The position numbers and the translations under genes were made by a program. A DNA stretch of 45,555 bases from a virus, in UHGV virus genome UHGV-2198558; one strand, written 5' to 3'. The notes under the pieces were generated by a model. That model was not told where the DNA came from. It searched no databases and was given only the letters and a program-made list of their open reading frames with translations. Positions 1 through 45,555 of the stretch are shown here, piece after piece (within the stretch, counting starts at the first letter, position 1; every line of letters begins with the position of its first letter).

Positions 1-81
1 TGTCGGAGGTGCTTCTGGAAAATCAGAATTGATTCCAGCCGAAATCATATTTTCAAGAGGCTCAAATGTATTTGCACTCAT
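1..81 (-). CDS. Partial CDS (first 27 codons, MSANTFEPLENMISAGINSDFPEAPPT...) running off the left edge; downstream partner of the GHKL ATPase gene
   Basis: ATG at 81..79 overlaps the stop of the upstream GHKL gene (ATGA arrangement), open frame to position 1. Function unknown. Confidence 0.35.
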   Translation of the reverse strand, partial: MSANTFEPLENMISAGINSDFPEAPPT

Positions 82-1538
82 ATTCCGAACTCCTTTTTTA
101 TAGTTTTAACAGCATTAGGATAATTGATATAAGGTTCTATCGTTTCAAGCATTTCCAACATTCGCTTCTGAGCTTCAAGCGAAGATTGTACTGCAAGAAC
201 ATCCCTTATCATCTGTATTATTTCCTTTTCTGCTAGAATTTGGTCGTTTTTAATTTGCTCATCATTATTTAAATCTATATATAACTGATTTAACGGCAAA
301 GATGATTCAATTAAGTGAAGTAGACTCTCTAATAACTTTTGGGCAGACTCGGGATTGCTACGAATCTGTTCTACCACGGGGTGATCTCGGTTGATTTCAT
401 AATAAAAGCCACCTTTTGCTGCTTTCATCCGGTTCCATACGTGCGAAATTGAATCATCCGTTTCCTTTTTCCCTCGGAACACCCAAGTCCGTTTACTTTT
501 CTCTGCTATTTTCTCGATTATTAATTCAAGATTCTTTCGCACCTCCGCAGGCGGTAGAGCAGAGGATTTCTTTATATCCAATGTCCATAAATCATCCAAC
601 GTGTTGGGGATATCTACTTGGATACGGGCGAGCTTTGACAAGTCTCCCTTTCTCATCATTCTAAACCATGTACCCCATACAAGAAGGCGTTTATTTCTAT
701 AAACATAGAACCCCTGTTGTTTCCTTAATCCGTCCTTTCCGCCTAATCGCTTGATTTCCTCTGCCGTCATTTTTGATGTGTGTGGTAAAATATACGGTCT
801 GACAATTATTTTCTCCCCACGAATTTTAAGTATTTCATCATCCATAGGTTGCTGACTTTTACCAGATAAGAATGGATCAAACGGTACTATAGCAGTATTA
901 TTGATGCTAATTTTTATTTTTTTAAGTCCTGTTTCTCCAGATAGATACCTATGGAATACAAGTGAGATATGTTCTCTGACACCATCTATCTTTTTTCCAA
1001 GGACCTCTTCAAAGTTTATCTCACCTGATTTCAGCCGATCCAACTCCTGCCACACAATTAGTGTTCCAGATTCATATTGACACAAAGCTTCAAAATGCGG
1101 AACTGTATGCATCTCATCGGAGTCAAGTACAATTAATGACCATTGACCAGTTTGTGCAACATAGTCGATATCCCATCTTCTTCCTTCGATACTATTACCT
1201 TTCTTAGAGATAACAGTGAGGACTCGACACTGCGATAATGATGCAGTTTTTAATCCTAAACCAAATCTTCCAAGGTCATTTGTAGCTCTTATATCTAATG
1301 GATTTCTGCTTCCATATTGCATAGCTTTATCAATTTCAGGTGCATCCATACCGTTACCATTATCTAGCACAGCTATGTAAGCATCACCGACAGGGAAGAA
1401 AAATATATCTATATTCTCAGAGCAGGCAGCAATACTATTATCGATAATATCTGCTATTGCTGCATCTAACGTATAACCGATTGCCCTTGTAGATTCAATC
1501 AATGTGGGTGCATATGGCGGTAGTTCTATAGTGTGCAT
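78..1538 (-). CDS. GHKL-type (HATPase_c, MORC-like) ATPase
   Basis: N-terminal motifs IDNSIAA, LDNGNGMD, GRFGLGLK typical of the Bergerat ATP-binding fold. Start moved to ATG 1538 (MHTIELPP), which is preceded by GGAGGGAG at 6 nt spacing; the ORF-track start at 1589 lies upstream of the predicted transcription start. Confidence 0.75.
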   Translation of the reverse strand: MHTIELPPYAPTLIESTRAIGYTLDAAIADIIDNSIAACSENIDIFFFPVGDAYIAVLDNGNGMDAPEIDKAMQYGSRNPLDIRATNDLGRFGLGLKTASLSQCRVLTVISKKGNSIEGRRWDIDYVAQTGQWSLIVLDSDEMHTVPHFEALCQYESGTLIVWQELDRLKSGEINFEEVLGKKIDGVREHISLVFHRYLSGETGLKKIKISINNTAIVPFDPFLSGKSQQPMDDEILKIRGEKIIVRPYILPHTSKMTAEEIKRLGGKDGLRKQQGFYVYRNKRLLVWGTWFRMMRKGDLSKLARIQVDIPNTLDDLWTLDIKKSSALPPAEVRKNLELIIEKIAEKSKRTWVFRGKKETDDSISHVWNRMKAAKGGFYYEINRDHPVVEQIRSNPESAQKLLESLLHLIESSLPLNQLYIDLNNDEQIKNDQILAEKEIIQMIRDVLAVQSSLEAQKRMLEMLETIEPYINYPNAVKTIKKEFGI

Positions 1539-1594
1539 ATTTTCTCCCTCCAGTATAGATATAATTTGCGAACGGGTAAAATACCCCATAATCT

Positions 1595-1623
1595 ACTATA
1601 CCACAATCTGCTGATTTTTTCAA
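1595..1623 (-). promoter_or_regulatory. Sigma-70-type promoter for the GHKL operon
   Basis: Minus strand reads TTGAAA, 17-nt spacer, TGgTATAGT (extended -10). Confidence 0.45.
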
Positions 1624-1719
1624 TACACGATCCGCACTTTTTCAGAAAAAAGTAGGTGTTTTGTTTCCTTTCATTTTGTAAAGAGTTACTTTTTTCTCTT
1701 GACAAATCATGATAAGATG

Positions 1720-1768
1720 CGAAAAACTCTGTGCAAGCATCGGACATCAGTGTCCATTTGCACAGAGT
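1720..1768 (-). terminator. Rho-independent terminator after the HExxH-protein gene
   Basis: Perfect 11-bp inverted repeat actctgtgcaa / ttgcacagagt (1726-1736 / 1758-1768), followed on the minus strand by a U-run (plus-strand gaaaaa 1721-1726). Confidence 0.6.
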
Positions 1769-1801
1769 CTTATTCTATGATTTACTTTCTCTACGGACTT
1801 A

Positions 1802-2899
1802 TCACTCCGAATACTCTCTCGCCATCTCTTTTATCTTCTCAACCATCATATCGCTGATGCAGCTTCCGATCTTCTCTAAAGTGTCCTCGTCCATCAACCA
1901 GAAACCTTTCTTATTAAGGTGTGCATCAAGTATCTTATACATTTTCCACATATGCGGCTGATAACACTCTGGTATATCGCTGATGCAGGTCGGCTCTATG
2001 TTTTCATCGGGATAAACGCCGCCATTGATCTTCAGCTTACCCTCGTTAGCGGCATTTACAAATAATATCGTCAGATCGTCTGTGAGCAATTTTGCGAAGT
2101 AGTGGGCAAGCGCATACTCATCAATGGTGTGCGAATAGTAGTAAAGCGTTGCTTCAAGAAAATCCTCTAACTGATTTACTATCCCGCCCCATACATCTGT
2201 TGTCCAGTCGAGCATTTCCGGATGATAGCTGTCACCGCCGGAGCGAATCGTATAGCTGACATGGTTTGCGATTACTTCTGCGATAAACTCCTGCCAGAAC
2301 CAGTAGCCTTCCTGCTTTCGGCGTTCACTGCTGTATCTGCAGCCGTCGATTGCTGCATCATATAAAGGAGAATCATCTATCAGACCGGGTTCATTATAAC
2401 GGTGCAGATCATCTACCTCTGCATTGATAGTGTAGAAATGCCCAAGTTCATGCCAGAAGAAATGTTCAAAATAAACACGCAGCTCGAAGTCGTCATGCAC
2501 AGGCAAGTCTGCCACAAGCTCCCTGCGAATCAGAATCGCATTGCCTTTCTCACCGTGTATGTATTCCATGATGGAGTCAGGCGGTTCCTCTGTATGAGGA
2601 CAGCCGATGCTTTTGATGATCTTCTTTCTTGTCCGGGAATAACTGCTTGCAGTTGAAGTATACACCGGCGGAAACGGAATGCCGAGATCAGGCATGATCT
2701 GCTCAAACTGCATCTTTGCCATTTCAGCCCAGTAAAGAATCGTTGCTTCGGGTATCGGGCGCGGCTTTGGCAGTTCAGCAGGATGTGCGGTATCTTCGCC
2801 GTTAGTACGCTCGGCAAATTCAAGCATACTCTTTACAAAATCAAGCGGCAAGCCTTTTTCTTCTGCCAGCTTCTGTGCTTCGACTTCAAGTTCATTCAT
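1802..2899 (-). CDS. Hypothetical protein with HExxH motif (FFWHELGHF), possible zinc metallopeptidase
   Basis: 365-aa ORF; AGGAG 8 nt upstream of ATG 2899; own promoter and terminator. The HExxH assignment is a motif-level inference only. Confidence 0.6.
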   Translation of the reverse strand: MNELEVEAQKLAEEKGLPLDFVKSMLEFAERTNGEDTAHPAELPKPRPIPEATILYWAEMAKMQFEQIMPDLGIPFPPVYTSTASSYSRTRKKIIKSIGCPHTEEPPDSIMEYIHGEKGNAILIRRELVADLPVHDDFELRVYFEHFFWHELGHFYTINAEVDDLHRYNEPGLIDDSPLYDAAIDGCRYSSERRKQEGYWFWQEFIAEVIANHVSYTIRSGGDSYHPEMLDWTTDVWGGIVNQLEDFLEATLYYYSHTIDEYALAHYFAKLLTDDLTILFVNAANEGKLKINGGVYPDENIEPTCISDIPECYQPHMWKMYKILDAHLNKKGFWLMDEDTLEKIGSCISDMMVEKIKEMAREYSE

Positions 2900-2940
2900 G
2901 CGCTTTACTCCTTGTAAAATAGTACAATAATTTATTTTTT

Positions 2941-2969
2941 ATTATAGCACAATTGCCGCCTGTTTTCAA
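2941..2969 (-). promoter_or_regulatory. Sigma-70-type promoter for the HExxH-protein gene
   Basis: Minus strand reads TTGAAA, 17-nt spacer, TGcTATAAT, then about 35 nt to the RBS and ATG. Confidence 0.5.
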
Positions 2970-2990
2970 GCCTTTAGAGAGCGTTTTCAT

Positions 2991-3038
2991 ATAAAAACTC
3001 AGGCTCTGTGAGAAGACACTATACCTCTCACAGAGCCT
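2991..3038 (-). terminator. Rho-independent terminator after the SRAP gene; also the boundary between the AT-rich island and the prophage body
   Basis: Perfect 13-bp inverted repeat aggctctgtgaga / tctcacagagcct with a 12-nt loop; U-run on the minus strand (plus-strand aaaaa 2993-2997). Confidence 0.55.
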
Positions 3039-3045
3039 CTATTCA

Positions 3046-3681
3046 TTATACAGCCTTTTCCATCACTACCTCAGTCAAAGCCCTCTTGCATATCTCAGCA
3101 GGATTCCCGTTCGGCTTTATCCAGCTTTCAACGTCCTCTCTACTCAGTATCACCGGCATTCGGTCGTGGATGCTTCTCAGTTCCTCGGTTGCGTCCCGTG
3201 TGATTACCGCAAACACCGGGCAATTAACTCCGTTTCTCTCCTCGATCCTATACAACAGCCCAGCAAGCAGCGTAGATTCGGCTCCTTTCGGCTGTATCAG
3301 GTATTTATCGCCAACCTTCTTCTTTTTCCCGTCCGGACTCCTGAAATGCTCCCATTCAAAGTACCAACTGCTCGGAATTACGCATCTACTTCGGAACCAT
3401 GAGTCCTTCCACATTTCCTTCTGGTCAGCCGTTTCGAGGCGGCAGTTCACGATTGGAGCATCGGTCGCGTCATGACTGAAACCCCAGAGCATCGGAAAAA
3501 CTTCCATTCTTCCGTCCTTATTCGGTGCTAAAACCGCAGCAACATCAGTCGGACGCAGTTCACCGGACATAAACAGCGGTTTGCCGAGTTTTACCATGAT
3601 AGTATTCGCTAGCTCCAGTTTCTGTGCCCGTGTGATCAGCGGAGCGAACTGAGCAGGCTCTACATAGAAGCGTGTACACAT
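3046..3681 (-). CDS. SOS response-associated peptidase (SRAP / YedK / DUF159 family)
   Basis: Begins MCTRF with Cys at position 2 (family hallmark), plus a conserved HDRMPVIL segment; 211 aa. Confidence 0.8.
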   Translation of the reverse strand: MCTRFYVEPAQFAPLITRAQKLELANTIMVKLGKPLFMSGELRPTDVAAVLAPNKDGRMEVFPMLWGFSHDATDAPIVNCRLETADQKEMWKDSWFRSRCVIPSSWYFEWEHFRSPDGKKKKVGDKYLIQPKGAESTLLAGLLYRIEERNGVNCPVFAVITRDATEELRSIHDRMPVILSREDVESWIKPNGNPAEICKRALTEVVMEKAV

Positions 3682-3695
3682 AAGACCACGACCTT

Positions 3696-4253
3696 TCAGC
3701 CTTCGATCATTCTCAGCTTATAGTGTTTTCGGCAGAGTGCTGTATAACTCTCATTACCGCCGAGCTGTACCTGTTCTCCCTCTGTGACCATTTCACCGTT
3801 CAGGAGTCTTGCATTGAAGTGCGCTCTTTTGCCGCACCAGCAGATGGTCTTGATCTGCTCAATATCGTCTGCAAGCTCCATGAGCCGCTGTGCGCCGGGA
3901 AACAGATGACTCTGGAAGTCTGTCCGCAGGCCGTAGCAGATAACTGTGATGCCATGAAAATCCACAAGATCACTGAGCTTGTCTATCATTTCAGGTGACA
4001 GGAACTGCACCTCGTCAACGATGATACAGTCATAATGCTCACCATTATAGTCAGCAAGGAAGTTTTCAGCAAACTCGCAGGGTTCTTCAAGTCCGATGCG
4101 GGATTTTAGGTTCTTCGCACCGTCCCTGTCCTCGCATCTCGGCTTCAGCAGAAGCACTTTTTTGTCTCTCTCATAGTAGTTATATCGAACCATAAGCGCA
4201 TTGGCGGTCTTGGAGCTGCCCATTGCGCCGTATCTGAATATCAGTTTTGCCAT
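3696..4253 (-). CDS. tdk: Thymidine kinase
   Basis: P-loop GAMGSSKT, VDEVQF, and C-terminal zinc-binding cysteines (CWCGKRAHF...CRKH); 185 aa. GAGGAG RBS sits inside the 3' end of the repressor gene. Confidence 0.88.
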   Translation of the reverse strand: MAKLIFRYGAMGSSKTANALMVRYNYYERDKKVLLLKPRCEDRDGAKNLKSRIGLEEPCEFAENFLADYNGEHYDCIIVDEVQFLSPEMIDKLSDLVDFHGITVICYGLRTDFQSHLFPGAQRLMELADDIEQIKTICWCGKRAHFNARLLNGEMVTEGEQVQLGGNESYTALCRKHYKLRMIEG

Positions 4254-4258
4254 CTGCC

Positions 4259-5131
4259 TTACTCCTCATCGTCCTCGTGCATGACTTCATATCGCTTGAT
4301 ATCTCTCTTGCTTGCAATGGAAGCGGGTTCAAGGATACCGAGAACGCGCCCGATCAGAGTGACATTGTCATATTCTGTGAATGTCATGGTATCATACTTA
4401 TCATTAAACGATACCAGACCTTCTTCCTCATATATCTTTATGTATGTACTGTTTCCAACCATGAAAGCGCCGACCTCATCGTATTGCAGCTCCGGACAGC
4501 CGGGATACTTCTCCACAAGAACAAGGTCGCCGTCATGATACTCAGGCTCCATACTGTCGCCGTTGACAGGAAACACAAGGTCTGCCTGCCGTATTGCTGT
4601 GTTCGTATTCGGATACAGATAGATCGGTGTTCCGTTGTCCTCAAACTCCGCCCCGCCGTCAAAGCCTGCTGCAAGCCCCTTGTCGCAGAGTGTCAGTTTG
4701 ATGATCTCCGGGAAGCTGCCGACAGTCTCTGCCGCTTCAAGCGAGGATAGCAGACTGTCCATTGCAAGCTGGTGCGGATACGACAGTCCACGGTATCTCT
4801 CTACCATAGACTTTTCCTTATCAGTATAGGTATCTTGCTTGTTTTCGATGCCATATAGTTCATACAGCGTGATACCAAGTGCGTCACATAGCTTAGGAAC
4901 AACGCTGAAATCCGGGCGGGTTCTTCCGTTCTCCCAGTTACTGATAGCATTTGAGGTCACGCCGATTTTTTCTGCAATCACTTTCTGATCTAATTTTAGA
5001 CGCTCCCTGTAGTATTTGATGCGACCGCCAACCGCGTGAGCGTCCTTACGGTGGGCAGGATCAGAGATGTTACTCTTAATATCCTTGCCTCCCTGTGAGA
5101 CTGAGATATTCGGTTTCTTACGCTGTTTCAT
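4259..5131 (-). CDS. Prophage repressor, CI/LexA-like (XRE-type HTH plus S24 self-cleaving peptidase domain)
   Basis: HTH segment IKYYRERLKLDQKVIAEKIGVTSNAISNWENG; S24 motifs VNGDSMEPEY and GDLVLV. Start set to ATG 5131 (AAGGAG 9 nt upstream); the ORF-track start at 5149 is a TTG. Confidence 0.85.
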   Translation of the reverse strand: MKQRKKPNISVSQGGKDIKSNISDPAHRKDAHAVGGRIKYYRERLKLDQKVIAEKIGVTSNAISNWENGRTRPDFSVVPKLCDALGITLYELYGIENKQDTYTDKEKSMVERYRGLSYPHQLAMDSLLSSLEAAETVGSFPEIIKLTLCDKGLAAGFDGGAEFEDNGTPIYLYPNTNTAIRQADLVFPVNGDSMEPEYHDGDLVLVEKYPGCPELQYDEVGAFMVGNSTYIKIYEEEGLVSFNDKYDTMTFTEYDNVTLIGRVLGILEPASIASKRDIKRYEVMHEDDEE

Positions 5132-5291
5132 TACAAAGCTCTCCTTCAAGAATGTATGGGATAGTCAATCCTCAAAACGAACAAATATTCTTATTGAAAT
5201 CTGTGCAACCCTACAAAGTTTATCAAAGACTTTTCAACGCTGAAAACGTTAGAAATGCGAAATTTGGCGTAGGCATTGCATCTTTGATCAC

Positions 5292-5320
5292 ATTATAGCA
5301 CACAATCGGTGTTTTGTCAA
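5292..5320 (-). promoter_or_regulatory. Repressor-operon promoter (consensus sigma-70)
   Basis: Minus strand reads TTGACA, 17-nt spacer, TGcTATAAT: a perfect consensus. Confidence 0.6.
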
Positions 5321-5333
5321 TACAAAATTGCAC

Positions 5334-5362
5334 TTGCAATTCGTTTGACGGTGTGATATAAT
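5334..5362 (+). promoter_or_regulatory. Divergent rightward promoter
   Basis: TTGCAA, 17-nt spacer, TGaTATAAT; back-to-back with the repressor promoter. ATTGCA-type repeats (5274-5339) are candidate operator half-sites. Confidence 0.5.
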
Positions 5363-5563
5363 AGCAATGTCGGTATTCCGCCTACAGGAAAATGAGACCG
5401 AAGGCTGGTGCAGTGTGTCCGTCTTAAGGTGTGTGACAGGACAGACTGCCGGTCAGAGTACCGACAACTTCGCCATCAACCCACTTCGCCACGATAGATA
5501 TACAGAACAATAGAATGGAGCTAATGTTGGAAATACCATAAGTTGCGAAACAGGAGGGCGTAA

Positions 5564-7492
5564 ATGACTATATATCTTGATAGAGGACCGTTTCTCACCA
5601 TTCCCGACAAGCTGCATTCGGGGCAGTACAGAGTGATCCGCAACCCCGACTGGCACGGAGTACTGCCGGAGATCGTGTCCTTCACCGATTTTCTCAAATG
5701 GAATTACACACTGGAGTATGGTCAGTATATCCGCAAATTGCACTACTACCACCAGCTTCCGCTGCCGTGGGTCGTTCCACAGGATGCCGAGATAGAAACT
5801 GTCATCATCGAGGAAGGCAGATATGACCGCATTGATCACAATTCCTTTGATATGTATGTGATATGCGATGTCGTGTTCGAGATGAACGGCTGCCGGCAGT
5901 GCCAGAAGTATATCGTACACGGCTTTTACTGCTCTTACGGCGGTTCAGACTTTCTGTGCGGTGCGGAGCTCTACAATGGTCAGTTTATCCGGCTGAACAA
6001 TCCCTTAGATGAGTTTCTGGTTCCCATCCTTTCAAAGAAAGAATTTGCAAGCATTGCACAAGCAATCATCGACCACTACTATTCATACAAATCGAATTAT
6101 CCCTGCCGCATCAATACTGCTTCAATTGCAAAGGCAATGGGTCACGATATAAAGTATGCCAGACTGTCAAAAAACGGAAATGTCAAGTCCAAGCTGATCC
6201 TGGACAAGCGGGATACGACCGTCTATGATAAGGAATACAAAGCTGTCAAAATGCGGATCGACAGTCCTACGATCCTTGTGGACGAGTCATTGGAGGAGGA
6301 TGAAGCGCAGAACGCCATTATTCATGAGTGCGTTCACGCTTACCTTCACAACCTCTTCTATGAGCTGCAGAGCTACTATCGGAAAATGGTCGGCAGGAAG
6401 ATGCCGGAGTTCAATGACTACTTCTATTCCAAGACGCAGCGTAGCTGCCTGAAATGGATGGAAACACAGGCAAATGCCATCCCACGCTTTATTCAGATGC
6501 CGGAGGAGCAGGCATCCGATGTCATCCTGAACTTCTTCGAGCGACTCCCCGGAGAGCCTGACTGGGACGATTACAGAGAACTGATCGACCTTGTGAAATG
6601 GAAGTTCGGAGTATCCCGCAATGCTGCGAAGAAGCGTATCATTGAGCTTGGCTGGCCGGAGGTGCGCGGTGTGTATGTCTACAACACCACAGGATATGTT
6701 GAGGACTACGATGTAGAGCTAAGATTCCCGCAGGACTATACCTATACACTGTCATTCCGCCAAATCTCTGATGTGTTTGCATCCTGCGAGACCTTCGCAG
6801 AGCTTGTCCGTTCCAAGAAGTTCATCTATCTGGACGGTCATGTTGTGATCAACAGCGACAGGTATATCCGCAAGGAACACGGCTTAGCTATGGGCTTGAC
6901 AGAGTATGCTAGACACCACATGGCAGAGTGCTGTCTGGATTTCAAGCGTATCTACGCAGAATTCGACTACAGCTATACCTATGGCGAGCTACACAAGGAT
7001 GACCTGACCGAGATCACGGCCGAAAACCGTTCGTTCAGCGATGAACAGCGAAAGAAGATCCGCATGGCAATGTATGAGATCACAGAAGAAAACTATAAAC
7101 TGACCGTTCCTTCAGATGTCAACGAATTCGGCAAGGCGGTGCGTTTCCATATGGAGAGATGCGGTCTCACCTCGGATCTGGTTGCAGACCGCAGCGGCAT
7201 GGGTGTGAACACTGTCAATAAGATGCGCAGTGGCAAGAGAGTGAAGCTCGAAACAGTGCTAGCTTTTTGTGTCGCTTTGGAGCTTGAAGAGTCGTTCCGC
7301 ATTGACCTTATGCAGAAAGCGAAGGTTGATTATGATATGAGCAATCCTGCCCATCGGCTCTATGTCACGATCTTTGAGCTGATGCCGAAGGCAAATGTCT
7401 TTCAGATCAACGATCTGCTGAAGGCAGAAGGCTTTACGCCGTGGACGAGGGACTGCGAGGAAAAGAAGCGGTATGCTAAGAAAAGTATGTAA
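5564..7492 (+). CDS. Large regulatory protein: HExxH (ImmA/IrrE-like) metallopeptidase motif plus C-terminal XRE-type HTH
   Basis: 642 aa; CAGGAGGG RBS; IIHECVHAYLH motif mid-protein; C-terminal HTH (GLTSDLVADRSGMGVNTVNKMRSGKR). Confidence 0.7.
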   Translation: MTIYLDRGPFLTIPDKLHSGQYRVIRNPDWHGVLPEIVSFTDFLKWNYTLEYGQYIRKLHYYHQLPLPWVVPQDAEIETVIIEEGRYDRIDHNSFDMYVICDVVFEMNGCRQCQKYIVHGFYCSYGGSDFLCGAELYNGQFIRLNNPLDEFLVPILSKKEFASIAQAIIDHYYSYKSNYPCRINTASIAKAMGHDIKYARLSKNGNVKSKLILDKRDTTVYDKEYKAVKMRIDSPTILVDESLEEDEAQNAIIHECVHAYLHNLFYELQSYYRKMVGRKMPEFNDYFYSKTQRSCLKWMETQANAIPRFIQMPEEQASDVILNFFERLPGEPDWDDYRELIDLVKWKFGVSRNAAKKRIIELGWPEVRGVYVYNTTGYVEDYDVELRFPQDYTYTLSFRQISDVFASCETFAELVRSKKFIYLDGHVVINSDRYIRKEHGLAMGLTEYARHHMAECCLDFKRIYAEFDYSYTYGELHKDDLTEITAENRSFSDEQRKKIRMAMYEITEENYKLTVPSDVNEFGKAVRFHMERCGLTSDLVADRSGMGVNTVNKMRSGKRVKLETVLAFCVALELEESFRIDLMQKAKVDYDMSNPAHRLYVTIFELMPKANVFQINDLLKAEGFTPWTRDCEEKKRYAKKSM

Positions 7493-7506
7493 TAACGGCA
7501 TTTTCA

Positions 7507-7531
7507 GGAGGCTTTCGAGCCTCCTTTTTTT
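7507..7531 (+). terminator. Rho-independent terminator
   Basis: ggaggct / agcctcc stem with a ttcg tetraloop, followed by TTTTTTT. Confidence 0.8.
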
Positions 7532-7794
7532 ATGCCCTGAAATATTTTCATGAAGCCCCCAGAAAAAATGGGGGCGATTTGCGTTTTTGAAATAGTTTAG
7601 AGACAGAATGTTCATAGAATATCCATTTAATTTAGATGATATGAACAAGTGAAGATGATATATCAAAGTTGAGATAAGCACAGTGCATAAAAAGCAGCCC
7701 CCATTTTTTATGTATGTAAAAGAAGATTCGGATATGTTATGATATAGACACGGTCAAGGACAGGCACCACCTTCCAAGACTGAAACACCACAAT

Positions 7795-7915
7795 GCCGGA
7801 TGCATACGGCAGAGGATGTTCATATGATATCTGAACAGAATGCCATAGGTATACCCTGTGGTCGGAAGCCGATGTCATATGTCTACTCTGTGCTATGCAT
7901 CCGGCTATTTTTTTT
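7795..7915 (+). ncRNA. Candidate structured RNA element or complex terminator
   Basis: Perfect 12-bp inverted repeat gccggatgcata (7795-7806) / tatgcatccggc (7894-7905), extended by cagag/ctctg, enclosing about 70 nt and followed by T9 (7907-7915). No ORF with an RBS in the surrounding 600-bp intergenic region. Confidence 0.25.
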
Positions 7916-8140
7916 GCCGCGGCATTCGGAGCATGGCAATTAGATCATTACATTTGTTAGTCAGGGCGCGCACTGGCGGACAGATGCTCATAGCGGAAAT
8001 AACATCACGATTTGGAGTCTGTATAGACTGACAAGGTGTATTTCGTGTGGACATCGTCCCCTGCGTGCCTTTTTCTCTGGGACAGCAGTCGCGTTATGGG
8101 CATCTGCCGCTTGGTGTGTTCCTTGCAGAAAGGAACGATT

Positions 8141-8863
8141 ATGGAAAACGCAAATGTTCAGAATGCTGCCGCTATCACCGATAAGACCACCCTCGGCGAA
8201 CTGCTTGCAATGCTTGACCTCGCTGATAAGGCAGGCAAGATGCCGACACCGAGAGAACTGTTTGAGACTGCCGGTTCGCCGATAGCCGATATGAATGGCT
8301 GCACTCTCTTCAGCAACGGCTTCGCCATCTATCAGAATGTCACTGGGCGCACTGTTGTCTGGCTGCCGTACTGCAAGAGCTTCACCTATTACTTCGGCAA
8401 GCTCCGTGATTCCGAGAAAGACACGCTGACAGAGACCTATGAGCTGCCGGATGGATTTCTGGAAACACAGCCGTGGGTGATCGCAGTAACACTGATCGGC
8501 GACCATCGTGTGGAGGCAAACAGCATGAACCGCACCGGCAGCCGCAAGGATACCACAGATTATGACAGCGCCGATAACGGCGATAAAGACGGTGATGCAG
8601 AGGAGGCTTTGGCAGATCCGTATCGCAGGGCATTCAACTGGTATGACGGACGCATGGGCGAGAATCCGCAGGATGCCGTGGAGCGCAGAGAGACACGCGA
8701 GGAGATGCTTGCAGACATGACGGACAAGCAGCGTGAAGCCTTTATTATGTACTTCAGGGATGGTATGACGCAGGAAGAGATTGCTTCATATATAGGGGTA
8801 AGCCGTGATTCCATAAATGACAGGCTTGAAGGTGCTTTGAAAAAAGCAAAAAAATATTTTTAG
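8141..8863 (+). CDS. Sigma-70 region-4-like HTH protein (putative phage transcription regulator)
   Basis: C-terminus LTDKQREAFIMYFRDGMTQEEIASYIGVSRDSINDRLEGALKKAKK resembles sigma region 4; no region 2 recognised. Start at ATG 8141 after GAAAGGAA. Confidence 0.65.
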   Translation: MENANVQNAAAITDKTTLGELLAMLDLADKAGKMPTPRELFETAGSPIADMNGCTLFSNGFAIYQNVTGRTVVWLPYCKSFTYYFGKLRDSEKDTLTETYELPDGFLETQPWVIAVTLIGDHRVEANSMNRTGSRKDTTDYDSADNGDKDGDAEEALADPYRRAFNWYDGRMGENPQDAVERRETREEMLADMTDKQREAFIMYFRDGMTQEEIASYIGVSRDSINDRLEGALKKAKKYF

Positions 8864-8906
8864 GATACCCACAAAAAGACCTCTCCCACGACAGTATATG
8901 AGAGGG
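8863..8906. repeat. Copy 1 of a 44-bp intergenic repeat (second copy at 22690-22733)
   Basis: ggatacccacaaaaagacctctcccacgacagtatatgagaggg; 41 of 44 positions identical to copy 2; contains a cctctc/gagagg hairpin. Confidence 0.6.
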
Positions 8907-8994
8907 CTTGAAAAGAAACCAAACCGCAAGCGGCTGCAAAGCCCTCGCAGCCGAACCATTATTACATCGGTCGAAAGACCTGAACAGAAAGGAA

Positions 8995-9363
8995 ATGCTT
9001 ATGCCTATGGAAAACAGAGTCCCGAAAAACCGCTACAACGGCGGTGCCGCAACCGATGCCGACAAGCAGGACAAGCCCGATGTGCTGAAGATGATCGAAA
9101 CGGCAATGGACAAGCGTGCGGCGGGCATCGCACAGACGGTCACGGATATGTTCCGTTTCATGTCGATGGCATCTGCCATGCTCCCGAATATGGAGATGGA
9201 TGTCGGTGTGTTCCGTCTGAAGATCGACGATGACGGCATCTTTTTCGAGATCAACCATCCGTTCCGCAAGCGCAAGCAGCGTGATATCTCCAATGACTGC
9301 TGTGCCGAGGAGCCGGACAACTATGATGATGACGAGGAGGGACTGATTTATGACGGAGACTGA
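8995..9363 (+). CDS. Hypothetical protein with acidic C-terminus
   Basis: GAAAGGAA RBS then ATG 8995; C-terminus EEPDNYDDDEEGLIYDGD. Confidence 0.55.
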   Translation: MLMPMENRVPKNRYNGGAATDADKQDKPDVLKMIETAMDKRAAGIAQTVTDMFRFMSMASAMLPNMEMDVGVFRLKIDDDGIFFEINHPFRKRKQRDISNDCCAEEPDNYDDDEEGLIYDGD

Positions 9364-9844
9364 AAAGAAATTCCCTGTGCCGGGACCGCTTCCCGTAGAC
9401 GCAAAGAAGCTGATCGATGGGCTTGGCACGATCTTCGGCGGCGTGATCCAGCTTCTGGCAGCAATGGAGCCGAACATGGCAAAGGAGCTGGCGGACATGG
9501 CGATCAACGGTGTGCCAAAGGAGACTGCGCCGGAGGAAATCAATCCGGACGATTTCGAGGAGATCATCACCGCTGACGATCTGCCGTGGGATACAGAGCC
9601 GGAGCAGCCCGAAGAGCCGAAACCTGCGGAAAAGCCCAAACCGAAGAAGGCGGCAAAGAGGGCGGAGCCTGCATCGGAGCTGACCGCTGATGACCTCATC
9701 CGCGTGGTGACGCAGAAGATCAAGCAGAACCGTGCCAACAAGGACAAAGTGCTGGCGCTGCTGAAATCCTACGGTGCGGCAAAAGTCAGCGATATACCTG
9801 CGGACAAGTACGAAGCGTTTCTCACTGACCTGTCGCAGCTCTGA
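9350..9844 (+). CDS. Hypothetical protein
   Basis: GAGGAGGGA RBS; 164 aa with a Pro/Glu/Lys-rich linker; overlaps the previous stop by 14 nt. Confidence 0.55.
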   Translation: MTETEKKFPVPGPLPVDAKKLIDGLGTIFGGVIQLLAAMEPNMAKELADMAINGVPKETAPEEINPDDFEEIITADDLPWDTEPEQPEEPKPAEKPKPKKAAKRAEPASELTADDLIRVVTQKIKQNRANKDKVLALLKSYGAAKVSDIPADKYEAFLTDLSQL

Positions 9845-9858
9845 TCGGAGGTGGCACG

Positions 9859-11106
9859 ATGCCGGATGTTCATGCACTTCTGAGTGCATCCAGTTCCAAG
9901 CAATGGCTTCACTGTCCGCCGTCCGTCCGCCTGCAGGAGAACTTTCCGAACGAGAGCTCCGTGTATGCCGCCGAGGGAACATTCGCTCATGAGGTCTGCG
10001 AGTACAAGGTCCGCAAGTATCTGAAGGAGCGTGTGAAACGTCCGCAGTCCGAGGAATATGACACCGAGGAAATCGAGCAGATCACAGATGTGTATGCGGA
10101 GTTCGTGATCTCCATCATTGAGCAGATGAAGGAGAACGGCTGTGAGTCGCTTGCTTTTGTTGAGGAGCGTGTGGACTACAGCCACATTGCCCCTTCCGGC
10201 TTTGGCACGGCAGATATGCTCATCATCGGTAAGGACGAGCAGGGACGCGGAATCCTTCATGTATGCGATTTCAAGACGGGTGCAGGCGTGTTTGTGGATG
10301 CAGACCACAACAGCCAGATGATGCTCTATGCGATCGGAGCTTTAGCCGCCTACGGCTTTTTGTATGATATTGAGATCGTGCGTATGAGCATCATTCAGCC
10401 TCGTCTGGATAATATCAGCACATTCGAGTGCAGCAGAGCCGAGCTTGAGGAATGGGGCGAGAGCATCAAGCCCATTGCGAAACTTGCCTACGAGGGCAAG
10501 GGCGAACAAAGCCCCGGCGACTGGTGTCGGTTCTGCCGTGCAAAGCCTGTTTGCAAAGCGTGTGCCAATGAAGCACTGGCACTCTGCCGTGAGGATTTCC
10601 TTGACCTCGATGCCGGAGCATTCGATGATACTGCGGAGGAAAGCGATATGACCGCACCCTACGAAGCGGATATACAGACTGCCGTATTCAAGCAGCCGGG
10701 ACTGATTCCTATCAGCGAACTTGCGGAGATCCTGCCGACTCTGAACCGCATCAGCTCTTGGATCGAGGCGGTATTCGCATTCGTATCCTCCGAGGCGATC
10801 AATCACGGTGTACCGATTCCCGGCTATAAGGTGGTCGAAGGGCGCAGCAAGCGTGTATTCACAGATACAAAAGCTGTGGTCGATACCGCTGTTCAGAACG
10901 GGTACACCGACCTTTACAAGCAGACGCTCATCACGCTGACGGAATTTGAAAAGATGATGGGCAAGAAAAAGTTCAACGAGCTGCTCGGTGAGTATGTCGC
11001 CAAGCCACCCGGAAAGCTGGCACTTGTGCCGGAGAGCGATCCGAGAGAACCCGTTGATCTCACAACACCCGGTCAGGAATTTGAAGTTCTCTCTGATGAT
11101 GAGTGA
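9859..11106 (+). CDS. PD-(D/E)xK nuclease, DUF2800-like (Cas4/RecB-like cysteine cluster)
   Basis: N-terminus LSASSSKQWLHCP, core DMLIIG...HVCDFKTG, cysteine cluster CRFCRAKPVCKAC; GGAGGTG RBS. Family name from recall. Confidence 0.78.
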   Translation: MPDVHALLSASSSKQWLHCPPSVRLQENFPNESSVYAAEGTFAHEVCEYKVRKYLKERVKRPQSEEYDTEEIEQITDVYAEFVISIIEQMKENGCESLAFVEERVDYSHIAPSGFGTADMLIIGKDEQGRGILHVCDFKTGAGVFVDADHNSQMMLYAIGALAAYGFLYDIEIVRMSIIQPRLDNISTFECSRAELEEWGESIKPIAKLAYEGKGEQSPGDWCRFCRAKPVCKACANEALALCREDFLDLDAGAFDDTAEESDMTAPYEADIQTAVFKQPGLIPISELAEILPTLNRISSWIEAVFAFVSSEAINHGVPIPGYKVVEGRSKRVFTDTKAVVDTAVQNGYTDLYKQTLITLTEFEKMMGKKKFNELLGEYVAKPPGKLALVPESDPREPVDLTTPGQEFEVLSDDE

Positions 11107-11179
11107 GGATCATACAATAATGCCGCAATTATTCTGTTTGGTGAATACGCAAAATTGAATGAAATATAGGAGGTATACT

Positions 11180-11755
11180 ATGGCAAACACAACACCCGCG
11201 ACTAAAGTGGTTATTCCCTGTCGCATTTCTTTTGCGAACATCTGGGAGCCAAAATCAATTAATGGCAGCGAAGAGAAGTATTCCGTTTCCCTACTGATCC
11301 CGAAGGATGACAAGGCAACGCTCGCCAAGATCAAGAAGGCAATTGAGGCGGCAAAGGAAGCGGCGAAGGAGAAGAAGTGGGGCGGCAAGATCCCGCCGAA
11401 CCTCAAGCTGCCGATGCATGACGGCGACATCGACCGTCCTGATGACGAGAACTATGCCGGTCACTTCTTCTTCAATGCCACGAGCAAGGATGCACCGCAG
11501 ATCGTTGACCGCCATGTGCAGCCGATTCTCGATCCGATGGAGTGCGGCAGCGGTGACTATTGCAATGTCAGCGTGAACTTCTACGGTTTTGCAGCATCCG
11601 GCAACAAGGGCATCGCAGCAGGACTCCAGAACATCCAGCTTGTCCGCCACGGTGAGCGTCTTGCGGGCAGACCGACCGCAGCATCCGACTTCGTTGAGGT
11701 CGAGGGCGATGACACGGATGATCTCGCAGACGATGATCTGGATTTCCTGAACTGA
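11180..11755 (+). CDS. DUF2815-like single-strand DNA-binding protein
   Basis: TAGGAGGT RBS then ATG 11180; acidic SSB-like tail DDLADDDLDFLN; sits between the DUF2800-like nuclease and the polymerase. Family name from recall. Confidence 0.72.
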   Translation: MANTTPATKVVIPCRISFANIWEPKSINGSEEKYSVSLLIPKDDKATLAKIKKAIEAAKEAAKEKKWGGKIPPNLKLPMHDGDIDRPDDENYAGHFFFNATSKDAPQIVDRHVQPILDPMECGSGDYCNVSVNFYGFAASGNKGIAAGLQNIQLVRHGERLAGRPTAASDFVEVEGDDTDDLADDDLDFLN

Positions 11756-11795
11756 CGCATAAGGGAGGCTTGCCTCCCTGTACATACACAAACAG

Positions 11796-14681
11796 GTGGT
11801 GATTTTATTGAGCAGACGTGTACTTTCCATCGACTTAGAGACCTATTCGGATGTAGACCTCCCGAACTGCGGTGTGTACCGCTATGTTGAGGGAGATTTC
11901 CATATCCTGCTGTTCGCATATGCATTTGACGATGAGGAGACAAAATGCGTGGATATGGCCTGCGGGGAGCAGCTCCCGGCAGAGGTCGTGGATGCGCTGC
12001 AGGATGACAGTATTATCAAATCGGCATGGAACGCACAGTTTGAGCGTACCTGCCTTTCAAAATATCTCGGTACGCAGATTTCTCCGGACTCGTGGCAATG
12101 CACGATGGTATGGGCGGCATCGCTTTCACTTCCGCTGAAGCTGGCAACGGCTGCACAGGCACTGAAAACTGCACAGCAGAAGGACGCTGTCGGTGAGCGT
12201 CTTATCCGTTATTTCTCTCTGCCCTGTAAGCCCACCAAAGCAAACGGCGGCAGAACAAGAAATCTGCCGGAACACGCCCCCGAAGACTGGAAGCTGTTCA
12301 AAAGCTACTGCATACAGGACGTGGAAACCGAGCGGGATATCCGCCGCAGGCTTGAAAAGTTCCCCCTGCTCCCGCAGGAATGGGACTACTACCACATGGA
12401 TCAGCGGATCAATGATCGCGGTATCCTGATCGACAAAGAGCTTGTGCAGCAGGCTATTATCTGCAATATGGCAATGTCCGAAGAAATGACAAAACGTGCA
12501 TACGCTCTGACAGGACTTGAAAATCCGAATTCCGTATCACAGCTCAAGGGATGGCTTGAGGAGCGTGGCATTGAGGTGGATTCCCTCGGCAAAAAGAATG
12601 TCGCTTCTCTTATCACAGACCTCGACAGGCACAGCGCAGACGGTGAGGCTCTGGATATGATGAAGCTGCGGTTGCAGATGGCAAAGTCCTCTGTGAAAAA
12701 GTATCAGGCGGCAGAGAGATACATCTGTCAGGACGGCAGGGCGCACGGACTGTTTCAGTTTTCCGGAGCTCAGCGAACACAGCGCTGGTGTCTTACCGGC
12801 GATCATGAAATACTGACAGATAAAGGCTGGCTCAGGCTTGATAATTGGCAGGGCGGTAAGATTGCTTGTTGGAATCCTAATCAGGAAATGGTCTCGTTCC
12901 AGAAAGCGAACGTATTGTGCTTTGAATATGACGGTCCTATCTACCGCTATGAGGACAAACGGATCGATCAGATCAGCACGCCGGATCACAAAATGCGTGT
13001 AAAGAAACGGTATAACGGCGAGTGGACGGATGACACTGTTGGCAATATGGAAAAGTATCGTCCTTCTATTCCGTTTACCGGACGCAGACAAACGATGCCC
13101 GGCTTGGAGCACGCAGAACTGAGGGTACTGGTGATGACGCAGGCTGACGGCAGCTATAAAGAAGATGGAATGCTCTGCTTCCATTTCAAGAAGAAAAGGA
13201 AAATAGAACGGTGCAAACATCTGCTCAGACAGGCGGGCATTTATTTCACAGTGAATGAATGCAGGACAGATGGAACAACGCAGATCAAGATTCCTTCCCG
13301 TGAGCAGCCGATGTATCTAAGAATGTTTCATAACAAGACATTTGGAATGTGGCTTCTCGATGAAAGCCCGGATGTTTTCTTTGATGAGCTTCGGTATTGG
13401 GACGGATCGCAAAGCGCCAAAAACAGTATCCAATATACCACAACGAACAAAGTGAATGCCGATATTGTTCAGGCTTTTGCTCATACAAGTGGTCGCTGTG
13501 CAAAAATGAAAACGGTCATCCGGGATAAAGAACACCCGAATTGGAGCGATGCATACTATCTCGATATATGGCTCACTCCGAAAAACTGTCATGAAATCAG
13601 AGTGAAGCCGACTATCTCGCAATTCAGCGGCAAAATATACTGTGCTGAAACCCCAACCGGATACTTCCTTGTAAGACGTAATGGTAAAGTGTGGGTAACA
13701 GGAAACAGCGGGCGCGGCATTCAATTACAGAACCTGCCGCAGAACCACATCTCTACCCTCGATGAAGCAAGAGAACTTGTCAAAATGGGCTGCTTTGACA
13801 TGATCGAAGCACTGTACGGCAATACGCCGGATATCCTGTCACAGCTTATCCGCACGATGCTCATTCCGAAGGACGGCTGTGAATTTATCGTGGCAGACTT
13901 CTCCGCCATTGAAGCGAGAGTACTTGCGTGGCTTGCCGGAGAACAGTGGCGGCTCGATGCCTTCAAGCGTGGCGAGGATATTTACTGTGCATCCGCATCG
14001 CAAATGTTCGGTGTTCCGGTCGTGAAGCACGGCATCAATGGAGAACTGCGGCAGAAAGGCAAGGTCGCTGAGCTTGCCTGTGGTTACGGAGGTGGCAGCG
14101 GTGCGCTGATCTCTATGGGTGCGCTGGATATGGGACTGAAAGAGGATGAACTTCCCGACATCATTTCAAGCTGGCGCGATGCAAACCCGGAGATCGTGAA
14201 ATTCTGGTATGCCGTGGAGAAAGCGGCGATCGAAACAGTCAAGGACCACGCGGAAAGAACGGTCGGCAGGATCGGTTTTCAGTTCTCTGCAAATACACTG
14301 TGGATCGTGCTGCCGTCCGGGCGCAGACTTGCCTACATCAAGCCGAGGTTACAGCCGAACCGTTTCGGGCGTATGGCGCTGACCTTTGAAGGACTCGGTG
14401 CAAACAACAAATGGACGCGCGGTGAGACATACAGCGGCAAGCTGACGGAGAACATCACACAGGCGACCGCCCGTGACCTGCTTGCAGAGGCAATGCACCG
14501 AATGGAGCTTGCGGGACTTGACATAGTCGGTCATGTGCATGATGAGGTCATTTTGGAAGTGCCGAAAAGACAATATACGGTCGATGATGTGTGCAATATC
14601 ATGAATCAAAATCCGAGATGGGCAGACGGTCTGCCCTTATCATCTGCCGGATATACCGGCAATTACTACTTCAAAGACTGA
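11796..14681 (+). CDS. Family-A DNA polymerase (3'-5' exonuclease plus polymerase) interrupted by an intein
   Basis: Exo motif SIDLETYSD; polymerase motif A FIVADFSAIEARVLAW, motif B RQKGKVAELACGYGGG, motif C HVHDEVILE. Start uncertain (GTG 11796 or TTG 11808). Confidence 0.85.
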   Translation: MVILLSRRVLSIDLETYSDVDLPNCGVYRYVEGDFHILLFAYAFDDEETKCVDMACGEQLPAEVVDALQDDSIIKSAWNAQFERTCLSKYLGTQISPDSWQCTMVWAASLSLPLKLATAAQALKTAQQKDAVGERLIRYFSLPCKPTKANGGRTRNLPEHAPEDWKLFKSYCIQDVETERDIRRRLEKFPLLPQEWDYYHMDQRINDRGILIDKELVQQAIICNMAMSEEMTKRAYALTGLENPNSVSQLKGWLEERGIEVDSLGKKNVASLITDLDRHSADGEALDMMKLRLQMAKSSVKKYQAAERYICQDGRAHGLFQFSGAQRTQRWCLTGDHEILTDKGWLRLDNWQGGKIACWNPNQEMVSFQKANVLCFEYDGPIYRYEDKRIDQISTPDHKMRVKKRYNGEWTDDTVGNMEKYRPSIPFTGRRQTMPGLEHAELRVLVMTQADGSYKEDGMLCFHFKKKRKIERCKHLLRQAGIYFTVNECRTDGTTQIKIPSREQPMYLRMFHNKTFGMWLLDESPDVFFDELRYWDGSQSAKNSIQYTTTNKVNADIVQAFAHTSGRCAKMKTVIRDKEHPNWSDAYYLDIWLTPKNCHEIRVKPTISQFSGKIYCAETPTGYFLVRRNGKVWVTGNSGRGIQLQNLPQNHISTLDEARELVKMGCFDMIEALYGNTPDILSQLIRTMLIPKDGCEFIVADFSAIEARVLAWLAGEQWRLDAFKRGEDIYCASASQMFGVPVVKHGINGELRQKGKVAELACGYGGGSGALISMGALDMGLKEDELPDIISSWRDANPEIVKFWYAVEKAAIETVKDHAERTVGRIGFQFSANTLWIVLPSGRRLAYIKPRLQPNRFGRMALTFEGLGANNKWTRGETYSGKLTENITQATARDLLAEAMHRMELAGLDIVGHVHDEVILEVPKRQYTVDDVCNIMNQNPRWADGLPLSSAGYTGNYYFKD
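12789..13706 (+). mobile_element. Intein (306 aa) within the DNA polymerase, with candidate LAGLIDADG homing-endonuclease motifs
   Basis: Starts CLTGDHEILTDKGW (block A, Cys1) and ends VWVTGN followed by Ser; internal LRVLVMTQADGSY and LRYWDGSQ motifs. Inserted in ...GAQRTQRW / SGRGIQLQNLP. Confidence 0.7.
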
Positions 14682-14694
14682 GGAGGATATTCTT

Positions 14695-15744
14695 ATGAAA
14701 CAGGGACGAGCATTACCGGAAGTGCTGACAGAGCTTCAGAGACAGAATGCAGCAAAGCAGGATTATATTGGCACGGCAGAGGCGTTCCGTCTGGACGAGG
14801 ACGGCAGCACCTTCCGGATCGGTGACGATCACAGCTTTGGTACCACACAGCTTTTCCATCGTCAGGTGGCATCGGCACTCGGCATTCCGGCGAAGTATTA
14901 CGACATGATGCAGAAACAGAAGCCTGACCTTCTGGCAGACAATGTGAATGCATGGTTCAGTGACAAGGGCAGCAGCTACATGGTGCGTACCCTTGATTAC
15001 GGCAGCGGACAGGTTGCGAGAGCCTTTCTGTCTGACCGTTACCGCCGTATCGATAACCTTGAAATTGCCTCGGCTGTTCTCCCGATTTTCGCCGGACAGG
15101 AAGGCATGGAGGTCATGAGCTGCGAGGTCACAGAGAATAAGCTGTATCTGAAGATCGTCAATCACCGTCTGGAAATGGCGTGTGTCGGTGACCGTGTGCA
15201 GGCAGGTGTCATCATCTCCAATTCGGAGGTTGGACTCGGTGCTGTGTCTGTTCAGCCGCTTGTCTATACACTTGCCTGCACCAACGGCATGGTGGTCAAC
15301 AGTATGGGCGAACGCCGTACCCATGTCGGCAGGGCGGCGAAAGCACTGGAAGACAGCTTCAATATCTACACAAATGAAACCCTCGAAGCCGAAGATAAGG
15401 CATTCATGCTGAAGCTCCGTGATACCACAATGGCAGCAATTGAAGAGGCTCGTTTCGCACAGATCATCGGTGTGTTGGAGCAGAGCCACGGCGCAAAGAT
15501 CACAGGACGTGTGCAGGATGTCATCGAACTGACCGGCAAGGCGTATGACCTGAATCAGTCGGAACAGGACAGCATTCTGAACTATCTCATCAAGGGCGGC
15601 GATCTTTCCCTCTATGGTCTGAGCAATGCCATCACACGCGCTTCGCAGGATGTAGATTCCTACGACAGAGCCACTGCGTTAGAGGGCATCGGCTGGCAGG
15701 TGGCGACCATGCCTGCAAATCAGTGGAAGGAGATCAACGCATGA
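14695..15744 (+). CDS. DUF932-like phage/plasmid protein
   Basis: GAGGAGGA RBS; 349 aa; segments AFLSDRYRRIDNLE and VIISNSEVGLGAVS match my recollection of DUF932/TIGR03299 proteins. Confidence 0.6.
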   Translation: MKQGRALPEVLTELQRQNAAKQDYIGTAEAFRLDEDGSTFRIGDDHSFGTTQLFHRQVASALGIPAKYYDMMQKQKPDLLADNVNAWFSDKGSSYMVRTLDYGSGQVARAFLSDRYRRIDNLEIASAVLPIFAGQEGMEVMSCEVTENKLYLKIVNHRLEMACVGDRVQAGVIISNSEVGLGAVSVQPLVYTLACTNGMVVNSMGERRTHVGRAAKALEDSFNIYTNETLEAEDKAFMLKLRDTTMAAIEEARFAQIIGVLEQSHGAKITGRVQDVIELTGKAYDLNQSEQDSILNYLIKGGDLSLYGLSNAITRASQDVDSYDRATALEGIGWQVATMPANQWKEINA

Positions 15745-15974
15745 GCAGAACCTGGAAAGACAGAAAAGGATATAAAACACGCAGAAAACGACACGGATAT
15801 CCTGTGCCGGAGATCTGCAATTACACACGCGGCAGCTATGAAGATTATGACCACAGCGATGAGGAACTGTATGTCGATGACCAGTGCTGCGAGAACTGCC
15901 GCTTTTGCGGATGTTGCCGTCATACACCGTTCCCGTCGGGCTGGTGCGAATACTGGAAGGACGGCACACATTGA
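15741..15974 (+). CDS. Small cysteine-rich protein
   Basis: ATG overlaps the previous stop (ATGA); cysteine cluster CCENCRFCGCC. Confidence 0.45.
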   Translation: MSRTWKDRKGYKTRRKRHGYPVPEICNYTRGSYEDYDHSDEELYVDDQCCENCRFCGCCRHTPFPSGWCEYWKDGTH

Positions 15975-16411
15975 GAGAATATGTTGTCGAAAACGAGTTT
16001 GTCAAGGCGGTAAAAGCGGCAGGCGGTGTGGCATACAAGCTGACATCGCAGACCGCAAACGGACTGCCGGACAGACTCGTTCTGTTCCCGGCGGCAAAGA
16101 CGATTTTCGTGGAGCTGAAAGCACCGGGGAAAATGATGCGACCGTTGCAGCGTAAAAGACGGTATCAGCTTATGAAACTCGGCTTTCCGGTGCTGTGCAT
16201 TGACAGGATGCCGCAGATCAAGCCGTTCATATCAGCAGCATTGTCATGGACACCCGGTGAGCCGTTCCCGGAAGGCATCGGTGCGAAGATACCCGATCTG
16301 GAAAGGGCAACGCTGCCGACGGATATGGATAACTTCGGGGAAACGCTTGAACCCATCGATCCAGACAATCTGATAGAGTTTTATGAAATAGAGGACGGTG
16401 ATGATGCATGA
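15971..16411 (+). CDS. VRR-NUC domain nuclease
   Basis: GLPDRLVLFP...FVELKAPGK...LQRKRRYQ pattern. Start uncertain (TTG 15971 after GGAAGGA, or ATG 15911). Confidence 0.65.
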   Translation: MREYVVENEFVKAVKAAGGVAYKLTSQTANGLPDRLVLFPAAKTIFVELKAPGKMMRPLQRKRRYQLMKLGFPVLCIDRMPQIKPFISAALSWTPGEPFPEGIGAKIPDLERATLPTDMDNFGETLEPIDPDNLIEFYEIEDGDDA

Positions 16412-16905
16412 TTAACCCTAAACGCAGAGCTGTGAGAAAAAGCTGCTCATACTGCGGAACTGTCTTTACCTATGTCGGAAGTCATGGTACAAGAAATAAG
16501 CATTTTTTCTGTTCTCATGAATGCTATATTGCCTTTAAGACAAAGAAAGCAGAAGTGAAATGCGATTGGTGCGGCAAATCAATGCTGAAAAAACGCTCTG
16601 ATATATGGAGAACGGATCACAATTTCTGCTGCCCCGAATGCTGTTTACTGTATAGGCAAAAGCAAGGCGAAACTTCATGGAATCATCGTGTGAATGGAAT
16701 AACCGTACACAGGGGCATTTTGGAGAAGAAGCTCGGACGAGAACTGCGTGCGGATGAAGAAGTACACCTTATCGATGGTAACCATTTCAATAATGATCCG
16801 GACAATCTCATCGCCCTTTCCAAATCGGAACACGCCAAAATTCATTCTTCTTGGAAAGCGAGGGACGAGTATGGAAAATACGTTAAAACGCAGTCAGATT
16901 CATGA
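16408..16905 (+). CDS. HNH homing endonuclease with N-terminal zinc-finger-like CxxC pairs
   Basis: HLIDGNHFNNDPDNLIALSKSEHAKIH HNH motif; ATGA overlap with the VRR-NUC stop. Confidence 0.8.
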   Translation: MINPKRRAVRKSCSYCGTVFTYVGSHGTRNKHFFCSHECYIAFKTKKAEVKCDWCGKSMLKKRSDIWRTDHNFCCPECCLLYRQKQGETSWNHRVNGITVHRGILEKKLGRELRADEEVHLIDGNHFNNDPDNLIALSKSEHAKIHSSWKARDEYGKYVKTQSDS

Positions 16906-18253
16906 ATACCAAAAATACTGTGTTGACTTTATTAAGTCTCATCCCGTATCAGCACTCTTTTTGGATTGCGGACTTGGAAAGACGATCATTTCATTGACTG
17001 CAATATATGATCTAATGTTTGATGAGCTGAAGGTATCTAAAGTTCTTGTAATTGCCCCTCTAAGAGTGACAAATGTCTGGAAAGCGGAGGTTCAGAAATG
17101 GAGTCATCTGCAAGATGTTGATGTTGCGATAGTAGTCGGAACTGTAAAACAGCGGATTGCTGCGATTAACAGTAACGCTCTTGTTTACGCTGTCAACCGT
17201 GAAAATGTGAAGTGGCTCGTAGAGTATTACGAGAAGAACGGTCTTCGCTGGGATTACGATATGATCGTCATTGACGAGCTGAGTTCCTTCAAAAACTACC
17301 AGTCACAGCGGTTCAAATGGTTGCGTAAGGTTCGGCCTTTCGTGAAGCGCTGGGTAGGATTGACAGGAACGCCGACTTCCAACGGTCTCATGGACCTGTG
17401 GGCAGAGATCGGTATCCTTGACGGCGGTGAGCGGCTCGGACGGTTTATAGGCAGATTTCGTGAAAGCTATTTCAAGCCTGCGTCCATGAATCCGTCAACC
17501 GGTGTTGTTTTCAGCTACACCCCACGTCCCGTCGCAGAGGAGCAGATCTATAACAAAATCTCCGACATTACGATTTCCATGAAGGCACTGGATTATCTGG
17601 ATATGCCGGAATGTATCTTCGTCAATCATGAGGTCGAGATGAATGCAGCAGAGCGAAAACTATACGATCAGCTGAAACAGGATCTTATCATTCCGCTTGA
17701 GGACGGAGATATCGATGCTGCCAACGCTGCCTCTCTCTCCAACAAGCTGCTCCAGATGGCTAACGGCGCGGTCTATGACGAAAACAAGGAAGCCCGAATC
17801 ATTCACAGCCGGAAACTGGAAATGCTGGAAGACCTGATCGAAGCCGCAAACGGACAGCCTGTTCTGGTCGGCTACTGGTTCAAGCATGACCGCACTCGCA
17901 TCATGGAGCATCTAACCGCCTGCGGTTACAGCCCTCGTGATATAAAGGATTCCGCCGACATCACAGACTGGAACGCCGGAAACATCCCGGTCGCTCTTAT
18001 ACACCCCGCTTCGGCAGGACACGGTCTGAACATTCAGTCCGGTGGCCATATCATGATCTGGTTCGGTCTGACATGGAGCTTAGAGCTTTATCAGCAGACA
18101 AATGCGCGTTTGTGGAGGCAGGGACAGAAGCACACTGTCACGATCCACCACATCGTAACAAAAGACAGTGTCGATGAGGATGTGCTTGCTGCTTTGGCCA
18201 ATAAGGATGTAACACAGGAGAAATTGATCGCCGCTGTCAAGGCGAGATTATAG
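16871..18253 (+). CDS. SNF2-family helicase
   Basis: Walker A LDCGLGKT, motif II DELS, helicase C-terminal motifs. Start at ATG 16871 (MENTLKRSQIHEYQ); overlaps the HNH gene by 35 nt. Confidence 0.85.
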   Translation: MENTLKRSQIHEYQKYCVDFIKSHPVSALFLDCGLGKTIISLTAIYDLMFDELKVSKVLVIAPLRVTNVWKAEVQKWSHLQDVDVAIVVGTVKQRIAAINSNALVYAVNRENVKWLVEYYEKNGLRWDYDMIVIDELSSFKNYQSQRFKWLRKVRPFVKRWVGLTGTPTSNGLMDLWAEIGILDGGERLGRFIGRFRESYFKPASMNPSTGVVFSYTPRPVAEEQIYNKISDITISMKALDYLDMPECIFVNHEVEMNAAERKLYDQLKQDLIIPLEDGDIDAANAASLSNKLLQMANGAVYDENKEARIIHSRKLEMLEDLIEAANGQPVLVGYWFKHDRTRIMEHLTACGYSPRDIKDSADITDWNAGNIPVALIHPASAGHGLNIQSGGHIMIWFGLTWSLELYQQTNARLWRQGQKHTVTIHHIVTKDSVDEDVLAALANKDVTQEKLIAAVKARL

Positions 18254-18338
18254 GATCATACTCTCCGTATGATCCGCACTGAAAAGACGACAAAGCGGCG
18301 ACAAAACGGTTACACCGCACTCTATGGAGGTGAAAACT

Positions 18339-18842
18339 ATGGCGCGTAAGAACAAACGCCTGAAAACAGAATACCACAGAGGTCTCGGTTTTGATCCGCG
18401 AAAGTATATGACTTCCTACTCCCACCAAACTCGCTGTGAATCAATTCCGACTCCCGACCGTGCTCCAAAGCGCGGCGATATCTGGTTTGCGCGGCTCGGC
18501 ACACATCCGAATTCCAGTGTGCAGGGCGGCACCCGTCCCGTTATCATCATTTCTAACGACCTCGGCAACGAACACGCTGACACCGTCAATGTTGTGCCGA
18601 TGACCAGACACCTGAAAAAGCCGGAGCTGCCTTGTCACACTCCGCTTTCTCCCGGCAGCATTACCGATAGCAGACAGCCGCTTGAACTGTCAATGGTGCT
18701 GGCGGAGCAGCTCACAACTGTCAGCAAGAACGCACTTCGCTATTATGCAGGTCATATTTCCGATGACGAAGCTATGAACCGCATCGAAACCGCTGTTATT
18801 GCGCAGCTCAGTCTTGAAAGGAGATATTCCAAATGCCTGTGA
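18339..18842 (+). CDS. MazF/PemK-like protein with a 48-aa basic N-terminal extension
   Basis: GDIWFARLGTHPNSSVQGGTRPVIIISND and NVVPMT parallel E. coli MazF GDLIWVDFDPTKGSEQAGHRPAVVLS and CVPCTT. GGAGGT RBS 7 nt before ATG 18339. Confidence 0.6.
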   Translation: MARKNKRLKTEYHRGLGFDPRKYMTSYSHQTRCESIPTPDRAPKRGDIWFARLGTHPNSSVQGGTRPVIIISNDLGNEHADTVNVVPMTRHLKKPELPCHTPLSPGSITDSRQPLELSMVLAEQLTTVSKNALRYYAGHISDDEAMNRIETAVIAQLSLERRYSKCL

Positions 18843-21262
18843 ATTTTGTCAATATCCCAGATGTTCTGAAGCAGACCGCTTCTTTCTGTGTCTGGAAGCT
18901 GGAAAAGAGATCCGGCAGACCGACCAAAGTACCGTATAACCCTCGCACCGGTGCAATGGCGAGAACCAACGATCCGTCTACCTTTGCAGACTTCAATACA
19001 GCAATGAAATCCTATGCCATCGGCGGATGGGACGGTATCGGCTATCGTGTCAGCGAAGGCATCGGTGCAATCGACATCGACCACTGCATCCGTGAGGACG
19101 GCAGTCTCAATGATGTTGCAGCATCCATTCTCGGTATCTTCCCCGATGCGTACTTTGAGCGCAGCCCCTCTGGTACCGGCTTGCGCGGCTTTTTTCGCCT
19201 TTCTCCTGATTTCGCCTACGATAAGACTGTGTACTACATCAACAACCGAAAGCACGGTCTGGAGGTCTATCTTCCCGGTGTGACGAACCGCTTTGTGACT
19301 GTTACAGGAGATATGTTCCGCAATGGTGCAGTTACCCGAAATGACGGTTCCCTGCGCACACTACTTGATACCTTCATGAAGCGCAGCACCCGTGTATCTT
19401 CCAAGACTGTCGAGCCTGTGTCCTATCTCGATGATGACGGTGTTATCGCTCACGCATCGGCATCTGAATCCGGCGACAAGTTCAAAGCACTGTATGCCGG
19501 TAACTGGGAGGAAGGCTACGATTCCCAGTCCGATGCAGATATGGCGCTTGTGTCTATCCTTGCATTCTGGTGCGGTAATGTCGAGGAGCAGATCGACCGT
19601 ATCTTCCGAACTTCCGGTCTGATGCGTGATAAGTGGGATCGTATGACCGGAGACAGAACTTACGGACAGATCACGATCCGCAATGCTGTCGCTACCAATT
19701 CCGCTGTCTATACACCGATTCAGGATTCTACGGCAGAAGATGACTTTGACGATATCGAGGGCGATGCGGAAAATGAGCAGCTTATGTTTGAGCCTGATCT
19801 CACCCATGTTTCCCTGACGCTGGAAGAAATGCAGCCGCACACGAATCCCCGCTATCAGCGTGACGAGATCGGCATCGGATATGCATTTGCGGATTATTAT
19901 AAGCCCATCGCTCGTTTTGACCGTGAGCGCGGCATCTGGTATGTCTTTGACGGGAAGGTGTGGCAGCCGGACGAGAATGCGCTTGCCGTGGCGGAGCTTG
20001 CAAAGCGTCTGGCAGACAGGCTGTATACCTTTGCCCTTCAGATCAAGGATGAGGACACACGCAACCGCTATATCAAGCGAGTGCAGAAGCTGCAAATGCG
20101 GAAGAACCGCCGCACCATGATCGAAGATGCGAAATCCGTGTATCCAGTGCCGCACGCTATCTTTGACCGCAATACCTACCTTTTCAACTGTCAGAACGGG
20201 ACACTGAACCTCACCACAGGTGAATTCCGTCCGCACGATCCGGCAGACTTTCTCACCATGATGTCCGGTGTCACTTATGATCCGAACGCCACCTGTCCAC
20301 GATGGGAGCAGTTCATTTCCGAAGTTATGTGTAATGATGCTGACCTCGCATTATACTTGCAAAAAGCCCTCGGATATGCGCTTACCGGCGACACATCACT
20401 GGAATGCCTGTTCATCCTCTACGGTGCAACATCCAGAAACGGCAAAGGCACCACAATGGAGACCTTTCTCAAAATCATGGGCGACTACGGCAAAACCTCC
20501 AATCCGGAGATGCTGTCTACGAAATTCGGCAACACCAATGCTTCCGGACCGTCCGAAGAGATCGCCCGGCTTGCGGGTGTCCGTTTTGTCAATATCTCCG
20601 AGCCGGAGAAGAAGATCACCTTCAATGCGGCACTGGTAAAGCGTATGACGGGTAATGATACACTGAATGCACGTTTCCTGCATGAGAATTCCTTCGACTT
20701 CCGACCGAATTTCAAGATCTTCATCAATACGAATTACAAACCGTCCGTTTCTGATATGACACTGTTTTACTCCAACCGTCTGAAGCTCATTCCGTTCAAA
20801 CGCCATTTTGAGGAGCATGAGCAGGACAAAGGTCTGAAAGCATTTTTCAGTACGTATGTCTGCCTCTCTGCCATCTTCAACTGGTGCTATGAAGGATATA
20901 AGCGGTTCCGTTCCGAAGATCTGGAAGATCCGGCTGCTGTATCTCAAGCAACCAAGGAGTATCAGGAGGAGTCTGACCGTATCGGGCAGTTTGTGGATGC
21001 GTGGCTCGAAGAAGGCGAAGCATTTGAAGTCCGTACCTCTGCGGCATATAAGCTGTACGGTGAATGGTGCGATAAATATGGCTACCGCAAGGAAAACAGC
21101 ACCAACTTCAATAACGCGATCCAGCGTTTCTTCCCCATCGTGCGTAAGCGCCCGAACGATACTAAGGGTGCGCAGAAAACAACGATGCTTGTGGGCTGTC
21201 GTTTTCTGGAGCATGAAAACGGCGAAGCTGACGAACCAGAGGAGTTTGCAGCTTTGGAGTAA
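18833..21262 (+). CDS. Primase-helicase (Prim-Pol N-domain plus P4-type primase NTPase)
   Basis: Prim-Pol motifs GAIDIDHC and SPSGTGLRGFF; Walker A ILYGATSRNGKGTT; 809 aa; GAAAGGAG RBS. Confidence 0.85.
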   Translation: MPVNFVNIPDVLKQTASFCVWKLEKRSGRPTKVPYNPRTGAMARTNDPSTFADFNTAMKSYAIGGWDGIGYRVSEGIGAIDIDHCIREDGSLNDVAASILGIFPDAYFERSPSGTGLRGFFRLSPDFAYDKTVYYINNRKHGLEVYLPGVTNRFVTVTGDMFRNGAVTRNDGSLRTLLDTFMKRSTRVSSKTVEPVSYLDDDGVIAHASASESGDKFKALYAGNWEEGYDSQSDADMALVSILAFWCGNVEEQIDRIFRTSGLMRDKWDRMTGDRTYGQITIRNAVATNSAVYTPIQDSTAEDDFDDIEGDAENEQLMFEPDLTHVSLTLEEMQPHTNPRYQRDEIGIGYAFADYYKPIARFDRERGIWYVFDGKVWQPDENALAVAELAKRLADRLYTFALQIKDEDTRNRYIKRVQKLQMRKNRRTMIEDAKSVYPVPHAIFDRNTYLFNCQNGTLNLTTGEFRPHDPADFLTMMSGVTYDPNATCPRWEQFISEVMCNDADLALYLQKALGYALTGDTSLECLFILYGATSRNGKGTTMETFLKIMGDYGKTSNPEMLSTKFGNTNASGPSEEIARLAGVRFVNISEPEKKITFNAALVKRMTGNDTLNARFLHENSFDFRPNFKIFINTNYKPSVSDMTLFYSNRLKLIPFKRHFEEHEQDKGLKAFFSTYVCLSAIFNWCYEGYKRFRSEDLEDPAAVSQATKEYQEESDRIGQFVDAWLEEGEAFEVRTSAAYKLYGEWCDKYGYRKENSTNFNNAIQRFFPIVRKRPNDTKGAQKTTMLVGCRFLEHENGEADEPEEFAALE

Positions 21263-21301
21263 AAGTAGACTTTTCTCCGTATTTACGCTGTTTTCCGCAG
21301 T

Positions 21302-21500
21302 TGGGGCAGCGTGGGGCAAGTTTTTTCGGTGGTTATTATTATTACTTCTCTTTATATATATTACTATTTTTACTTGCCCCTACTTGCCCCAAATAAATAA
21401 AAACAATAGAAAAGATAAGAAGAATAGAGGATTTTCACTGATTTGAACCATTACCCATTTTGCACTGTTTTGAACCTTGCCCGATGCTGTCACTGACAAA
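21302..21500. promoter_or_regulatory. Putative replication origin / regulatory region downstream of the primase gene
   Basis: Tandem tacttgcccc x2 (21371-21390) with inverted partner ggggcaag (21313-21320), AT-rich core 21331-21420, and repeated tttgaacc motifs. Confidence 0.35.
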
Positions 21501-21568
21501 GAGTGTGTAAGCGACAAAGCGTGGCAAGGTCAAAATCCAATAAACAATCATACAGGAGGAACACGAAT

Positions 21569-22663
21569 ATGAGAATCATTACTTCAGAACAGGTATCCGC
21601 AGGACATCCCGACAAGATCTGTGACCAAATCGCGGATGCCATCGTGACAGACTGCCTTCAGCATGACCGCAGCAGTCGTGTTGCGATAGAGTGTCTTTTC
21701 AAGAACCGCTGTCTTGTGATCGCCGGTGAGCTGACCAGTACCCATGAGCCGGACTACAAGGCTCTGGTGCAGCAGGTGTTCGACCGTATCAACAACGGCG
21801 GAGCTGAGAACAGCGATGCGGGACTTGACTACAAGCTGGACTTCACCGCCGATGATCTGGACATTGCGATTCTGGTCGATCACCAGAGCAATGACATTGC
21901 GCTCGGTGTGAATGTCGGCGGTGCAGGAGATCAGGGTATGATGTACGGCTATGCGACCAACGAAACGCCGGAGATGCTCCCGATCCCCTTCGTGCTGGCT
22001 ACCAGATTTCTGGAACTGCTGAAAGCCTACCCCTGCCGTATGCTGAAAGCCGATGCAAAGGCACAGGTCAGCTATGACTATGACAGCGGTCGCATTACCA
22101 CCTTCCTCTGCTCGGTGCAGCATACACACGATGTGGATGTTGAGGACTTCAAGCCCATCATCGAAAAGCTGATGGTGAGAACGGCAACCGAATACGGGCT
22201 GAATACAGACTTTGCAAAGCTCGTCAACCCGACCGGCAGATTTGTCATAGGCAGTTCCTTTGCGGACTGCGGCGTTACCGGACGCAAGCTCGCCTGCGAT
22301 ACCTATGGCGGTATCGGGCATATCGGCGGCGGTGCAATGTCCGGCAAAGATCCGTCTAAGGTTGACCGCAGCGGCGCATATGCAGCAAGAAAAATCGCAA
22401 GGGATATCGTCAGCGCCGGATATTCAGACAAGGCAGAGGTGCAGATCGCATACGCCATCGGTGTGGCAGAGCCCGTATCCGTGTATGTAGAGACTTTTGG
22501 CACGGAGCATCAGGATACGGAGTTCATCAACCAGTATGTTCGTGAGAATTATGACCTCACGCCGAGGGGAATCATCGAAGGGCTGCATCTGCTCGATGTG
22601 GACTATAACGCCATTTCCGCATACGGACACTTCGGAAAACAGAACCTTCCGTGGGAACTATAA
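21569..22663 (+). CDS. metK: S-adenosylmethionine synthetase
   Basis: Collinear with bacterial MetK: SAGHPDKICDQIAD, GAGDQGMMYGYA, DTYGG, GGGAMSGKDPSKVDRSGAYAARKIA; GGAGGA RBS before ATG 21569. Confidence 0.88.
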   Translation: MRIITSEQVSAGHPDKICDQIADAIVTDCLQHDRSSRVAIECLFKNRCLVIAGELTSTHEPDYKALVQQVFDRINNGGAENSDAGLDYKLDFTADDLDIAILVDHQSNDIALGVNVGGAGDQGMMYGYATNETPEMLPIPFVLATRFLELLKAYPCRMLKADAKAQVSYDYDSGRITTFLCSVQHTHDVDVEDFKPIIEKLMVRTATEYGLNTDFAKLVNPTGRFVIGSSFADCGVTGRKLACDTYGGIGHIGGGAMSGKDPSKVDRSGAYAARKIARDIVSAGYSDKAEVQIAYAIGVAEPVSVYVETFGTEHQDTEFINQYVRENYDLTPRGIIEGLHLLDVDYNAISAYGHFGKQNLPWEL

Positions 22664-22689
22664 TAAATTTTTTGAAATTTTTTTTGATT

Positions 22690-22733
22690 GGATACCCACA
22701 AAATGCCCTCTCCCACGACAGTATATGAGGGGC
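22690..22733. repeat. Copy 2 of the 44-bp intergenic repeat
   Basis: ggatacccacaaaatgccctctcccacgacagtatatgaggggc; hairpin preserved through an A-U to G-U change. Confidence 0.6.
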
Positions 22734-22826
22734 GTTGTTCAGACCGACCACAAACACACTACAAACCAAGCGGGACTGACCGCCCCTATCACTATGCAAC
22801 ACCACTGTGGAAAGGAGGCAGAGACA

Positions 22827-23186
22827 ATGCCAAGCAGACCAAAAACACCATGCAGACACCCCGGCTGTGCTGCGCTCGTACCTTATGGCACCAAGTATTG
22901 TGACAAGCACCGTTCTCTCCATCCGGAGGACACACGCTCCGCAGGCAGTCGAGGCTATGGCACCACATGGAACAAGACCCGCAAGCGTTACCTTGAGACG
23001 CATCCGCTGTGCGTGGAGTGCATGAAGCAAGGGCGCTATATCAAGGCGACCGATGTCGATCACATCATGCCGCACCGAGGAGACAATGTTCTCTTCTGGG
23101 ATCAGAGCAACTGGCAGAGCCTCTGCCACCGACACCACAGCATCAAGACCCGAAATGAGGATCACACCCCCGAGTACAAGTACTAA
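22827..23186 (+). CDS. HNH endonuclease (small phage type)
   Basis: AAAGGAGG RBS; CRHPGC...CDKH...PLCVEC...DVDHIMP...N.QSLC..HH pattern; 119 aa. Confidence 0.8.
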   Translation: MPSRPKTPCRHPGCAALVPYGTKYCDKHRSLHPEDTRSAGSRGYGTTWNKTRKRYLETHPLCVECMKQGRYIKATDVDHIMPHRGDNVLFWDQSNWQSLCHRHHSIKTRNEDHTPEYKY

Positions 23187-23644
23187 ACGCAAGCCACACT
23201 CACTATCGTTGCAGTTCAGGCAGTCTCAGGGGTGTACCTATGGGCGGGGCTGGGGGCTGGGGTTGCCCGCCGGGGCGGGTTCACTTCTCTGTGTGAAAGC
23301 GAACACAAGACCGTCGGCCCCTCTCGTGTGAAAAAACGCGAATTTGCAAGGGCCCCGGTCATTTGGGACCCTGACAGAGATATATTAGCTGTAAATGAAA
23401 TACTGTGCAGAAAACAGAAAACGCAGATTTTTCGTGCTTTTCCATATGCTGCCGTAGGAAACTGCGGCGGCAGGATACATACAGAGTTTCGTTACAAAAT
23501 GCACTGTAAAACGGCGAATTTACGTCAAAAAGCGATAGAATTAGCACATTTTTAGCGCCAAACCGCATTTTACAGTTTTATTCTTGGCGGAGCCCGTGTG
23601 GATACCGAAAACCGCATAAAATCAGAAGTTTCGAGGTGAATCAG

Positions 23645-23950
23645 ATGACAGATTCTCAAAAATATCAAGTACGAATTATGCGGATGCAGGGCATTGGATA
23701 TAAGGCAATAGCAAGGTCGCTGGGCTTGAAAACCAATCAGGTGCAGCTCTTTTGCAAGGCTCACGGTCTTGCAGGAGACAATCATCTGGTCGATGTCAAC
23801 TATCAAATCTGGTGTCAGCAAAACAACCGCTGTCCGGTCTGCGGTGCAAAGGTCACCCAGCCGAGGACAGGACGGCGAAAACGCTTCTGTTCCGGACGGT
23901 GCAGAACAAGATATTATCGTGAAAAACTGGAGGAATCAAAATGCTTGTAA
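23645..23950 (+). CDS. Small DNA-binding protein (HTH plus C-terminal zinc ribbon)
   Basis: HTH-like QVRIMRMQGIGYKAIARSLGLKTNQVQ; CPVCG...CSGRC. Start ATG 23645 (or GTG 23636). Confidence 0.55.
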   Translation: MTDSQKYQVRIMRMQGIGYKAIARSLGLKTNQVQLFCKAHGLAGDNHLVDVNYQIWCQQNNRCPVCGAKVTQPRTGRRKRFCSGRCRTRYYREKLEESKCL

Positions 23951-24097
23951 CCGTTTTGTGCCTTACTTACATGATGATCATCATCCTGATCCATGCGATC
24001 TGGATATCTTCGATCATCAAGCATGACGGGAAATGCCACTACAACGACTGCGGTCACTGTCCGTATGACGCCTGGTGTCCGATGCAGGAGGAAAAAC

Positions 24098-24583
24098 ATG
24101 ACACTGACAGAGAACTTCATTCGTGATGCGATACAGCTTGACAGCGGTGCAGAGGTCATGTACGGCAGCGATCAGATCTATGACACCTACCCCTGCCGCT
24201 TTCCGACTGTCGAGTTCCAGCTCATGGCAACGGATGCACTTGCGGAGGTCGCAGACCGCATCCGAATGGAGAAAGGCTATCTCCCGATGCATCCGAGGGA
24301 CGGGCGCACGGACGATGTTGACAATGACGGCTGGTACGACTTTTATATCGGGATTAGCAAGCTCCCCAGCGATCATAAGGAATGCAAACTTGACAGCAGC
24401 ATTAGTTTCGTGGTCGTCAATTCAGATTCCGATGACAACGAGGATATGTACAGCATTGACCTGACTGAAACAGAGCAGGCGTATGTGTATGAAATACTGA
24501 ACCGGCAATGCCGGAGATATCACGGGAAGGACTGTGCCACGCTTCTGGCAGAGTCTGAAAAGGAGCTGATGGATACAGCATGA
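24098..24583 (+). CDS. Hypothetical protein
   Basis: AGGAGGA RBS before ATG 24098; 161 aa; stop overlaps the nrdD start. Confidence 0.55.
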   Translation: MTLTENFIRDAIQLDSGAEVMYGSDQIYDTYPCRFPTVEFQLMATDALAEVADRIRMEKGYLPMHPRDGRTDDVDNDGWYDFYIGISKLPSDHKECKLDSSISFVVVNSDSDDNEDMYSIDLTETEQAYVYEILNRQCRRYHGKDCATLLAESEKELMDTA

Positions 24584-26721
24584 GGATAATAAAACGAAAC
24601 GGCGCTGAGGTGCCGTATGACTGCGAAAAGATACGAGCCGCAATATCAGCGGCAAATGATGAAGTGCCGGAGAAGATATCAGATACAGTGATCGGATTCA
24701 TTGTCGGGAATGTAGAAAAACGCTGTCATGCCCTTGCAAGACCTGTCCATGTCGAAGAAGTCCAGGACATGGTTCTTGATGAACTGGACAAGGCCGAGGC
24801 TTACAAACTTGCACGGCACTACAGTGAGTACCGCCTGTGGCATGAGCAGCAGCGCCGTATGAACACCACCGACGGCAAGATTCTCAGTCTGCTGGAACGC
24901 AACAACGAGGAGGCAAAGCAGGAGAACGCCAACAAGAACCCCATCATCAACAGCACGCTCCGTGACTATATGGCGGGAGAAGTCAGTCGGGATATATGTC
25001 GGCGCTTCCTGTTTCCGGAGGATGTGATCGCCGCCCATGATGACGGCATCATTCATGTGCATGACCTCGACTACATCGCAGAGCCGATGCACAATTGCTG
25101 TCTGGTGAATCTGGAGGATATGCTTCAAAACGGCACAGTGGTATCCGGTACTATGATTGAGAAGCCGCACAGCTTTTCGACTGCCTGCAATATCGCAACG
25201 CAGATCATTGCACAGGTGGCATCAAATCAGTACGGCGGACAGACGGTATCTCTGGCACATCTTGCGCCTTTCGTGGATATCAGCCGACAGAAAATTCGTG
25301 CCGAGGTGTTCGAGGATGTGAACTGCGACTGCGGTGCAAAGCTGTCTGAAAAAGAACTGGACTACATCGTAGAAAAGCGCGTGCGACGGGAAGTCAAGCG
25401 AGGCGTACAAACGATCCAGTATCAGATCAACACGCTCCTGACAACCAACGGTCAGACACCGTTCGTGACGGTATTCATGTATCTGGACGAGGCACCGGAG
25501 GGACAGACCAGAGATGACCTTGCACTCATTATCGAGGAAACGCTGCTTCAGCGTATCGAGGGCGTGAAAAACGAGAAGGGCGTGTGGATCACACCGGCAT
25601 TCCCGAAGCTGATCTATGTTCTCGATGAGGACAACATTCAGCCCGGTTCCAAGTATTACTACCTCACCGAGCTTGCGGCGAAGTGTACCGCAAAGCGTAT
25701 GGTTCCCGACTATATTTCCGCAAAGGTGATGAAACGTCTGAAGGGTGATGTGTATGCCTGCATGGGCTGCCGGTCATTCCTGACACCTTCTGCCGACCAC
25801 AAATACTACGGCAGATTCAATCAGGGAGTCGTCACGATCAACCTTGTGGATGTTGCGTGTAGCGCAGGCGGAGACGAAGATAAATTCTGGCAGCTTCTTG
25901 ATGAACGCTGCGAACTGTGCCGCAAGGCTCTGATGTGCAGGCATGAACGTCTGAAAGGTACGCCGTCCGATGTTGCACCGATCCTCTGGCAGTATGGCGC
26001 ACTTGCGAGACTGAAGAACGGTGAGGTCATTGACAATTTGCTGTATAACAACTACAGCACGATCTCCCTCGGCTATGCCGGCATCGCGGAAATGACCTAC
26101 CGCATGACAGGCTGTTCGCATACAGAGTCGGAGGGAAAATCCTTCGCCATTTCAGTGATGCATTTTCTGAACGATAAGTGCAGCAAATGGAGAGCTGAAA
26201 GCAATATCTCGTTCTCGCTATACGGCACGCCGATGGAATCTGTGACCTACAAATTTGCAAAGTGTCTGCAAAGGCGGCATGGTATTATTCCGCACGTCAC
26301 GGACAGGAGCTACATTACCAACAGCTATCATGTCCATGTGACAGAGCCGATCGACGCCTTCAGCAAGTTGTCCTTTGAAGCGGAGTTTCAGGAGCTTTCT
26401 CCCGGCGGTGCGATTTCGTATGTAGAAGTGCCGAACCTTCAGAACAACATTCCTGCGGTTCTGGCACTCATGAAACACATTTACGAAACGATTTTATATG
26501 CTGAACTCAACACTAAGTCCGACTACTGTCAGGCTTGTGGCTATGACGGGGAGATGCAGATCGTGGAAGAGGACGGCAAGCTGATCTGGGAATGCCCGAA
26601 CTGCGGCAACCGTGACCAGCGGACAATGAATGTCTGCCGCCGCACCTGCGGATATCTCGGAACGCAGTTCTGGAATCAAGGGCGCACACAGGAGATCGCA
26701 GAAAGGGTGATGCACCTGTGA
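24580..26721 (+). CDS. nrdD: Anaerobic ribonucleoside-triphosphate reductase
   Basis: N-terminal ATP-cone; C-terminal zinc ribbon CQACG...CPNCG; glycyl-radical motif RRTCGYLG; 713 aa. Confidence 0.88.
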   Translation: MRIIKRNGAEVPYDCEKIRAAISAANDEVPEKISDTVIGFIVGNVEKRCHALARPVHVEEVQDMVLDELDKAEAYKLARHYSEYRLWHEQQRRMNTTDGKILSLLERNNEEAKQENANKNPIINSTLRDYMAGEVSRDICRRFLFPEDVIAAHDDGIIHVHDLDYIAEPMHNCCLVNLEDMLQNGTVVSGTMIEKPHSFSTACNIATQIIAQVASNQYGGQTVSLAHLAPFVDISRQKIRAEVFEDVNCDCGAKLSEKELDYIVEKRVRREVKRGVQTIQYQINTLLTTNGQTPFVTVFMYLDEAPEGQTRDDLALIIEETLLQRIEGVKNEKGVWITPAFPKLIYVLDEDNIQPGSKYYYLTELAAKCTAKRMVPDYISAKVMKRLKGDVYACMGCRSFLTPSADHKYYGRFNQGVVTINLVDVACSAGGDEDKFWQLLDERCELCRKALMCRHERLKGTPSDVAPILWQYGALARLKNGEVIDNLLYNNYSTISLGYAGIAEMTYRMTGCSHTESEGKSFAISVMHFLNDKCSKWRAESNISFSLYGTPMESVTYKFAKCLQRRHGIIPHVTDRSYITNSYHVHVTEPIDAFSKLSFEAEFQELSPGGAISYVEVPNLQNNIPAVLALMKHIYETILYAELNTKSDYCQACGYDGEMQIVEEDGKLIWECPNCGNRDQRTMNVCRRTCGYLGTQFWNQGRTQEIAERVMHL

Positions 26722-27185
26722 ATTACTGCGGTCTGAATAAAAACGATATTGCCAACGGTGAAGGTGTGCGTGTGTCGCTGTTCGTGTCCGGATGCCGGAA
26801 TCACTGCATCGGCTGTCACAATCCCGAAGCATGGGATTTCGGCTACGGTCAGCCGTTTACCAAAGAAACCGAAAAAGAGATCATCGAAGCCCTGCGTCCT
26901 TCTTGGATACAGGGCATTTCTATACTCGGCGGTGAACCCTGCGAGGAGGAAAACGAGCGTGTTCTGATACCGTTTCTGAAACGGATAAAACTTGAGTCTC
27001 CGAATTCGGACACTTGGCTGTTCTCCGGATACACCTACGAAATGCTTCAGAATGATGAGATTCTCAAATACATTGATGTGCTTGTGGACGGGCCGTTCCT
27101 GATGGAACAGAAGAACATCTCCCTTGCATTCCGGGGCAGTCGGAATCAACGAATCCTCCGATTAAGAAATGGGGTGCGTGTATGA
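26718..27185 (+). CDS. nrdG: Anaerobic RNR activating protein (radical SAM)
   Basis: CRNHCIGCHN (CxxxCxxC) near the N-terminus; GTG start overlapping the nrdD stop. Confidence 0.82.
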   Translation: MNYCGLNKNDIANGEGVRVSLFVSGCRNHCIGCHNPEAWDFGYGQPFTKETEKEIIEALRPSWIQGISILGGEPCEEENERVLIPFLKRIKLESPNSDTWLFSGYTYEMLQNDEILKYIDVLVDGPFLMEQKNISLAFRGSRNQRILRLRNGVRV

Positions 27186-27499
27186 GAGCCAGACTGAAAC
27201 CGCCGGGAGATGCTGTCCGCTGCGATGCCTGCGGATGTGCCTTTGTGCCGGAGCCGAAAATGCAGCGTGAGGGAGAGATCGAATACAGCTTCCTCAACTG
27301 TGATTACTGTGGCAAAGCGTATATCGTGTCTGTGACCGATGCCGCACTCCGCCGGAGCATCCGCAAGTACCGGACGCTTGCCGAAAAGCTGAAGGGCAAG
27401 CCGTTGAGTGAAGATACGCTCCGTGAGGTCACGGCGCTGAAGGATGCGAACACAAAAAGAGCCGCAGAGCTGCGGCAGATGTATATTCGGGAGGGATGA
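27182..27499 (+). CDS. Hypothetical zinc-ribbon protein
   Basis: CDACGC...CDYCGK; ATG overlaps the nrdG stop. Confidence 0.5.
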   Translation: MRARLKPPGDAVRCDACGCAFVPEPKMQREGEIEYSFLNCDYCGKAYIVSVTDAALRRSIRKYRTLAEKLKGKPLSEDTLREVTALKDANTKRAAELRQMYIREG

Positions 27500-27500
27500 G

Positions 27501-28772
27501 ATGAAAACAGCAGAACTTCGCATGATCCCTGTCTCGGAGCTGAAGCCTGCGGAATACAATCCGCGTAAAAAGCTGAAGCCCGGCGACAAGGAATACGAGA
27601 AGATCAAAAACAGCATCGAGGAATTCGGCTTTGCCGACCCGCTTGTTGTCAACGCCGACATGACGATCATCGGCGGACACCAGAGACTGACCGTAGCAAC
27701 GGCGCTCGGTTACACGGAAGTTCCGTGTGCGGTGGTGGACATCGACAAAGTCCGTGAGAAGGCACTGAACATTGCGCTGAATAAGATCACGGGTGCATGG
27801 GACGAGAATCTTCTGGCGGAACTTCTCGAAGATATCCAGAGCAGCGATTTCGACCTCGGCAAGACCGGCTTTGATCCGCCGGAGATCGAGCAGCTTTTCA
27901 ATGCCGTTCATGACAAGCAGGTCAGTGAGGACAGCTTCGATGTGGAGGAGGAGCTGCAAAAGCCGACATTCTCGCAGCCGGGAGATATCTGGATTCTCGG
28001 CAGGCACAAAGTCATCTGCGGCGATAGTACAATCGCAGAGACATACACCAAGCTGATGGACGGGCAGAAGGCAAACCTCGTCCTGACCGATCCTCCGTAC
28101 AATGTGGATGTTGAGGAAACTGCCGGAAAGATCATGAATGACAACATGAGCGACAGTGATTTCTATAGCTTCCTGCTTTCCGCTTACAAGTGTATGTATG
28201 ACAGTCTTGCCGATGACGGCAGCATTTATGTATGGCACGCCGACACCGAGGGGCTGAACTTCCGCAGAGCGTTCAAGGAGGCAGGCTTCCAGCTTTCTGG
28301 CTGCTGTATCTGGAAGAAGAATTCTCTGGTGCTGGGCAGAAGCCCCTATCAGTGGATTCATGAGCCGTGTCTCTTCGGGTGGAAACAGAAGGGCAAGCAT
28401 CAGTGGTATGCCGACCGCAAGCAGACAACTGTATGGGAGTATGACAAGCCCAAGAGCAGCCCCGATCATCCGACCACAAAGCCTATCCCGCTGATGGCGT
28501 ACCCGATCAAGAACAGCACCATGACCAACGGCATCGTTCTCGATCCGTTCCTCGGCAGCGGTTCGACACTGATCGCCTGTTGCGAGACAGACCGTGTTTG
28601 TCGGGGCATCGAGCTTGATCCGAAGTTCGTGGATGTCATTGTCAAGAGGTATCTGGCATGGTGCCAAGAGAAGCAGACCGCCGAGGTCGCATATGTCATT
28701 CGTGATGGACAGAAGCTCACCTATGAGGAGGCTATCGCAGCGATGCCGCAGGGCGGTGATGCAGTTGAGTGA
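27501..28772 (+). CDS. ParB-like nuclease domain fused to a DNA methyltransferase (N6-adenine/N4-cytosine class)
   Basis: N-terminal ParB-like segment (PAEYNPR...IIGGHQR); methyltransferase motif IV TDPPY and motif I DPFLGSGST; GGGAGGG RBS. Confidence 0.82.
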   Translation: MKTAELRMIPVSELKPAEYNPRKKLKPGDKEYEKIKNSIEEFGFADPLVVNADMTIIGGHQRLTVATALGYTEVPCAVVDIDKVREKALNIALNKITGAWDENLLAELLEDIQSSDFDLGKTGFDPPEIEQLFNAVHDKQVSEDSFDVEEELQKPTFSQPGDIWILGRHKVICGDSTIAETYTKLMDGQKANLVLTDPPYNVDVEETAGKIMNDNMSDSDFYSFLLSAYKCMYDSLADDGSIYVWHADTEGLNFRRAFKEAGFQLSGCCIWKKNSLVLGRSPYQWIHEPCLFGWKQKGKHQWYADRKQTTVWEYDKPKSSPDHPTTKPIPLMAYPIKNSTMTNGIVLDPFLGSGSTLIACCETDRVCRGIELDPKFVDVIVKRYLAWCQEKQTAEVAYVIRDGQKLTYEEAIAAMPQGGDAVE

Positions 28773-29544
28773 TGTGAAGTGTGTATTATATCACGACAAC
28801 TTCCAAAACTTCAAAGGCTACAGCATCCCGAAAGCGCAGCTCGTCATCGCTGACATCCCGTACAACATCGGCGGCGATTTTTACGCAAGCCGCCCCGACT
28901 GGTATGTGGACGGTGACAATCAGAACGGCGAAAGCAGCAAAGCACATAAGGCGGCATTCCATACAGATTACAGCTTTAACATTGCTGAATACTTCGCCTT
29001 CTGCAACCGACTGCTCAAAAAAGAGCCGCCAAAAGGTGAAAAGGATGCGCCGTGCATGATCGTGTTCTGTGCCTTTCAGCAGATACCGGAAGTCATCCGG
29101 CAGGCGGAGAAATACGGCTTCAAGAAGTATCAGTTTTTGTGTTTTATGAAGAATTACAGTCCGCAGGTGTTGAAGGCGAACATGAGGATCGTGGGCGCAA
29201 CGGAATACGCTCTGGTGCTGTACCGGGGCAAGCTGCCGAAATTCCGAAACACGGATGAGAATGGCAAACACCACATGATCTTCGACCATTTTGACTGGAT
29301 GCGGGACGGCAAGGATATCCCGAAGATACATCCTTCGCAGAAGCCGGTAAATCTCCTGAAACGGCTGATCGGGATATTTACCGACGAGGGTGATGTGGTC
29401 ATCGATCCCTGCGCCGGTTCCGGCTCAACGCTGCGTGCGGCGAGGGAGCTTGGCAGACACAGCTACGGCTTTGAAGTCAGCCGGGATTTTTATAATAAAG
29501 CCTGTGAACTGATGCTTGGGGAGGATACCGATGACGAAGCATGA
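28759..29544 (+). CDS. Second DNA methyltransferase (N6-adenine/N4-cytosine class)
   Basis: ADIPYNIG (DPPY-like) and IDPCAGSGST (motif I); start overlaps the previous gene. Confidence 0.72.
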   Translation: MQLSDVKCVLYHDNFQNFKGYSIPKAQLVIADIPYNIGGDFYASRPDWYVDGDNQNGESSKAHKAAFHTDYSFNIAEYFAFCNRLLKKEPPKGEKDAPCMIVFCAFQQIPEVIRQAEKYGFKKYQFLCFMKNYSPQVLKANMRIVGATEYALVLYRGKLPKFRNTDENGKHHMIFDHFDWMRDGKDIPKIHPSQKPVNLLKRLIGIFTDEGDVVIDPCAGSGSTLRAARELGRHSYGFEVSRDFYNKACELMLGEDTDDEA

Positions 29545-29776
29545 ATGTGCGGTCGTGACCGCTTACACAGAGATTTCTATGCTCAAGGGCGACGATCTGA
29601 AATATCTGTATGACTATCTTTCCGGCTTTATCGGCAGACCGGTGTATACACACGAGATTTCTGCTGTGGTGATGGCTTACAGAGAGCAGATCAGGGAGGA
29701 CTTCCTCGATCTGTGCAGGAACGCAAAGGAGGCGGATGATGGATCAGAAACACTTGACTCTCGGCAGCTTATTTGA
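29531..29776 (+). CDS. Hypothetical small protein
   Basis: GGGGAGGA RBS before ATG 29531; overlaps flanking methyltransferase genes. Confidence 0.4.
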   Translation: MTKHECAVVTAYTEISMLKGDDLKYLYDYLSGFIGRPVYTHEISAVVMAYREQIREDFLDLCRNAKEADDGSETLDSRQLI

Positions 29777-32339
29777 CGGCTCCGGTGGCTTTCCGCTTGG
29801 CGGCATCCTTGCAGGGATCGAGCCGAAGTGGAGCAGCGAAATTGAACCATTCCCGGTGCTTGTCACGCACAAGCGGCTGCCGCAGGTGAAGCACTACGGC
29901 GATGTATCCAAACTGAACGGAGCAGAGCTTCCGCCGGTGGATATCATCACCTTCGGCAGCCCGTGTCAGGATCTGTCCATAGCGGGCAAGCGCGCCGGAA
30001 TCCATGACGGTGATCGGTCAAACCTGTTCTTTCAGGCGATCCGCATCATCAAAGAAATGAGGGATGCAACAAATGGACGATATCCGCGATACTGCGTCTG
30101 GGAAAATGTCCCCGGCGCTTTCTCATCCAACGGAGGAAACGACTTCAAGGCTGTCCTCGAAGCAGTTATCGGAGTTAAAGAAAAAGGGATCGAGGTGCCT
30201 GCGCCTGAAAATCACAGATGGGCAAAATCAGACGTATATCTGGGAGACGGATGGAGCGTGGCTTACCGAGTTTTCGATGCTCAATACTGGGGTGTCCCCC
30301 AACGCAGAGCAAGAATCTACCTTGTCGCAGATCTTGCTGGTGGAAGTGCCGGAGAAGTATTATTTAAGTCCGAAGGCGTGTCTGGGTATACTCCGCAGGG
30401 CTTCCGTGCGTGGCAAGGAGCTGCCGGAGGTGCTGAAGAAGGCACTGGAGAGACAGGCGGGCGGTCTGACGCTGGAGGTGGAACCCTCTGCCTGAATACA
30501 CAGGGCAACAGCGGCGTCGGCATCACCGAGAACAAGGCTCTCGCACTGGTCGCACAGGATCATGGCAATCATCCGGCTGTGCTTCATGCGGTCGGTATCG
30601 ACGGCTACAATGCTGCGGTCACCGATGATACGGCAGCAACGCTTGGTGTGAACTGCGGAATGTCCACAGGCAGAAACGGTGTCCTGCAGGCGGCGGGATT
30701 TTCCACAGAACACAGTGCAAAAGCAAGGAGCATCGGCTACGAGGAAGAGGTATCTCCCACACTTCGAGCCGGTGTTGTTCCGGCGGCAATGGAGTTATAT
30801 GAAAATCATGGGCAGGACAGCAGATTCAGAGGACCTTTGGATGTAGCACAGCCTGTGACTGCTACCTACGGCATGGGCGGCAACAATCAGCCGCTTGTGG
30901 TAGAGAACAATCCCACGGACGGCAGAGCGAAGATCAATCCCGACGGTGTGTTTCAGACGCTCTGCGGACGAGCCGGAACAGGCGGAAACAACACGCCGCT
31001 TGTTGCTGAACCGGTCACGCTGAAAATCAGGTCGGGATGTGAGGGCGGTGGCAAGGGTGCTTTATGGCAGACCGACAAGTCTGCTACGCTCGGCACAAAC
31101 AATGACCAGAGTGTATTTGTTCCGTTCGTCAAGGGAACACGTCCGCACTCTGCTGAAGAGGGGCAAACATGGAAACCCGGCGAGGTCGCCAATACACTGA
31201 ATACCTTTGATGTCGGTGAAAGTCGCTGCAATGAACTTGTGGTGGAAGAGCCGCAGATCAGGGCTTTCGGTGTATGCAGCAAGCATTCCAATGCGATGAT
31301 GTCCGACAATCCGCACAGCGGATTCTATGAGGCGACCACAAGCAGAACGCTCGACCAAAGTGGTGGAAATTCTGTGACATCGAATCAGGGCGGCATCTGC
31401 GTGGTAGCACCTGCGCCTGAAACCTTCGATGTGCGTTTCACATCAGACGGTACAAAAAACGCTCGTGGGCATTGCTATCCGACAGACATCTCCCGATGCC
31501 TTGATACGAGCGAGGGATCGCCAGACTCGAATCACGGCGGTGTCGCTGTGGTGGCTCTTGAACCGGGGGCTGCATCACGTGTCGGCGGTCATGTATACAG
31601 TGACGGCAAAAGCGGTACGCTTCGAGCCAATGCCGGCGATAATCAGCAGGCTGTTGTGGTCGCCGAGCCGGAGACCTATGCTCTGCAAGGCTCGATGATC
31701 GGTCGTGCCGACAAGAACGGTCCGCAGGGTGATGGCATCAACGAGGATGTGTGCTTTACGCTCAATACATCGGACAGACACGCCATTGCCGCACCTGATC
31801 CGTCCTTCACAATTTCCCGCGACAACCATTTTGCCGTTTCGGAGGATGTATCCGTTACAGCCGTGGCAAGAGGCCCTGCGGCAGTCGCAGCACCGGCAGA
31901 CCACTATTGCACCAGTAAGAATTCGCATCATACGGTCGCCGCCCATGAGCAGGCAAACACGCTGGTCGCTTCCGACTGGAAGGATCCGCCGCTTGTGAAC
32001 GACCTTCCGAATGACGAGCCAGTATATATCGTTCGCCGCTTGACTCCGGTTGAGTGCGCCAGATTGCAGGGATTCCCTGACTGGTGGTGTGCCGACCTTG
32101 CAATTACTGATCCTTCCGATGAGGAGATCGCCTTCTGGACGGAGGTCTGGGAGACATGGCGGCAGGTCACAAATCCCAAGGGCAAGCCGAAAACGGAAAA
32201 GCAGATCCGCAAATGGCTGGCTGATCCGTACACGGATTCAGCGGAGTACAAGCTGTGGGGCAACGGTGTCTCAGAGCCGGTCGTATACTTCGTGCTTTCC
32301 GGCATCGCATGGGCAGCGCAGAGAGATACACAAAAGTGA
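29736..32339 (+). CDS. C5-cytosine DNA methyltransferase with an unusually long, repetitive target-recognition region
   Basis: Motif I LFDGSGGF, motif IV GSPCQDLSIAGKR, motif VI ENVPGA, motif X RRLTPVECARLQGFPDWW; about 550 aa between motifs VIII and IX with at least 8 TL-type motifs; 867 aa. Confidence 0.85.
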   Translation: MMDQKHLTLGSLFDGSGGFPLGGILAGIEPKWSSEIEPFPVLVTHKRLPQVKHYGDVSKLNGAELPPVDIITFGSPCQDLSIAGKRAGIHDGDRSNLFFQAIRIIKEMRDATNGRYPRYCVWENVPGAFSSNGGNDFKAVLEAVIGVKEKGIEVPAPENHRWAKSDVYLGDGWSVAYRVFDAQYWGVPQRRARIYLVADLAGGSAGEVLFKSEGVSGYTPQGFRAWQGAAGGAEEGTGETGGRSDAGGGTLCLNTQGNSGVGITENKALALVAQDHGNHPAVLHAVGIDGYNAAVTDDTAATLGVNCGMSTGRNGVLQAAGFSTEHSAKARSIGYEEEVSPTLRAGVVPAAMELYENHGQDSRFRGPLDVAQPVTATYGMGGNNQPLVVENNPTDGRAKINPDGVFQTLCGRAGTGGNNTPLVAEPVTLKIRSGCEGGGKGALWQTDKSATLGTNNDQSVFVPFVKGTRPHSAEEGQTWKPGEVANTLNTFDVGESRCNELVVEEPQIRAFGVCSKHSNAMMSDNPHSGFYEATTSRTLDQSGGNSVTSNQGGICVVAPAPETFDVRFTSDGTKNARGHCYPTDISRCLDTSEGSPDSNHGGVAVVALEPGAASRVGGHVYSDGKSGTLRANAGDNQQAVVVAEPETYALQGSMIGRADKNGPQGDGINEDVCFTLNTSDRHAIAAPDPSFTISRDNHFAVSEDVSVTAVARGPAAVAAPADHYCTSKNSHHTVAAHEQANTLVASDWKDPPLVNDLPNDEPVYIVRRLTPVECARLQGFPDWWCADLAITDPSDEEIAFWTEVWETWRQVTNPKGKPKTEKQIRKWLADPYTDSAEYKLWGNGVSEPVVYFVLSGIAWAAQRDTQK

Positions 32340-32416
32340 ACGCATAACGTGCCCGTTTTGAAACGATGAAACGAAAACTCCCGAATCTGCGTTACTTTGA
32401 TTTCGCAAAGATACAC

Positions 32417-32599
32417 TCATTCAGATTTCTTGTCTCCGCCAAGCTCGATCTTTCCGTGCTTTTCCTCATATTTTTCAATGCAGTCACGGATCAGGATCAG
32501 AACCTGACTGTTGGCAGAACGACCTTCGTAATCGGCAACAACGTGAAGTTTATCAAGCATCTCCTGTTCGATACGGATGGATACACTTTTAATAGCCAT
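32417..32599 (-). CDS. Ribbon-helix-helix (CopG/Arc-like) DNA-binding protein
   Basis: MAIKSVSIRIEQEMLDKL... beta-strand then helix pattern; AAGGA RBS; the only minus-strand gene in the 35-kb plus-strand block. Confidence 0.55.
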   Translation of the reverse strand: MAIKSVSIRIEQEMLDKLHVVADYEGRSANSQVLILIRDCIEKYEEKHGKIELGGDKKSE

Positions 32600-32712
32600 A
32601 AAACAACTTCCTTTCAGATATATTATGACTTTATTTTAGACCTGTTTTGTGGTATAATGTTTGAAATGGATATAAAGTGTATCTAAAATATATCTATAAG
32701 AAGTTGTACGAT

Positions 32713-33051
32713 ATGAAAATAGCAATTATTGGCTCACGGGGACTTCATGTGAATGACCTTGAACGGTATCTTCCGGAAGATGTCACAGAAATCGTCAGCG
32801 GAGGAGCAAGGGGCATTGATTCGGATGCGCGGGCATACGCACAGGCACACGGCATTCCGCTGAAGGAGTTTCTGCCGGATTATGAACGCTTCGGCAGGAG
32901 CGCCCCGCTGAAACGGAATCTTGAGATCATCGCTTATGCCGATGTGGTGCTTGCATTCTGGGACGGACAGTCACGCGGCACGAAATATGTGATAGACCAT
33001 TGCCGGGAACAGCACGTTCCGGTCAGGGTTTTCGCACCGAGAAAGAAATAG
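32713..33051 (+). CDS. SLOG/DprA-like Rossmann-fold protein
   Basis: IAIIGSRG...VSGGARGIDSDARAYA...ADVVLAFWDGQSRGT pattern; start uncertain (ATG 32713 or GTG 32677). Confidence 0.5.
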   Translation: MKIAIIGSRGLHVNDLERYLPEDVTEIVSGGARGIDSDARAYAQAHGIPLKEFLPDYERFGRSAPLKRNLEIIAYADVVLAFWDGQSRGTKYVIDHCREQHVPVRVFAPRKK

Positions 33052-33186
33052 TAATAAAGAAGCCATGCAGCAAATTGTGAACATTCTGATACTAAATCAG
33101 ATGTTCTGCCGCAGGGCTTCTTTCTATTCTGTACTATGCACAATCTAAAGGGCAGACACGCCCCGTACATTCTCCGTTTTACAGTC

Positions 33187-33215
33187 TTGCATTCCGGGGC
33201 AAAAGACGGTAATAT
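33187..33215 (+). promoter_or_regulatory. Cassette promoter 1
   Basis: TTGCAT, 17-nt spacer, TAATAT, followed by GTGAC leader. Confidence 0.5.
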
Positions 33216-33283
33216 GTGACTACGAAAACGCCGCAGCCCAACGCACAAGGCTGAGGGGCGGCAGTAAAAACGGAGGTAATCAT

Positions 33284-34192
33284 ATGGAAATCAAGTTCAA
33301 TATTGAAAAGAGCCAGCGCAAGGCACTGGCACAGAAAATCGGCGAGCTGACAGGAGCAGAGGTCAAGTACCTCGGTGTACCGGGCTGCAGATACCAGATC
33401 GACTTCTTCACCCTGGACAAAAACGCAGTCCTCAGTTTCAGCGACCGCATCGACACAGATATCGTGGAGAAGGTACTGAATGGGCTTGCAGAGGCAGGAT
33501 ATGAAAGCAAAACAGTAGCACCGCCGGAAGAAACGGATGCTTCGGCTGAATCAGAGCCGGATATCCCTGACGAACCGAGCAGCGGATTTCCGCTGCTCGC
33601 AAGCATCAGCTTCCCGATTGCAGAGCACACGGTGCAGAGCCTTACAAACCTTATCTGCATGATCCACTCCCGCGGCGCACTTCTCAGCAAGGCGACCGGC
33701 GGACAGTTCTTCGCAGACAAGAGCCTCGCCGATGCGATCCTCGATGACAAGACCTTCCGCAGCATCCACGAGCTTATCGCCTACATCAGAGTATGGGAGG
33801 AAACGAATCCCGAACTGAAGGGCATCCGTTTCGCCGATGACAAGCTGATCTTTGACGGCTTCGGTGCAGCGCAGGATGCCGAAACGGTGCAGACCTTCAC
33901 CAAGCTCGCCACAGCCATGAACAGGATGGCGATCACGCAGAAACGTGTGCAGGCAAAGGATGTCGATGACAGCAACGAAAAGTACGCACTCCGCATCTGG
34001 CTGATCCGCCTTGGGCTGAACGGCGCAGACTGCAAGGTTGACCGCAAGCGCCTCATGGCTCCGCTTTCCGGACACACCGCATTCCGCAACGATGCGGAGC
34101 GTGTGCGCTGGGAGGCAAAGCAAAAGGCAAAGCGTGATGCTGCCAGAACCGAACTGACCGAGGAGGATGAAAACGATGCAGTTTCCGAATGA
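33284..34192 (+). CDS. Hypothetical protein sharing a C-terminal module with the amidoligase
   Basis: CGGAGG RBS; C-terminus KYALRIWLIRLGLNGADCKVDRKRLMAPLSGHTAFRN aligns with the amidoligase C-terminus. Confidence 0.6.
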   Translation: MEIKFNIEKSQRKALAQKIGELTGAEVKYLGVPGCRYQIDFFTLDKNAVLSFSDRIDTDIVEKVLNGLAEAGYESKTVAPPEETDASAESEPDIPDEPSSGFPLLASISFPIAEHTVQSLTNLICMIHSRGALLSKATGGQFFADKSLADAILDDKTFRSIHELIAYIRVWEETNPELKGIRFADDKLIFDGFGAAQDAETVQTFTKLATAMNRMAITQKRVQAKDVDDSNEKYALRIWLIRLGLNGADCKVDRKRLMAPLSGHTAFRNDAERVRWEAKQKAKRDAARTELTEEDENDAVSE

Positions 34193-34424
34193 AAGACAGC
34201 TCAGAGCCTTGCGGGAGCGTTATCCCGCAGGCACCCGCATCCGACTGAAGCATATGGATGACCCTTATGCACCCGTACCGCCCGGCACGGTCGGCGAGGT
34301 TCAGATGGTTGATGACGGCGGCAACATACACATGGTCTGGGAGAATGGCAGAACGCTCTCCCTTATAGACGGTGTCGATGATTTCCAGGTCATTTCTGAC
34401 CGCAATGGGGGCTCCGGAAAATAA
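34176..34424 (+). CDS. Small conserved protein (DUF4314-like by recall)
   Basis: GAGGAGG RBS 9 nt before ATG 34176; GTVGEVQMVDDGGNIHMVWENGRTLSLIDGVDDF. Confidence 0.45.
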   Translation: MQFPNERQLRALRERYPAGTRIRLKHMDDPYAPVPPGTVGEVQMVDDGGNIHMVWENGRTLSLIDGVDDFQVISDRNGGSGK

Positions 34425-34537
34425 GAGATCCTATTCCATTGTATCCGAGTATACCATAGAATTTCAAGTATATCAAGTGTACACATACACCAGATATGAG
34501 CAATGTATTTTCCTCGATATTCTGTGGTTTTAGCGGC

Positions 34538-34566
34538 TTGCTATATCCTCCGAAAGACGGTAATAT
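34538..34566 (+). promoter_or_regulatory. Cassette promoter 2
   Basis: TTGCTA, 17-nt spacer, TAATAT, then conserved leader GTGACACAACGGAAGGGCAAACGCCCACCGAAAA. Confidence 0.55.
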
Positions 34567-34621
34567 GTGACACAACGGAAGGGCAAACGCCCACCGAAAA
34601 ACCGAATCGGAGGATACCAAA

Positions 34622-35566
34622 ATGACTGAGAAAACCGCACAGCAGATCAACAGAATGAAGGAGCAGACCATCGGGGTTGAGATCGAGATGAACAACATCA
34701 CCCGCAAGGCTGCCGCAAAGCTCGCCGCCGACTTCTTCGGCACGAACCGCTACGAGGACACGGCCTGCCGCAACGGCTACGAAACCTACAGTGCTTGGGA
34801 CGCACAGGGACGCGAGTGGAAATTCCAGAAGGACGTCAGCATCGCAGGCCCCGACAGCGAAAAGTGCGAACTGGTCACACCGATCCTGCACTACGCAGAC
34901 ATCGAAACCCTGCAGGAGCTTGTGAGAAGGCTCAGAAAGGCAGGAGCGCGCAGTGATTACACGCGGGGATGTGGAGTCCACTGCCACATTGGAGCCCAGG
35001 GACACACACCGCAGAGCCTCAGAAACCTCGCAAACCTTATGGCAAGCCACGAAACCCTGATCGCCGAGGCAATCAGAGTAGACCAGAGCAGAATGCACCG
35101 CTACTGCAGAACAGTTGACCCGAGATTCCTTGAACAGCTCAACCGCAAAAAGCCCACCACGATGGCACAGCTTGCGGACATCTGGTACGGCGCACAGGGC
35201 TGCGAATACGGCAGAACCCACCACTACAACGACAGCCGCTATCACATGCTCAACCTCCACGCTACCTTCACCAAAGGCACGGTCGAGTTCAGACTTTTCC
35301 AGTTCGCACCGCCTTCCAACGGCAAGCAGAACGGGCTCCACGCAGGCAAGCTCAAGAGCTACATTCAGCTCTGCCTCGCAATGAGCCAGATGGCAAAGGA
35401 CCTGCGGAGCGCCAGCCCCAAGGAACAGCAGAAGGAAAACAAAAAGTTCGCCATGCGGACTTGGCTGATGAGAATGGGATTCATCGGGGATGAATTCGCA
35501 ACGGCGAGAGAGGTCCTCACTGAGAACCTTACGGGCGACAACAGCTTCCGCTTCGGCAGATCTTAA
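34622..35566 (+). CDS. Amidoligase_2-family enzyme (putative peptide/metabolite ligase)
   Basis: N-terminal GVEIE motif; 314 aa; immediately upstream of an AIG2-like cyclotransferase gene, the conserved neighbourhood I recall for this family in Firmicutes phages. Confidence 0.65.
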   Translation: MTEKTAQQINRMKEQTIGVEIEMNNITRKAAAKLAADFFGTNRYEDTACRNGYETYSAWDAQGREWKFQKDVSIAGPDSEKCELVTPILHYADIETLQELVRRLRKAGARSDYTRGCGVHCHIGAQGHTPQSLRNLANLMASHETLIAEAIRVDQSRMHRYCRTVDPRFLEQLNRKKPTTMAQLADIWYGAQGCEYGRTHHYNDSRYHMLNLHATFTKGTVEFRLFQFAPPSNGKQNGLHAGKLKSYIQLCLAMSQMAKDLRSASPKEQQKENKKFAMRTWLMRMGFIGDEFATAREVLTENLTGDNSFRFGRS

Positions 35567-35831
35567 AGGCCTGCCCTTCGGGGCGGAAGAACAAGCGGAA
35601 CGGCACGGCGGCGCACACAGCCGCCACGGTCTCGGCTCTCGCCTCGGTCGGTGCTTCTGCTTCGCAGAGGTTGCCACTGGCAACCCGCACCCCCGTGTGT
35701 GGCGGAAAGGGTATCCTCCGAATCGGTATCCCATCTCAGTCAACCGCGCCACACAGCGCAAATGTAGGCAAGGCATAAAATGCACAACATACGGCACAGA
35801 ATCGCCCTCGATGATCTGTTCATTTACCCGC

Positions 35832-35860
35832 TTGATAATGCCGCCGAAATGAGTTAACAT
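35832..35860 (+). promoter_or_regulatory. Cassette promoter 3 (diverged leader)
   Basis: TTGATA, 17-nt spacer, TAACAT. Confidence 0.45.
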
Positions 35861-35899
35861 AGCACTACCGCAAGGAAAAAACGCAAAGGAGAACATAGC

Positions 35900-36367
35900 A
35901 TGAACAAGAAAAAATACTACATAGCCTACGGCAGCAACCTCAACATCCGCCAGATGCGATTCCGCTGCTCAGGCGCAAAGCCCATCGGCATTTCCGCGAT
36001 TCCTGACTACGAACTGCTCTTCAAGGGCAGCAAGACGGGAGCGTACCTCACCATCGAGCCGAAGGACGGCGGGCTTGTTCCGGTCGCCGTGTGGGAAGTG
36101 ACAGCCGACGATGAGAAGCACCTCGACATCTACGAGGGCTACCCGAACTTCTACTACAAGAAGGAAGTCCGCCTGCCAATCAGGCTGGCAAACGGCAAGA
36201 CCAAAAAGGTCACGGCATTTGTCTACATCATGCACGAGGAGCGTGAGATTGCGATCCCGTCAATGACCTACATCCGCACCTGCGAGGAAGGCTACCGCAA
36301 CTTCGGCTTCGACACCAAGTTCCTTGATGCCGCCTACGAGATCAGCGCAAAGGAGGTACAGCGATGA
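35900..36367 (+). CDS. AIG2-like / gamma-glutamyl cyclotransferase family protein
   Basis: YIAYGSNLNIRQM N-terminal motif; AAAGGAG RBS; 155 aa. Confidence 0.75.
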   Translation: MNKKKYYIAYGSNLNIRQMRFRCSGAKPIGISAIPDYELLFKGSKTGAYLTIEPKDGGLVPVAVWEVTADDEKHLDIYEGYPNFYYKKEVRLPIRLANGKTKKVTAFVYIMHEEREIAIPSMTYIRTCEEGYRNFGFDTKFLDAAYEISAKEVQR

Positions 36368-36564
36368 AAGACCGCAACAAAGAGCCGCACATCTGCCCGA
36401 AATGCGGGCAGGCGTACACCGCCCGACCAGCTCTTTCCCGCGTGGATAACAGCCCAATCTGCCCCGACTGCGGAACGCGTGAAGCGCTTGAAAGCATCGG
36501 CGTCGGACGCGAGGAACAGGACAAGATTCTCGGCATCATCCACGAGAAGTACGAAGGCGAATAA
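36364..36564 (+). CDS. Small zinc-ribbon protein
   Basis: ATGA overlap with the AIG2 stop; CPKCG...CPDCG. Confidence 0.5.
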   Translation: MKDRNKEPHICPKCGQAYTARPALSRVDNSPICPDCGTREALESIGVGREEQDKILGIIHEKYEGE

Positions 36565-36572
36565 GTCGGCAC

Positions 36573-36594
36573 AAAGGGGCGTTACAGCCCCTTT
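36573..36594 (+). terminator. Hairpin, possible weak terminator
   Basis: aaaggggc / gccccttt stem with gttaca loop; weak U-tract. Confidence 0.35.
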
Positions 36595-36635
36595 CCGCAT
36601 TCTCAGGGATAACTTATCCCCCACTTTCCGGGCGT

Positions 36636-36655
36636 GACACGGCGCGTTCTGGCGC
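36636..36655. repeat. Cassette boundary repeat (short copy)
   Basis: gacacggcgcgttctggcgc shares the ACACGGCGCG core with copies at 38314, 39198 and 40524. Confidence 0.45.
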
Positions 36656-36721
36656 AAACTATGTACCTGTTCAGCTTGCTGAAAACGGCGATTCTTCTAC
36701 GATTTATTTTGCACATAGGCG

Positions 36722-36750
36722 TGGACTTTTCAGGCAAAAGGCGGTAGTAT
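36722..36750 (+). promoter_or_regulatory. Cassette promoter 4
   Basis: TGGACT, 17-nt spacer, TAGTAT, then conserved leader. Confidence 0.5.
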
Positions 36751-36807
36751 GTGACACAACGGAAGGGCAGACAGCCCACCGGAATTCATAACATGGAGGA
36801 TACGAAC

Positions 36808-37278
36808 ATGAACGACAGCTACTTTGAGGAGATGACCTTCCAGTGCGCCGCCTATGAACGCGCCAAAAAGGAGCGCGCCGAGCGCAAGGCTCAGATTGCC
36901 GAAGCCCACGGCTACGACAGCCCGGAGGTGGACGCTTGGTACGCTGAGGAGAAGGCGGCAGGTCCTTACCCCTACAGCGGCAATGAGATGAAAGCCTACT
37001 GGGTGTACAAGATGCGCCGCGAGAACGACGGTGACGAGTTCGAGATGAGCGATTACTGCTGGGACAAGGAATTCCACGATTTCATCGAAACGCTCCGCAA
37101 GCTAGGCATCACCGAGTTCACGATCACCAATCAGAGCACGGCGCTGATGGAGAACATCTACGGATTTATTGCAGAAGGCTGCACGATGGTCGGAACGCAC
37201 ACCATCACCAAGAAGAGCCTGCGCTGGGGCGAGGAAGAATACGAAACGGCACAGGGCATCCTTTTCAAGGTGAACTGA
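36808..37278 (+). CDS. Hypothetical protein
   Basis: GGAGGA RBS 7 nt before ATG 36808; 156 aa. Confidence 0.6.
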   Translation: MNDSYFEEMTFQCAAYERAKKERAERKAQIAEAHGYDSPEVDAWYAEEKAAGPYPYSGNEMKAYWVYKMRRENDGDEFEMSDYCWDKEFHDFIETLRKLGITEFTITNQSTALMENIYGFIAEGCTMVGTHTITKKSLRWGEEEYETAQGILFKVN

Positions 37279-37286
37279 TATCGACA

Positions 37287-37322
37287 GGAGCAGGGCTTCG
37301 GCTCTGCTCCCCTCCCCCTTTT
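37287..37322 (+). terminator. Rho-independent-like terminator
   Basis: 10-bp stem ggagcagggc / gctctgctcc with ttcg tetraloop, then a C/T-rich tract ending TTTT. Confidence 0.5.
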
Positions 37323-37395
37323 CCTCATGTGTAAATCCTACAATACGAAAGGCTGAGATCGGCGATTCTTCTACGTTTTATTTTGCACATAGGCG

Positions 37396-37424
37396 TGGAC
37401 TTATCAGCAGGATCATGGTAATAT
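37396..37424 (+). promoter_or_regulatory. Cassette promoter 5
   Basis: TGGACT, 17-nt spacer, TAATAT, then conserved leader. Confidence 0.5.
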
Positions 37425-37479
37425 GTGACACAACGGAAGGGCAGAACGCCTACCGAAAAACGAAACGGAGGATAACACC

Positions 37480-37800
37480 ATGAACCCCTACACACTGAGA
37501 AAGAGCCTGAACCTGATTGATGCCAACACGGCGATCACCCGCGAGGACTTCGAGAGCCTCTTCTGCAAGACTGCAGAGCGTGTCACCTTTACCTTCAACG
37601 GTTGGGACGGCAAGAGCTATGATGGCGAGAGGCGCAGCGGTTACGTTTACCGCACCATCATCGAGGGCTACGAGAATGTGAGATTCGTTAAGGTCGGCAA
37701 GGGACTGCATTACATCGATGAGGACAGCAGCATTACCGAGAAGGCTACGGGCATCGCCCACAAGGAAGCAGAGTGGCTGGTCGATGTGAAGAGAGCATAA
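37480..37800 (+). CDS. Hypothetical protein
   Basis: CGGAGGA RBS; 106 aa. Confidence 0.6.
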   Translation: MNPYTLRKSLNLIDANTAITREDFESLFCKTAERVTFTFNGWDGKSYDGERRSGYVYRTIIEGYENVRFVKVGKGLHYIDEDSSITEKATGIAHKEAEWLVDVKRA

Positions 37801-37866
37801 GCAAAACAGCGGAGCCCTTCCTGCGGGGAGGGCTTACCGCAGAAAAAAACATGGAGGTTTACGAAC

Positions 37867-38250
37867 ATGAGTACGAATTCAAGAGTCGGAATTCTGCATC
37901 AGGACGGCGTCACGGAGACAATCTACTGCCATTGGGACGGCTACCCCGAACACCAGATGCCCATCCTCACCGAGCATTATAACACCGCCGAGAAGGTCAA
38001 GGCACTGCTTGCCCTTGGAGACATCAGCATCCTCGGCGAGCGCCTTGCTCCCGATGCGGATGAGCCGCACAGCTTTGAAAAGCCTGCCGATGGTGTGACG
38101 GTTGCTTACCACCGCGACCGCAAAGAGCCGATGCAGCCTGCGGTCACCCACAAGAGCGTTGTTTCCCTGATGAGCGATGACTGGGGCATTCCGTATTACT
38201 ACCTTTTCGATGAGGAAAAAGGAGCATGGCTTCCGCCGACCGAGGACTGA
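37867..38250 (+). CDS. Hypothetical protein
   Basis: GGAGG RBS 9 nt before ATG; 127 aa; no own promoter, co-transcribed with 37480. Confidence 0.6.
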   Translation: MSTNSRVGILHQDGVTETIYCHWDGYPEHQMPILTEHYNTAEKVKALLALGDISILGERLAPDADEPHSFEKPADGVTVAYHRDRKEPMQPAVTHKSVVSLMSDDWGIPYYYLFDEEKGAWLPPTED

Positions 38251-38313
38251 TAGGTTCAGCCCTGCGGGGCTGACTTGCCCCACGTTGTCCTTTGTGCGGT
38301 TTTCCTGCGATAA

Positions 38314-38366
38314 GCTTGCCCCTGCGGAAAGCCGCCTCACACGGCGCGTTTGTGTGCCTCCTGTGG
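38314..38366. repeat. Cassette boundary repeat
   Basis: cttgcccctgcggaaagccgcctcacacggcgcgtttgtgtgcctcctgtggg. Confidence 0.5.
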
Positions 38367-38430
38367 GCTTGGTGCTATGTATACAACAAATGGCGCAGAT
38401 ACGCCGATTTTGTTCTGAACATTTAGCCGC

Positions 38431-38459
38431 TTGCTATTCCGGAAAGATCATGGTAATAT
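38431..38459 (+). promoter_or_regulatory. Cassette promoter 6
   Basis: TTGCTA, 17-nt spacer, TAATAT, then conserved leader. Confidence 0.5.
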
Positions 38460-38515
38460 GCTACACAACGGAAGGGCAAACGCCCACCGAATACAAAACA
38501 CGGAGGTAAACCACC

Positions 38516-38898
38516 ATGACAAAGAAGGAAATGAAAGCCGCAGTTGCCAAGCTGAAGATGCTGCAGAACGGCAAAGCCGCCCTTGAGGGAATGACCGAAG
38601 CGGACTGCCTTGAGCTTTTCGGGATCAGCAGAGCGCAGGCACTTGCAAACACAAACGCCGCCCTTGCCAAAACCGAGCAGGAGATTTNNNNNNNNNNNNN
38701 NNNNNNNNNNNNGAGCATCCGCTGACAGGCATCGACAAACAGCTCTTCGAGATCGCAGCAAAGCACCTGATCACGGTGCAGGAGCGCGGAGACCTTGAAG
38801 CCCGCCACTGCGACAGCGAGGACTTCATCGAGGGTTCGGTCTGGGGGCTGGAAGCCGCCCTCAAGGATGCCTACGAGGCAGGACGCAAGAGCAAGTAA
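38516..38898 (+). CDS. Hypothetical protein interrupted by an assembly gap
   Basis: CGGAGGT RBS and ATG 38516; coding resumes after the N-run and ends at TAA 38896-38898. Frame across the gap cannot be determined. Confidence 0.4.
38688..38712. other. Assembly gap (25 N)
   Basis: Run of n characters in the sequence. Confidence 0.99.
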
Positions 38899-38960
38899 CC
38901 AAACGGAACAGCGCAGCCCTTCCGCAGGGAGGGGCTGCCAATCCCGAAGGAGGAAAGAAC

Positions 38961-39140
38961 ATGGATACATACGCACAGCTTGAAATGCTGACCGCAGTCA
39001 TCGCAAACCTGTCGGCCACGGGAACATGGACGGAGCGAGAAGTGATGGAAACGCTGCTGGATGTCTTTGAACCGAAGGAGCTTGAACAGCTCGGCTACGG
39101 CGACTGCGTGAACGCATACTTGGAAGAGTACGGCGGATAG
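38961..39140 (+). CDS. Small acidic protein (59 aa), below the ORF-track length cutoff
   Basis: AAGGAGGAAA RBS 7 nt before ATG 38961; MDTYAQLEMLTAVIANLS...EEYGG, stop TAG 39138-39140. Confidence 0.5.
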   Translation: MDTYAQLEMLTAVIANLSATGTWTEREVMETLLDVFEPKELEQLGYGDCVNAYLEEYGG

Positions 39141-39197
39141 CGACGACACACGCACCACGTTGCCTCGTGTGGGGCGGTGCCGGGGAGATGCGTACAG

Positions 39198-39240
39198 CTT
39201 GCCCCTGCGAAAAGCCGCCTTACACGGCGCGTTCTGGCGC
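39198..39240. repeat. Cassette boundary repeat
   Basis: cttgcccctgcgaaaagccgccttacacggcgcgttctggcgc. Confidence 0.5.
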
Positions 39241-39310
39241 GTCCTATACGATGTACAATTCCGCCCGACTTCCCGCCTCATGTTTGTCACATTTATTTTG
39301 CAGACAGACG

Positions 39311-39339
39311 TGGACTTTTCTGCGAAAAGACGGTAATAT
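39311..39339 (+). promoter_or_regulatory. Cassette promoter 7
   Basis: TGGACT, 17-nt spacer, TAATAT. Confidence 0.5.
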
Positions 39340-39386
39340 GTGACTACCGCAAGAGAAGCGGAATCAATCAAAAGGAGCGAATCTAC

Positions 39387-39740
39387 ATGAAAATTCTGGT
39401 ATGCGAACCCGGCAAGCACCCCTACGTCAAGGACATCGAGTCGGGGCTGGAGAACCTTCAGCACGAGGTGGACGGACTGATTCAGGCCCTCTACCCATTT
39501 TCCGAAGAGGCGGCTGTTGTGTGCAACGAAGAAGGGCTGTTCCGCGATGACCTCGAATGGAACAGAACGGTCGATCCCTATGGTCCGATCAAGGGAACAT
39601 TCTTCATTTGTGGGCTCGGCTTTGAAGATTTTACAGGACTGACCGATGAACAGATCGAAAAGTACACTAAGCTCTTCTGGCCTCCTGAGCTTTTCATCCC
39701 GACACCGAACGGCATGGTGGTGCTTCACATTGTGGAATGA
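39387..39740 (+). CDS. DUF3846-like protein
   Basis: AAAGGAG RBS; MKILVCEPGKHPYVKDIE...YPF...VVCNEEG...GTFFICG pattern, recalled from mobile-element proteins of Firmicutes. Confidence 0.55.
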   Translation: MKILVCEPGKHPYVKDIESGLENLQHEVDGLIQALYPFSEEAAVVCNEEGLFRDDLEWNRTVDPYGPIKGTFFICGLGFEDFTGLTDEQIEKYTKLFWPPELFIPTPNGMVVLHIVE

Positions 39741-39843
39741 CCGCAACAGGGGCAGGGCTTCGGCTCTGCTCCGCACTATTCCCCGGTCATAATGTACACA
39801 ACTGAACGCCGAAAAATGCAGAAATGATCGTGATTACTCACGC

Positions 39844-39872
39844 TTGATAATGTAGGCAAGAAGAGTTATACT
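39844..39872 (+). promoter_or_regulatory. Cassette promoter 8
   Basis: TTGATA, 17-nt spacer, TATACT; leader hairpin variant gggcggaaagccc. Confidence 0.5.
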
Positions 39873-39929
39873 GTGTACAACGGAAGGGCGGAAAGCCCAG
39901 CCGAAAACGAAAATGCGGAGGTACACACC

Positions 39930-40109
39930 ATGAAAACGAAGCAGGAACTGATCGAGAAGGCAAAGAAAGAGTGGGGCGAGACTTGGAACGAGGGCATGAT
40001 CGAGTACGATGCCGAGTACAACGAGTACATCGTCTGGGTAGGCAAGCCGGACATCTACAAAGCCTTCTTCGATGCCGACACCCTCAGATGCATTGGCACG
40101 AAGTGCTGA
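39930..40109 (+). CDS. Small hypothetical protein (59 aa)
   Basis: GCGGAGGT RBS; followed by a ccgccc-ttcg-gggcgg hairpin. Confidence 0.5.
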   Translation: MKTKQELIEKAKKEWGETWNEGMIEYDAEYNEYIVWVGKPDIYKAFFDADTLRCIGTKC

Positions 40110-40164
40110 GAACAACCGCCGCCCTTCGGGGCGGCACAACACCAATACTAAGGAGGACATTTAC

Positions 40165-40437
40165 ATGAGCGAGAACACAGAAAAGCGCGATGCAGCCGAA
40201 GAACTAGAACTTACCGATGCACAGGCAGACCGCAACGATGACATCTACGAGGCAGCTTTTGAATTCTGCAAGGTGCTGACCGAGAACCCCGACCTCGAAT
40301 GGGACATGGCGTTCCTCGGTGAGATCGCCGACCTTGCCGCTGGCATCATGACCGAGCAGGGACACAAGGTGCGGTTCCCCAGTGTGGTCACCGAGCAGGA
40401 CGGCACGCAGTACATTGAAGAATACTACGGCGGCTGA
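40165..40437 (+). CDS. Small highly acidic protein (90 aa)
   Basis: AAGGAGG RBS before ATG 40165; roughly 23 Asp/Glu against about 6 basic residues. Confidence 0.55.
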   Translation: MSENTEKRDAAEELELTDAQADRNDDIYEAAFEFCKVLTENPDLEWDMAFLGEIADLAAGIMTEQGHKVRFPSVVTEQDGTQYIEEYYGG

Positions 40438-40523
40438 TCGGCAAAACGGAGCAGTCCTTCTGCGGAGGGGCTGTTCCACGCCACGTTCGCTTGTGTGGGG
40501 GGCTTACGGCTTTCTGCGGATAT

Positions 40524-40575
40524 CTTGCCCCGCGATAAAAGCCGCCCACACGGCGCATTTGTGTGCCTCCTGTGG
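40524..40575. repeat. Cassette boundary repeat
   Basis: cttgccccgcgataaaagccgcccacacggcgcatttgtgtgcctcctgtgg. Confidence 0.5.
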
Positions 40576-40638
40576 CAAGGCATAATATGTACAACAACCG
40601 ACAAAAAATCGCCTTGCACATTCTGGTAGTTTAGCCGC

Positions 40639-40667
40639 TTGATATATCTGCCGAAAAGAGTTATAGT
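40639..40667 (+). promoter_or_regulatory. Cassette promoter 9
   Basis: TTGATA, 17-nt spacer, TATAGT; leader variant with cgggaaaccg hairpin. Confidence 0.5.
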
Positions 40668-40723
40668 GTGTACAACGGAACGGGAAACCGAGCCGAAAAC
40701 TACGAAAGAACGAGGTAAACACT

Positions 40724-40960
40724 ATGTGGCACGAAGGCACGATTCTGGCACCGACCAAGGAAGGCAAGACGGTGGTTCACTACTGGGCAAAGGTCTACGA
40801 CGAGGGCAGCCAGTACGGCATCAACGAGGGCAGAATCAGTAAACTGACACTCAAGGAGAATGGCAAGGTCATCTACAACTATGACAGAGGCGAGGATGTA
40901 CCCGAGCAGAACGAGGCTGCGGAGATTGCCCTTGCGATCCTGATGTACGAGTACAAGTAA
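40724..40960 (+). CDS. Small hypothetical protein (78 aa)
   Basis: ORF directly downstream of cassette promoter 9 and its leader; weak SD (ACGAGG). Confidence 0.5.
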   Translation: MWHEGTILAPTKEGKTVVHYWAKVYDEGSQYGINEGRISKLTLKENGKVIYNYDRGEDVPEQNEAAEIALAILMYEYK

Positions 40961-41048
40961 ATAGAACGGTCGGTAGGCGGTAGCATTAAGCCGCCCATCC
41001 AAACCAAGACGGACACACATATAAATTCAAGGTGGATATACATAGGAG

Positions 41049-41077
41049 AGGCTTGCAGCACGCAGGCCTTTTCTTTA
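41049..41077 (+). terminator. Rho-independent terminator closing the cassette array
   Basis: 8-bp stem aggcttgc / gcaggcct (one G-U), 5-nt loop, then TTTTCTTT. Confidence 0.65.
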
Positions 41078-41108
41078 TGCAGATTTTTTGAGAAAAGGAG
41101 TGATGCGG

Positions 41109-41582
41109 ATGGCTCAGAGAGGCAGAAAACCGACGCCGACAGCAATCAAGGAACTGGAAGGCAATCCCGGAAAACGACCGCTGAATGATGCAGAGCCGAA
41201 GCCGGAACGCAAGGCACCGCCCTGTCCGAAGTGGCTGGAGCCCGAAGCAAAAAAGGAATGGCGCAGGCTGTCAAAGCAACTGGAGCAGATTGGTGTGCTG
41301 ACCGAGGTCGATCAGGCGGCATTCGCATCCTACTGTCAGGCATACGCACGATGGAAAGAAGCCGAGGAATTCATGACCCAGCACGGCACGATCGTAAAAA
41401 CAAAATCAGGTTACTGGCAGCAGGTTCCGCAGGTATCCATTGCGCAAACTTATCTGAAGATCATGAACAAGATCGCAGAGCAGTTTGGCCTGACCCCGGC
41501 GGCAAGAAGCCGTATCACTGCCGGCGCAGATATGAAAAACGCTGCCGTTGACGATATGGATGAACTTCTCGGAGGTGGCTGA
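41109..41582 (+). CDS. terS: Terminase small subunit (P27-family-like)
   Basis: MAQRGRKPTPTAIKELEGNPGKRPLN N-terminus; AAGGAG RBS 8 nt before ATG 41109; stop overlaps the terL start. Confidence 0.8.
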   Translation: MAQRGRKPTPTAIKELEGNPGKRPLNDAEPKPERKAPPCPKWLEPEAKKEWRRLSKQLEQIGVLTEVDQAAFASYCQAYARWKEAEEFMTQHGTIVKTKSGYWQQVPQVSIAQTYLKIMNKIAEQFGLTPAARSRITAGADMKNAAVDDMDELLGGG

Positions 41583-44248
41583 TGGCGAGAACGGCAAAGG
41601 CAAGAGAAAGACCTGCCAACTATCCGAAACTGAAGGATTATAAACCGACACGCTTTATGCTGCCGGAATCGCACTACGATGCGGCAAAGGCTGACCGAGC
41701 TGTGCGGTTCATCGAGAATCTCTGCCATACCAAAGGACGCTGGGCAGGCAAACCGTTCTGGCTGCTTCCGTGGCAGGAACAGATCATCCGGGATATTTTC
41801 GGCATCGTCAAAGAGGACGATATGCGGCAATTTCGTACCGCCTATGTCGAAATTCCAAAGAAAAATGGGAAGCAGCTTGCACTGGATACACCGATCCCGA
41901 CTCCGCAGGGATTCACCAATATGGGAGATCTGAAGGTCGGAGATACAGTATTCGATGAAAACGGCATTCCGTGCCATGTGGTTGCGAAAAGTCCTGTGGA
42001 TGATACAGAGCAAGCCTACAAGCTGACCTTCAAGGACGGCACCTCGATCATTGCCGGGGAAAGGCATCTGTGGAACTGTCAGTATATTTACGGCAAACGC
42101 AAGGATGTTCTCTGGACGACCGGCGAGATCTATCGCAGGACAACGGAATACAGACAGCGTTTTTCCGACAGACCACAGACAAAGCGGGATTCCCTTATCC
42201 GAATTCCGGTGTGCGGTGTCCTTCAGACAGAAGCGGCAGTTTTACCGATTGATCCGTATCTGTACGGCTACTGGCTCGGAAACGGTAATGTGACCATGCC
42301 GGAGATCACTGTTCGGACGGAGGATGTCGAGGATATCATCTCGAATATTCCGTATAAGGTACACAACCGTTATCCGCAGAAATGCGGCGGCAGTGAGATC
42401 ATAAAGTACAATGAACTGAAAGCAGTACTACTTGACAGCTTCCGTGAAAAGAAGATCCGACCAGAATATCTGAGGGCATCCGCAGAGCAGAGATGGGCAT
42501 TACTGCAAGGGCTTATGGATTCGGACGGCTGTATCGGCGAACGCAAAGGGCAAAGTGTGTATGTCACAACGCTGCGAGAGCTGGCGCTTTCCGTCAGAGA
42601 ACTGCTGTGGTCACTCGGCATCAAAAATGCAGTGAAATGTGAGCCTTCTACACGGCATGGGTGGCCGACCGGCGAGATTTTGTATATCGTCCGTTTTACA
42701 ACCTTTGATGGCCAACCGACATCAAGGCTTAAACGCAAAAATACACGCACACAGGCGCGGTTAAAGGAAACTCGCTCCTGTTTTCATTATCTGCTGGATA
42801 TTCAACCTGTAAATCATCCTGTAAAAATGCAGTGCATTCAGGTGGACAGTCCGAGTCACCAATATCTCGCAGGACCGTCATTTGTGCCTACGCACAACAG
42901 TGAGCTTGCAGCGGCAATTGCACTGTATCTGCTCTACGCCGACAACGAGCCGTCTGCTGAGGTCTACGGCGCTGCTGCTGATCGTGGGCAGGCATCCATT
43001 GTATTCGATGTCGCCAAAAGAATGGTTGAGATGACACCGGCACTTCTGAAACGCTCAAAAATCATGGCGGCGACAAAGCGTCTGGTGAATTACAGTAATG
43101 TTGGCTTTTATCAGGTGCTTTCAGCGGAAGTCGGTACAAAGCACGGATTGAATGTATCCGGTCTGGTTTTGGATGAACTTCATGCCCAACCGAACCGCAG
43201 CCTTGTGGATGTTCTCACAAAGGGTTCCGGTGATGCCCGTACTCAGCCGCTGTACTTCCTGATCACAACCGCCGGAACGGATCGCAACAGCATCTGCTAC
43301 GAGTATCACACGAAAGCAAAAGATATTCTGGACGGCAGGCGCATTGATCCGTCCTTCTATCCTGTGATCTACGGCTTGAACGATGATGACGACTGGAACG
43401 CAGAGGAGTCATGGTATAAGGCAAATCCCTCGCTCGGATACACTATCGCCATCGACCGAGTCCGCGATGCTCACCGGGAAGCCCTTACAAATCCCGCTGA
43501 AGAAAATGTATTCCGTCAGCTGAGGCTTGACCAGTGGGTAGGCAGTGCGGTGGCATGGATTCCGGAGCATATCTACGACAGGGGCAATCTTCCGATCGAC
43601 CTCGAAAAGCTCCGGGGACGGGAGTGCTACGCAGGTCTTGACCTATCCAGCACATCGGATATCACGGCATTTGTGCTGGTGTTCCCTCCGCTGCATGACG
43701 GCGAGAAATACATCGTTGTCCCGCACTTCTGGCTGCCGAGAGAAACGCTCGATTTGCGAGTACGGCGAGACCATGTTCCCTACGATGTATGGGAGCGCAT
43801 GGGATTATTTCATATCACCGAGGGCAATGTGGTCGATTACAATTTCGTGCGGAAAACGATCAACGAGCTGCACACGATGTACAACATCAAGGAAATTGCT
43901 GCCGACCGCTGGAATGCCACACAGCTTATCACAGACCTTGAGGGAGACGGATTTACCGTTGTTCCGATGGGTATGGGCTTCAAGGATATGTCCCCGCCGA
44001 TGAAGGAACTGTACAAGCTCATACTCGAGGGGCAGTTTATCCACGGCGGCAACCCTGTACTCCGCTGGATGGCAGGAAATGTGGTCGCTGAAATTGATGC
44101 AGCGGAGAACATCAAACCAAGTAAAAAGAAAAGTACAGAAAAGATTGACGGTATCGTGGCATGGATCATGGCACTTGACCGCTGCATCCGCCACGAAATG
44201 CAGGGCAGTGTCTATGACGAACCCGGCCACGATCTTGTGGTCATCTGA
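41582..44248 (+). CDS. terL: Terminase large subunit interrupted by an intein
   Basis: 888 aa against a typical size near 550; ATPase P-loop region YVEIPKKNGK / SELAAAIALYLLYAD split by a 342-aa insertion; C-terminal nuclease-domain-like sequence. Confidence 0.85.
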   Translation: MARTAKARERPANYPKLKDYKPTRFMLPESHYDAAKADRAVRFIENLCHTKGRWAGKPFWLLPWQEQIIRDIFGIVKEDDMRQFRTAYVEIPKKNGKQLALDTPIPTPQGFTNMGDLKVGDTVFDENGIPCHVVAKSPVDDTEQAYKLTFKDGTSIIAGERHLWNCQYIYGKRKDVLWTTGEIYRRTTEYRQRFSDRPQTKRDSLIRIPVCGVLQTEAAVLPIDPYLYGYWLGNGNVTMPEITVRTEDVEDIISNIPYKVHNRYPQKCGGSEIIKYNELKAVLLDSFREKKIRPEYLRASAEQRWALLQGLMDSDGCIGERKGQSVYVTTLRELALSVRELLWSLGIKNAVKCEPSTRHGWPTGEILYIVRFTTFDGQPTSRLKRKNTRTQARLKETRSCFHYLLDIQPVNHPVKMQCIQVDSPSHQYLAGPSFVPTHNSELAAAIALYLLYADNEPSAEVYGAAADRGQASIVFDVAKRMVEMTPALLKRSKIMAATKRLVNYSNVGFYQVLSAEVGTKHGLNVSGLVLDELHAQPNRSLVDVLTKGSGDARTQPLYFLITTAGTDRNSICYEYHTKAKDILDGRRIDPSFYPVIYGLNDDDDWNAEESWYKANPSLGYTIAIDRVRDAHREALTNPAEENVFRQLRLDQWVGSAVAWIPEHIYDRGNLPIDLEKLRGRECYAGLDLSSTSDITAFVLVFPPLHDGEKYIVVPHFWLPRETLDLRVRRDHVPYDVWERMGLFHITEGNVVDYNFVRKTINELHTMYNIKEIAADRWNATQLITDLEGDGFTVVPMGMGFKDMSPPMKELYKLILEGQFIHGGNPVLRWMAGNVVAEIDAAENIKPSKKKSTEKIDGIVAWIMALDRCIRHEMQGSVYDEPGHDLVVI
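41873..42898 (+). mobile_element. Intein (342 aa) in TerL, non-canonical Gln at position 1, with LAGLIDADG-like motifs
   Basis: Block A-like QLALDTPIPT, block B-like GERHLW, block F-like MQCIQVD, block G FVPTHN followed by Ser; internal LYGYWLGNGN and LLQGLMDSDGCI. Confidence 0.6.
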
Positions 44249-44263
44249 CAGGAGGTAATGTTT

Positions 44264-45555
44264 ATGAGCTTTTTAAGCTGGCTCGGCATCAGCAAGCCGA
44301 GAGATGCGCCGATGCTGCCTGATATTCAGGACAATGTCCGTGATTCTGGAAATCTGTTCGTATTCGGCATGACGCACAGCGGTGAACGTGTCGATGAGCG
44401 CACGGCGATGCAGATCGTGACTGTTTACGCCTGTGTTCGACTGCTCTCCAACACCATCGCAGGACTGCCGCTGCACCTATACAGATACACCGGCAAAGGC
44501 GATGATAAGGAATTAGCCATTGACCATCCGCTGTACAAAATACTCTATCGGCAGCCGAATCCCGAAATGAGTTCATTCTCGTTCTGGGAAGCACTGATGT
44601 GCCACCTTTTACTATGGGGCAACGCCTATGCACAGATTGTCCGGGACGGCAAAAACGGCATCCTCGGTCTCTATCCCCTGCTTCCCGAAAATGTCGAGAT
44701 CGACCGTGATCCGAAATCCGGCGACCTGATCTACACTTACCACGCCTACACCGACGAAAAGCCCGGTGAGCATGACAAGGATATTATCTTCCGCAGGGAT
44801 GAAATCTTACACATCCCCGGTCTGGGATTCAATGGACTGGTCGGTTTCTCACCGATAGCGATGATGAAAAATGCACTCGGTGCGGTCATGGCAGTAGAGC
44901 GATACGGCAGCGCCTTCTTCAAAAACGGAGCGCAGCCTGCCGGAGTTCTCGAACATCCGGGCGTGCTGAAGGATCCGCAGAAGATCCGCGACAACTGGAC
45001 AAAGGCATACGGCGGCGCACGGAACGCACACCGCATCGCAGTCCTCGAAGAAGGTATGCAGTATAAGCCAATCTCCCTGCCGCCGGAGGATTCGCAGTTT
45101 CTGTCCACAAGAGAATTCGATGTGGAGGAAATCTGCCGGATGTTTCAGGTTCCGCCGCATCTGGTACAAGACCTCAAACGCAGTACCTTCAATAACATCG
45201 AGCATCAGGGTATTGCATTTGTGCAGTATTCTCTTATGCCGTGGATCATTCGCATCGAAAAGGGCATCATGAAAGACCTTCTTCTGGAGGAAGAACAGAA
45301 TGTATATTTCCCGAAATTCAATGTGGACGGTCTGATGCGCGGCGACTACCAGAGCCGAATGAACGCCTACGCTATCGGTGTCGGCAACGGCTTTATGTCG
45401 CCCAATGATGTGCGCCGTCTTGAAAATATGGACTTGATCCCTGACGATCAGGGCGGCAACGACTACTACCTGAACGGCTCGTATAACAAGCTGGAGGATG
45501 CAGGTGCGGCATATGCTCTGAATCAGCCGCAGGAACAGCCGGATACCGAGGAACA
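44264..45555 (+). CDS. Portal protein (partial; continues beyond the right edge)
   Basis: Open frame from ATG 44264 to the window end (430 codons), absent from the ORF track because it has no stop in the window; GGAGG RBS; directly after terL. Confidence 0.8.
   Translation, partial: MSFLSWLGISKPRDAPMLPDIQDNVRDSGNLFVFGMTHSGERVDERTAMQIVTVYACVRLLSNTIAGLPLHLYRYTGKGDDKELAIDHPLYKILYRQPNPEMSSFSFWEALMCHLLLWGNAYAQIVRDGKNGILGLYPLLPENVEIDRDPKSGDLIYTYHAYTDEKPGEHDKDIIFRRDEILHIPGLGFNGLVGFSPIAMMKNALGAVMAVERYGSAFFKNGAQPAGVLEHPGVLKDPQKIRDNWTKAYGGARNAHRIAVLEEGMQYKPISLPPEDSQFLSTREFDVEEICRMFQVPPHLVQDLKRSTFNNIEHQGIAFVQYSLMPWIIRIEKGIMKDLLLEEEQNVYFPKFNVDGLMRGDYQSRMNAYAIGVGNGFMSPNDVRRLENMDLIPDDQGGNDYYLNGSYNKLEDAGAAYALNQPQEQPDTEE

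Follow-up and report, generated by a model that had tools for sequence, protein, structure and literature searches.

In phage lambda, rexA and rexB, which serve phage exclusion, follow the repressor gene cI on the transcript from PRM. This promoter is weak and activator-dependent, its transcript is leaderless, and the first lytic gene on the other side encodes the small Cro protein. In the mobile element ICEBs1, immR-immA(-int) is transcribed from an autoregulated promoter. Elements of the SXT/R391 ICE family offer a further precedent: there, the CI ortholog SetR and CroS control rumAB, which encodes a Pol V-like polymerase (PMC8460599). SRAP proteins or UvrX-type Y-family polymerases are also found as accessory genes of temperate phages, and SRAP is present in LexA, UmuCD and DinB operons (PMC3765255, PMC6511836). 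Prophages that carry SRAP or translesion polymerases have already been described, as have LexA operons that include SRAP. What we report here is the packing of DNA-damage-tolerance genes into a probable lysogeny operon, an arrangement that is conserved and only modestly novel.

The DNA that we analyzed, referred to as the window, is a 45,555-nucleotide stretch of a viral genome (UHGV-2198558). It is a temperate phage of the Ruminococcus flavefaciens group of rumen Ruminococcus. A preliminary description, made from the letters of the sequence, had placed it in a prophage context. Our analysis agrees: the window has a phage gene set, with DUF2800, PolA, a D5-type primase-helicase, an SNF2 helicase, NrdD, methyltransferases and TerL on the strand opposite to the genes considered here, and relatives are present inside R. 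flavefaciens 007c, whose repressor operon (L029) is 90% identical, and further Ruminococcus genomes. Because there is no integrase among the scanned ORFs of the window, we infer integration only from these relatives in bacterial genome assemblies. A nucleotide search for close sequenced phages returned only two short matches of ~70% identity, to uncultured faecal phages.

Three genes, encoding an immunity repressor, a thymidine kinase (tdk) and an SRAP protein, lie in tandem on the minus strand (Table 1). They had been described as tightly packed, and we reproduced both gaps (5 nt, 4254-4258; 14 nt, 3682-3695); direct reading also confirmed that the tdk RBS lies within the repressor gene, in a stretch encoding an acidic C-terminal tail that is kept in relatives. 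One strong promoter and one terminator enclose the three genes, whose order is maintained in ~25 related contigs. The terminator, assigned to all three in the preliminary description, begins 7 nt past the SRAP stop codon and consists of a perfect 15-bp stem (3038-3001) and a T-run to ~2991 (-30.2 kcal/mol, z = -7.0). A scan of the minus strand from 5150 to 3046 found no further terminator besides this one, and a scan of the leader for a second promoter gave nothing at or above 9/12. Same-strand cargo directly behind a repressor, a single promoter, a single terminator and a divergent lytic promoter are thus all found together. As in lambda, an S24 self-cleaving HTH repressor would come first with the cargo behind it on the same transcript, and the divergent lytic promoter lies within tens of base pairs.

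Table 1. Coordinates of the repressor operon and the adjoining switch region in the window
Feature	Position	Strand	Details
Intrinsic operon terminator (predicted)	2991..3038	-	15-bp stem then U-run
SRAP (YedK/HMCES family), 211 aa	3046..3681	-	PF02586 5.7e-34
Thymidine kinase (tdk), TK1 type, 185 aa	3696..4253	-	PF00265 9.8e-41 over full length
tdk RBS GAGGAG	4262..4267	-	last two repressor Glu codons, 8 nt 5' of tdk ATG
Immunity repressor, 290 aa	4259..5131	-	XRE-type HTH + S24
Repressor mRNA 5' UTR, ~150 nt (inferred)	5132..5285	-	start inferred from -10 position
P(rep), consensus sigma-70/sigma-A, TRTG-type extended -10	5292..5320	-	TTGACA-17-TGcTATAAT
Palindrome AATTGCA-CT-TGCAATT	5326..5341		spans lytic promoter -35; includes two of three ATTGCA copies
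Divergent lytic-side promoter	5334..5362	+	TTGCAA-17-TGaTATAAT, 10/12 plus TG
Lytic transcript leader, ~200 nt, conserved	5363..5563	+	switch region, not operon proper
First lytic-strand gene, 642 aa	5564..7492	+	M78 (ImmA/IrrE-like, HExxH) + C-terminal HTH

The spacing of the genes and the absence of detectable internal signals suggest that all three are co-transcribed. We also considered that they might be three independent transcription units that merely abut. A weak promoter-like site (9/12) does lie within tdk (4132-4103), and in some relatives the repressor and tdk, or tdk and the cargo, are separated by inserted DNA: L036 has a 280-aa gene, L003 a gap of ~270 nt and L017 one of 1.1 kb. 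In such genomes the cargo could be expressed from separate signals. Nevertheless, the 5- and 14-nt gaps, an RBS inside the upstream gene, the lack of an internal terminator, a single strong promoter paired with a single strong terminator, and an order and strand that are invariant in the ~25 contigs make independent units highly improbable.

What we observed at this locus comprises gene content, catalytic motifs, promoter, terminator, spacing, synteny and purifying selection. On the basis of the repressor-tdk synteny, the alternation of SRAP with a polymerase in related phages and the purifying selection on both cargo genes, we conclude that the three genes probably form an immunity (lysogeny-maintenance) operon, comparable to lambda cI-rexAB, in which a conserved slot holds cargo for DNA-damage tolerance. 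The sigma-A consensus promoter would produce one mRNA, consisting of a ~150-nt leader, the three genes and the strong intrinsic terminator. Its lambda-CI-type product would be the master repressor of the phage, encoded back to back with the lytic promoter, and translation of tdk would be coupled to that of the repressor through the RBS embedded in the final repressor codons. Transcription of the repressor gene would always bring with it expression of the conserved cargo, tdk and SRAP, just as rexA-rexB ride on lambda cI; lambda devotes its cargo to phage exclusion, whereas here it would be devoted to DNA metabolism and damage tolerance. The slot as a whole would deal with damaged or thymine-starved DNA: tdk would salvage thymidine, SRAP would shield abasic sites in single-stranded DNA covalently, and a Y-family translesion polymerase cassette would replace or join SRAP in sister phages. 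Expression of the operon in the lysogen is what this layout predicts, and any physiological benefit could lie in a reduced load of damage and, perhaps, in a weaker signal for spontaneous induction.

The repressor ORF extends from 4259 to 5149, with the most likely start at ATG 5131, because relatives begin MKQ(R/H)KK and a GGAGAG RBS lies 7 nt upstream. Pfam identifies HTH_3 (2.3e-15) and Peptidase_S24 (PF00717, 3.2e-13), and the HTH (~residues 38-92) has structure-sequence matches to the 434, P22 C2 and ICEBs1 repressors. Among the relatives, the repressor occurs as at least four heteroimmune types, groups A-D. The linker contains a cleavage motif, LAAGF (Ala155-Gly156), 38 residues ahead of Ser193, and its AAG is kept in groups A-D; Ser193 (within GDSM) and Lys232 (within YIKIY), separated by 39 residues, make up a Ser-Lys dyad that is kept in all relatives, these catalytic residues being assigned by motif rather than by structure. 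The protein had been called LexA-like. This is correct for the S24 autopeptidase domain but not for the DNA-binding domain, which is an XRE/Cro-C1 HTH of the lambda CI/434 kind. We rejected membership of the LexA family itself: the N-terminus holds only the XRE-type HTH and no winged-helix PF01726, and no LexA chain appears among the PDB matches. By its domain composition, the repressor is lambda-CI-like (XRE HTH plus S24 autopeptidase), and RecA-stimulated self-cleavage is predicted for it. ICEBs1 is similar in combining an immunity repressor with further element genes, divergent from transfer or lytic genes. In contrast to ICEBs1, the repressor in the window is of the self-cleaving S24 type and is not accompanied by an ImmA gene on the same strand; an M78 domain is instead part of the divergent 642-aa gene product.

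The motifs expected of a thymidine kinase are present in tdk: a P-loop, GAMGSSKT (residues 9-16), DEVQF (Glu81) and a Zn site (C138, C140, C174, H177) whose ligands form a C-x-C...C-x-x-H variant. The protein aligns with solved bacterial TKs, and the P-loop, the catalytic Glu and the Zn-binding lasso region are all in place. SRAP begins MCTRF, with Cys2 directly after the initiator Met, and its N79, E109 and H172 align onto E. coli YedK catalytic residues in INARVE, FEW and IHDR. It has the full YedK catalytic set, and covalent thiazolidine cross-linking to abasic sites in ssDNA is predicted from the family. Both genes are under strong purifying selection, with dN/dS of 0.04-0.09 for tdk and ~0.06 for SRAP, dS being saturated in both cases. 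PADLOC gave no meaningful matches that would indicate a defence role for tdk or SRAP. In one case (L038), the host MAG has a chromosomal tdk of its own, with 83% identity, and the phage tdk therefore gives no new capability there. This weakens the simple argument that the phage gene supplies the host with a new function.

An S24 repressor followed by tdk on the same strand was found in ~25 non-redundant related contigs, with identities of 28-93% for the repressor and 82-92% for tdk, and only within this phage lineage. The gene after tdk is SRAP in 11 contigs plus the window; in 12 contigs the position is taken by a cassette of p97, an IMS-family polymerase (Pfam IMS 4.8e-27, IMS_C 1.8e-7) and a 160-aa protein. 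One contig, L114, has both cargo types, in the order repressor-p96-polymerase-161aa-TK-SRAP. In L037, an XRE plus ImmA immunity pair precedes polymerase-132aa-tdk, the kind of pair that ICEBs1 has in immR-immA. The association of an immunity gene with DNA-damage functions, already proposed for the window, is reinforced because relatives hold a Y-family polymerase cassette where SRAP sits. The 160-aa and 132-aa neighbors of the polymerase gave no match to YolD (PF08863) even at E <= 5; the assignment as YolD members was dropped, and they are YolD-like by position and size only. Outside the lineage, the neighbors of remoter tdk homologues (56-68% identity in Butyrivibrio and Lachnospiraceae, ~40% in Actinobacteria) include no repressor, SRAP or polymerase, and none of the remoter SRAPs (53-57% identity) adjoins an S24 repressor. 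Nor are SRAP or polymerase genes reported together with tdk in SPbeta/SPBc2 (with its yolD-uvrX), Burkholderia prophages, S1 or pAN, where they are accessory genes.

The cargo might instead be used in lytic replication, with tdk feeding dTTP, SRAP or the polymerase guarding or bypassing lesions in phage DNA, and expression in the lysogen being incidental. P(rep) would then fire mainly early after infection or induction, and the lesions could stem from host glycosylase or deaminase defences. Indeed, large virulent phages commonly carry tdk, which was found in 1,710 phage records, most of them from T4-like and jumbo phages, and this makes its setting here unusual; the window is rich in genes for nucleotide and DNA metabolism (NrdD, MetK, PolA and three methyltransferases); and antiviral glycosylases generate abasic sites (PMC11078745). 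However, all other replication and nucleotide genes are on the lytic strand, whereas every immunity type has tdk and SRAP without exception on the strand of the repressor and immediately behind it. SRAP, which is rare in phages (18/50,697 phage records at E <= 1e-8), also stands alone in the temperate phages Stenotrophomonas S1 and Pseudomonas pAN, in the integrase-proximal moron region, not among the lytic genes and not, as here, in the repressor operon. We consider a primarily lytic use distinctly unlikely.

The perfect promoter reported upstream of the repressor was reproduced. P(rep) (TTGACA 5320-5315, TGcTATAAT 5300-5292) scores 12/12 including the TG extension and is the sole 12/12 match in the 45.5-kb window; the second best, and the only other at or above 11/12, is at 2969-2941. 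The -35, -10 and TG elements are kept across all immunity groups. Because of its perfect consensus and extended -10, P(rep) should need no activator, unlike lambda PRM, and its ~150-nt leader also differs from the leaderless lambda transcript. This leader holds an invariant 28-nt block (5211-5238). We rejected the block as a repeated regulatory motif, since it occurs only once in the window; a structured RNA or riboswitch in the leader was likewise rejected (fold z = -0.34, not significant; no Rfam match in 2900-5700).

A promoter of this strength could be held down by its own repressor, in which case RecA-stimulated cleavage would make the cargo damage-induced. Such a circuit would work in the way that lexA governs its regulon, or that SetR governs rumAB on R391. 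It would be consistent with the perfect consensus and extended -10 of P(rep), with the intact S24 cleavage site and catalytic dyad, and with cargo of classic SOS-type functions (PMC3765255, PMC6511836). Furthermore, in group C the divergent promoters are mirror copies, both with TTGACATTTTCGTGATAATG, so that P(rep) would share whatever repressor site the lytic core promoter contains. The repression of rumAB by the CI ortholog SetR provides a precedent in which the CI-type S24 repressor of a mobile element governs a damage-tolerance or mutagenesis function carried on that element (PMC8460599). In R391, however, rumAB forms an operon of its own, which is subject to repression in trans and to LexA as well, whereas the cargo here lies in the repressor's own operon and includes tdk and SRAP, the polymerase being restricted to sister phages. 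Mirrored promoters occur only in group C; no operator was found in the window's own group, whose two promoters are not mirror copies. In addition, the repressor would be cleaved just when its mRNA would rise, and the cargo would have to be needed at this moment. We therefore regard damage induction of the cargo as possible but rather unlikely. Its most far-reaching form is an autorepressed P(rep) from which RecA-triggered cleavage boosts tdk and SRAP or polymerase, creating a self-contained SOS-like module that buffers its own induction threshold. By removing the ssDNA and thymine starvation that signal to RecA, the cargo would place induction of the prophage under negative feedback; we put this forward as a speculation, more doubtful than damage induction as such.

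If the three genes are indeed co-transcribed as a lysogeny operon, then in a whole lineage of phages from rumen Ruminococcus the gene controlling the choice of lysogeny or lysis is firmly tied to the salvage of thymidine and the tolerance of lesions. This would provide a tractable system for asking whether prophages adjust the very DNA-damage signal by which they are induced. A second question is whether prophage SRAPs and translesion polymerases alter how well important fibre degraders of the rumen survive and how fast they mutate. Because both the presence of SOS-type genes on prophages and ICEs and the carriage of cargo on repressor operons are already published, the advance is incremental unless the feedback model is true.

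Candidate operators had been proposed in the ATTGCA repeats at the divergent promoters. The copies are present, at 5275, 5327 and 5335 (reverse strand), in a 66-bp local cluster, but their role as operators is not supported, because the sites vary among eight phages in which the recognition helix, TSNAISNWE, is identical. In L003, the three are replaced by GGTACA, AACACA and TGAAAT. The left arm of the palindrome at the lytic promoter is likewise not kept in relatives with the identical helix, two of the three copies are merely -35-like TTGCA sequences, and ATTGCA is not enriched across the window (31 observed versus 40 expected). We therefore rejected the repeats as operators. A manual search of both promoters of the window's immunity group found no common dyad, and comparison among the relatives defined no operator.

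Host LexA might also co-control the operon, tying it to the host SOS response through a Cheo-box-like element in the repressor leader, GAACAAATATTC (5179-5190), which has one mismatch to GAAC-N4-GTTC. The position of this element is common to groups A, B and C, and the cross-phage consensus is a perfect GAAC-N4-GTTC (GAACAAATGTTC); moreover, weak boxes that occur naturally in Bacillus are similar to the GAAC-N4-ATTC variant. Every individual phage, however, has 1-2 mismatches, group D lacks the box, and sites with at most one mismatch occur at chance level in the window (15 observed versus 17.9 expected). The box lies ~100 nt 3' of the promoter, with no second promoter detected nearby, and GAAC-N4-GTTC, the Cheo-box consensus, may not be the motif of Ruminococcus LexA. 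Overall, control by host LexA seems improbable to us.

On the lytic side, the divergent promoter is kept in all immunity groups, its -35 lying 13 bp from that of P(rep). The leader that follows is probably a structured RNA and then a tandem ACTTCGCCA repeat; Rfam gave no match for it. Where lambda has the small Cro, the first lytic gene here encodes the 642-aa M78 and HTH protein, in which the M78 domain scores 22.1 bits in Pfam (cut-off 22). This gene is kept in relatives and reassorts independently of repressor type. The promoter region travels with the repressor in the mosaics L027 and L040, marking the boundaries of the immunity cassette.

The three minus-strand ORFs of the operon, identified by ORF reading and family searches, encode, head to tail, the repressor, a thymidine kinase (Tdk) and an SRAP protein. 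They are separated by gaps of only 5 nt and 14 nt, and the ribosome-binding site of tdk, GAGGAG (4262-4267), is made up of the last two Glu codons of the repressor gene. The repressor promoter, P(rep), is the only 12/12 promoter match in the 45.5-kb window, the sole other match of at least 11/12 being at 2969-2941. The terminator hairpin begins 7 nt past the SRAP stop codon, and no second minus-strand terminator was found inside the operon. All structural details of the preliminary description (genes, gaps, the tdk ribosome-binding site within the repressor gene, promoter, terminator and divergent promoter) were reproduced. The repressor is most likely translated from the ATG at 5131, giving a product of 290 aa, because relatives open with MKQ(R/H)KK, without residues ahead of it, and this ATG has GGAGAG 7 nt in front of it.

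Features of the operon and its surroundings in the window
Feature	Position	Strand	Evidence or content
Repressor ORF	4259-5149	-	HTH_3 2.3e-15, Peptidase_S24 3.2e-13
Thymidine kinase	3696-4253	-	PF00265 9.8e-41, full length
SRAP protein	3046-3681	-	PF02586 5.7e-34
P(rep), TTGACA-17-TGcTATAAT	5320-5292	-	12/12, extended -10
Terminator	3038-2991	-	perfect 15-bp hairpin + U-run, -30.2 kcal/mol, z = -7
Divergent promoter, TTGCAA-17-TGaTATAAT	5334-5362	opposite to P(rep)	sequence match
Cheo-box-like element GAACAAATATTC	5179-5190		
28-nt block CTACAAAGTTTATCAAAGACTTTTCAAC	5211-5238		
Lytic-transcript leader	5363-5490	+	
Tandem ACTTCGCCA repeat	5467-5491	+	16-nt spacing
First lytic-strand gene, 642 aa	5564-7492	+	ImmA/IrrE-type M78 motif (HExxH; borderline Pfam score), C-terminal HTH
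Separate cargo unit	78-2969	-	
Promoter of cargo unit, TTGAAA-17-TGnTATAAT	2969-2941	-	second-best promoter match in window
365-aa ORF	behind 2969-2941 promoter	-	no family match
503-aa HATPase_c_3 protein	after 365-aa ORF	-	PADLOC MzaB 2.3e-92
DUF2800 nuclease; Enc34-type ssDNA-binding protein; family-A polymerase	right of operon	+	
DUF932; SNF2 helicase; D5-type primase-helicase	right of operon	+	
Auxiliary gene set	21503-32339	+	
Large terminase	41582-44248	+	ATPase + nuclease domains

The repressor had been called LexA-like. This holds for its S24 part, which carries a cleavage motif, but not for its DNA-binding domain: the N-terminal Cro/C1-type HTH matches structures of the 434, P22 C2 and ICEBs1 repressors, and the family search found no LexA winged helix. 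Judged from its sequence, the protein has the architecture of lambda-CI/434, not of LexA. Its cleavage motif LAAGF (Ala155-Gly156), Ser193 in GDSM and Lys232 are kept in every relative. In the thymidine kinase the P-loop, the glutamate of DEVQF and a zinc site of Cys and His residues are all present, and the protein can be aligned to solved bacterial enzymes of the TK1 type. The SRAP protein begins with MCTRF (Cys2), and its Asn79, Glu109 and His172 line up with catalytic residues of E. coli YedK.

Searches of IMG/VR and genomes with the repressor and with tdk led to the same lineage, whose members lie in Ruminococcus flavefaciens 007c, Ruminococcus sp. XPD3002 and many rumen Ruminococcus/Oscillospiraceae MAGs. 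An S24 repressor followed by tdk on the same strand occurs in about 25 non-redundant contigs. The repressors fall into at least four immunity types (93-82%, about 70%, about 49% and about 28% identity to that of the window), and tdk identity is 82-92%. SRAP follows tdk in 11 contigs plus the window (74-79% identity); in 12 contigs tdk is followed by a polymerase cassette encoding a 97-aa protein, a 540-aa Y-family polymerase (IMS 4.8e-27) and a 160-aa protein. Each of these two cargoes is paired with several immunity types. Other variants conform to this arrangement. One metagenomic contig, L114, strings together repressor, p96, polymerase, 161-aa protein, TK and SRAP; L037 has an XRE repressor and an ImmA-type protease, then polymerase, 132-aa protein and tdk; and L006 keeps the polymerase cassette without tdk. 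Because dN/dS is low (0.04-0.09 for tdk, about 0.06 for SRAP) and synonymous divergence is saturated, tdk and SRAP are old, functional residents of the operon.

Three loci look like remnants. In L036 (5780-10976), possibly a domesticated module, the repressor is intact and is accompanied by a Thr-rich lipoprotein-like gene of 280 aa, tdk and the polymerase cassette, but the 642-aa gene is down to 25 codons, and no other phage genes lie within 5.8 kb. In L057 (7415-8266) and L059 (7601-8452), tdk is truncated and SRAP frameshifted.

These gene identities, catalytic motifs, signals and spacing, together with conserved synteny and purifying selection, are what the analysis shows. The best-supported reading is an immunity operon of the phage, built like lambda cI-rexAB, in which cargo would ride behind the repressor in a slot for DNA-damage tolerance and thymidine supply. 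We infer co-transcription, expression in the lysogen, RecA-dependent cleavage and a physiological pay-off. Because P(rep) is intrinsically strong, its negative autoregulation is a plausible hypothesis; damage would then induce the cargo, resembling lexA itself, or R391, where rumAB is controlled by the CI ortholog SetR (PMC8460599). SRAP took its name from links to LexA, UmuCD, DinB and ImuB operons, and its presence in temperate phages, SPBc2 among them, is already on record (PMC3765255); SPbeta provides the established case of prophage-encoded UvrX-type polymerases accompanied by YolD partners (PMC6511836). In the sequenced temperate phages that carry SRAP, Stenotrophomonas S1 and Pseudomonas pAN, the gene stands alone as a moron next to the integrase and does not belong to a repressor operon. 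Phage records place tdk overwhelmingly in large virulent phages. Thymine starvation and gaps left unrepaired classically activate RecA and induce prophages, so the cargo could buffer the induction signal of the prophage. In the literature covered, which was incomplete, no paper described an operon in which repressor and tdk are joined by SRAP or by the polymerase, and none described this lineage of Ruminococcus phages.

The phage tdk appears host-related, and its function already present in one host, because a chromosomal tdk (L038, 8001-8567) 83% identical to it lies among housekeeping genes (endonuclease V, M50 peptidase, ECF sigma factor, serpin) in a MAG where two of these prophages (L031, L033) are present as well. 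With a dS of about 2 between host and phage genes, the split is not recent.

Of the earlier interpretation, the operon layout stands, with one promoter, one terminator and kept synteny, but the proposed ATTGCA operators do not, since they vary among relatives. In a gap-free alignment over 170 bp of eight phages of the window's group, the recognition helix TSNAISNWE is identical and yet the three positions differ, all three being changed in L003, which speaks against these sites as operators. ATTGCA is not enriched in the window, and two of the three copies are -35-like TTGCA sequences. Comparison of group members defined no operators in the window's immunity group. In group C, the divergent promoters mirror each other over 20 nt, so that any operator sitting in the core of the lytic promoter would cover P(rep) too. 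The group C intergenic regions (L024, L027, L031, L036) have these promoters as inverted duplicates with a common TTGACATTTTCGTGATAATG, and each promoter holds a 16-bp imperfect palindrome, CATTATCACGAAAATG, a better candidate operator than anything found in the window's own group.

Both promoters are kept in every immunity type. In the natural mosaics L027 and L040, the repressor moves together with both promoters and roughly the first 100 nt of the lytic leader, and these make up the immunity cassette. L027 joins a group-C repressor to a group-A 642-aa gene. The recombination junction in the mosaics is the tandem ACTTCGCCA repeat; this repeat is nearly invariant in groups A-C.

The lytic leader is kept in phages of different immunity types and seems to be structured: a predicted closing helix pairs GGTATTC (5373-5379) with GAGTACC (5456-5463), an inner hairpin encloses AAGGTGTGTG, and double compensatory changes occur at 5 of the 15 predicted pairs among 10 sequences. 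No Rfam family matched it, and no terminator was found between it and the 642-aa gene. That gene takes the position of a small Cro and reassorts independently of repressor type (L027, L040); its product may act as an anti-repressor protease, as a Cro analogue or in both roles. The repressor leader, about 150 nt long, has no significant RNA fold. Its 28-nt block, a single occurrence in the window, is invariant in 8/8 group-A phages and largely retained in groups B and C. The Cheo-box-like element, which also lies in the repressor leader, has a perfect GAAC-N4-GTTC as cross-phage consensus, with 1-2 mismatches in every individual copy and a window frequency at chance level.

Just past the operon terminator lies the separate cargo unit, of lower GC (0.38-0.43). 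Relatives have other defence systems at the same position: L036 has BREX, L114 a C5 methylase and a SacI-like nuclease, and L001 an ORF resembling a type I HsdM fragment, judged by N-terminal sequence only; the region looks like a defence hot-spot. To the right of the operon, the plus strand carries a phage replication and packaging gene set; no integrase was found among the scanned window ORFs. Three DNA methylases (a ParB-N6/N4 enzyme, another N6/N4 enzyme and a C5 enzyme of 867 aa), a SAM synthetase and the anaerobic ribonucleotide reductase NrdD form a large auxiliary nucleotide/DNA-modification gene set. The N-terminal half of the large terminase is interrupted by a LAGLIDADG_3 domain, which points to an intein or to fusion with a homing endonuclease.

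Follow-up and report, generated by a model that had tools for sequence, protein, structure and literature searches.

A large M78 peptidase–XRE protein with a candidate cis-regulatory leader RNA in the genomic position of Cro

What kind of regulator faces a prophage repressor when the gene in the position of Cro encodes a protein of 642 amino acids? The question arises in a virus genome of 45,555 nucleotides (UHGV-2198558), referred to here over its whole length as the window. The repressor (4259..5149, − strand, 296 aa) is a CI/LexA/HdiR-like protein with HTH_3 (E 2e-15) and Peptidase_S24 (E 3e-13) domains, and direct reading of its sequence reveals GDSM and an Ala-Gly candidate cleavage site. 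Divergent from it lies the gene for the 642-aa protein (5564..7492 including the stop codon, + strand), which begins with an ATG preceded by AGGAGGG. This open reading frame had been singled out in an original prediction as an occupant of the 'Cro slot', and both its extent and orientation and, as far as genomic position goes, that description are confirmed. The 414-nt gap between the repressor and the 642-aa gene contains no plausible Cro-type open reading frame. The 642-aa gene heads the early/replication genes and faces a DNA-damage-type repressor unit.

In the window, a prophage whose replication module is of the phi-m46.1/Heliusvirales type, the 642-aa gene is followed by genes for a sigma-70 region-4 protein, a DUF2800 exonuclease, a Gp2.5-like SSB, DNA polymerase A, a helicase and a primase. 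The first of these (8138–8863, +) has sigma-70 region 4 only (Sigma70_r4_2, E 9e-10), is conserved in the related loci L004 and L005, and parallels the CapH/CapP systems that include a sigma-70-family factor. DNA polymerase A (11796–14681, +) is 961 aa long, against 652 aa in L004; its residues ~332–640 match intein-bearing PHROGs, starting with CLTGDHEILT and ending with VTGN|S, and the insert is probably an intein with a homing endonuclease. On the other side, genes for a thymidine kinase and a SRAP (SOS-response-associated peptidase) protein lie co-oriented and directly downstream of the S24 repressor (3046–4253, −), and relatives have a UmuC-like polymerase in their place; with such neighbours, the repressor operon is similar to a DNA-damage-tolerance cassette of the HdiR type, and the S24 protein need not be the sole master repressor. 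Also on the repressor side of the element is a 365-aa open reading frame (1802–2899, −) with a second HExxH motif (HELGH), for which we found no Pfam, PHROG, NCBIfam or PADLOC match.

Domain architecture of the 642-aa protein

The N-terminal region (residues 1–137; 5564..5974, +), delimited from model secondary structure and alignment, is the most variable part of the family. It comprises in the model a helix (residues 40–61) and a four-strand antiparallel sheet (76–136), and has weak cystatin/NTF2-like matches. Residues 138–370 (5975..6673, +) form a zinc-peptidase core of the M78 (ImmA/IrrE/CapP) type with a trailing helical block. Within this core HECVH (6323..6337, +) provides the HExxH zinc-binding and catalytic motif through H254, E255 and H258, and the segment W-M-E-T-Q-A (residues 298–303; 6455..6472, +) contains E300. 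Across an alignment of 24 relatives reaching down to ~20% identity, H254, E255, C256, H258, H262, Q302, A303, H426, T446, Y448, C456 and F460 are invariant. E300 is invariant in alignment A1 and at least 90% conserved in alignment A2, and the block M-E300-T-Q-A-N corresponds to the M78-type E-x-x-A-N. By analogy with CapP, in which the zinc site is made up of H97, E98, H101 and E128, the last being the third ligand (PMC13228613), E300 is the putative third zinc ligand; the spacing from HExxH to this Glu is 41 residues in the 642-aa protein versus 26 in CapP (H101 to E128). Read from the sequence, HExxH together with 'ME.QAN' is the M78 zinc site.

The Pfam Peptidase_M78 profile matches residues 228–359 marginally, scoring 22.1 bits where the gathering score is 22.0, and recognizes 10 of 24 family members at E ≤ 0.01 (best 9.8e-8). 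We assign the M78 fold to the protein, and with a profile match at threshold and HExxH conserved throughout the 24 sequences, the predicted combination of an ImmA/IrrE-type peptidase with a C-terminal XRE helix-turn-helix (HTH) is upheld. PDB searches by sequence returned HTH matches only for the 642-aa protein and no M78 chain for the family profile. In BFVD the matches are small phage 'IrrE proteins', and a full-length structural match is absent. The protein has no match in PADLOC or NCBIfam; in PHROGs it has a strong full-length match (E 1e-76) to phrog_4031, of unknown function.

A small β-rich domain (residues 371–460; 6674..6943, +), delimited from the model and from conservation, holds the best-conserved block of the family, LTEYARHHMAECCLDF (…HHMAECCLDF). 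The last five of the invariant residues lie here, and C457 is at least 90% conserved. This domain bears on a reading in which the protein is a transcription factor of the PrpR/RamB type with a ligand- or metal-sensing, M78-like pseudo-enzyme domain: a Cys/His cluster of C256, H426, C456 and C457 would then bind a metal or a cluster. We consider this improbable. More than 20 diverged sequences retain the catalytic Glu and the three zinc ligands, as a pseudo-enzyme would not be expected to do, and IrrE and CapP outscore PrpR.

A linker modelled at low confidence (residues 461–520; 6944..7123, +) opens with a conserved Y-x-Y-T-x-G-E-L segment, reaches its lowest conservation at residues 481–520, and leads to an XRE-type HTH (residues 521–585) followed by two helices (595–621; 7124..7489, +). 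The Pfam HTH matches, at residues 521–576, are below threshold; the domain nevertheless classes as XRE/Cro-C1, since it combines a five-helix fold with profile matches (HTH_3, HTH_31 and HTH_26). The HTH and two helices resemble ImmR, DdrO and CapH and are laid out like the substrate/repressor half in the two-protein systems. The original prediction had called peptidase before HTH the reverse of the usual order. This was half right: IrrE and CapP already run from peptidase to HTH to GAF (PMC13228613), and the unusual feature is an additional bona fide XRE HTH with two helices at the far C terminus and no GAF domain, the domain that helps to form the single-stranded DNA (ssDNA) groove of IrrE and CapP.

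The nearest known systems differ from the 642-aa protein in several respects. CapP, an ssDNA-activated peptidase, and CapH, an HTH repressor, together control CBASS and other defence operons; CapH–CapP fusions have been reported, and some such systems include a sigma-70-family factor. Compared with this pair, the 642-aa protein lacks GAF and the conserved Cys of the cysteine switch, has an extra N-terminal α/β domain and an extra β domain, places its HTH C-terminal of the peptidase (a comparison that leaves aside the order in the published fusions), and is encoded in a prophage immunity region rather than a defence operon. A CapP-style cysteine switch is rejected here: there is no family-wide Cys between residues 259 and 299, where the equivalent position falls, and C295 is conserved only among close relatives. 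In CapP this loop lies between HExxH and the Glu ligand, and it is missing from some CapP homologues (PMC13228613). IrrE/PprI of Deinococcus is ~280 aa long with a GAF domain, has its substrate DdrO encoded separately and serves a chromosomal stress response, whereas the 642-aa family belongs to mobile elements. ImmA and ImmR of ICEBs1 and phage phi105, together with the small ImmA-like proteins of Gram-positive phages, share both the peptidase family and the setting, the switch of prophages and conjugative elements; ImmA, however, is ~170 aa long, shares a transcript with its repressor and lacks an HTH, and a canonical small ImmA coexists with the large protein in relatives of the locus.

Transcription unit and leader RNA

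Two promoter-like sites stand back to back between the divergent genes. That of the 642-aa gene (TTGCAA-17-TATAAT with a TG extension; 5334..5362, +) is near-consensus and conserved in relatives, and that of the repressor operon (TTGACA-17-TATAAT with TG; 5292..5320, −) is a perfect consensus lying 13 nt from the + strand −35 box. An intrinsic terminator, AGGAGGCTTTCGAGCCTCCT with a T-run (7506..7533, +; hairpin 7506–7525), begins 14 nt after the stop codon, and is identical in sequence in L004 even though the two proteins are 59% identical. At L047 the family gene is followed by a strong promoter, not a terminator. With its own promoter, leader and terminator, the 642-aa gene is an independent transcription unit.

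The ~640 nt of non-coding DNA between this gene and the sigma-like gene (7493–8137) contain two terminator-like hairpins (7506–7525 and 7555–7575), a 20-nt inverted repeat (7795–7814/7886–7905) followed by a U-run, and another inverted repeat (7981–7995/8092–8106). No sigma-70 consensus promoter was found in this interval, and its features suggest regulated read-through, antitermination or a further RNA element.

A search of the promoter regions of the window and of L047 for a recurring operator yielded, as repeats, two mirrored −10 boxes only. The perfect palindrome ATTGCACTTGCAAT (5327–5340, between the promoters) was rejected as an operator: its 7 matches in the window are no significant excess over the 3.7 expected, and relatives do not conserve it. 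Its overlap with the −35 box is probably fortuitous. A DNA specificity shared with the repressor was likewise rejected, because the HTH domains of the two proteins show no specific similarity. Set against Cro/MOR-type lytic-side regulators (~60–80 aa), the 642-aa protein is about ten times larger, has an enzyme domain and is monocistronic with its own terminator; with no shared operator found and an HTH unrelated to that of the repressor, it is Cro-like in genomic position alone.

The gene is preceded by a structured 5′ leader RNA of ~200 nt (5367..5563, +), recognized from nucleotide conservation and covariation. All relatives of at least 58% protein identity conserve the nucleotide sequence of the leader, which is confined to this clade, the one that also has the S24-type repressor. 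It folds into an outer stem P1 (5368–5378/5456–5466), a variable insert and an inner hairpin, and independent folds recover the same hairpins. The inner hairpin has an invariant loop, (U)AAGGUGUGU (GGUGUG), and a stem that varies by lineage (GUC/GAC, UGCC/GGCA, CUGCC/GGCAG, GCUGU/GCAGC or UUCGG/CGGAA). We assessed covariation on a MAFFT alignment with no fitting to any structure; slid partners and 500 shuffles served as controls. Pairing holds in 92.4% of cells versus 33–49% with slid partners, and 8 pairs are changed on both sides versus 1–4 in the slid controls; none of the 500 shuffles reaches these values.

A predicted helix between the invariant leader tail ACUUCGCCAUCAACCCACUUCGCCAC and the equally invariant GUUGCGAAACAGGAGGGCG would sequester the Shine-Dalgarno sequence, which lies within the latter; as both sides are invariant, this helix is without covariation support.

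A covariance model of the leader finds 40 full-length copies, all immediately upstream of a family gene, and a weak copy at the expected place in L045; the rest of the window and the surroundings of distant homologues gave no copy. A 17-mer scan of viral contigs gave mostly chance matches in coding sequence ('DNFAINP'), and a 22-mer scan of metagenomes was specific. Rfam contains no match to the leader at gathering score or at E ≤ 10. A 48-aa open reading frame within the leader (5367..5513) was rejected as a leader peptide, being unconserved and ending in L004 at a stop after 8 codons. From its sequence conservation and covariation, the leader is a structured RNA with no Rfam family and a candidate new cis-regulatory RNA.

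Genomic settings of the family

The exact 642-aa protein is already public as DAZ37233.1, 'helix-turn-helix domain protein [Caudoviricetes sp.]'. An exhaustive profile search of 50%-identity cluster representatives gave 6,833 matches at E ≤ 1e-3, 2,361 at ≤ 1e-10 and 949 at ≤ 1e-30, and among the matches listed nearly all are 600–660 aa long and match end to end. The family occurs in prophages and conjugative elements of Firmicutes. Members are found, among others, in Ruminococcus flavefaciens, other Oscillospiraceae, Lachnospiraceae, Butyrivibrio and Izemoplasmatales, as well as in phi-SsUD.1-type prophages of Streptococcus sanguinis, S. suis and S. gallolyticus and in 'Ca. Heliusvirales' gut phages. 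The nearest genomic relative (96%) is in an R. flavefaciens MAG. Our literature searches found no study of this family.

Some homologues 86–95% identical to part of the query have different N termini: P0033 and P0034 (DUF2800), P0038 (DUF7768), P0066 (HNH), P0086 (thymidine kinase) and P0098 (serine recombinase). These may be real swaps, rearrangements, or assembly or gene-calling artefacts. R. flavefaciens MA2007, the strain of L043, has a second, seemingly truncated copy (L055, 6001–6885; 294 aa, corresponding to residues 1–298), opposite which an XRE, ImmA and UmuC-like unit is kept.

We surveyed the context of ~58 family loci. All 11 loci of at least 58% identity have the same layout, with the gene opposite an HTH-S24 repressor, and three S. 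sanguinis loci (~28% identity) have it opposite HTH-S24 and UmuC, the layout of the HdiR-type SOS cassette (PMC8565304). This arrangement, recurring independently in the two groups, speaks for a dedicated anti-repressor, an option raised in the original prediction; its peptidase would cleave the S24 repressor, or the DNA-binding fragment left by its self-cleavage, and would provide either a second induction input or a positive feedback that makes induction irreversible. M78 peptidases do cleave XRE repressors in ImmA/ImmR, IrrE/DdrO and CapP/CapH. The idea also keeps some plausibility because S24 self-cleavage alone derepresses incompletely in two cases: HdiR needs Clp in addition for full derepression (PMC8565304) and S. 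aureus CI needs ClpX (PMC10584840).

Other loci weaken this explanation. In the 48–55% identity clade, that of L047, the gene stands opposite an XRE-only repressor followed by a canonical small ImmA (162 aa; M78 E 1e-13) and a UmuC-like polymerase, and at L083 (23% identity) it stands opposite an XRE protein and a small M78 protein, so that here the large protein faces XRE-only repressors that have their own canonical ImmA. An adjacent divergent XRE gene, with or without S24, is present at ~20 of the ~58 loci and absent from about two thirds. The unrelatedness of the two HTH domains also counts against it, and why a dedicated protease should need an XRE HTH module of its own is left unexplained. 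Since ImmR and ImmA pairs co-occur with the gene and many loci have no adjacent repressor, we regard an anti-repressor as unlikely, though worth keeping in view.

Where no divergent repressor is present, the gene comes after co-directional restriction–modification (R-M) or cargo genes, or lies in a conjugative element, flanked by a WYL regulator and DUF3801/TraG. Among distant members, some come immediately after R-M systems, others beside tet(W) or near radical-SAM, Fic and AAA genes. Such neighbours would suit accessory cargo off the lysis–lysogeny switch, that is, a module for defence, anti-defence or exclusion or one resembling a toxin–antitoxin pair (COG2856-XRE). CapP/CapH-type modules regulate defence operons, and the left edge of the window encodes an MzaB-like ATPase of defence-cargo type (78–1589, −; HATPase_c_3; PADLOC 2e-92; NCBIfam 368 bits versus a cut-off of 850). 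The family protein itself, however, is without a PADLOC match, its position opposite a repressor is conserved in the close clades, and in the phages with such neighbours the gene still directly precedes the replication module. A cargo role has little probability in our view. In all settings alike, the gene shares its strand with the early/replication or transfer genes and lies just upstream of them.

A possible protease–repressor switch

Because an enzyme half and a C-terminal, substrate-like half are joined in one protein, we tentatively favour, with somewhat less than even confidence, a single-chain protease–repressor switch analogous to ImmA–ImmR, IrrE–DdrO and CapP–CapH that would do a lytic-side job in the position of Cro. 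ImmA, IrrE and CapP cut XRE repressors between the HTH and the dimerization region, and IrrE and CapP are stimulated by ssDNA bound between the peptidase and GAF domains. While the architecture, the conserved catalytic residues, the transcription unit and the position are observed, we infer from these precedents that the protein binds DNA, what activates it and what it cleaves. The HTH end would bind DNA in the immunity/early region, as a Cro-type protein would in this slot. The peptidase end would be latent until a signal arrives, which by analogy with CapP and IrrE may be ssDNA or DNA damage. Once activated, the peptidase would cut an XRE-type module, be it the tail of the same protein, in cis or within a dimer, or a neighbouring repressor, self-cleavage being a conjecture; cleavage would commit the element to lytic growth or transfer. 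In the clade of at least 58% identity, the leader RNA, predicted to hide the ribosome-binding site, may also gate translation. The missing GAF domain, the missing cysteine switch and the operator searches that identified no site count against the model. Moreover, should the S24 protein repress the promoter, a lysogen would lack the 642-aa protein, which could then not serve as the primary sensor. Overall, the evidence partly supports the interpretation offered in the original prediction.

ImmA/IrrE/CapP-type protease–repressor pairs are a recurring bacterial and mobile-element route from DNA damage to gene expression. This family, which counts hundreds to thousands of sequence clusters, would add to them a distinct form, a single chain bearing extra domains. 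It is a rather remote prospect that, throughout a widespread set of gut Firmicutes prophages (relatives of Heliusvirales and of Streptococcus phi-m46.1/phi-SsUD.1) and in conjugative elements, Cro has been replaced by a DNA-tethered, signal-activated IrrE/CapP-like protease–XRE fusion, with a riboswitch-like leader gating its synthesis in the Ruminococcus clade. As cultured R. flavefaciens 007c and MA2007 carry close relatives (90% and 71%), the family and its leader are directly testable. Should the protein be merely an accessory regulator, the analysis would still give a solid annotation to PHROG 4031 and to many 'helix-turn-helix protein' entries. The family is placed where prophages that abound in the human and ruminant gut take their lysis–lysogeny decision, and if the broader proposal is true, that decision would integrate a second input (a metabolite, metal/redox state or ssDNA) independent of RecA-driven S24 cleavage.

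Follow-up and report, generated by a model that had tools for sequence, protein, structure and literature searches.

The 45,555-nucleotide stretch of viral DNA analysed here (UHGV virus genome UHGV-2198558; hereafter the window) carries on its plus strand a 111-nt long-stem hairpin, H1 (7795-7905), which on comparative grounds appears to be the core of a conserved and previously uncatalogued structured RNA of about 165 nt. A promoter motif, the predicted fold, compensatory changes in the paired positions and a U-tract strongly support a discrete, structured, terminator-ended plus-strand RNA. A first-pass annotation of this region had raised the possibility of a small RNA, and that much of its proposal stands, although a free-standing regulator acting in trans now seems less likely. 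We favour, with about even confidence, the reading that H1 is a cis-acting, promoter-proximal long-stem terminator or attenuator that gates the early genes, and that the terminated product is the small RNA.

Genetic neighbourhood of the element

The window represents a Firmicute-type temperate phage or prophage. Pfam and sequence comparison identify a CI/LexA-like repressor with HTH and S24 peptidase domains (4259-5149, minus strand), whose gene stands in a facing arrangement with that of a 642-aa protein combining an IrrE/M78 peptidase domain with a C-terminal HTH (phrog_4031; 5564-7492, plus strand). A gap of 648 bp separates the latter from a gene for a 240-aa sigma-like protein (8141-8863), in which sigma-70 region 4 is the sole domain. 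Two small genes and then a DUF2800 gene follow 3' of it (tblastn), and the large ORFs listed beyond these we take to be a PolA-type polymerase and the remainder of the replication module. No tRNA or tmRNA genes were found in the window.

The interval 7532-8140 had been described as gene-poor, and it indeed contains no conserved ORF, as the short ORFs within it vary in frame, start and length among relatives; it does, however, hold a putative promoter, two long hairpins and a structured leader. We rejected a small protein gene in this interval on the grounds that the short ORFs on both strands lack a conserved frame, start or length, and we rejected a recurring peptide (MSICPPVRALTNKC) as a gene product, given that it is the translation of an invariant RNA block (block A, below) and has no ribosome-binding site. 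The ORF finder also gave the sigma-like gene an in-frame 5' extension that begins at a GTG (8036). Because this extension (8036-8140) is located in the conserved structured leader, inside the 3' arm of a second long hairpin and a Shine-Dalgarno (SD) hairpin, it is almost certainly not translated, and the true start is the ATG at 8141, with AAGGA just before it.

Two tandem terminator-like hairpins were called on the plus strand past the IrrE-like/HTH gene, at 7506-7531 and at 7555-7575 with a U-rich tail. The first is the upstream terminator that the first-pass annotation had reported. The second, annotated there as a cccccag-aaaaaat-ggggg hairpin, is likewise present, as GCCCCCA/GAAAAAA/TGGGGGC at 7555-7575, and its pairing is kept through a double change in one relative (L067; GCACCC/GGGUGC). 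It lies outside the H1 RNA and is part of the upstream terminator/insulator region; judging from their structure and position, the tandem hairpins (7506-7587) would insulate the RNA promoter from transcription arriving from upstream.

Several further features of the surrounding DNA were observed. Complementarity of 94% links the 16-nt arm 7560-7575 to 7697-7712, at a distance of 121 nt. In L067 both GCCCCCA copies and the partner of the first, UGGGGGC, have changed in concert (GCACCC / GGGUGC / GCACCC). These arms enclose a palindrome, TGTTCATA...TATGAACA (7609-7647), which shows a symmetric change in L035 (TATTCATA...TATGAATA). Arms and palindrome (7555-7712) could constitute an operator or an additional RNA or insulator structure 5' of the RNA promoter. 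A near-consensus extended -10 element, TGATATAAT, occurs at about 5354-5362 behind TTGACG, roughly 200 nt 5' of the start of the IrrE-like/HTH gene, and the sequence of this CI-divergent control region (5346-5563) would imply a long, possibly structured 5' UTR for that gene. On the minus strand at 78-2899, the gene of a 503-aa HATPase_c_3 (GHKL ATPase) protein adjoins that of a 365-aa protein without a Pfam match, and genes for SRAP (3046-3681) and thymidine kinase (3696-4253) share this lysogeny-side accessory region with the GHKL ATPase gene; the group may be a prophage-borne defence or accessory cassette.

Structure of the long hairpin H1

H1 is formed from three stem segments that join as a single continuous hairpin, namely a 12-bp perfect stem (7795-7806/7894-7905), CAGAG/CTCTG (7810-7814/7886-7890) and an 11-nt repeat (7821-7831/7871-7881). 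The perfect stem and its cagag/ctctg extension had been recognised in the first-pass annotation, and both prove to be part of this larger structure, for which the minimum free energy (MFE) is -57.4 kcal/mol (z -6.2) and than which none of 200 dinucleotide shuffles folded as well. The opposite strand gives a weaker fold (-47.7 kcal/mol). In the hairpin about 40 positions pair, the internal loops are conserved, and the basal perfect stem, which ends in CCGGC, extends from the 12 bp of the window to 15 bp in most relatives. The 5' arm (GCCGGAUGCAUACGGCAG..GGAUGUUCAUA) is almost invariant, the interior varies yet pairs in every variant, and the apical loop CUAUACC is partly conserved. Each 16-nt arm is nearly palindromic by itself, and in nascent RNA the first 16 nt of H1 are predicted to fold as a mini-hairpin, GCCG[GAUGCAUA]CGGC, in 23 of 23 cases.

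A usual intrinsic terminator has a stem of about 7-9 bp and a loop of 3-8 nt (PMC10325885). H1 shares with such terminators a G+C-rich stem abutting a U-tract, but it is not a compact hairpin, at 111 nt with internal loops, and a consensus terminator scan did not call it.

The motif ATG(T/C)TCATA was observed four times in 400 bp (7608, 7640 on the minus strand, 7816 and 7984), at sites in the upstream palindrome, the H1 5' arm and the 5' arm of the second hairpin. Across the whole window, ATGTTCATA had 19 matches against 10.5 expected, a marginal enrichment.

Conservation and covariation of H1

The sigma-like protein was the sole means of retrieving the first set of related loci, no DNA feature being required. 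H1 was present upstream in 11 of these 15 loci, whose sigma-like proteins share 52-100% identity, and the 5' arm GCCGGATGCATACGG was unchanged there. Pattern searches of viral and genome collections brought the total to 37 distinct H1 variants; the search patterns included the H1 arms, so that arm invariance in this larger set is partly a matter of ascertainment, but the protein-retrieved loci show the same arms. The relatives come from Ruminococcus and Oscillospiraceae genomes, including the cultured R. flavefaciens 007c, and from rumen and gut viral contigs. In R. flavefaciens 007c the element occupies 3375-3545 of locus L087, on contig NZ_ATAX01000017.1. When 16 nt were removed from each end, the remaining interior still folded as a single hairpin in all 37 variants, spanning at least 81% of the interior with a median z of -3.7. 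These interiors fall into several classes, and alignment across classes with MAFFT failed.

The H1 of the window scored 143.7 bits against a covariance model (E 3.5e-26). That model detects a single copy in each locus, apart from a faint echo of the palindromic stem on the reverse strand. The covariation-based structure search that had been suggested with the first-pass annotation finds the stem conserved in related phages and prophages: in the model alignment, canonical pairing holds for 92% of cells, and double changes that compensate each other occur at 14 of 32 pairs. The same alignment holds 86 G·U cells against 26 A·C cells, and the plus strand was more stable than the minus strand in 26 of 37 variants (p = 8e-4). 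The excess of G·U over A·C together with the greater stability of the plus strand indicates selection on RNA, or at least on a single strand, of plus polarity, and the G·U/A·C asymmetry would in itself speak against a palindrome of double-stranded DNA.

The covariance model found no copies in the distant sigma loci L011-L013 and, in L014, mere echoes (E about 0.5) on leaders of the H2 type described below. A search anchored on the inner stem for variants with other basal arms returned same-arm members alone. No Rfam 15 family, 6S, EAR, c4, known sRNAs and riboswitches included, matched anywhere in the window at the gathering score, and relaxing the threshold to E up to 10 over 7000-8600 yielded four chance-level matches, none of which fell on H1, on the 5'-terminal hairpin P1 or on H2. 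Among 50,697 GenBank phage records searched by blastn, none matched the intergenic region, and a literature search found no prior description of the element. We put forward the H1 RNA as a candidate new RNA family, of the kind formed by phage and mobile-element leader RNAs with terminators.

The predicted transcription unit

An extended -10 promoter motif, TGTTATGAT (7735-7743, plus strand), is found at fixed spacing in relatives: TGnTAnnnT starts exactly 14 nt 5' of a conserved CACAGTCAAGG motif in 24 of 37 variants. The remaining 13 yielded no extended -10 motif, and one relative (L038) has a -35/-10 match, CTGTCA-17-TATGAT, at the equivalent position. From this motif we infer a transcription start at about 7750, at the foot of P1 (7751-7782, plus strand), a hairpin identified from predicted folds and covariation.

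P1 consists of a stem CGGUC/GACUG, a conserved tandem AA/AA internal loop, a covarying inner stem GGA/UCC and a variable tip, with fold energies of -7 to -18 kcal/mol. Each of its eight pairs shows at least one double change (8/8), and column pair 13/88 changes from A-U to G-C in nine sequences. P1 was predicted in all promoter-bearing variants save L028, and because it is absent in L028 and L047, it is not essential and H1 is the indispensable part. Between the two hairpins lies an A/C-rich linker (7783-7794, plus strand; consensus AAAACAAYAYC...), conserved in alignment A1 and unpaired in all predicted folds.

The U-tract TATTTTTTTT (7906-7915, plus strand) directly abuts H1 and presumably marks the 3' end of the short RNA. 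It had been given as T9, and the actual tail is T-A-T8; the first 9 nt past the H1 stem contain six to eight T in 37 of 37 variants. P1, linker and H1 together make up a predicted product of about 165 nt. Within 7906-7935 the sequence past the U-tract is conserved as TTTTTATGCC, often TATGCCGCGGC, a short palindrome that, once transcribed, has the potential to base-pair with the CCGGC at the H1 stem base.

A two-state leader ahead of the sigma-like gene

A second long hairpin, H2 (7963-8071, plus strand; RNAalifold consensus), precedes the sigma-like gene. Its MFE is -48.8 kcal/mol (z -2.6), with 95.8% of cells paired and 12 pairs showing double changes, values that none of 500 shuffles matched. 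The arms of H2 resemble those of H1 (GAUGCUCAUA vs GAUGUUCAUA; L014 vs L010). Because the U-run behind it (8070-8074) is merely 4-5 nt, any terminator activity at H2 would be weak. Neither H2 with its two-state leader (7950-8137) nor P1 nor the promoter had figured in the first-pass annotation.

Alignments define a nearly invariant block of 47 nt, block A (7950-7996, plus strand), which forms the H2 5' arm, is the switching strand of the leader and has a core, GAUG(C/U)UCA, resembling the H1 5' arm. In the window and the relatives nearest to it, a conserved distal block joins block A to build H2. An inverted repeat at 8092-8124 (plus strand) provides an alternative partner, pairing with about 7953-7995, and takes in the 5' half of an SD-sequestering hairpin, GUUCCUU-GCAGA-AAGGAAC (8118-8136, plus strand), that ends 5 nt before ATG 8141. 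The SD hairpin is conserved in long leaders, with 91.6% of cells paired in alignment A3, and recurs in short leaders in the variant forms GCGUCC..GGACGC (L010, L023) and GUGUCC..GGACAC (L078).

Two conformers are predicted. Conformer A contains H2 as well as the SD hairpin; in conformer B, block A enters a long-range helix with 8092-8124, which leaves the SD sequence free. Among 12 leaders, the MFE structure was conformer A in nine and conformer B in three (the window, L003 and L089). The long-range helix comprises 38 pairs with 88.6% of cells paired, and both conformers exceeded shuffle and slide controls. A G-to-A change in alignment column 23 is compensated at both of its alternative partners, columns 147 and 207, a dual compensation that we read as the hallmark of a true RNA switch in control of the sigma-like gene.

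One relative (L014) encodes two tandem sigma-like genes, each behind its own H2-type leader, block A included, and SD hairpin (2409-2617 and 3793-4003). Because these leaders occur without H1, the H1 and H2 modules are separable, and the H2 leader appears, from this arrangement, to travel with the sigma-like gene as a separate module.

Position relative to the early operon

In relatives, the H1 element occurs once per locus and is always co-oriented with the operon. The gene order is IrrE-like/HTH, H1, an optional DUF4406-like gene, the sigma-like gene, p151, p164 and DUF2800, and the placement of H1 3' of the IrrE-like/HTH gene holds even where the proteins share only 21-26% identity. The next start codon lies 51-260 nt past H1, and in about a dozen loci 51-72 nt past the U-tract; these short spacers precede DUF4406-like genes. 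A consensus scan of two of them (L038 and L072) found no promoter, reading the window by eye from 7906 to 8140 revealed no extended -10 motif, and the promoter region has no 11-mer in common with the CI/IrrE divergent control region. On the simplest reading of this arrangement, the promoter at 7735-7743 would serve the early operon, and polymerase would have to pass H1 for expression.

The same RNA element was also observed before a ParA/Soj-like ATPase gene, rather than a sigma-like gene, in two loci (L070, 4270-4373; L071, 5746-5848), which suggests that plasmid-like prophages or other mobile elements employ it as well.

Interpretation of the element

As a terminator or attenuator in cis, the element would work as follows. 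The extended -10 promoter would start the RNA at about 7750; P1 would form first and H1 next, directly abutting the U-tract; by default, polymerase would terminate at H1 and free a stable RNA of about 165 nt, and the early genes would be expressed solely when polymerase reads through. In this phage, the read-through RNA would then meet H2 and the leader that hides or frees the sigma-like ribosome-binding site. The 5'-arm mini-hairpin on the nascent RNA would be the likely recognition point for a factor, phage- or host-encoded, that sets the level of read-through. Transcription start, termination, regulated read-through and the existence of such a factor are what we infer from computed structure, motifs and gene order.

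Pairings that could compete with H1 were sought on both sides. The 30-nt flanks of H1 are not complementary (median z 0.1, with z < -2 in 2 of 37), and pairing of the 5' leader with the H1 5' arm gave a median z of 0.28. Given that no antiterminator pairing was found, any regulation would need a factor. The 12-15-bp perfect basal stem with its U-tract may also make termination so efficient that read-through is negligible, in which case the downstream genes would need another promoter.

A more elaborate version, which we offer tentatively and regard as clearly less probable than the gate itself, is a new lysis-lysogeny checkpoint in which tandem related long-stem hairpins and a dedicated factor acting on the 5'-arm mini-hairpin decide between the hairpin RNA and read-through. 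The promoter may in that case be unrepressed, and the candidates for the factor are the syntenic IrrE-like/HTH protein and the sigma-like protein. The long double-stranded hairpin, once released, might have a trans-acting role as well, for instance that of a decoy for a nuclease or dsRNA-binding protein of the host.

The strongest competitor, though in our view an unlikely one, is a free-standing trans-acting sRNA, in which the ~165-nt transcript of P1, linker and H1 is the functional product, acting by base-pairing with phage or host targets or as a double-stranded decoy for an RNA-binding protein, and the downstream genes are transcribed independently. Sequence motifs give the unit its own promoter and a terminator-like end, the 5'-terminal hairpin and long stem would confer stability, a conserved single-stranded CA-rich linker and the partly conserved apical loop could be read in its favour, and L028 and L047 encode scarcely more than H1. 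On the other hand, the element always heads a co-oriented operon, no promoter was seen in the 51-72-nt spacers scanned (L038 and L072), no complementary partner was seen within the leader itself, and the best-conserved sequence is hidden inside the stem, not displayed in a loop. A gate in cis is the likelier of the two because of the position at the head of the operon, the short spacers and the lack of any intervening promoter found.

We consider it improbable that H1 and H2 serve instead as RNase III substrates in RNA processing, stability or translation, like the T7 early sites or the lambda N leader, with cleavage setting mRNA stability or freeing the ribosome-binding site and termination incidental. 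The roughly 40 paired positions and conserved internal loops would suit such a role, as would the short U-run of H2 and its coupling to an SD-sequestering hairpin, where covariation backs both conformers. The strong, universal U-tract at the base of H1, however, is a feature that a processing site does not need.

Somewhat less probable again is a processive antitermination RNA acting in cis, like HK022 put, B. subtilis EAR or Tn916 canT, in which promoter-proximal RNA modifies the polymerase so that solely transcripts from this promoter pass downstream terminators. The element is promoter-proximal and heads a long operon of a mobile element encoding a sigma-like protein, terminators shield its promoter from upstream transcription, and there is a parallel in Tn916, where the promoter of the sigma-like orf7 drives canT (PMC11658703). 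Against this, P1 is dispensable in some lineages (L028, L047), the element is predicted to end in a strong terminator of its own, no Rfam match of any kind was obtained, and long stems confer resistance to conAn antitermination (PMC10325885).

Least probable is a DNA-level element. It could be a near-palindromic operator pair (GCCGnATGCATnCGGC) bound by a dimeric repressor, or a cruciform, or else, beside the replication module, an initiation site on single strands such as the sso of rolling-circle plasmids. Each 16-nt arm is nearly palindromic, replication genes lie immediately downstream and single-stranded DNA hairpins likewise tolerate G·T pairs, but GCCGnATGCATnCGGC with at most three mismatches has five matches in the whole window against 3.0 expected, with only the two arms convincing, the variable interior remains paired as operators do not require, the orientation, one-sided T-tract and fixed-distance promoter fit a transcript, and the G·U versus A·C asymmetry counts against a double-stranded DNA site. 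The operator hypothesis was rejected, the arm palindrome not being repeated elsewhere and no motif being common with the CI/IrrE divergent control region.

The rumen and gut harbour abundant temperate phages of Ruminococcaceae and Oscillospiraceae, whose lysis-lysogeny control is, to our knowledge, essentially unstudied. The element offers a concrete, conserved RNA handle at the point where the lysogeny module meets the early lytic genes, with a predicted promoter and a predicted 3' end that are both defined, invariant nucleotides that can be mutated, and one cultured host (R. flavefaciens 007c). Should H1 prove to be a regulated gate, the known attenuation mechanisms would gain, beside the recently described zipper type, a terminator whose long stem has a sequence-specific arm, and this would point to a new antitermination factor. 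If it is only an sRNA, it would still be a new and well-supported RNA family suitable for Rfam.

Comparison with known systems

In phage lambda, the PR'-qut-6S RNA-tR' unit places a terminator close behind a promoter, so that a short RNA is the default product and downstream genes need read-through. The H1 leader is alike in having a promoter closely trailed by a terminator, as predicted here. Lambda and HK022 use an ordinary short terminator, with Q acting at a DNA site and N and put at RNA sites; at the H1 locus none of those sites or proteins is identifiable, and the operon is an early one, whereas the PR' unit is late. The CI RNA of satellite phage P4 comes from the leader of the early operon and is tied to premature termination of that operon, and its mode of action is pairing with seqA and seqC, complementary repeats within this leader. 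No such repeated targets were found in the H1 leader, and a protein CI/LexA-like repressor is also present in this phage.

The Tn916 canT RNA (PMC11658703) and H1 are both RNAs of Firmicute mobile elements that are linked to a sigma-like gene, to the control of termination and to the head of the main operon. canT is an antiterminator that needs about 340-450 nt and has no terminal terminator of its own (PMC11658703), and we detected no sequence or structural similarity between it and H1.

Terminator behaviour is known to depend on stem length (PMC10325885), and the TerR terminator of pLS20, whose stem length was shown to determine its behaviour towards antitermination (PMC10325885), shares with H1 an intrinsic-terminator architecture in which the stem goes far beyond the 7-9 bp norm. 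TerR has a 15-bp stem and stands at the end of an operon (PMC10325885); H1, in contrast, has about 40 paired positions in 111 nt and a sequence-invariant 5' arm, and stands at the start of an operon, right past the promoter.

Leader attenuators built on a long imperfect stem occur in Gram-positive mobile elements (PMC13401043), and here the counterpart is the cATT zipper-type attenuator of pLS20-family conjugative plasmids (PMC13401043), which likewise lies in the 5' leader of the element's main operon. Both leaders have an unusually long imperfect stem-loop behind a weak stem-loop (H1 and P1 in this phage), both carry their most conserved sequence on a 5' strand, and an RNA-binding factor has been proposed for both. 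In cATT, a separate small terminator hairpin lies past the long stem, which extends over it as an antiterminator (PMC13401043). In the window, L038 and L072, terminator calling picked up no separate small terminator from H1 to the following gene, and a zipper-type antiterminator was rejected for H1, as its flanks are not complementary and their duplex energy is no better than that of shuffles. The U-tract of H1 instead abuts the long stem itself, and the element sits in a phage, ahead of genes that Pfam and sequence comparison identify as sigma-like, DUF4406-like and ParA-like.

Follow-up and report, generated by a model that had tools for sequence, protein, structure and literature searches.

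The two copies of a repeat found in this prophage are best read as the cognate promoters, P1 and P2, of a σ4-type factor that the prophage itself encodes at 8141–8863, a reading to which we assign a probability of about 0.7. Such a promoter was one of the options offered by the initial annotation of this DNA, and it gains support from comparative analysis: a short block within the element co-varies with the recognition helix of the adjacent protein. A phage region-4 factor with cognate promoters is a known type of system, and the clear natural diversification of its specificity is the most interesting aspect of the one described here.

1. Genomic Context and Copies of the Repeat

The window, i.e., the whole 45.5-kb stretch of DNA under analysis, is a prophage in which each copy of the repeat heads a long co-directional gene block (Table 1). 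A 43-nt degenerate pattern matches the window exactly twice, at 8863–8905 and 22690–22732 on the + strand, and has no match in 100 dinucleotide-preserving shuffles; ungapped extension lengthens the repeat to 48 nt at 90% identity (8863–8910 versus 22690–22737, + strand). The two-copy repeat reported in the initial annotation is thus real, and so is its placement after a stop codon and an A/T-rich tract. The first base of copy 1 is the last base of the TAG stop (8861–8863) of the σ-like ORF, so that its A/T tract is the coding 3′ end of that gene. Copy 2 follows the metK stop TAA (22661–22663) and a non-coding A/T tract, and begins 26 nt past the stop. A search of the window for further diverged copies, allowing up to four mismatches to the core, returned just one chance-level match, inside a gene at 18395.

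The gene block after copy 1 is a replication module, in which a 961-aa ORF encodes a family-A DNA polymerase. It closes with metK, and a metK ending in ...LPWE also precedes the copy-2-type elements of relatives. After the HNH gene that follows copy 2 come nrdD/nrdG, three DNA methylases, an accessory region, and the genes for TerS and TerL. Neither copy carries a σ70 consensus promoter; other parts of the window do contain clear promoters of the host type (TTGCTA-17-TGgTAATAT). A T7/SP6-type promoter was also considered, as the core agrees with the SP6 promoter at 13 of 22 positions; promoters of this type are conserved over about 23 bp and are served by a phage-encoded single-subunit RNA polymerase. 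The agreement is equalled by 2% of shuffles, and the reading was rejected on account of this marginal similarity and because no gene for an RNA polymerase turned up in the 45.5-kb window.

Table 1. Coordinates of the candidate promoters P1 and P2, their predicted RNA stems, and the surrounding genes.
Feature	Position	Strand	Remarks
CI/LexA-type repressor	4259–5149	−	
ImmA-like protein gene	5564–7492		
σ-like factor gene	8141–8863	+	240 aa, then copy 1
P1 A-tract/T-tract, probably UP-element-like	8840–8862	+	overlaps codons for C-terminal tail KKAKKYF and stop codon
P1 putative specificity block GATACCCACAAAAA	8864–8877	+	index −21 to −8
P1 invariant core CTCCCACGACAGTATATGAGAGG	8883–8905	+	index −2 to +20; proposed −10/start-site region
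Copy 1 long-range stem GAGGGCTT/AAGCCCTC	8902–8909/8939–8946	+	MFE fold of 8899–8997, z −1.8
First operon gene after P1 (MPMENRVPKNRYNG...)	9001–9363	+	no family match; ORF list/translation
Replication module	9001–22663		DUF2800 exonuclease, Enc34-type SSB, PolA, SNF2 helicase, D5 primase-helicase, metK
metK, S-adenosylmethionine synthetase	21503–22663	+	Pfam S-AdoMet_synt N, M, and C domains; last gene before copy 2
P2 A-tract/T-tract, probably UP-element-like	22660–22689	+	non-coding
P2 putative specificity block GATACCCACAAAAT	22691–22704	+	index −21 to −8
P2 invariant core CTCCCACGACAGTATATGAGGGG	22710–22732	+	
Copy 2 long-range stem AGGGGCG/CGCCCCT	22728–22734/22781–22787	+	MFE fold, z only −0.15
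HNH endonuclease, first gene after P2	22827–23186	+	Pfam/PHROG matches
TerS	41088–41582	+	Pfam/PHROG matches
TerL	41582–44248	+	Pfam/PHROG matches

2. The Element in Related Prophages

The search for more copies and for conservation in relatives, suggested by the initial annotation, was clearly positive. Dozens of related Ruminococcus/Oscillospiraceae prophages carry the same element in the two corresponding places, namely just after the σ-like gene that heads the replication module, and after metK, ahead of the HNH and late genes. A scan of viral contigs for exact matches to an 18-nt core gave 31 loci, and on several contigs the core occurs two to four times. Protein-anchored searches, which used no DNA motif, found 11 viral and 23 genomic loci in Ruminococcus flavefaciens (including isolate 007c) and in rumen and gut Oscillospiraceae MAGs. 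The relative in the cultured isolate 007c (locus L047, NZ_ATAX01000017.1) belongs to class 3 of the helix classes described below. The core lies 12–46 nt past the stop of the factor gene in 28/28 usable protein-anchored loci, and is retained even beside factors of only 50–57% identity. Copy-2-type elements in relatives invariably have metK upstream and an HNH gene downstream. The element is always co-directional with the genes downstream of it, and each copy has a leader, a ribosome-binding site, and a gene downstream. On one metagenomic contig, L018, a rearrangement breakpoint falls between block and core, with new sequence on both sides and not hybrid sites. Deposited phage genomes hold no relative of the element or the protein, and a literature search for the core sequence or the prophage type found nothing relevant.

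3. Anatomy of the Element

Each copy is built from three parts: an A-tract/T-tract; a 14-nt block (GATACCCACAAAA in this phage); and an almost invariant 23-nt core, CTCCCACGACAGTATATGAGAGG. With the degeneracy of the two copies in the window, the block reads GATACCCACAAAA(A/T) and the core CTCCCACGACAGTATATGAG(A/G)GG. Positions are given here as an index counted from the first C of CCCACGACAG (index 0), which is 8885 in copy 1 and 22712 in copy 2.

Across 46 distinct copies, A-tracts occupy index −46 to −41 and −37 to −32, followed by a T-tract at −31 to −27. These tracts are kept whether they are coding, as in the copy-1 type, or non-coding, as in the copy-2 type, and they probably form an UP-like element. 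A GA at −21/−20 and a C at −17 are semi-conserved; the variable block spans −19 to −8, with the greatest variation at −16 to −12; the block contains no internal direct or inverted repeat. The core (−2 to +20) is near 2 bits per position in the same 46 copies, an apparent invariance that is inflated in that part of the sample was found via the exact core, and that the protein-anchored set puts on a firmer footing. It includes index −1 and +15 to +20, positions absent from every search pattern, and weaker conservation extends beyond the core to +27. The spacing between block and core is fixed and ungapped in the 46 copies. GATAC and CGAC are 20 nt apart. In the window, the P2 block equals the P1 block at 13 of 14 positions, and the leaders after the core are unrelated.

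4. The σ-like Protein

The factor is an acidic protein of 240 aa (27.1 kDa, pI 4.6) that consists of a predicted α/β N-terminal domain of no known family, an acidic linker, and a σ70 region-4 helix-turn-helix (HTH) whose recognition helix spans approximately residues 217–230 (VSRDSINDRLEGAL). Profile searches agree on this C-terminal assignment. Pfam reports Sigma70_r4_2, the NCBIfam TIGR02937 match spans model positions 96–164 only, and the PDB profile match spans residues 178–238 only. In an hhalign alignment to E. coli RpoE, residues 181–234 stand opposite 126–179. NCBIfam also gives a weak match to PRK06930, ‘positive control sigma-like factor’ (25.1 bits versus a cut-off of 136), which again covers region 4 only. 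Region 2 was not found in the factor by Pfam, NCBIfam, fold, or PDB profile searches, nor in the ten distant relatives tested. The current name of the gene, ‘sigma-70 family RNA polymerase sigma factor’, derives solely from region 4.

The N-terminal 130 residues are predicted to adopt an α/β fold in a model of low confidence (pLDDT 58.7), and the predicted domain had no fold match. This domain defines a small family, with 159 representatives at E ≤ 1e-3 among 1.84 billion proteins; homologues of the factor number 488 at the same threshold. Distant members of the N-terminal family keep the same architecture, with region 4 in 10/10 tested and region 2 in 0/10.

5. Co-Variation of Recognition Helix and Block

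The blocks of one phage resemble each other far more than those of different phages: identity is 90% between copies within a phage (15 pairs from 10 contigs) versus 56% between phages. Within a phage, the 14 nt downstream of the core agree at only 35%, which argues against a recent duplication of a longer segment as the source of the copies. The factor family has ~73% mean column identity and many invariant residues, and its HTH recognition helix is hypervariable. Sorted by this helix, the factors fall into 13 classes that map one-to-one to blocks (Table 2).

Table 2. Recognition helices of the factor family and the blocks that accompany them.
Recognition helix	Block
SRDSxNDRLEGAL	TACCCACAAA
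NHRAVGFRLEGAL	GATACTACCAAAAT
AKMSVNERLRYAL	GACCCCTTACAAAT
SRRTLREHLTCAL	GACCCGCCATTTA
(S/T)QVGVKHHLDAAL	ATAGTTATATTTT
DQTTIRDHLRGAL	GATACCCCTAAAAC

In a Mantel test, distances between N-terminal domains bear no relation to those between blocks (r = −0.03, p = 0.63). Between helix and block, the corresponding test yields r = 0.53 (p ≤ 2e-4), a correlation to be read with the layout of P1 in mind, where the block lies only ~40–80 nt from the helix codons and linkage contributes to the correlation and could alone produce it. The P2 block, 14 kb from the helix codons, still matches in 10/10 phages for which both copies are known, which argues for a functional link and against simple hitch-hiking. 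Pairwise comparisons lead in the same direction. Outside the helix, the factor of the window shares 51% identity with its counterpart in L001, and within the helix 86%; both have the same block. L004 and L014 are 89% identical outside the helix and 43% within it, and have different blocks; for L059 and L060, the two values are 82% and 14%. By these comparisons, helix and scaffold are decoupled in the family, and the related rumen prophages most likely carry at least 13 private factor–promoter pairs.

6. A Model for Promoter Recognition

In the proposed sequence of events, the factor would be expressed after induction from an early host-type promoter upstream of 8141. Its region-4 HTH would read the 14-nt block as a −35-like site, and the factor would lead host RNA polymerase to a start within TATATGAG or just beyond it. 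P1 would thereby switch on the replication module (9.0–22.7 kb), and P2 the HNH, nucleotide-metabolism, methylase, and terminase genes from 22.8 kb onward. The block would lie at about −40 to −25 relative to the start, with the −10/start region contained in the core.

Two features of the relatives help to position the start. In the third copy of L011, the conserved GAGAGG runs into an AGGAGG ribosome-binding site with an ATG 12 nt after, and several leader types have a 5′ stem whose first base is the G of GAG; together, they point to a start at or before approximately index 17. Transcription probably begins within index 13–22, i.e., 8898–8907 in copy 1 and 22725–22734 in copy 2. Two registers are possible: a σ70-like one, in which TATATG is the −10 element and the variable bases fall at about −35, and a shorter, ECF-like one, in which GATAC is the −35 and CGAC the −10 element, with a start near G15.

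How the core would be read can be pictured in two ways. The factor may be a true σ, whose conserved N-terminal part replaces region 2 and reads the invariant core, or, alternatively, it may be an activator that supplies the −35 contact and leaves the core to host σA. That conservation is shared by the domain and the core, and variability by the helix and the block, is a suggestive parallel only. Against the promoter model, the invariant core of 23 nt is much longer than a normal −10 element, a length that the model leaves unexplained, and TATATG is without the −7 T of σA promoters.

The same evidence has to be weighed for an unlikely alternative, namely that the element is a host σA promoter or a read-through site at which the phage protein binds the block as an operator, acting as a repressor or a Q-like antiterminator. 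The co-variation of helix and block shows DNA recognition and not its outcome, and a protein without region 2 would suit such a role; however, the block is a single non-palindromic site, better suited to a monomeric σ4 than to a dimeric operator, and its position ahead of both large operons is consistent with positive control, like that exerted by the Ltr activators discussed below. One distant member of the family has a faint match to Phage_antitermQ (E 0.008, below the cut-off), but the fold matches of the factor are to σ domain 4, with none to known Q folds or repressors. Likewise, an A/T tract together with TATAT could yield weak σA activity, yet neither copy has a σ70-type −35/−10 pair, the −35 position coincides with the very part in which phages differ, and the missing −7 T of TATATG speaks against this alternative as well.

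7. RNA Structure at the Repeat

The initial annotation had also proposed a structured cis-regulatory RNA, such as an attenuator or a processing site, based on hairpins with compensatory variants. In its fuller form, the proposal is that read-through transcripts contain a cis-acting RNA (an attenuator, an RNase processing site, or a put-like antitermination site) with a local hairpin and a long-range stem as alternative folds. We regard this as improbable, although several of its premises are sound. No terminator separates the element from the genes upstream of it, and read-through RNA would include the element. Both copies can indeed form the CCTCTC/GAG(A/G)GG hairpin (hairpin 1; index −5 to 0 with 15 to 20), but the conservation of its pairing did not bear out: across 44 distinct copies, 86.0% of the cells are paired versus 85.6% in column shuffles of the 3′ letters, and one double-change cell was observed versus 2.1 expected, i.e., no excess. 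The pairing potential thus follows from column composition. Index −3 varies between T, A, G, and C without compensation, and the 44-nt hairpin has little thermodynamic support, with fold z-scores of −1.8 (copy 1) and −0.85 (copy 2). The variants described as compensatory are not so, since the A/G difference only exchanges U-A for U-G and the A/C difference lies outside the copy 1 stem. An Rfam scan of the whole window at gathering thresholds gave no match.

Long-range stems are present at both copies, as had been described, but they do not coexist with hairpin 1: the two structures are mutually exclusive because both use GAGAGG. This sharing has the geometry of an alternative-structure switch and so favors an RNA function. 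The copy 1 stem has bases in common with the 3′ arm of hairpin 1, and the 3′ arm of the stem itself falls in the loop of a further hairpin at 8930–8953. Most MFE folds of the leaders predicted to begin at GAG pair the 5′ end with a downstream CCUC, and leaders fold better than shuffles on average (mean z −1.9). Against this, the pairing probability of the 5′ end is about equal to that of shuffled controls (0.67 versus 0.63). The long-range stem does not align across the leaders, which are non-homologous. The only strong class is another HNH-leader type, with a long perfect stem GAGGGGAGUUG...CAACUCCCCUC (z −3 to −3.7), and one C-G to A-U exchange separates two HNH-leader types. An intrinsic terminator was considered and rejected: neither copy has a + strand site or a + strand U-tract, and the single match is on the minus strand of copy 1, where the look-alike depends on the A-run in the block of this phage, which is T-rich in other classes. 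A structured RNA leaves unexplained why the block tracks a DNA-binding helix and why the A/T tract is conserved. Under the promoter reading, the long-range stem may be the 5′-terminal stem of the P1 or P2 transcript.

A DNA site for some other process (cos/pac packaging, a replication origin, or recombination), with the HTH protein akin to a small terminase or an initiator, is very improbable: copy 2 does lie just upstream of an HNH gene, as the cos sites of HNH-terminase phages often do, the HTH has weak matches to PHROG small-terminase families (1e-5), and L018 is broken between block and core, but each phage has two to four co-directional copies, each with its leader, ribosome-binding site, and gene, the phage’s own TerS and TerL are encoded 18 kb downstream, the element holds no iterons or repeats, and the L018 junction does not consist of hybrid sites.

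8. Implications

Phage factors that drive late genes from private promoters are known, and have been little studied outside staphylococcal, enterococcal, and lactococcal phages. The promoter reading provides a regulatory layout for a family of uncultured rumen Ruminococcus/Oscillospiraceae prophages, in which one factor would serve two or more identical promoters and control both the replication and the late modules. The family also amounts to a natural specificity experiment, with at least 13 helix variants on a near-constant scaffold, each accompanied by its own 14-nt site. Such helix–block pairs allow reading of a region-4 recognition code, and are a source of orthogonal promoter–factor parts for Clostridia. 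The case also helps the annotation of genes that are named sigma factors from region 4 alone. Two MAGs each hold two such prophages of different classes, which suggests that cross-activation is avoided.

The mechanistic question raised by these prophages is how a protein without region 2 would use a 23-nt invariant core. A bolder reading, which we give rather less than an even chance, is that the factor belongs to an undescribed class of initiation factors, in which a fixed pairing of a conserved, novel N-terminal domain with region 4, and no region 2, redirects host RNA polymerase unaided to a long, invariant non-σA core. The region-4 helix would then be a swappable specificity cassette that reads the adjacent block, and the family a natural library of at least 13 mutually orthogonal pairs. 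If so, diversification would insulate co-resident prophages from each other or exclude satellites, as heteroimmunity does for repressors.

9. Comparison with Known Systems

Among the systems described so far, those nearest to the present one are the late activators of the Ltr type in Gram-positive phages, and in particular family II (LtrA, Sigma70_r4). The Ltr superfamily (Quiles-Puchalt et al. 2013, PMC3753634) comprises RinA, ArpU, LtrA/Sigma70_r4, LtrB/DUF1492, and LtrC. Its members are small, basic proteins of about 15 kDa whose genes lie directly upstream of terS, where the proteins bind a repeat region in the DNA (PMC3753634). As in the Ltr systems, the factor described here has a C-terminal region-4-like domain that would set the specificity for its own promoter, a likeness that draws here on the co-variation of helix and block. 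Like the Ltr proteins, it would be made from the early region of a prophage that carries a CI-type repressor, and it too would switch on a packaging/late operon, through a promoter left unused by host RNA polymerase on its own. The differences are equally clear. The present factor is a 27 kDa protein with a pI of 4.6 and a conserved extra N-terminal domain, unlike the small and basic Ltr proteins, and beyond region 4 there is no sequence match. Its gene (8141–8863) heads the replication module, with terS at 41088. It has two or more predicted targets, one of them driving replication genes, and the predicted target is a single non-repeated site beside a 23-nt invariant core, with P2 lying 18 kb from terS.

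The element also resembles the promoters of ECF σ factors (group 4; E. coli σE and B. subtilis SigW), which are bipartite, with GA(T)AC-like and CGAC motifs. In both systems, a recognition helix sets specificity, and the hypervariable residues of the present family align with the recognition helix of RpoE. ECF promoters space their −35 and −10 motifs by 16–17 nt, and transcription from them begins 6–8 nt after the −10 element; the spacing from GATAC to CGAC is 20 nt here, and the core is far longer than an ECF −10 element. As to membership of the ECF group, region 4 is present in the factor, and the required region 2 was not found in it.

The σ-like regulators of Firmicutes, i.e., PBSX Xpf and the group 5 proteins TcdR/UviA/BotR/TetR, share with the present system a mobile-element protein related to σ factors and a small number of cognate promoters. 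They retain region 2 and are bona fide sigma factors. The middle promoters of phage T4 offer a likeness of a different kind. MotA has a ‘double-wing’ DNA-binding domain, not a region-4 HTH, and needs AsiA to remodel host σ70, and the T4 middle promoters retain a good σ70 −10 element. What the two systems would have in common is the division of the promoter, in which a phage protein reads a phage-specific box that takes the place of the host −35 element, and the −10 region is common to all promoters.

Predicted RNA Structure in the P1 Leader

The initial annotation had proposed a long-range stem downstream of P1, the first of two repeat copies regarded as promoters of the phage-encoded sigma-like factor, with positions 8902-8909 pairing to 8939-8946. 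The 3' arm of this stem, AAGCCCTC, lies in the loop of a GC-rich local hairpin, so placed that the two structures are either mutually exclusive or together form a pseudoknot. Strong ACGGCTGYGG...CCRCAGCCGT hairpins occupy the equivalent position in relatives, and it is mostly to these that the leaders owe their negative z-scores. A second, smaller hairpin lies close to the first gene of the replication module. Its arms vary among relatives as GGTC/GACC (six), GGCC/GGCC (four), and GACC/GGTC (two), so that two of its four pairs are compensatory, and most of the loops are of the GNRA type. The small hairpin is the sole real covariation signal near the repeat.

Features of the P1 leader, the accessory region and the possible cargo genes
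Feature	Coordinates	Strand	Remarks
GC-rich hairpin, P1 leader	8930-8953		GCGGCTGC/GCAGCCG, 9-nt loop
Small hairpin, P1 leader	8969-8980		GGTC-GAAA-GACC; ~10 nt upstream of the RBS of the first replication-module gene
PemK/MazF-like toxin domain	18324-18842		Within the replication module
HATPase_c_3 protein	78-1589	minus	Left end of the window
Host-type promoter copies, examples	34520-34625, 36678-36784, 37352-37483, 38413-38518, 39841-39905		Repeat families D1, D2, D4, D6-D8

Flanks of the Proposed Promoter Element

At the upstream edge of P1, the A-tract/T-tract like that found before the non-coding copy-2 elements, i.e., those lying between metK and an HNH gene, encodes the factor's conserved C-terminal tail, KKAKK[Y/F]F, together with the stop codon (8840-8863). 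One DNA stretch appears to serve both the protein tail of the factor and the upstream element of the promoter. Conservation also extends past the invariant core: positions +22 to +26, counted from 8885 in P1 and 22712 in the second copy (8907-8911 and 22734-22738), read (C/G)TTG(A/T) in both leader types, with T at +24 in 42 of 46 copies. The promoter model leaves this conservation unaccounted for.

Co-Resident Prophages and Unusual Loci

Two MAGs each carry a pair of family prophages differing in recognition-helix and block class: JAETSI01 (S32_Bin2), with L050 and L053 (SKMSVNERLRYAL with TQVGVKHHLDAAL), and JAFXOO01 (RGIG6603), with L049 and L063 (GACCCGCCATTTA-block class with AKMSVNERLRYAL). 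These differences are consistent with diversification that avoids cross-activation between co-resident prophages.

Two further contigs have unusual arrangements. In IMGVR_UViG_3300049640_001049 (L018), the factor gene and block are inverted relative to the core (~3136 and ~4087); the breakpoint, at about position +2, separates block from core, and both junctions hold unrelated sequence. This inversion is either a genuine rearrangement or a chimeric assembly. The single 20-kb contig IMGVR_UViG_3300010350_000307 (L011/L023) carries four element copies sharing one block. A tandem pair is spaced 170 nt apart, and its second member follows an apparent remnant of the 3' end of the factor gene; a third copy is joined directly to an RBS and gene.

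Possible Insertions, Possible Cargo Genes, and Host-Type Promoters

Residues 332-657 of the family-A DNA polymerase (11796-14681) match PhoH-like and ribonucleotide-reductase families (PHROG), and TerL (41582-44248) contains a LAGLIDADG_3 domain at residues 303-369, suggesting that two essential phage genes carry insertions of inteins or homing endonucleases. The PemK/MazF-like domain protein and the HATPase_c_3 protein may be toxin or defence cargo.

A host-type promoter (TTGCTA/TTGATA, 17 nt, TGnTAATAT) recurs at least five times in the accessory region (33200-40700). Downstream of each copy come a leader of conserved sequence, ACAACGGAAGGGC(A/G)(A/G)ACGCCC, an RBS and a small gene, and the units look like repeated moron promoter-leader cassettes. 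Their promoters show how a sigma-A promoter appears in this genome.

Follow-up and report, generated by a model that had tools for sequence, protein, structure and literature searches.

A putative self-splicing, mobile intein with an embedded homing endonuclease in the family A DNA polymerase of a gut phage

Phage DNA polymerase inteins recorded in InBase include those of Lactococcus phage KSY1 PolA and of Salmonella SETP and APSE 'dpol'. The intein of the Bethlehem RDF protein (gp51/gp52 phosphoesterase) splices completely, is slowed by the substitution G316H, and carries an endonuclease that is toxic in E. coli (Kelley 2016, mBio, PMC5050341). A missing penultimate His is tolerated in inteins (Kelley 2016, PMC5050341; Mills 2014). 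Canonical class 3 (WCT) inteins are exemplified by MP-Be DnaB (Tori 2010, PMC2807308), and AceL NrdHF (PDB 6zgq) is a naturally split class 3 intein whose C124A/S mutants are dead (Hoffmann 2020, PMC7891396). Here we describe an insert in the DNA polymerase gene of UHGV virus genome UHGV-2198558, analyzed as a single stretch of 45,555 nucleotides (the window). Judged from its sequence, this insert is very probably a functional, mobile, self-splicing intein with a homing endonuclease.

The family A DNA polymerase gene (11796–14681, plus strand) is a 961-aa open frame without interruption. Its GTG start codon is a mechanical call, and translation may actually begin a few codons further 3'. The N-extein (11796–12788, plus strand) is a 3'-5' exonuclease-like N-terminal part ending in ...AQRTQRW; it was delimited from the ORF list and from matches to PF00476 (E 3.4e-21) and phrog_17 (E 5.6e-137), and it aligns end to end with the SPO2, Javan100, and heliusvirus polymerases. 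The C-extein (13707–14681, plus strand), placed by alignment and by a match of residues 644–961 to phrog_10285 (E 3.5e-110), begins with SGRGIQLQNLPQN, directly after the insert, and contains motif A (DFSAIE), motifs B and C, and the stop codon. The original prediction had proposed a 306-aa intein with homing-endonuclease motifs at 12789–13706, running from CLTGDHEILT to VTGN followed by Ser, with a penultimate Gly, ahead of polymerase motif A, and had named alignment to intein-free homologues as a check. These proposals hold up. Translation of 12789–13706 has no stops, begins with CLTGDHEILT, and ends with VWVTGN, the Ser codon occupying 13707–13709; the penultimate residue is Gly305; and motif A (residue 701, window position 13896) lies 64 residues 3' of the insert. 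Four intein-free homologues, once aligned, show a gap that comprises exactly the insert's 306 residues, and none are lost from the exteins, which confirms the junctions and makes the insert's coordinates exact to the base. The assignment as an endonuclease-bearing intein is supported by empty alleles, the fold, the catalytic set, and two LAGLIDADG motifs.

Twenty-one intein-free alleles with 95–97% amino acid identity read ...RTQRW/AGRGIQLQNLPQN without interruption and lack the 918 bp of the insert; AGRGIQLQNLPQNH directly follows ...RTQRW in these close alleles and in the four distant homologues. The empty site also occurs in prophages of Ruminococcus and Oscillospiraceae, such as that of R. 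flavefaciens 007c, where the nucleotides across it read ...ACACAGCGCTGG/GCAGGACGCGGGATTCAATTGCAGAAT..., and the +1 position in intein-free alleles is Ala (GCN). Presence and absence of the intein are polymorphic among alleles 87–97% identical. Within the intein's clade, the polymerase site is occupied in 59 of 144 instances, and IMG/VR holds 14 open intein copies at the identical polymerase site. A literature search found no paper describing the intein site TGR[WF]/[ST]G..Q.QN in family A polymerases. The replication module had no megablast match among GenBank phages, so that this set holds no near-identical cultured phage. Two unusual alleles were considered separately. An intein-free allele with Ser+1 and Gln-5 (L072) is not demonstrably an excision footprint, its Ser codon being TCC instead of AGC. 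A candidate second intein family at the polymerase site (L078) is instead a rearrangement or misassembly, because the extein stretch between its two intein sites is absent and it contains several stops.

The intein (12789–13706, plus strand) consists of a HINT domain, from Cys1 to Thr304-Gly305-Asn306, interrupted by a LAGLIDADG endonuclease. Block A (CLTGDHEILT, 12789–12818, plus strand), which matches block A of the Spl DnaX mini-intein, supplies the candidate N-terminal nucleophile Cys1, which 138 of the 145 clade members share. Block B (RIDQISTPDHKMRV, 12960–13001, plus strand), identified by clade conservation, contains Thr64 (B:7; Thr or Ser in 145/145), His67 (B:10; His in 145/145), and Met69 (B:12; hydrophobic across the clade as Met, Ile, Val, Leu, or Phe, with Trp in 1 of 145). 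In standard inteins, F:4 is usually Asp and F:13 is usually His. Block F here (KIYCAETPTGYFLVRR, 13632–13679, plus strand; numbering per Tori 2010 and Mills 2014) has Cys285 at F:4, a Cys found in every one of the 145 members, and Gly at the F:13-equivalent, as do 124 of them. Block G (KVWVTGN with the Ser+1 codon AGC, 13686–13709, plus strand), likewise identified by clade conservation, comprises Thr304 (G:5; Thr in 123 members, Ser in 17), Gly305 (G:6; Gly in 141/145), Asn306 (G:7; Asn in 142/145), and Ser+1 (G:8; Ser in 96, Thr in 27, Cys in 22). Among polymerase alleles, Ser+1 is kept in 17 of 17 and is encoded by both TCN and AGY codons. The sequence hallmarks of inteins (Cys1, the block B Thr-x-x-His, and the C-terminal Asn with Ser+1) are therefore present, and three assisting residues usual in inteins are absent: Asp F:4, His F:13, and His G:6, the last common but not obligatory. 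The penultimate Gly is a feature of the clade and not decay, given the conservation of Gly at G:6, Cys at F:4, His at B:10, and Thr or Ser at G:5 (140/145), and given that the Bethlehem RDF intein, which has the same Gly, was published as splicing efficiently.

An AlphaFold model of the insert (pLDDT 94) adopts the intein (HINT) fold and matches the endonuclease-bearing inteins TliVMA, PI-PfuI, and PI-SceI; its middle domain has a LAGLIDADG fold that matches I-DmoI-type LAGLIDADG enzymes. This domain (intein residues ~101–264; 13089–13580, plus strand) appears to be a homing endonuclease of the monomeric double-LAGLIDADG type. Motif 1 (ELRVLVMTQADGSY, LRVLVMTQADG; 13116–13157, plus strand) carries the predicted catalytic Asp120, conserved in 145 of 145 clade members, and motif 2 (DVFFDELRYWDGSQ, FFDELRYWDG; 13371–13412, plus strand) carries Asp205, conserved in 141 of 145 and invariant in a 12-sequence family alignment. 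Pfam placed no Hint or intein model on the insert and detected LAGLIDADG_3 only weakly at motif 1 (E 0.039, 14.6 bits against a cut-off of 22.5), and NCBIfam gave no match at all. A single-sequence PDB search with the insert matched Spl DnaX block A only. A full-family profile found nothing significant in the PDB and no endonuclease by sequence (only 2dch, E 0.27), unlike an endonuclease-free profile, which did obtain a PDB match. Antisense ORFs overlapping the intein (12537–13220 and 13317–13724), considered as a possible antisense or out-of-frame endonuclease, had no Pfam matches.

The Bethlehem RDF intein is a homologue of the polymerase intein (BLASTP E 5e-11, 23% identity over 295 aa). 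Both join a HINT domain to an in-frame double-LAGLIDADG endonuclease; both have Cys1, Cys at F:4 (within VWCLRV in Bethlehem), and a C-terminal Thr-Gly-Asn followed by Ser (LTGN/S in Bethlehem); and both reside in a phage replication or recombination gene. They differ in host protein and insertion site, a metallophosphoesterase in Bethlehem and a family A polymerase here, and in that Bethlehem is an Actinobacteria phage whereas the present one is a Ruminococcus/Oscillospiraceae phage. AceL NrdHF begins with Ala and has no N-terminal nucleophile, whereas the polymerase intein has Cys1. It is also split over two genes that flank a free-standing GIY-YIG endonuclease, within an RNR beta-type gene, whereas the polymerase intein is contiguous, with its LAGLIDADG endonuclease in frame. 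The two share Met at B:12, which AceL NrdHF has despite its proven class 3 mechanism. The solved inteins TliVMA (7qsu), PI-PfuI (1dq3), PI-SceI (1vde), and PI-TkoII (2cw7/2cw8) have only 9–15% identity to the polymerase intein; they come from archaeal or yeast hosts, have canonical His-Asn C-termini, and are 360–540 aa long against 306 here, and PI-SceI and PI-PfuI possess extra DNA-recognition regions that the polymerase intein lacks. The full-length insert in the DNA polymerase of Escherichia phage NHEP1 (23% identity) belongs to the clade as well, and both elements interrupt phage replicative polymerases. With canonical class 3 (WCT) inteins, the polymerase intein has in common Cys F:4, Thr G:5, Ser or Thr at +1, the link to phages, and LAGLIDADG endonucleases; unlike them, it has Cys1, Met at B:12, and Gly at G:6, and is located in a polymerase motif. 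A second intein in the window, in the terminase (41873–42898), belongs to canonical class 3 (WCT). It had been called correctly in the original prediction, as had two free-standing HNH genes (16408–16905 and 22497–23186). An 867-aa C5 methylase, considered as a third intein host, has no intein-like termini.

Searched alone, the insert matches internal parts of unrelated PHROG families (E 2.5e-19 and 2.1e-14) and 6120 protein clusters at E<=1e-3, or 2538 at E<=1e-10, which together with the intein fold modeled at pLDDT 94 excludes a chance origin. Full-length relatives lie in at least 12 unrelated phage proteins, and 334 phage records carry relatives, nearly full length in 298. Their host proteins include RtcB, RNR alpha, RNR beta, primase/helicase, TOPRIM/PhoH-like and RecD-like proteins, NAMPT, a phosphatase, ThyX, and another DNA polymerase, and one relative-bearing gene was already annotated 'contains intein splice site'. 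An HNH-like ORF in the +1 frame of a second-site intein (L054) had no Pfam support. Because nearly all close database matches are precursor N-halves or C-halves, we suspected a split or interrupted intein. This was rejected: two such copies are cut by contig ends (L005 and L007), three are frameshifted (L008, L061, and L062), and the 14 IMG/VR copies are open.

The composition of the intein (G+C 0.46, GC3 0.50) departs from that of its exteins (G+C 0.53, GC3 0.60–0.61), and related inteins at other loci have G+C of 0.40–0.45 irrespective of extein G+C. The intein is more conserved (62–69% identity) than its exteins (41–58%). In both intein domains dN is 0.16–0.35 with dS saturated, and omega is 0–0.5 in close pairs; for the endonuclease part omega is 0.00–0.13 in close pairs, dS being saturated elsewhere. 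These substitution patterns indicate that both domains are under purifying selection. Mismatch rises to 0.19–0.20 at the junction against 0.10 within the panel. Selection acting on the flanks, instead of co-conversion, could also account for this bump. Taken together, the lower G+C, the junction bump, the greater identity of intein than exteins, the purifying selection, and the retained Ser+1 argue for an active, mobile intein.

We infer splicing, the first-attacking Cys, and the activity and target of the endonuclease from these data, and propose the following sequence of events. Splicing is supported indirectly by the selection on the element, by its location in an essential gene, and by the published splicing of the Bethlehem RDF homologue; cleavage and homing are supported indirectly by the presence/absence polymorphism, the divergence at the junction, the G+C contrast, and the higher identity of the intein than of its exteins. 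The polymerase would be translated as a 961-aa precursor, from which the HINT domain (intein residues 1–~100 and ~265–306) would excise itself, joining ...RTQRW to SGRGIQLQNLP... to yield a polymerase of 655 aa whose +1 residue is Ser, in place of the Ala of intein-free alleles. The default reading from the residues is a class 1 route, whose steps are assumed here because the closest solved homologue has a different first nucleophile. [quoted passage not shown] During co-infection or in a lysogen, the double-LAGLIDADG endonuclease (Asp120 and Asp205) would cut an uninterrupted allele at a predicted target, the conserved site ...CAGCGCTGG/GCAGGACGCGG..., and repair would then transfer to the cut allele the intein together with some tens of adjacent bases, the +1 codon among them (homing).

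That the segment is instead a native, lineage-specific polymerase domain, or an autoprocessing insertion of the BIL or Hedgehog type, deserves almost no credence: it is missing from alleles 95–97% identical and turns up in unrelated proteins, a homing endonuclease is embedded in it, homologues have uninterrupted exteins from which nothing is lost, and it combines a C-terminal Asn with a +1 nucleophile, a pair that BIL and Hedgehog elements lack. A decaying or non-splicing intein, which would imply a dead polymerase gene and a defective phage or prophage, might be suspected from the joint absence of the penultimate His, His F:13, and Asp F:4 and from frameshifts in several database relatives, but we regard it as very improbable. 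No stop interrupts the 961 codons, the atypical residues are the consensus across the clade and not private mutations, purifying selection is strong with Ser+1 maintained, and in a close published relative splicing is faster with the native penultimate Gly than in the His mutant. As for the relatives with frameshifts, their contigs are long-read or of very low coverage (1.7x), and the frameshifts are probably errors, the alternative being decay. It is easier to entertain, and still unlikely, that the intein splices and its endonuclease is inactive, the element being a fixed, vertically inherited passenger of the lineage. Pfam LAGLIDADG_3 does fall below threshold, and the whole-family profile found no PDB endonuclease; against this, the catalytic Asp residues are kept throughout the clade (145/145 and 141/145), the endonuclease part is under purifying selection, closely related alleles are polymorphic for the intein, the intein is conserved beyond its exteins and flanked by a junction divergence tract, and the endonuclease of the related RDF intein is toxic in E. 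coli.

The same element might splice by a class 3 route, or by both routes, which we consider rather less likely than not. Cys285 would then attack the N-terminal junction, giving a block-F branched thioester from which the N-extein passes to Ser+1. This would leave Cys1 dispensable, redundant, or regulatory, for instance as a redox partner of Cys285. Set against the class 3 definition (Tori 2010), the intein has Cys285 at F:4 with Thr304 at G:5 and departs in two respects, the presence of Cys1 and of Met69, not Trp, at B:12. Defined class 3 inteins have no nucleophile at position 1, yet Cys1 is kept in 95% of the clade, Pro1 occupying that position in seven members and having arisen at least three times. 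Cys is, moreover, the second commonest F:4 residue in inteins generally (Mills 2014), and those of class 1 that have Cys F:4 are reported to be polyphyletic and outside the class 3 clade. The related RDF intein was filed as class 1 by Kelley 2016 (PMC5050341), a study that reports no Cys1 or F:4 mutants and so does not settle the mechanism. If Cys285 does act as a nucleophile in this Cys1-bearing intein, via a branched intermediate of the class 3 type, and splicing takes a class 3 or dual route, this would speak against the published views that class 3 has a single, monophyletic origin and does not readily evolve from class 1 (Beyer 2020).

For annotation, the reading of the insert as an intein means that the polymerase of this Ruminococcus/Oscillospiraceae (heliusvirus-like) gut/rumen phage is a 655-aa enzyme interrupted by an intein of 306 aa. 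The latter escapes standard Pfam and NCBIfam scans and tends to be where metagenome assemblies and gene callers break, which is relevant to polymerase-based phage phylogenies and marker-gene surveys. The small, fast-splicing, His-independent splicing domain of the clade could be of use in protein engineering, as AceL NrdHF already is. The work adds, for family A polymerases, an intein site in wide use; it falls within the conserved TGRW/QNLP motif region, where 59 of 144 divergent clade representatives are located. The polymerase intein is a familiar kind of selfish element, in a lineage whose catalytic residues lie between two known splicing mechanisms. Because its members combine Cys1 with the class 3 Cys-His-Thr triad and include natural Pro1 and Ala1 variants, the clade offers a natural series bearing on the origin of class 3 inteins.

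The window's polymerase gene occupies positions 11796–14681 on the plus strand, a single uninterrupted frame of 961 codons whose ends resemble family A DNA polymerases (PF00476, E 3.4e-21; phrog_17, E 5.6e-137). Positions 12789–13706 translate to 306 residues, CLTGDHEILT...VWVTGN, followed by Ser, bearing out the coordinates, terminal residues, and penultimate Gly of the original prediction; polymerase motif A (DFSAIE) is found 64 residues beyond the intein/extein junction. When the protein was aligned with intein-free homologues from a heliusvirus, Streptococcus phage Javan100, Bacillus phage SPO2 (gene L), and a Blautia phage, the sole large gap comprised exactly these 306 residues, at ...RTGRW/AGRLVQVQNLPQN (slash, junction), making the junctions base-exact. 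A tblastn search of 50,697 phage records with the whole 961-residue protein matched 2218, none covering 80% of the precursor, and the best 40 matched as two pieces over about 1.93 kb. Twenty-one IMG/VR polymerase alleles, at 95–97% protein identity to the window exteins, are continuous at this point (...ANRTQRW/AGRGIQLQNLPQNH) and carry an Ala codon (GCN) at the position of the window's AGC (Ser). The empty allele also occurs in Ruminococcus and Oscillospiraceae prophages, including one in cultured R. flavefaciens 007c, which places the host of the window phage there. Around the polymerase lie a DUF2800/PD-(D/E)XK exonuclease and an Enc34-type ssDNA-binding protein, then, past the polymerase, an SNF2 helicase and a D5-type primase; this gene order matches the published heliusvirus marker set, and the paper describing that set does not mention inteins. 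One further intein-free allele, 93% identical to the window exteins (L072:1001-2962, a locus in a MAG labelled Alistipes sp.), shares its flanking residues with the window, Gln at −5 and Ser at +1, but with TCC rather than AGC as the Ser codon. This allele shows that the polymerase tolerates Ser at +1; it may stem from a former loss of the intein or be a permissive recipient.

The insert is a phage LAGLIDADG intein, a known kind of element. By tblastn it matched 334 phage records, 298 of which cover at least 80% of it, in genes for RtcB, both RNR subunits (alpha and beta), primase/helicase, TOPRIM/PhoH-like, RecD-like, NAMPT, Ser/Thr phosphatase, ThyX, and another DNA polymerase; one such gene is annotated "contains intein splice site." PHROG profiles placed it within internal stretches of the PhoH-like (E 2.5e-19) and ribonucleotide reductase (E 2.1e-14) families. 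NCBIfam models gave no match to the insert, nor did antisense ORFs across it match any family. Its AlphaFold2 model is confident (28 sequences; pLDDT 94.1, pTM 0.90). Block A (CLTGDHEILT), block B (ISTPDHKM, with Thr64 and His67), block F (IYCAETPTGYF), and block G (VWVTGN/S) are all present, and the homing-endonuclease-like motifs that had been anticipated are two LAGLIDADG motifs ending at Asp120 and Asp205. The Pfam model LAGLIDADG_3 does appear in an HMM search, but at E 0.039, below its cut-off.

An exhaustive HMMER search for relatives, hereafter the clade, recovered, at the 50% identity level, 6120 clusters with E≤1e-3, of which 2538 reach E≤1e-10. We tallied residues over 145 full-length instances from the best 150 proteins, aligned in register and numbered by the blocks of Tori 2010 (PMC2807308). 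Thr/Ser at B:7, His at B:10, Cys at F:4, and the Asp of the first LAGLIDADG motif occur in all 145, and the second Asp in 141. Position 1 is Cys in 138 and Pro in 7; B:12 is Met, Ile, Val, Leu, or Phe, with Trp in 1/145; the F:13 equivalent is Gly in 124; G:5 is Thr in 123 and Ser in 17; G:7 is Asn in 142; and the +1 residue is Ser (96), Thr (27), or Cys (22). Gly fills G:6 in 141/145, and the penultimate Gly is thus the clade consensus. Two clade members have been characterized, the Bethlehem RDF intein and AceL NrdHF. The former, a mycobacteriophage RDF/phosphoesterase intein (BLASTP E 5e-11) ending VWCLRV...LTGN/S, splices completely, is slowed by G316H, and has an endonuclease toxic in E. 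coli (Kelley 2016, PMC5050341). Since this intein with a penultimate Gly splices and Gly is the consensus, the missing His at G:6 is no argument against activity.

By sequence definition the polymerase intein is class 1, Cys1 being present, and this route is taken as the default. Cys1 would form a thioester at the N-terminal junction, the N-extein would then pass to Ser+1, Asn306 would cyclize without involvement of a His at G:6, and an O-to-N shift would be the last splicing step; the endonuclease would home into the conserved empty site. Class 3 inteins use a catalytic triad of Cys F:4, His B:10, and Thr G:5 (Beyer et al. 2020), with Ser/Thr at +1 as a further trait, and the putative active site of the polymerase intein is this triad. 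Searching the PDB with a clade splicing-domain profile built with the endonuclease excised returned AceL NrdHF (6zgq) at E 3.4e-13, against 2.5e-5 for the second-best intein. AceL NrdHF, which is naturally split and phage derived, starts with Ala, has Met-Cys-Thr in place of Trp-Cys-Thr, has no His at F:13 or G:6, and is inactivated by mutation of Cys F:4 (Hoffmann 2020, PMC7891396), which makes it mechanistically class 3. Seven clade proteins, all with the intein at family A polymerase sites (P0092, P0093, P0094, P0096, P0122, P0171, and P0172), have Pro1 yet keep His B:10, Cys F:4, Thr-Gly-Asn, and both LAGLIDADG Asp residues; these would have to splice without an N-terminal nucleophile. They fall into at least three groups, each most closely related to Cys1 inteins that occupy its own or an adjacent polymerase site; on a neighbor-joining tree this amounts to three state changes, with at least three switches that are independent of one another.

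The triad residues, the class 3 identity of the closest PDB intein, and these repeated switches between Cys1 and Pro1 would all suit a mechanism in which Cys285 acts as the nucleophile in the polymerase intein. Cys1 is, however, retained in 95% of clade members; Cys is the second commonest F:4 residue among inteins overall (Mills 2014); class 1 inteins with Cys F:4 are reported to lie outside the class 3 clade; and for the RDF intein no Cys1 or F:4 mutant was reported by Kelley et al. We consider a nucleophilic Cys285 conceivable but rather doubtful. The polymerase intein fails two defining features of class 3, an absent N-terminal nucleophile and Trp at B:12, and for this reason is not to be filed under class 3; it fits the sequence definition of class 1.

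The intein expected in the terminase was found at 41873–42898 (+), 342 residues within the large subunit ORF (41582–44248, +), in the Walker A P-loop: ...PKKNGK/QLALDTP...ERHLW...MQCIQV...VPTHN/SELAAA. It starts with Gln and so has no N-terminal nucleophile, bears Trp two residues past the block B His (ERHLW) and Cys F:4 in MQCIQV, ends T-H-N/S, and matches LAGLIDADG_3 above cut-off (E 1.5e-6). The missing nucleophile and full Trp/Cys/Thr triplet give it a textbook class 3 (WCT) signature. Free-standing HNH genes lie at 16408–16905 (+; HNH_3, E 7e-8), overlapping the beginning of the SNF2 helicase ORF, and at 22497–23186 (+; PF01844, E 1.8e-4, at cut-off); the heavy selfish-element load of the original prediction, two inteins and two HNH genes, was correct. 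Elsewhere, between the N- and C-terminal methylase parts of a C5 cytosine methylase (29736–32339, +; 867 residues) lie about 500 residues rich in Gly/Ala/Thr/Ser, with no intein-like termini. Accessory genes in and around the replication module lie at 18324–18842 (+), 21503–22663, 24580–27185, and 34622–36367; a PemK/MazF-type toxin domain protein directly precedes the primase, and others encode SAM synthetase, NrdD (the anaerobic RNR) together with its activase NrdG, and an amidoligase/gamma-glutamyl cyclotransferase pair. At 38688–38712, 25 consecutive N (masked bases or a gap) break the ORFs of that stretch.

Inteins of the clade have a hot spot in family A polymerases, the conserved TGRW...NLQNLP region. 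Among 144 representative instances, 59 occupy the window's site, TGR[WF]/[ST]G, 13 lie at GA[HS]/TGRW, 5 at NPN/CQN.P, and about 12 at the motif B site, ..HG/SNYG. We found no paper describing the window's insertion point; InBase does list inteins of phage polymerases in general. Several proteins, such as P0103, P0097, and P0100, carry two or three clade inteins. A second site near motif B (Cys762, window 14079–14081, AELA/CGYGG) is empty in the window; at loci L054 (2869–3780) and L058 it holds a 304-residue intein, CIAEGQLVLT...KLVHN/C, and at L018 a mini-intein of about 121 residues, giving two inteins in one polymerase. The K/R/S/C-rich middle of the 304-residue intein overlaps a 280-residue +1-frame ORF with HNH-like wording, for which Pfam returned no HNH match. 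In L078, a 3.3-kb MAG contig, the N-extein (...RTGRW) is fused directly to the N-terminal part of the intein from the second site (CLAEGTLILV...), and the contig picks up again at ...KLVHN/CGYAGG; the extein between the two sites, including motif A, is missing and in-frame stops are present, reflecting either recombination between two inteins or misassembly.

Several observations point to an intein that is maintained and mobile. The same intein occupies the identical point, with every copy open (R[WF]/C...TGN/SGR), in 14 IMG/VR contigs at 62–68% identity, and an Oscillospiraceae MAG carries a copy 85% identical. At all ten loci tested, identity to the window was higher for the intein (62–69%) than for the exteins (41–58%), yet the intein is missing from the polymerases most similar to that of the window. 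G+C is 0.458 in the intein (GC3 0.50) versus 0.53 in the exteins (GC3 0.60–0.61); at other loci the intein stays at 0.40–0.45 while extein values span 0.39–0.56. Compared with 16 empty alleles, window extein DNA shows a mismatch peak at the junction (0.19–0.20 versus 0.10 within the panel), with a window/panel ratio mostly ≤1 away from it, the pattern that a short co-conversion tract should leave. All 17 intein-bearing polymerase alleles have Ser+1 despite differing codons, TCN in 12 and AGY in 5. Between intein copies dS is saturated and dN is 0.16–0.35 in splicing and endonuclease parts alike; in two close pairs omega is 0.22–0.51 for the splicing part and 0.00–0.13 for the endonuclease part.

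Split or broken relatives were suspected because a word-indexed protein search gave mostly half-proteins, but the loci proved to be contig ends or likely sequencing frameshifts. Contigs end inside the intein at L005, L006, L007, and L064, and frameshifts fall within it in the long-read or low-coverage contigs L008, L061, and L062. As metagenome contigs often break in the intein, and long-read or low-coverage ones are frameshifted there, protein databases hold mostly half-precursors, a practical pitfall for phage surveys that rely on polymerases. The window's single genome holds a canonical class 3 intein together with one that combines Cys1, Cys F:4, and Thr-Gly-Asn. The specialist interest lies in the clade-level pattern rather than in the window's own copy.

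Follow-up and report, generated by a model that had tools for sequence, protein, structure and literature searches.

A MazF-family gene without a detected antitoxin in the replication operon of Ruminococcus/Oscillospiraceae phages

MazF toxins have nearly always been treated as one half of a toxin-antitoxin (TA) pair. Among comparable RNases, phage T4 encodes RegB, an endoribonuclease of TA-toxin-type fold that stands alone, without an antitoxin; it acts early and inactivates mRNAs in the lytic programme. Kid/PemK of plasmid R1 is an RNase of the MazF fold that is tied to replication control by cleavage of the copB-repA mRNA, and the ToxN-type type III toxins are endoribonucleases with a Kid/MazF-like fold that have no protein antitoxin. 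In B. subtilis MazF, catalytic roles have been assigned to Arg25 and Thr48 (PMC7354611). A further arrangement is that of EzeT, in which an antitoxin domain acts in cis on the toxin that carries it (Rocker & Meinhart 2015, cited in PMC10865869). Here, we describe a MazF-family gene in a 45,555-nt stretch of viral DNA (UHGV virus genome UHGV-2198558; hereafter, the window) and compare its locus with these systems.

The closest characterized proteins are the chromosomal MazFs of B. subtilis (EndoA/YdcE) and S. aureus (PDB 4MDX, 1NE8, 4MZM), which have the same fold and 36-38% identity in the core, and share with the phage protein Arg25/Thr48, Pro26, Asn36, Lys85 and the LP.H and EQ motifs. Unlike these chromosomal genes, the phage gene has no mazE upstream, encodes a 43-aa N-terminal extension and lies in a replication operon, where it overlaps a primase gene; in addition, one loop of the protein is longer by one residue, with Val replacing Glu20. 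T4 RegB differs in its RelE/YoeB-like fold and S1-assisted cleavage at GGAG, has no sequence kinship with the phage MazF and belongs to a different host and phage type, whereas Kid/PemK has the Kis/PemI antitoxin, different catalytic residues and a plasmid replicon as its setting. The RNA repeats of about 36 nt and the terminator of ToxN-type systems are absent here; only two 11-nt repeats are present, which are not conserved in distant relatives. The likeness to EzeT lies in a single polypeptide with an N-terminal addition to the toxin and no separate antitoxin gene; EzeT combines a folded antitoxin domain with a zeta-kinase toxin, whereas the addition here is a 24-aa basic peptide and a disordered linker with no antitoxin homology. 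The locus is not a new kind of system, as stand-alone phage RNases have precedent, and the protein family itself is already catalogued in Pfam, PHROG and NCBI names. Features of the locus are listed in Table 1.

Table 1. Coordinates of the MazF-family gene, its parts and its surroundings in the window
Feature	Position	Strand	Basis
SNF2-family helicase, upstream neighbour, 460 aa from ATG 16871	16871..18253	+	Pfam SNF2-rel_dom 8.5e-20
Perfect 9-bp hairpin GGATCATAC-TCTCC-GTATGATCC, no T-run	18253..18275	+	just past helicase stop
Helicase-MazF spacer, 85 bp, no conserved ORF	18254..18338	+	no Rfam match; RNA fold z=-1.06
Two 11-nt direct repeats, CGACAAAxCGG type	18288..18309	+	TRF score 37
Shine-Dalgarno (SD) GGAGGTG of MazF gene	18326..18332	+	sequence; invariant across 12 aligned relatives
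MazF/PemK-family CDS, 167 aa (ATG 18339, TGA 18840-18842)	18339..18842	+	Pfam PF02452, phrog_1936, PDB 4mdx and Foldseek matches
Basic N-terminal peptide, residues 1-24, MARKNKRLKTEYHRGLGFDPRKYM, net +6	18339..18410	+	nearly invariant, 50 homologues
Variable linker, residues 25-43	18411..18467	+	pN/pS 0.71 (near-neutral); AF2 pLDDT <50
PemK/MazF domain, residues 44-155	18468..18803	+	Pfam envelope; AF2 beta-barrel with C-terminal helix; Foldseek
Val61 codon, at the place of B. subtilis MazF loop Glu20	18519..18521	+	alignments
Arg66 codon, equivalent to B. subtilis MazF catalytic Arg25	18534..18536	+	invariant in alignments A1, A2 and A6
Thr89 codon, equivalent to B. subtilis MazF Thr48	18603..18605	+	invariant in A1/A2, nearly so in A6
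Predicted coupling junction: primase SD GAAAGGAGA 18816-18824, primase ATG 18833, MazF stop 18840-18842	18816..18842	+	sequence
Primase-polymerase/D5-type helicase, 809 aa, downstream, overlapping	18833..21262	+	Pfam D5_N 1.3e-34, NrS1-1_pol-like_HBD 4.6e-28, Pox_D5
Terminator-like hairpin and T-run after primase gene	21282..21325	+	consensus scan only; site number not above shuffled

The initial annotation, made from the sequence by itself, had proposed a solitary MazF/PemK-like protein with a basic N-terminal extension inside a replication module. The ORF proved real and its coordinates correct, with a ribosome-binding site (RBS), start and stop in place, and the quoted motifs GDIWFARL (residues 46-53), TRPVIIIS (65-72) and NVVPMT (84-89) were all found. 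An alternative start at ATG 18324 was rejected, as this codon is not conserved among relatives. An identical protein is found in 108 indexed collection blocks. Assignment to the PemK/MazF family is clear. The PemK_toxin profile (PF02452; gathering cut-off, 23.1 bits) matched with 77.8 bits (E=8.8e-22) over profile positions 1-107 of 109, phrog_1936 ('MazF-like growth inhibitor') matched residues 40-163 (E=1.1e-26), and the best PDB sequence match was B. subtilis EndoA/MazF (4mdx, E=2e-15). When the AF2 model was compared with known structures by Foldseek, S. aureus and B. subtilis MazF came out on top (E of about 1e-8, target-normalised TM 0.77-0.81), and the best 50 PDB matches were all MazF toxins (target TM 0.70-0.82). 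Confidence of the model is moderate in the core (pLDDT 60-85), which contains strands and a helix at residues 143-156. PADLOC and NCBIfam gave zero matches for this protein.

The catalytic residues are present. Arg66 and Thr89, which align with R25 and T48 of B. subtilis MazF, were unchanged in 50 family members, and Pro67, Asn77 and Lys130 were invariant as well in the family alignments. The beta1-beta2 loop differs: it reads [N/G]-[S/T]-S-V-Q-x-G in the phage family vs G-S-E-Q-G-G, with one extra residue and Val61 in place of Glu. The Gly18/Glu20 loop of the UACA-recognising MazF group, which marks a MazF subgroup and not the whole PF02452 family, is not matched by the window protein (N58, V61). 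An E20A mutation abolished the activity of MazF-Da (PMC8634880). The replacement of the loop Glu by Val may alter RNase activity or specificity, and the UACAU specificity of the B. subtilis and S. aureus enzymes cannot be assumed for the phage protein.

As to the N-terminal extension, described at first as 48 aa long and rich in Lys/Arg, a basic extension does exist; its length, however, is about 43 aa, and only the first 24 residues are Lys/Arg-rich. The boundary is set by the Pfam domain, which starts at residue 44, and by residue 4 of B. subtilis MazF, which aligns with residue 43. The peptide consensus is MARKNxRxKTEYxRGLGFDPRKY, and the 24 residues of the window protein contain 8 K/R vs 2 D/E. 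Its pN/pS is 0.27 (pS 0.59), compared with 0.71 for the linker and 0.35 for the core, and synonymous divergence is equal among them, implying selection on the protein and not on the DNA. Judged by these ratios, the N-terminal peptide is functional at the protein level and under purifying selection. The head of the peptide, M[AGS]RKN[KNR], is retained even in relatives at 39-55% identity. Peptide and linker together span from about 20 to about 90 aa across relatives; in the shortest N-terminal region (locus L089), most of the peptide is gone, and a GRKNNRKR head and a very short linker remain. The peptide was not found outside this phage family in 1.84 billion representatives: five matches in this set, considered as possible fusions to other domains or free-standing forms, were fragments of the same gene. 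No similarity of the extension to MazE, AbrB or RHH proteins was detected by Pfam or PDB searches, and in the AF2 monomer the tail is disordered (pLDDT <50) and not docked on the core. The stretch YHRGLGFDPRKY resembles RHGSLGFRPRR at the N-terminus of the eukaryotic protein uL3, but at E=4.6 this was taken as chance.

The position of the gene inside a replication module was borne out, with an SNF2 helicase gene upstream and a primase gene that overlaps its 3' end downstream. The 10-nt overlap between MazF and primase genes also occurs in homologues at 63-98% identity, and the C-terminal ER..CL of MazF is conserved because the primase SD and start overlap there. The junction, with its 10-nt overlap and an SD inside the MazF gene, has the sequence features of translational coupling. 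We found no promoter-like sites above chance; the hairpin and T-run that follow the primase gene possibly mark the end of the transcription unit. The order SNF2 helicase-MazF-primase was observed in about 60 related loci with enough sequence, with a single exception (L082), and in IMG/VR loci whose primase shares at least 58% identity and whose upstream stretch is long enough, a MazF homologue was directly upstream in all but the same locus. L082 was considered as a natural knockout and rejected: its junction is rearranged, the last 42 MazF codons lie beside a recombinase fragment, and an endolysin-like gene is near. In GTDB, 20 of 20 genome loci had the same arrangement wherever flanks exist, including that of the isolate Ruminococcus flavefaciens 007c. 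MazF evolves faster than its neighbour, with identities of 60-74% vs 84-89% for the SNF2 helicase across the same loci. The window also carries terminase, portal-region and replication genes and a CI/LexA-type repressor. In the Ruminococcus/Oscillospiraceae phages, MazF is a core gene of the replication operon, and its distribution is not that of a moron.

The gene is solitary: neither an antitoxin gene nor an antitoxin RNA was found at the locus. The 85-bp gap after the helicase, as first described, is exact (helicase stop TAG 18251-18253 to ATG 18339), and the initial claim that no antitoxin ORF precedes or follows MazF holds, since no spacer ORF is conserved in frame and the primase start at 18833, inside the MazF 3' end, leaves no room for a downstream antitoxin. 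A search of both strands of 18250-18340 for small ORFs, which had been suggested as a check, gave frames of 26 aa (plus strand, 18269-18349), 35 aa (minus) and 63 aa (minus), none of them conserved. The 26-aa frame was rejected as an antitoxin because most relatives have an 11-nt indel that shifts all frames crossing it, so that the conserved nucleotides are read in another frame there. The 63-aa antisense frame was rejected because stops interrupt it in many relatives. The 64 small ORFs of the window matched 32 Pfam families, and no antitoxin-type domain was present in the best 25 of these. An RNA antitoxin or riboswitch in the spacer had no support, as there was no Rfam match and no covariation, and the folding energy was ordinary. 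A type III array of RNA repeats of about 36 nt with a terminator is absent upstream, where TRF reported only 2.0 copies of an 11-nt unit. These 11-nt repeats occur in three copies in most close relatives, in which they could be protein sites, and are missing in relatives below about 55% identity. Spacer sequence is conserved among close relatives, which also retain the ATAC-N5-GTAT core of the hairpin, with no compensatory changes; in distant relatives, the spacer contains a terminator-like hairpin or nothing, and two have only an RBS between helicase stop and MazF start. No sigma-70-like promoter was detected in the spacer, site counts being equal to shuffled expectation. Two words were examined as genome-wide operator motifs and gained no support. 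GRCGRCAA occurs 24 times genome-wide vs 7.4 expected, but the sites are scattered and nearly all on the coding strand, and we read the excess as compositional; CGGTWACRCCG, with 5 sites vs 1.6 expected, is not enriched, as 5 were reached in 4 of 100 shuffles.

Solitary MazF genes next to helicase/primase genes recur in unrelated Firmicutes phage lineages. They were found in the replication modules of Heliusvirales, Streptococcus phage Javan405 and Lactobacillus phage Semele; in another lineage, with at least 10 IMG/VR loci, prim-pol and D5-helicase are split into two genes that flank MazF. The proteins of PHROG 1936/35650 (Javan405 gp8, Heliusvirales NatCom phages, Semele gp162) are kin of the window protein at the HMM level and are likewise solitary, at the end of or inside a replication module, near SNF2 or other helicases, MetK and DNA methyltransferases. 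They share only 35-44% identity with it, however, and most have no N-terminal peptide; moreover, their genes sit after a phrog_36 sigma-like regulator, whereas the window MazF gene sits before the primase gene. In Javan405 and the Heliusvirales phages, a 160-aa protein is encoded upstream of MazF; it was considered as a hidden antitoxin and rejected, as it is this phrog_36 sigma-like transcriptional regulator, which has no homologue beside the window MazF gene. In the literature, we found no characterized solitary MazF encoded by a phage, and the Heliusvirales paper does not mention its MazF gene. Judging by the titles of the four publications found to use the PHROG label, which point to metagenome or virome surveys, no member of PHROG 1936/35650 has apparently been characterized.

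Three functions had been suggested for the protein at the outset, of which a repurposed RNase for host takeover fits best, because the catalytic Arg and Thr are intact and the gene belongs to the core set, shares its expression with the primase and is not moron-like; Val61 in the loop clouds what this reading says of activity and specificity. We assign a probability of about 0.5 to an antitoxin-free MazF RNase of the lytic programme encoded in the phage replication operon. MazF would be made only once the lytic (early/middle) operon is on, and we propose that the cell would by then be committed, so that an antidote would be unnecessary. The MazF dimer would cut single-stranded RNA, both host mRNA and probably early phage mRNA. 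Such cleavage could shut down host translation and expression of defences, and could also speed up transcript turnover between temporal classes, in the manner of the stand-alone RegB of T4; we infer the host-shutoff role only from context and the RegB analogy. The most likely role of the basic tail is that of a flexible tether, which would raise affinity or direct the enzyme by holding it to a polyanion or partner (RNA, the ribosome or a replication protein); an inhibitory role is unlikely. A temperate phage that carries a toxin without a guard needs very tight repression, a point against this model; because of the CI/LexA-type repressor in the window, lytic genes should be silent in lysogens.

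The same setting lends itself to other explanations. As a tentative alternative, the RNase might serve the replisome rather than host shutoff, clearing nascent transcripts to ease transcription-replication conflicts on the phage DNA or cutting the mazF-primase mRNA to tune primase dosage, with the tail tethering it to nucleic acid, primase or helicase. The fixed place between SNF2 helicase and primase genes, the predicted translational coupling, the independent occurrence of MazF beside helicase/primase genes in other lineages (including the split-gene loci), the ACA-containing 11-nt repeats in the MazF 5' leader of close relatives and the Kid/repA precedent on plasmid R1 are all consistent with this function. 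In addition, MazF of E. coli, when present at its native level, eases conflicts between transcription and replication at rrn operons (PMC12541390). However, we detected neither a fusion to a replication protein nor co-variation with one, the leader repeats are not kept in relatives below about 55% identity, MazF enzymes take single-stranded RNA and not hybrids, and phage gene order often tracks expression timing rather than physical function. Held with equal reserve is a domesticated toxin RNase, fixed in the replication operon, whose family-specific basic peptide, on its flexible linker, would target or gate it in cis and which would work with the primase and helicase, for instance by removing nascent transcripts from phage DNA under replication or adjusting primase dosage by cutting the common mRNA, and not as a general poison. 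It is doubtful that the phage MazF acts in counter-defence through host MazEF, by titrating host MazE or forming mixed dimers with host MazF. In that case, MazE would buffer the phage MazF in lysogens, both RNases would be released on induction, and mixed dimers would give control of the abortive-infection or lysis-lysogeny response. Nearest relatives among chromosomal Firmicutes MazFs (36-38% identity) and an evolution faster than that of the SNF2 helicase, expected of a host-interface protein, argue for such a role, as do the shaping of phage phi3T decisions in B. subtilis by host MazEF (PMC10769878) and cross-neutralisation between non-cognate MazE and MazF (PMC10893535). It leaves the basic tail unexplained, however, and the invariant dyad suggests that catalysis itself is selected, so that the protein would not be a pure decoy. 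For that reason, the decoy against host TA defence that the initial annotation had considered is disfavoured as a catalytically dead protein.

An antitoxin-toxin fusion, its remaining suggestion, fares no better: an AbrB or RHH domain would not fit into so short an extension, which matches nothing in Pfam or the PDB, is strongly basic and is left undocked by AF2. A looser form of this idea, in which a tethered N-terminal peptide would silence the RNase in cis until cut off by proteolysis or displaced by a trigger, is unlikely. The succession of conserved peptide, variable flexible linker and toxin does look like a tethered regulator, a safety catch would be useful to a temperate phage, and EzeT offers a precedent. 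However, the peptide carries a net charge of +6, whereas in MazE and PemI the basic RNA groove is filled by acidic tails; MazE/AbrB/RHH similarity is lacking in Pfam and PDB, the tail is undocked (in a monomer model, although the groove forms in the dimer), and L089 does with its head and very short linker. We consider it very unlikely that MazF is one half of a conventional TA pair, of type II or III, with a protein or RNA antitoxin that went unrecognised nearby or elsewhere in the phage. Novel antitoxins often have no Pfam models, the window covers only 45.5 kb of the phage and the spacer is kept among close relatives, but neither spacer strand has a frame-conserved ORF, distant relatives do not keep the spacer (two have an RBS only), no tandem RNA array or Rfam match is present, the downstream gene encodes an 809-aa primase, and the best 25 of 32 families matched by the 64 small ORFs contain no antitoxin domain. 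Least probable of all is a catalytically impaired MazF fold kept for binding, either as a regulator that contacts RNA or DNA or as a structural adaptor. The missing loop Glu and Gly18 equivalent, together with the effect of E20A on MazF-Da, would agree with impairment, and the added basic tail hints at binding; on the other hand, Arg66, Thr89, Pro67, Asn77 and Lys130 are all invariant, and other active MazFs, such as mycobacterial ones, have different loops.

Throughout a whole gut and rumen phage clade, with Ruminococcus/Oscillospiraceae hosts, MazF is maintained without an antidote and with its catalytic residues intact. Solitary MazF in this clade and in unrelated Firmicutes phages points to an unstudied phage use of MazF, for which host shutoff, control of transcript turnover and a replication-linked role are candidates. 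A small gene, obvious catalytic mutants and a cultured lysogen, R. flavefaciens 007c, provide a simple experimental system, which could reveal what makes a toxin tolerable when it has no antitoxin.

Self-immunity by motif avoidance was not apparent in the phage sequence: UACAU occurs 29 times on the sense strand vs 30 expected, and no word of up to 5 nt showed strand-specific avoidance. As UACAU and other short words are not avoided, phage mRNAs would be cut unless the specificity of the enzyme is longer or structural. The strongly depleted words are palindromes, indicating restriction avoidance. A lone UACAU lies within 15.0-23.4 kb, a post-hoc observation to which we attach low weight.

The gene encodes a 167-aa protein of the PemK/MazF family and has GGAGGTG 6 nt 5′ of its ATG. 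A 172-aa reading from an ATG at 18324 was rejected: this ATG lacks conservation, and every homologue starts with MARKN or MGRKN. The MazF motifs reported in the initial annotation are exact, and the proposed HMM search matched Pfam PemK_toxin (E=8.8e-22; 77.8 bits versus a cut-off of 23.1) over residues 44-155. The protein also matched PHROG 1936 "MazF-like growth inhibitor" (1.1e-26), and its top solved relatives were B. subtilis EndoA/MazF (4MDX, 1NE8; 2e-15) and S. aureus MazF. An AF2 model based on 50 homologues had a MazF barrel of moderate confidence (core pLDDT about 60-85), and MazF toxins were 50/50 top matches when it was compared with PDB by Foldseek.

As far as sequence can tell, the MazF gene is solitary. 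No small antitoxin ORF had been seen before or after it, and this held: the upstream neighbor is an SNF2 helicase, the downstream neighbor is an overlapping primase, and ORFs in the spacer between helicase and MazF (85 bp, exactly as first described) are not conserved. Spacer ORFs of less than 40 aa do exist (26 aa on the plus and 35 aa on the minus strand), but their frames are not conserved in relatives. The third small ORF touching the spacer, a 63-aa antisense frame, was rejected as an antitoxin because it contains stops in many relatives. An 11-nt repeat present twice in the window occurs three times in most close relatives (a variant form is found in L020, L026 and L034); the extra 11 nt shift every crossing frame, and conserved spacer nucleotides fall in different reading frames in different relatives. 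The spacer hairpin and repeats may bind protein, or may act in the leader RNA as ACA-containing sites. An Rfam search of the spacer gave no match, no compensatory changes were found in its predicted pairs, and its folding z-score was only -1.06. Relatives at 39-55% identity have other sequence in place of the spacer: a terminator-like GC hairpin with a T-run in some, and in others nothing but an RBS immediately following the stop codon of the helicase. Therefore, there is no conserved RNA antitoxin. In a Ruminococcus MAG relative (L130, 2216-2533, minus strand), this spacer is interrupted by a reverse-oriented moron, whose 105-aa lipoprotein-like product has a signal peptide and an acidic ETTAE-rich repeat; the spacer is thus a hotspot for moron insertion.

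Coordinates of genes and other features in the window
Feature	Position	Strand	Details
HATPase_c_3 protein	78-1589	-	503 aa; PADLOC model MzaB, E=2e-92
ORF adjoining MzaB-like gene	1802-2899	-	365 aa
SRAP peptidase, thymidine kinase, CI/LexA-type repressor	3046-5149	-	leftward block; repressor HTH_3 + Peptidase_S24
ImmA/IrrE-HTH protein	5564-7492	+	642 aa; faces leftward block
Sigma-70 region-4 protein	8036-8863	+	faces leftward block
PolA	11796-14681	+	961 aa, same in L006/L007; 651 aa in close relatives L004, L005, L008
VRR-NUC to MetK stretch (8.4 kb)	15000-23400		one UACAU only (sense strand), about 6 expected from window average; post hoc
HNH_3 endonuclease	16408-16905	+	between VRR-NUC-like gene and SNF2
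SNF2 helicase	end at 18253		460 aa
Perfect 9-bp hairpin	18253-18275	+	core ATAC-N5-GTAT conserved in homologous spacers (L004-L032)
Two 11-nt direct repeats	18288-18309	+	GACGACAnnnn type, one helical turn apart
MazF	18339-18842	+	167 aa
MazF residues 13-24	18375-18410	+	HRGLGFDPRKY vs uL3 motif RHGSLGFRPRR; resemblance not significant
Prim-pol/D5 primase	start at 18833		809 aa
SAM synthetase MetK	21503-22663	+	TIGR01034, E=3e-115
Three DNA methyltransferases	27444-32339	+	one fused to ParB-like domain
Two amidoligases	33284-35566	+	phrog_2443
Assembly gap	38688-38712		25 N
Large terminase	41582-44248	+	888 aa; PHROG matches in two separate blocks

The primase gene begins within the MazF gene, where the C-terminal codons of MazF also supply the SD of the primase (GAAAGGAGA); this explains the conserved "ER..CL" C-terminus of this protein. 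An identical MazF protein was indexed in 108 collection blocks on contigs of up to 105 kb, and at least 227 homologues were 62-98% identical over the full length, including the N-terminal extension. The order of genes is fixed: DUF2800 nuclease, Enc34-type SSB, PolA, DUF932, a small ORF, VRR-NUC-like gene, optional HNH, SNF2, MazF, primase, MetK, and on to NrdD. When IMG/VR was searched with the primase, a MazF homologue (identity down to 38%) was directly upstream at all loci that had upstream sequence and a primase at least 58% identical, with the sole exception of a rearranged junction (L082). SNF2-MazF-primase was also found in 20/20 GTDB matches wherever flanks exist, including Ruminococcus flavefaciens 007c and Ruminococcus and Oscillospiraceae MAGs. 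With 60-74% identity, MazF is diverging more rapidly than the adjoining helicase (84-89%). Because its presence and position are constant, the gene behaves like a core lytic gene, not an accessory defence moron. The HNH_3 gene upstream of SNF2, present in the window, L006 and L007 and absent from L004, L005 and L008, behaves as a mobile homing endonuclease; an IS (rve transposase) lies near it in L006.

A tblastn search of 50,697 phage records detected MazF-like genes in 102; none reached 60% identity, and almost all were in Firmicutes or gut phages. Heliusvirales phages and Streptococcus phage Javan405 carry PolA, primase, SNF2, a phrog_36 sigma-like regulator and MazF, followed by MetK and DNA methyltransferases; MetK is also downstream of MazF in L071, as in Javan405. 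In Lactobacillus phage Semele (Herelleviridae), a DNA helicase lies two genes downstream of MazF, and only a coiled-coil ORF of 62 aa, lacking an antitoxin domain, comes before MazF. At least 10 IMG/VR loci have a 36-38% identical MazF with the canonical GSEQ loop, flanked by prim-pol and D5-helicase as separate genes; next to it are a Dam-like methyltransferase and ThyX, both identified by sequence motifs. Solitary MazF in replication modules is therefore recurrent. In L052-L059, L063 and L064 (e.g., L052, 3021-7493), IMG/VR loci from another phage lineage, the separate prim-pol and D5-helicase genes encode 280 and 511 aa and the solitary MazF between them, with the methyltransferase and ThyX, has a C-terminal extension. 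A literature search for a characterised solitary replication-module MazF found no paper. The domain, fold and phage subfamily label are already known; what appears undescribed is that an antitoxin-less MazF is a clade-wide core gene under translational coupling with the primase, that it has a basic N-terminal peptide of its own, under strong selection and attached through a neutral linker, and that solitary MazF recurs beside helicase/primase genes in unrelated Firmicutes phages. For research on TA systems and on phages, this MazF is a good subject for experiments, and it overturns nothing.

The N-terminal extension noted initially is present and is Lys/Arg-rich over residues 1-24, but it is about 43 aa long, not 48. 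Its first 24 residues, MARKN[KN]R[LM]KTEYHRGLGFDPRKY (8 K/R, 2 D/E), are nearly invariant and better conserved than much of the catalytic core. The linker (residues 25-43) differs among homologues in both sequence and length. Within the clade, peptide and linker together span about 20 to about 90 aa, and one member has a TVKT repeat. Pairwise NG-type estimates for 32 distinct genes gave pN/pS of 0.27 for the peptide, 0.71 for the linker and 0.35 for the core. Synonymous divergence was similar in the three segments (pS 0.59, 0.68 and 0.64, respectively), so it is the peptide that is constrained, and not a nucleotide element overlapping it. The extreme N-terminus, M-[AGS]-R-K-N-[KNR], is kept at 39% identity and also in L071, a separate phage lineage in which MazF follows a sigma-like regulator. 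A phmmer search of 1.84 billion representatives with residues 1-43 found nothing outside the MazF gene family (5 matches, all fragments of the same gene), and the extension had no Pfam or significant PDB match; the sole PDB hit by phmmer, the eukaryotic uL3 N-terminus (E=4.6), was treated as chance. Residues 1-38 are disordered in the AF2 model. The extension has the architecture of a tethered short linear motif.

It has been reported that Arg25 and Thr48 are key catalytic residues of B. subtilis/B. cereus MazF and that their mutation abolishes activity (PMC7354611). The catalytic residues, whose absence would have spoken against the initial assignment, are present: the equivalents Arg66 (GGTRP) and Thr89 (VVPMT) are both invariant in 50 family members. 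Likewise invariant are the equivalents of Pro26, Asn36 and Lys/Arg85, highlighted for MazF-Da, whose activity is killed by E20A (PMC8634880). The beta1-beta2 loop, [N/G]-[S/T]-S-V-Q-x-G, is one residue longer than the canonical G18-S-E20-Q-G-G and has Val61 at the position of Glu20, where other phage MazF-like proteins show H/Y, K or C. Judged by its residues, MazF of the window is probably an active enzyme; this is not certain, given Val61 and the effect of E20A in MazF-Da. The closest solved relatives are specific for UACAU, and this specificity cannot be transferred to the window protein.

The best-supported reading, with a probability of about 0.5, is that this MazF is an endoribonuclease that serves the lytic programme without an antitoxin. 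The enzyme would be produced along with the primase when repression ends, and would cut single-stranded RNA, shutting down host expression and accelerating transcript turnover, with its basic tail serving as a tether. T4 RegB offers an analogy for such RNase-driven shutdown and turnover. Speaking against this reading are the substitution of the loop Glu and the lack of strand-specific avoidance of any word of up to 5 nt in the window (UACAU, 29 observed versus 30 expected); the latter implies that phage RNAs are cut too, or that specificity is long or structural. Depleted words were palindromes (e.g., GGCC, 22 observed versus 159 expected), which points to restriction avoidance.

A replication-linked role agrees with the helicase/primase neighborhood repeated across lineages and with the reported ability of E. 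coli MazF to relieve transcription-replication conflicts (PMC12541390); it is the likeliest of the alternatives and is itself unlikely. Interplay with host MazEF, for which a report on phage phi3T provides a comparison (PMC10769878), is less likely again. A Pfam search of 64 small window ORFs matched 32 families, and the 25 listed included no MazE/AbrB, RHH, Phd or other antitoxin family; that an antitoxin is present and went unrecognised is very improbable. Tails of MazE-like groove-filling inhibitors are acidic, so the strong positive charge of the peptide argues against an inhibitor of this kind and favors a peptide that binds a polyanion or a specific partner; a peptide acting as a tethered cis-inhibitor is thus improbable, and a protein that only binds is the least probable reading of all.

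Genes for a CI/LexA-type repressor, a sigma-like factor and both terminase subunits (large and small) mark the window as a temperate-type phage or prophage. Region 3046-8863 looks like a lysogeny-switch region. MzaB belongs to the candidate Mza anti-phage system (PADLOC model), and no family match was found for the adjoining 365-aa ORF; the MzaB-like region may be defence cargo at a prophage edge, or host DNA. The data suggest insertions in PolA and the large terminase, for example of inteins or homing endonucleases. Avoidance of palindromes in the window is very strong (GGCC, CGCG, ACGT, GGWCC, CCWGG, AAGCTT and CAGCTG) and, together with MetK and the methyltransferases, is a heavy anti-restriction investment. 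In addition, GGACT/AIG2-like, DUF3846, DUF4314, YAcAr/SLOG and DprA-like domains occur near the amidoligase genes; with these they make up the set of peptide-tagging and nucleotide-modification genes known from large Firmicutes phages and conjugative elements.
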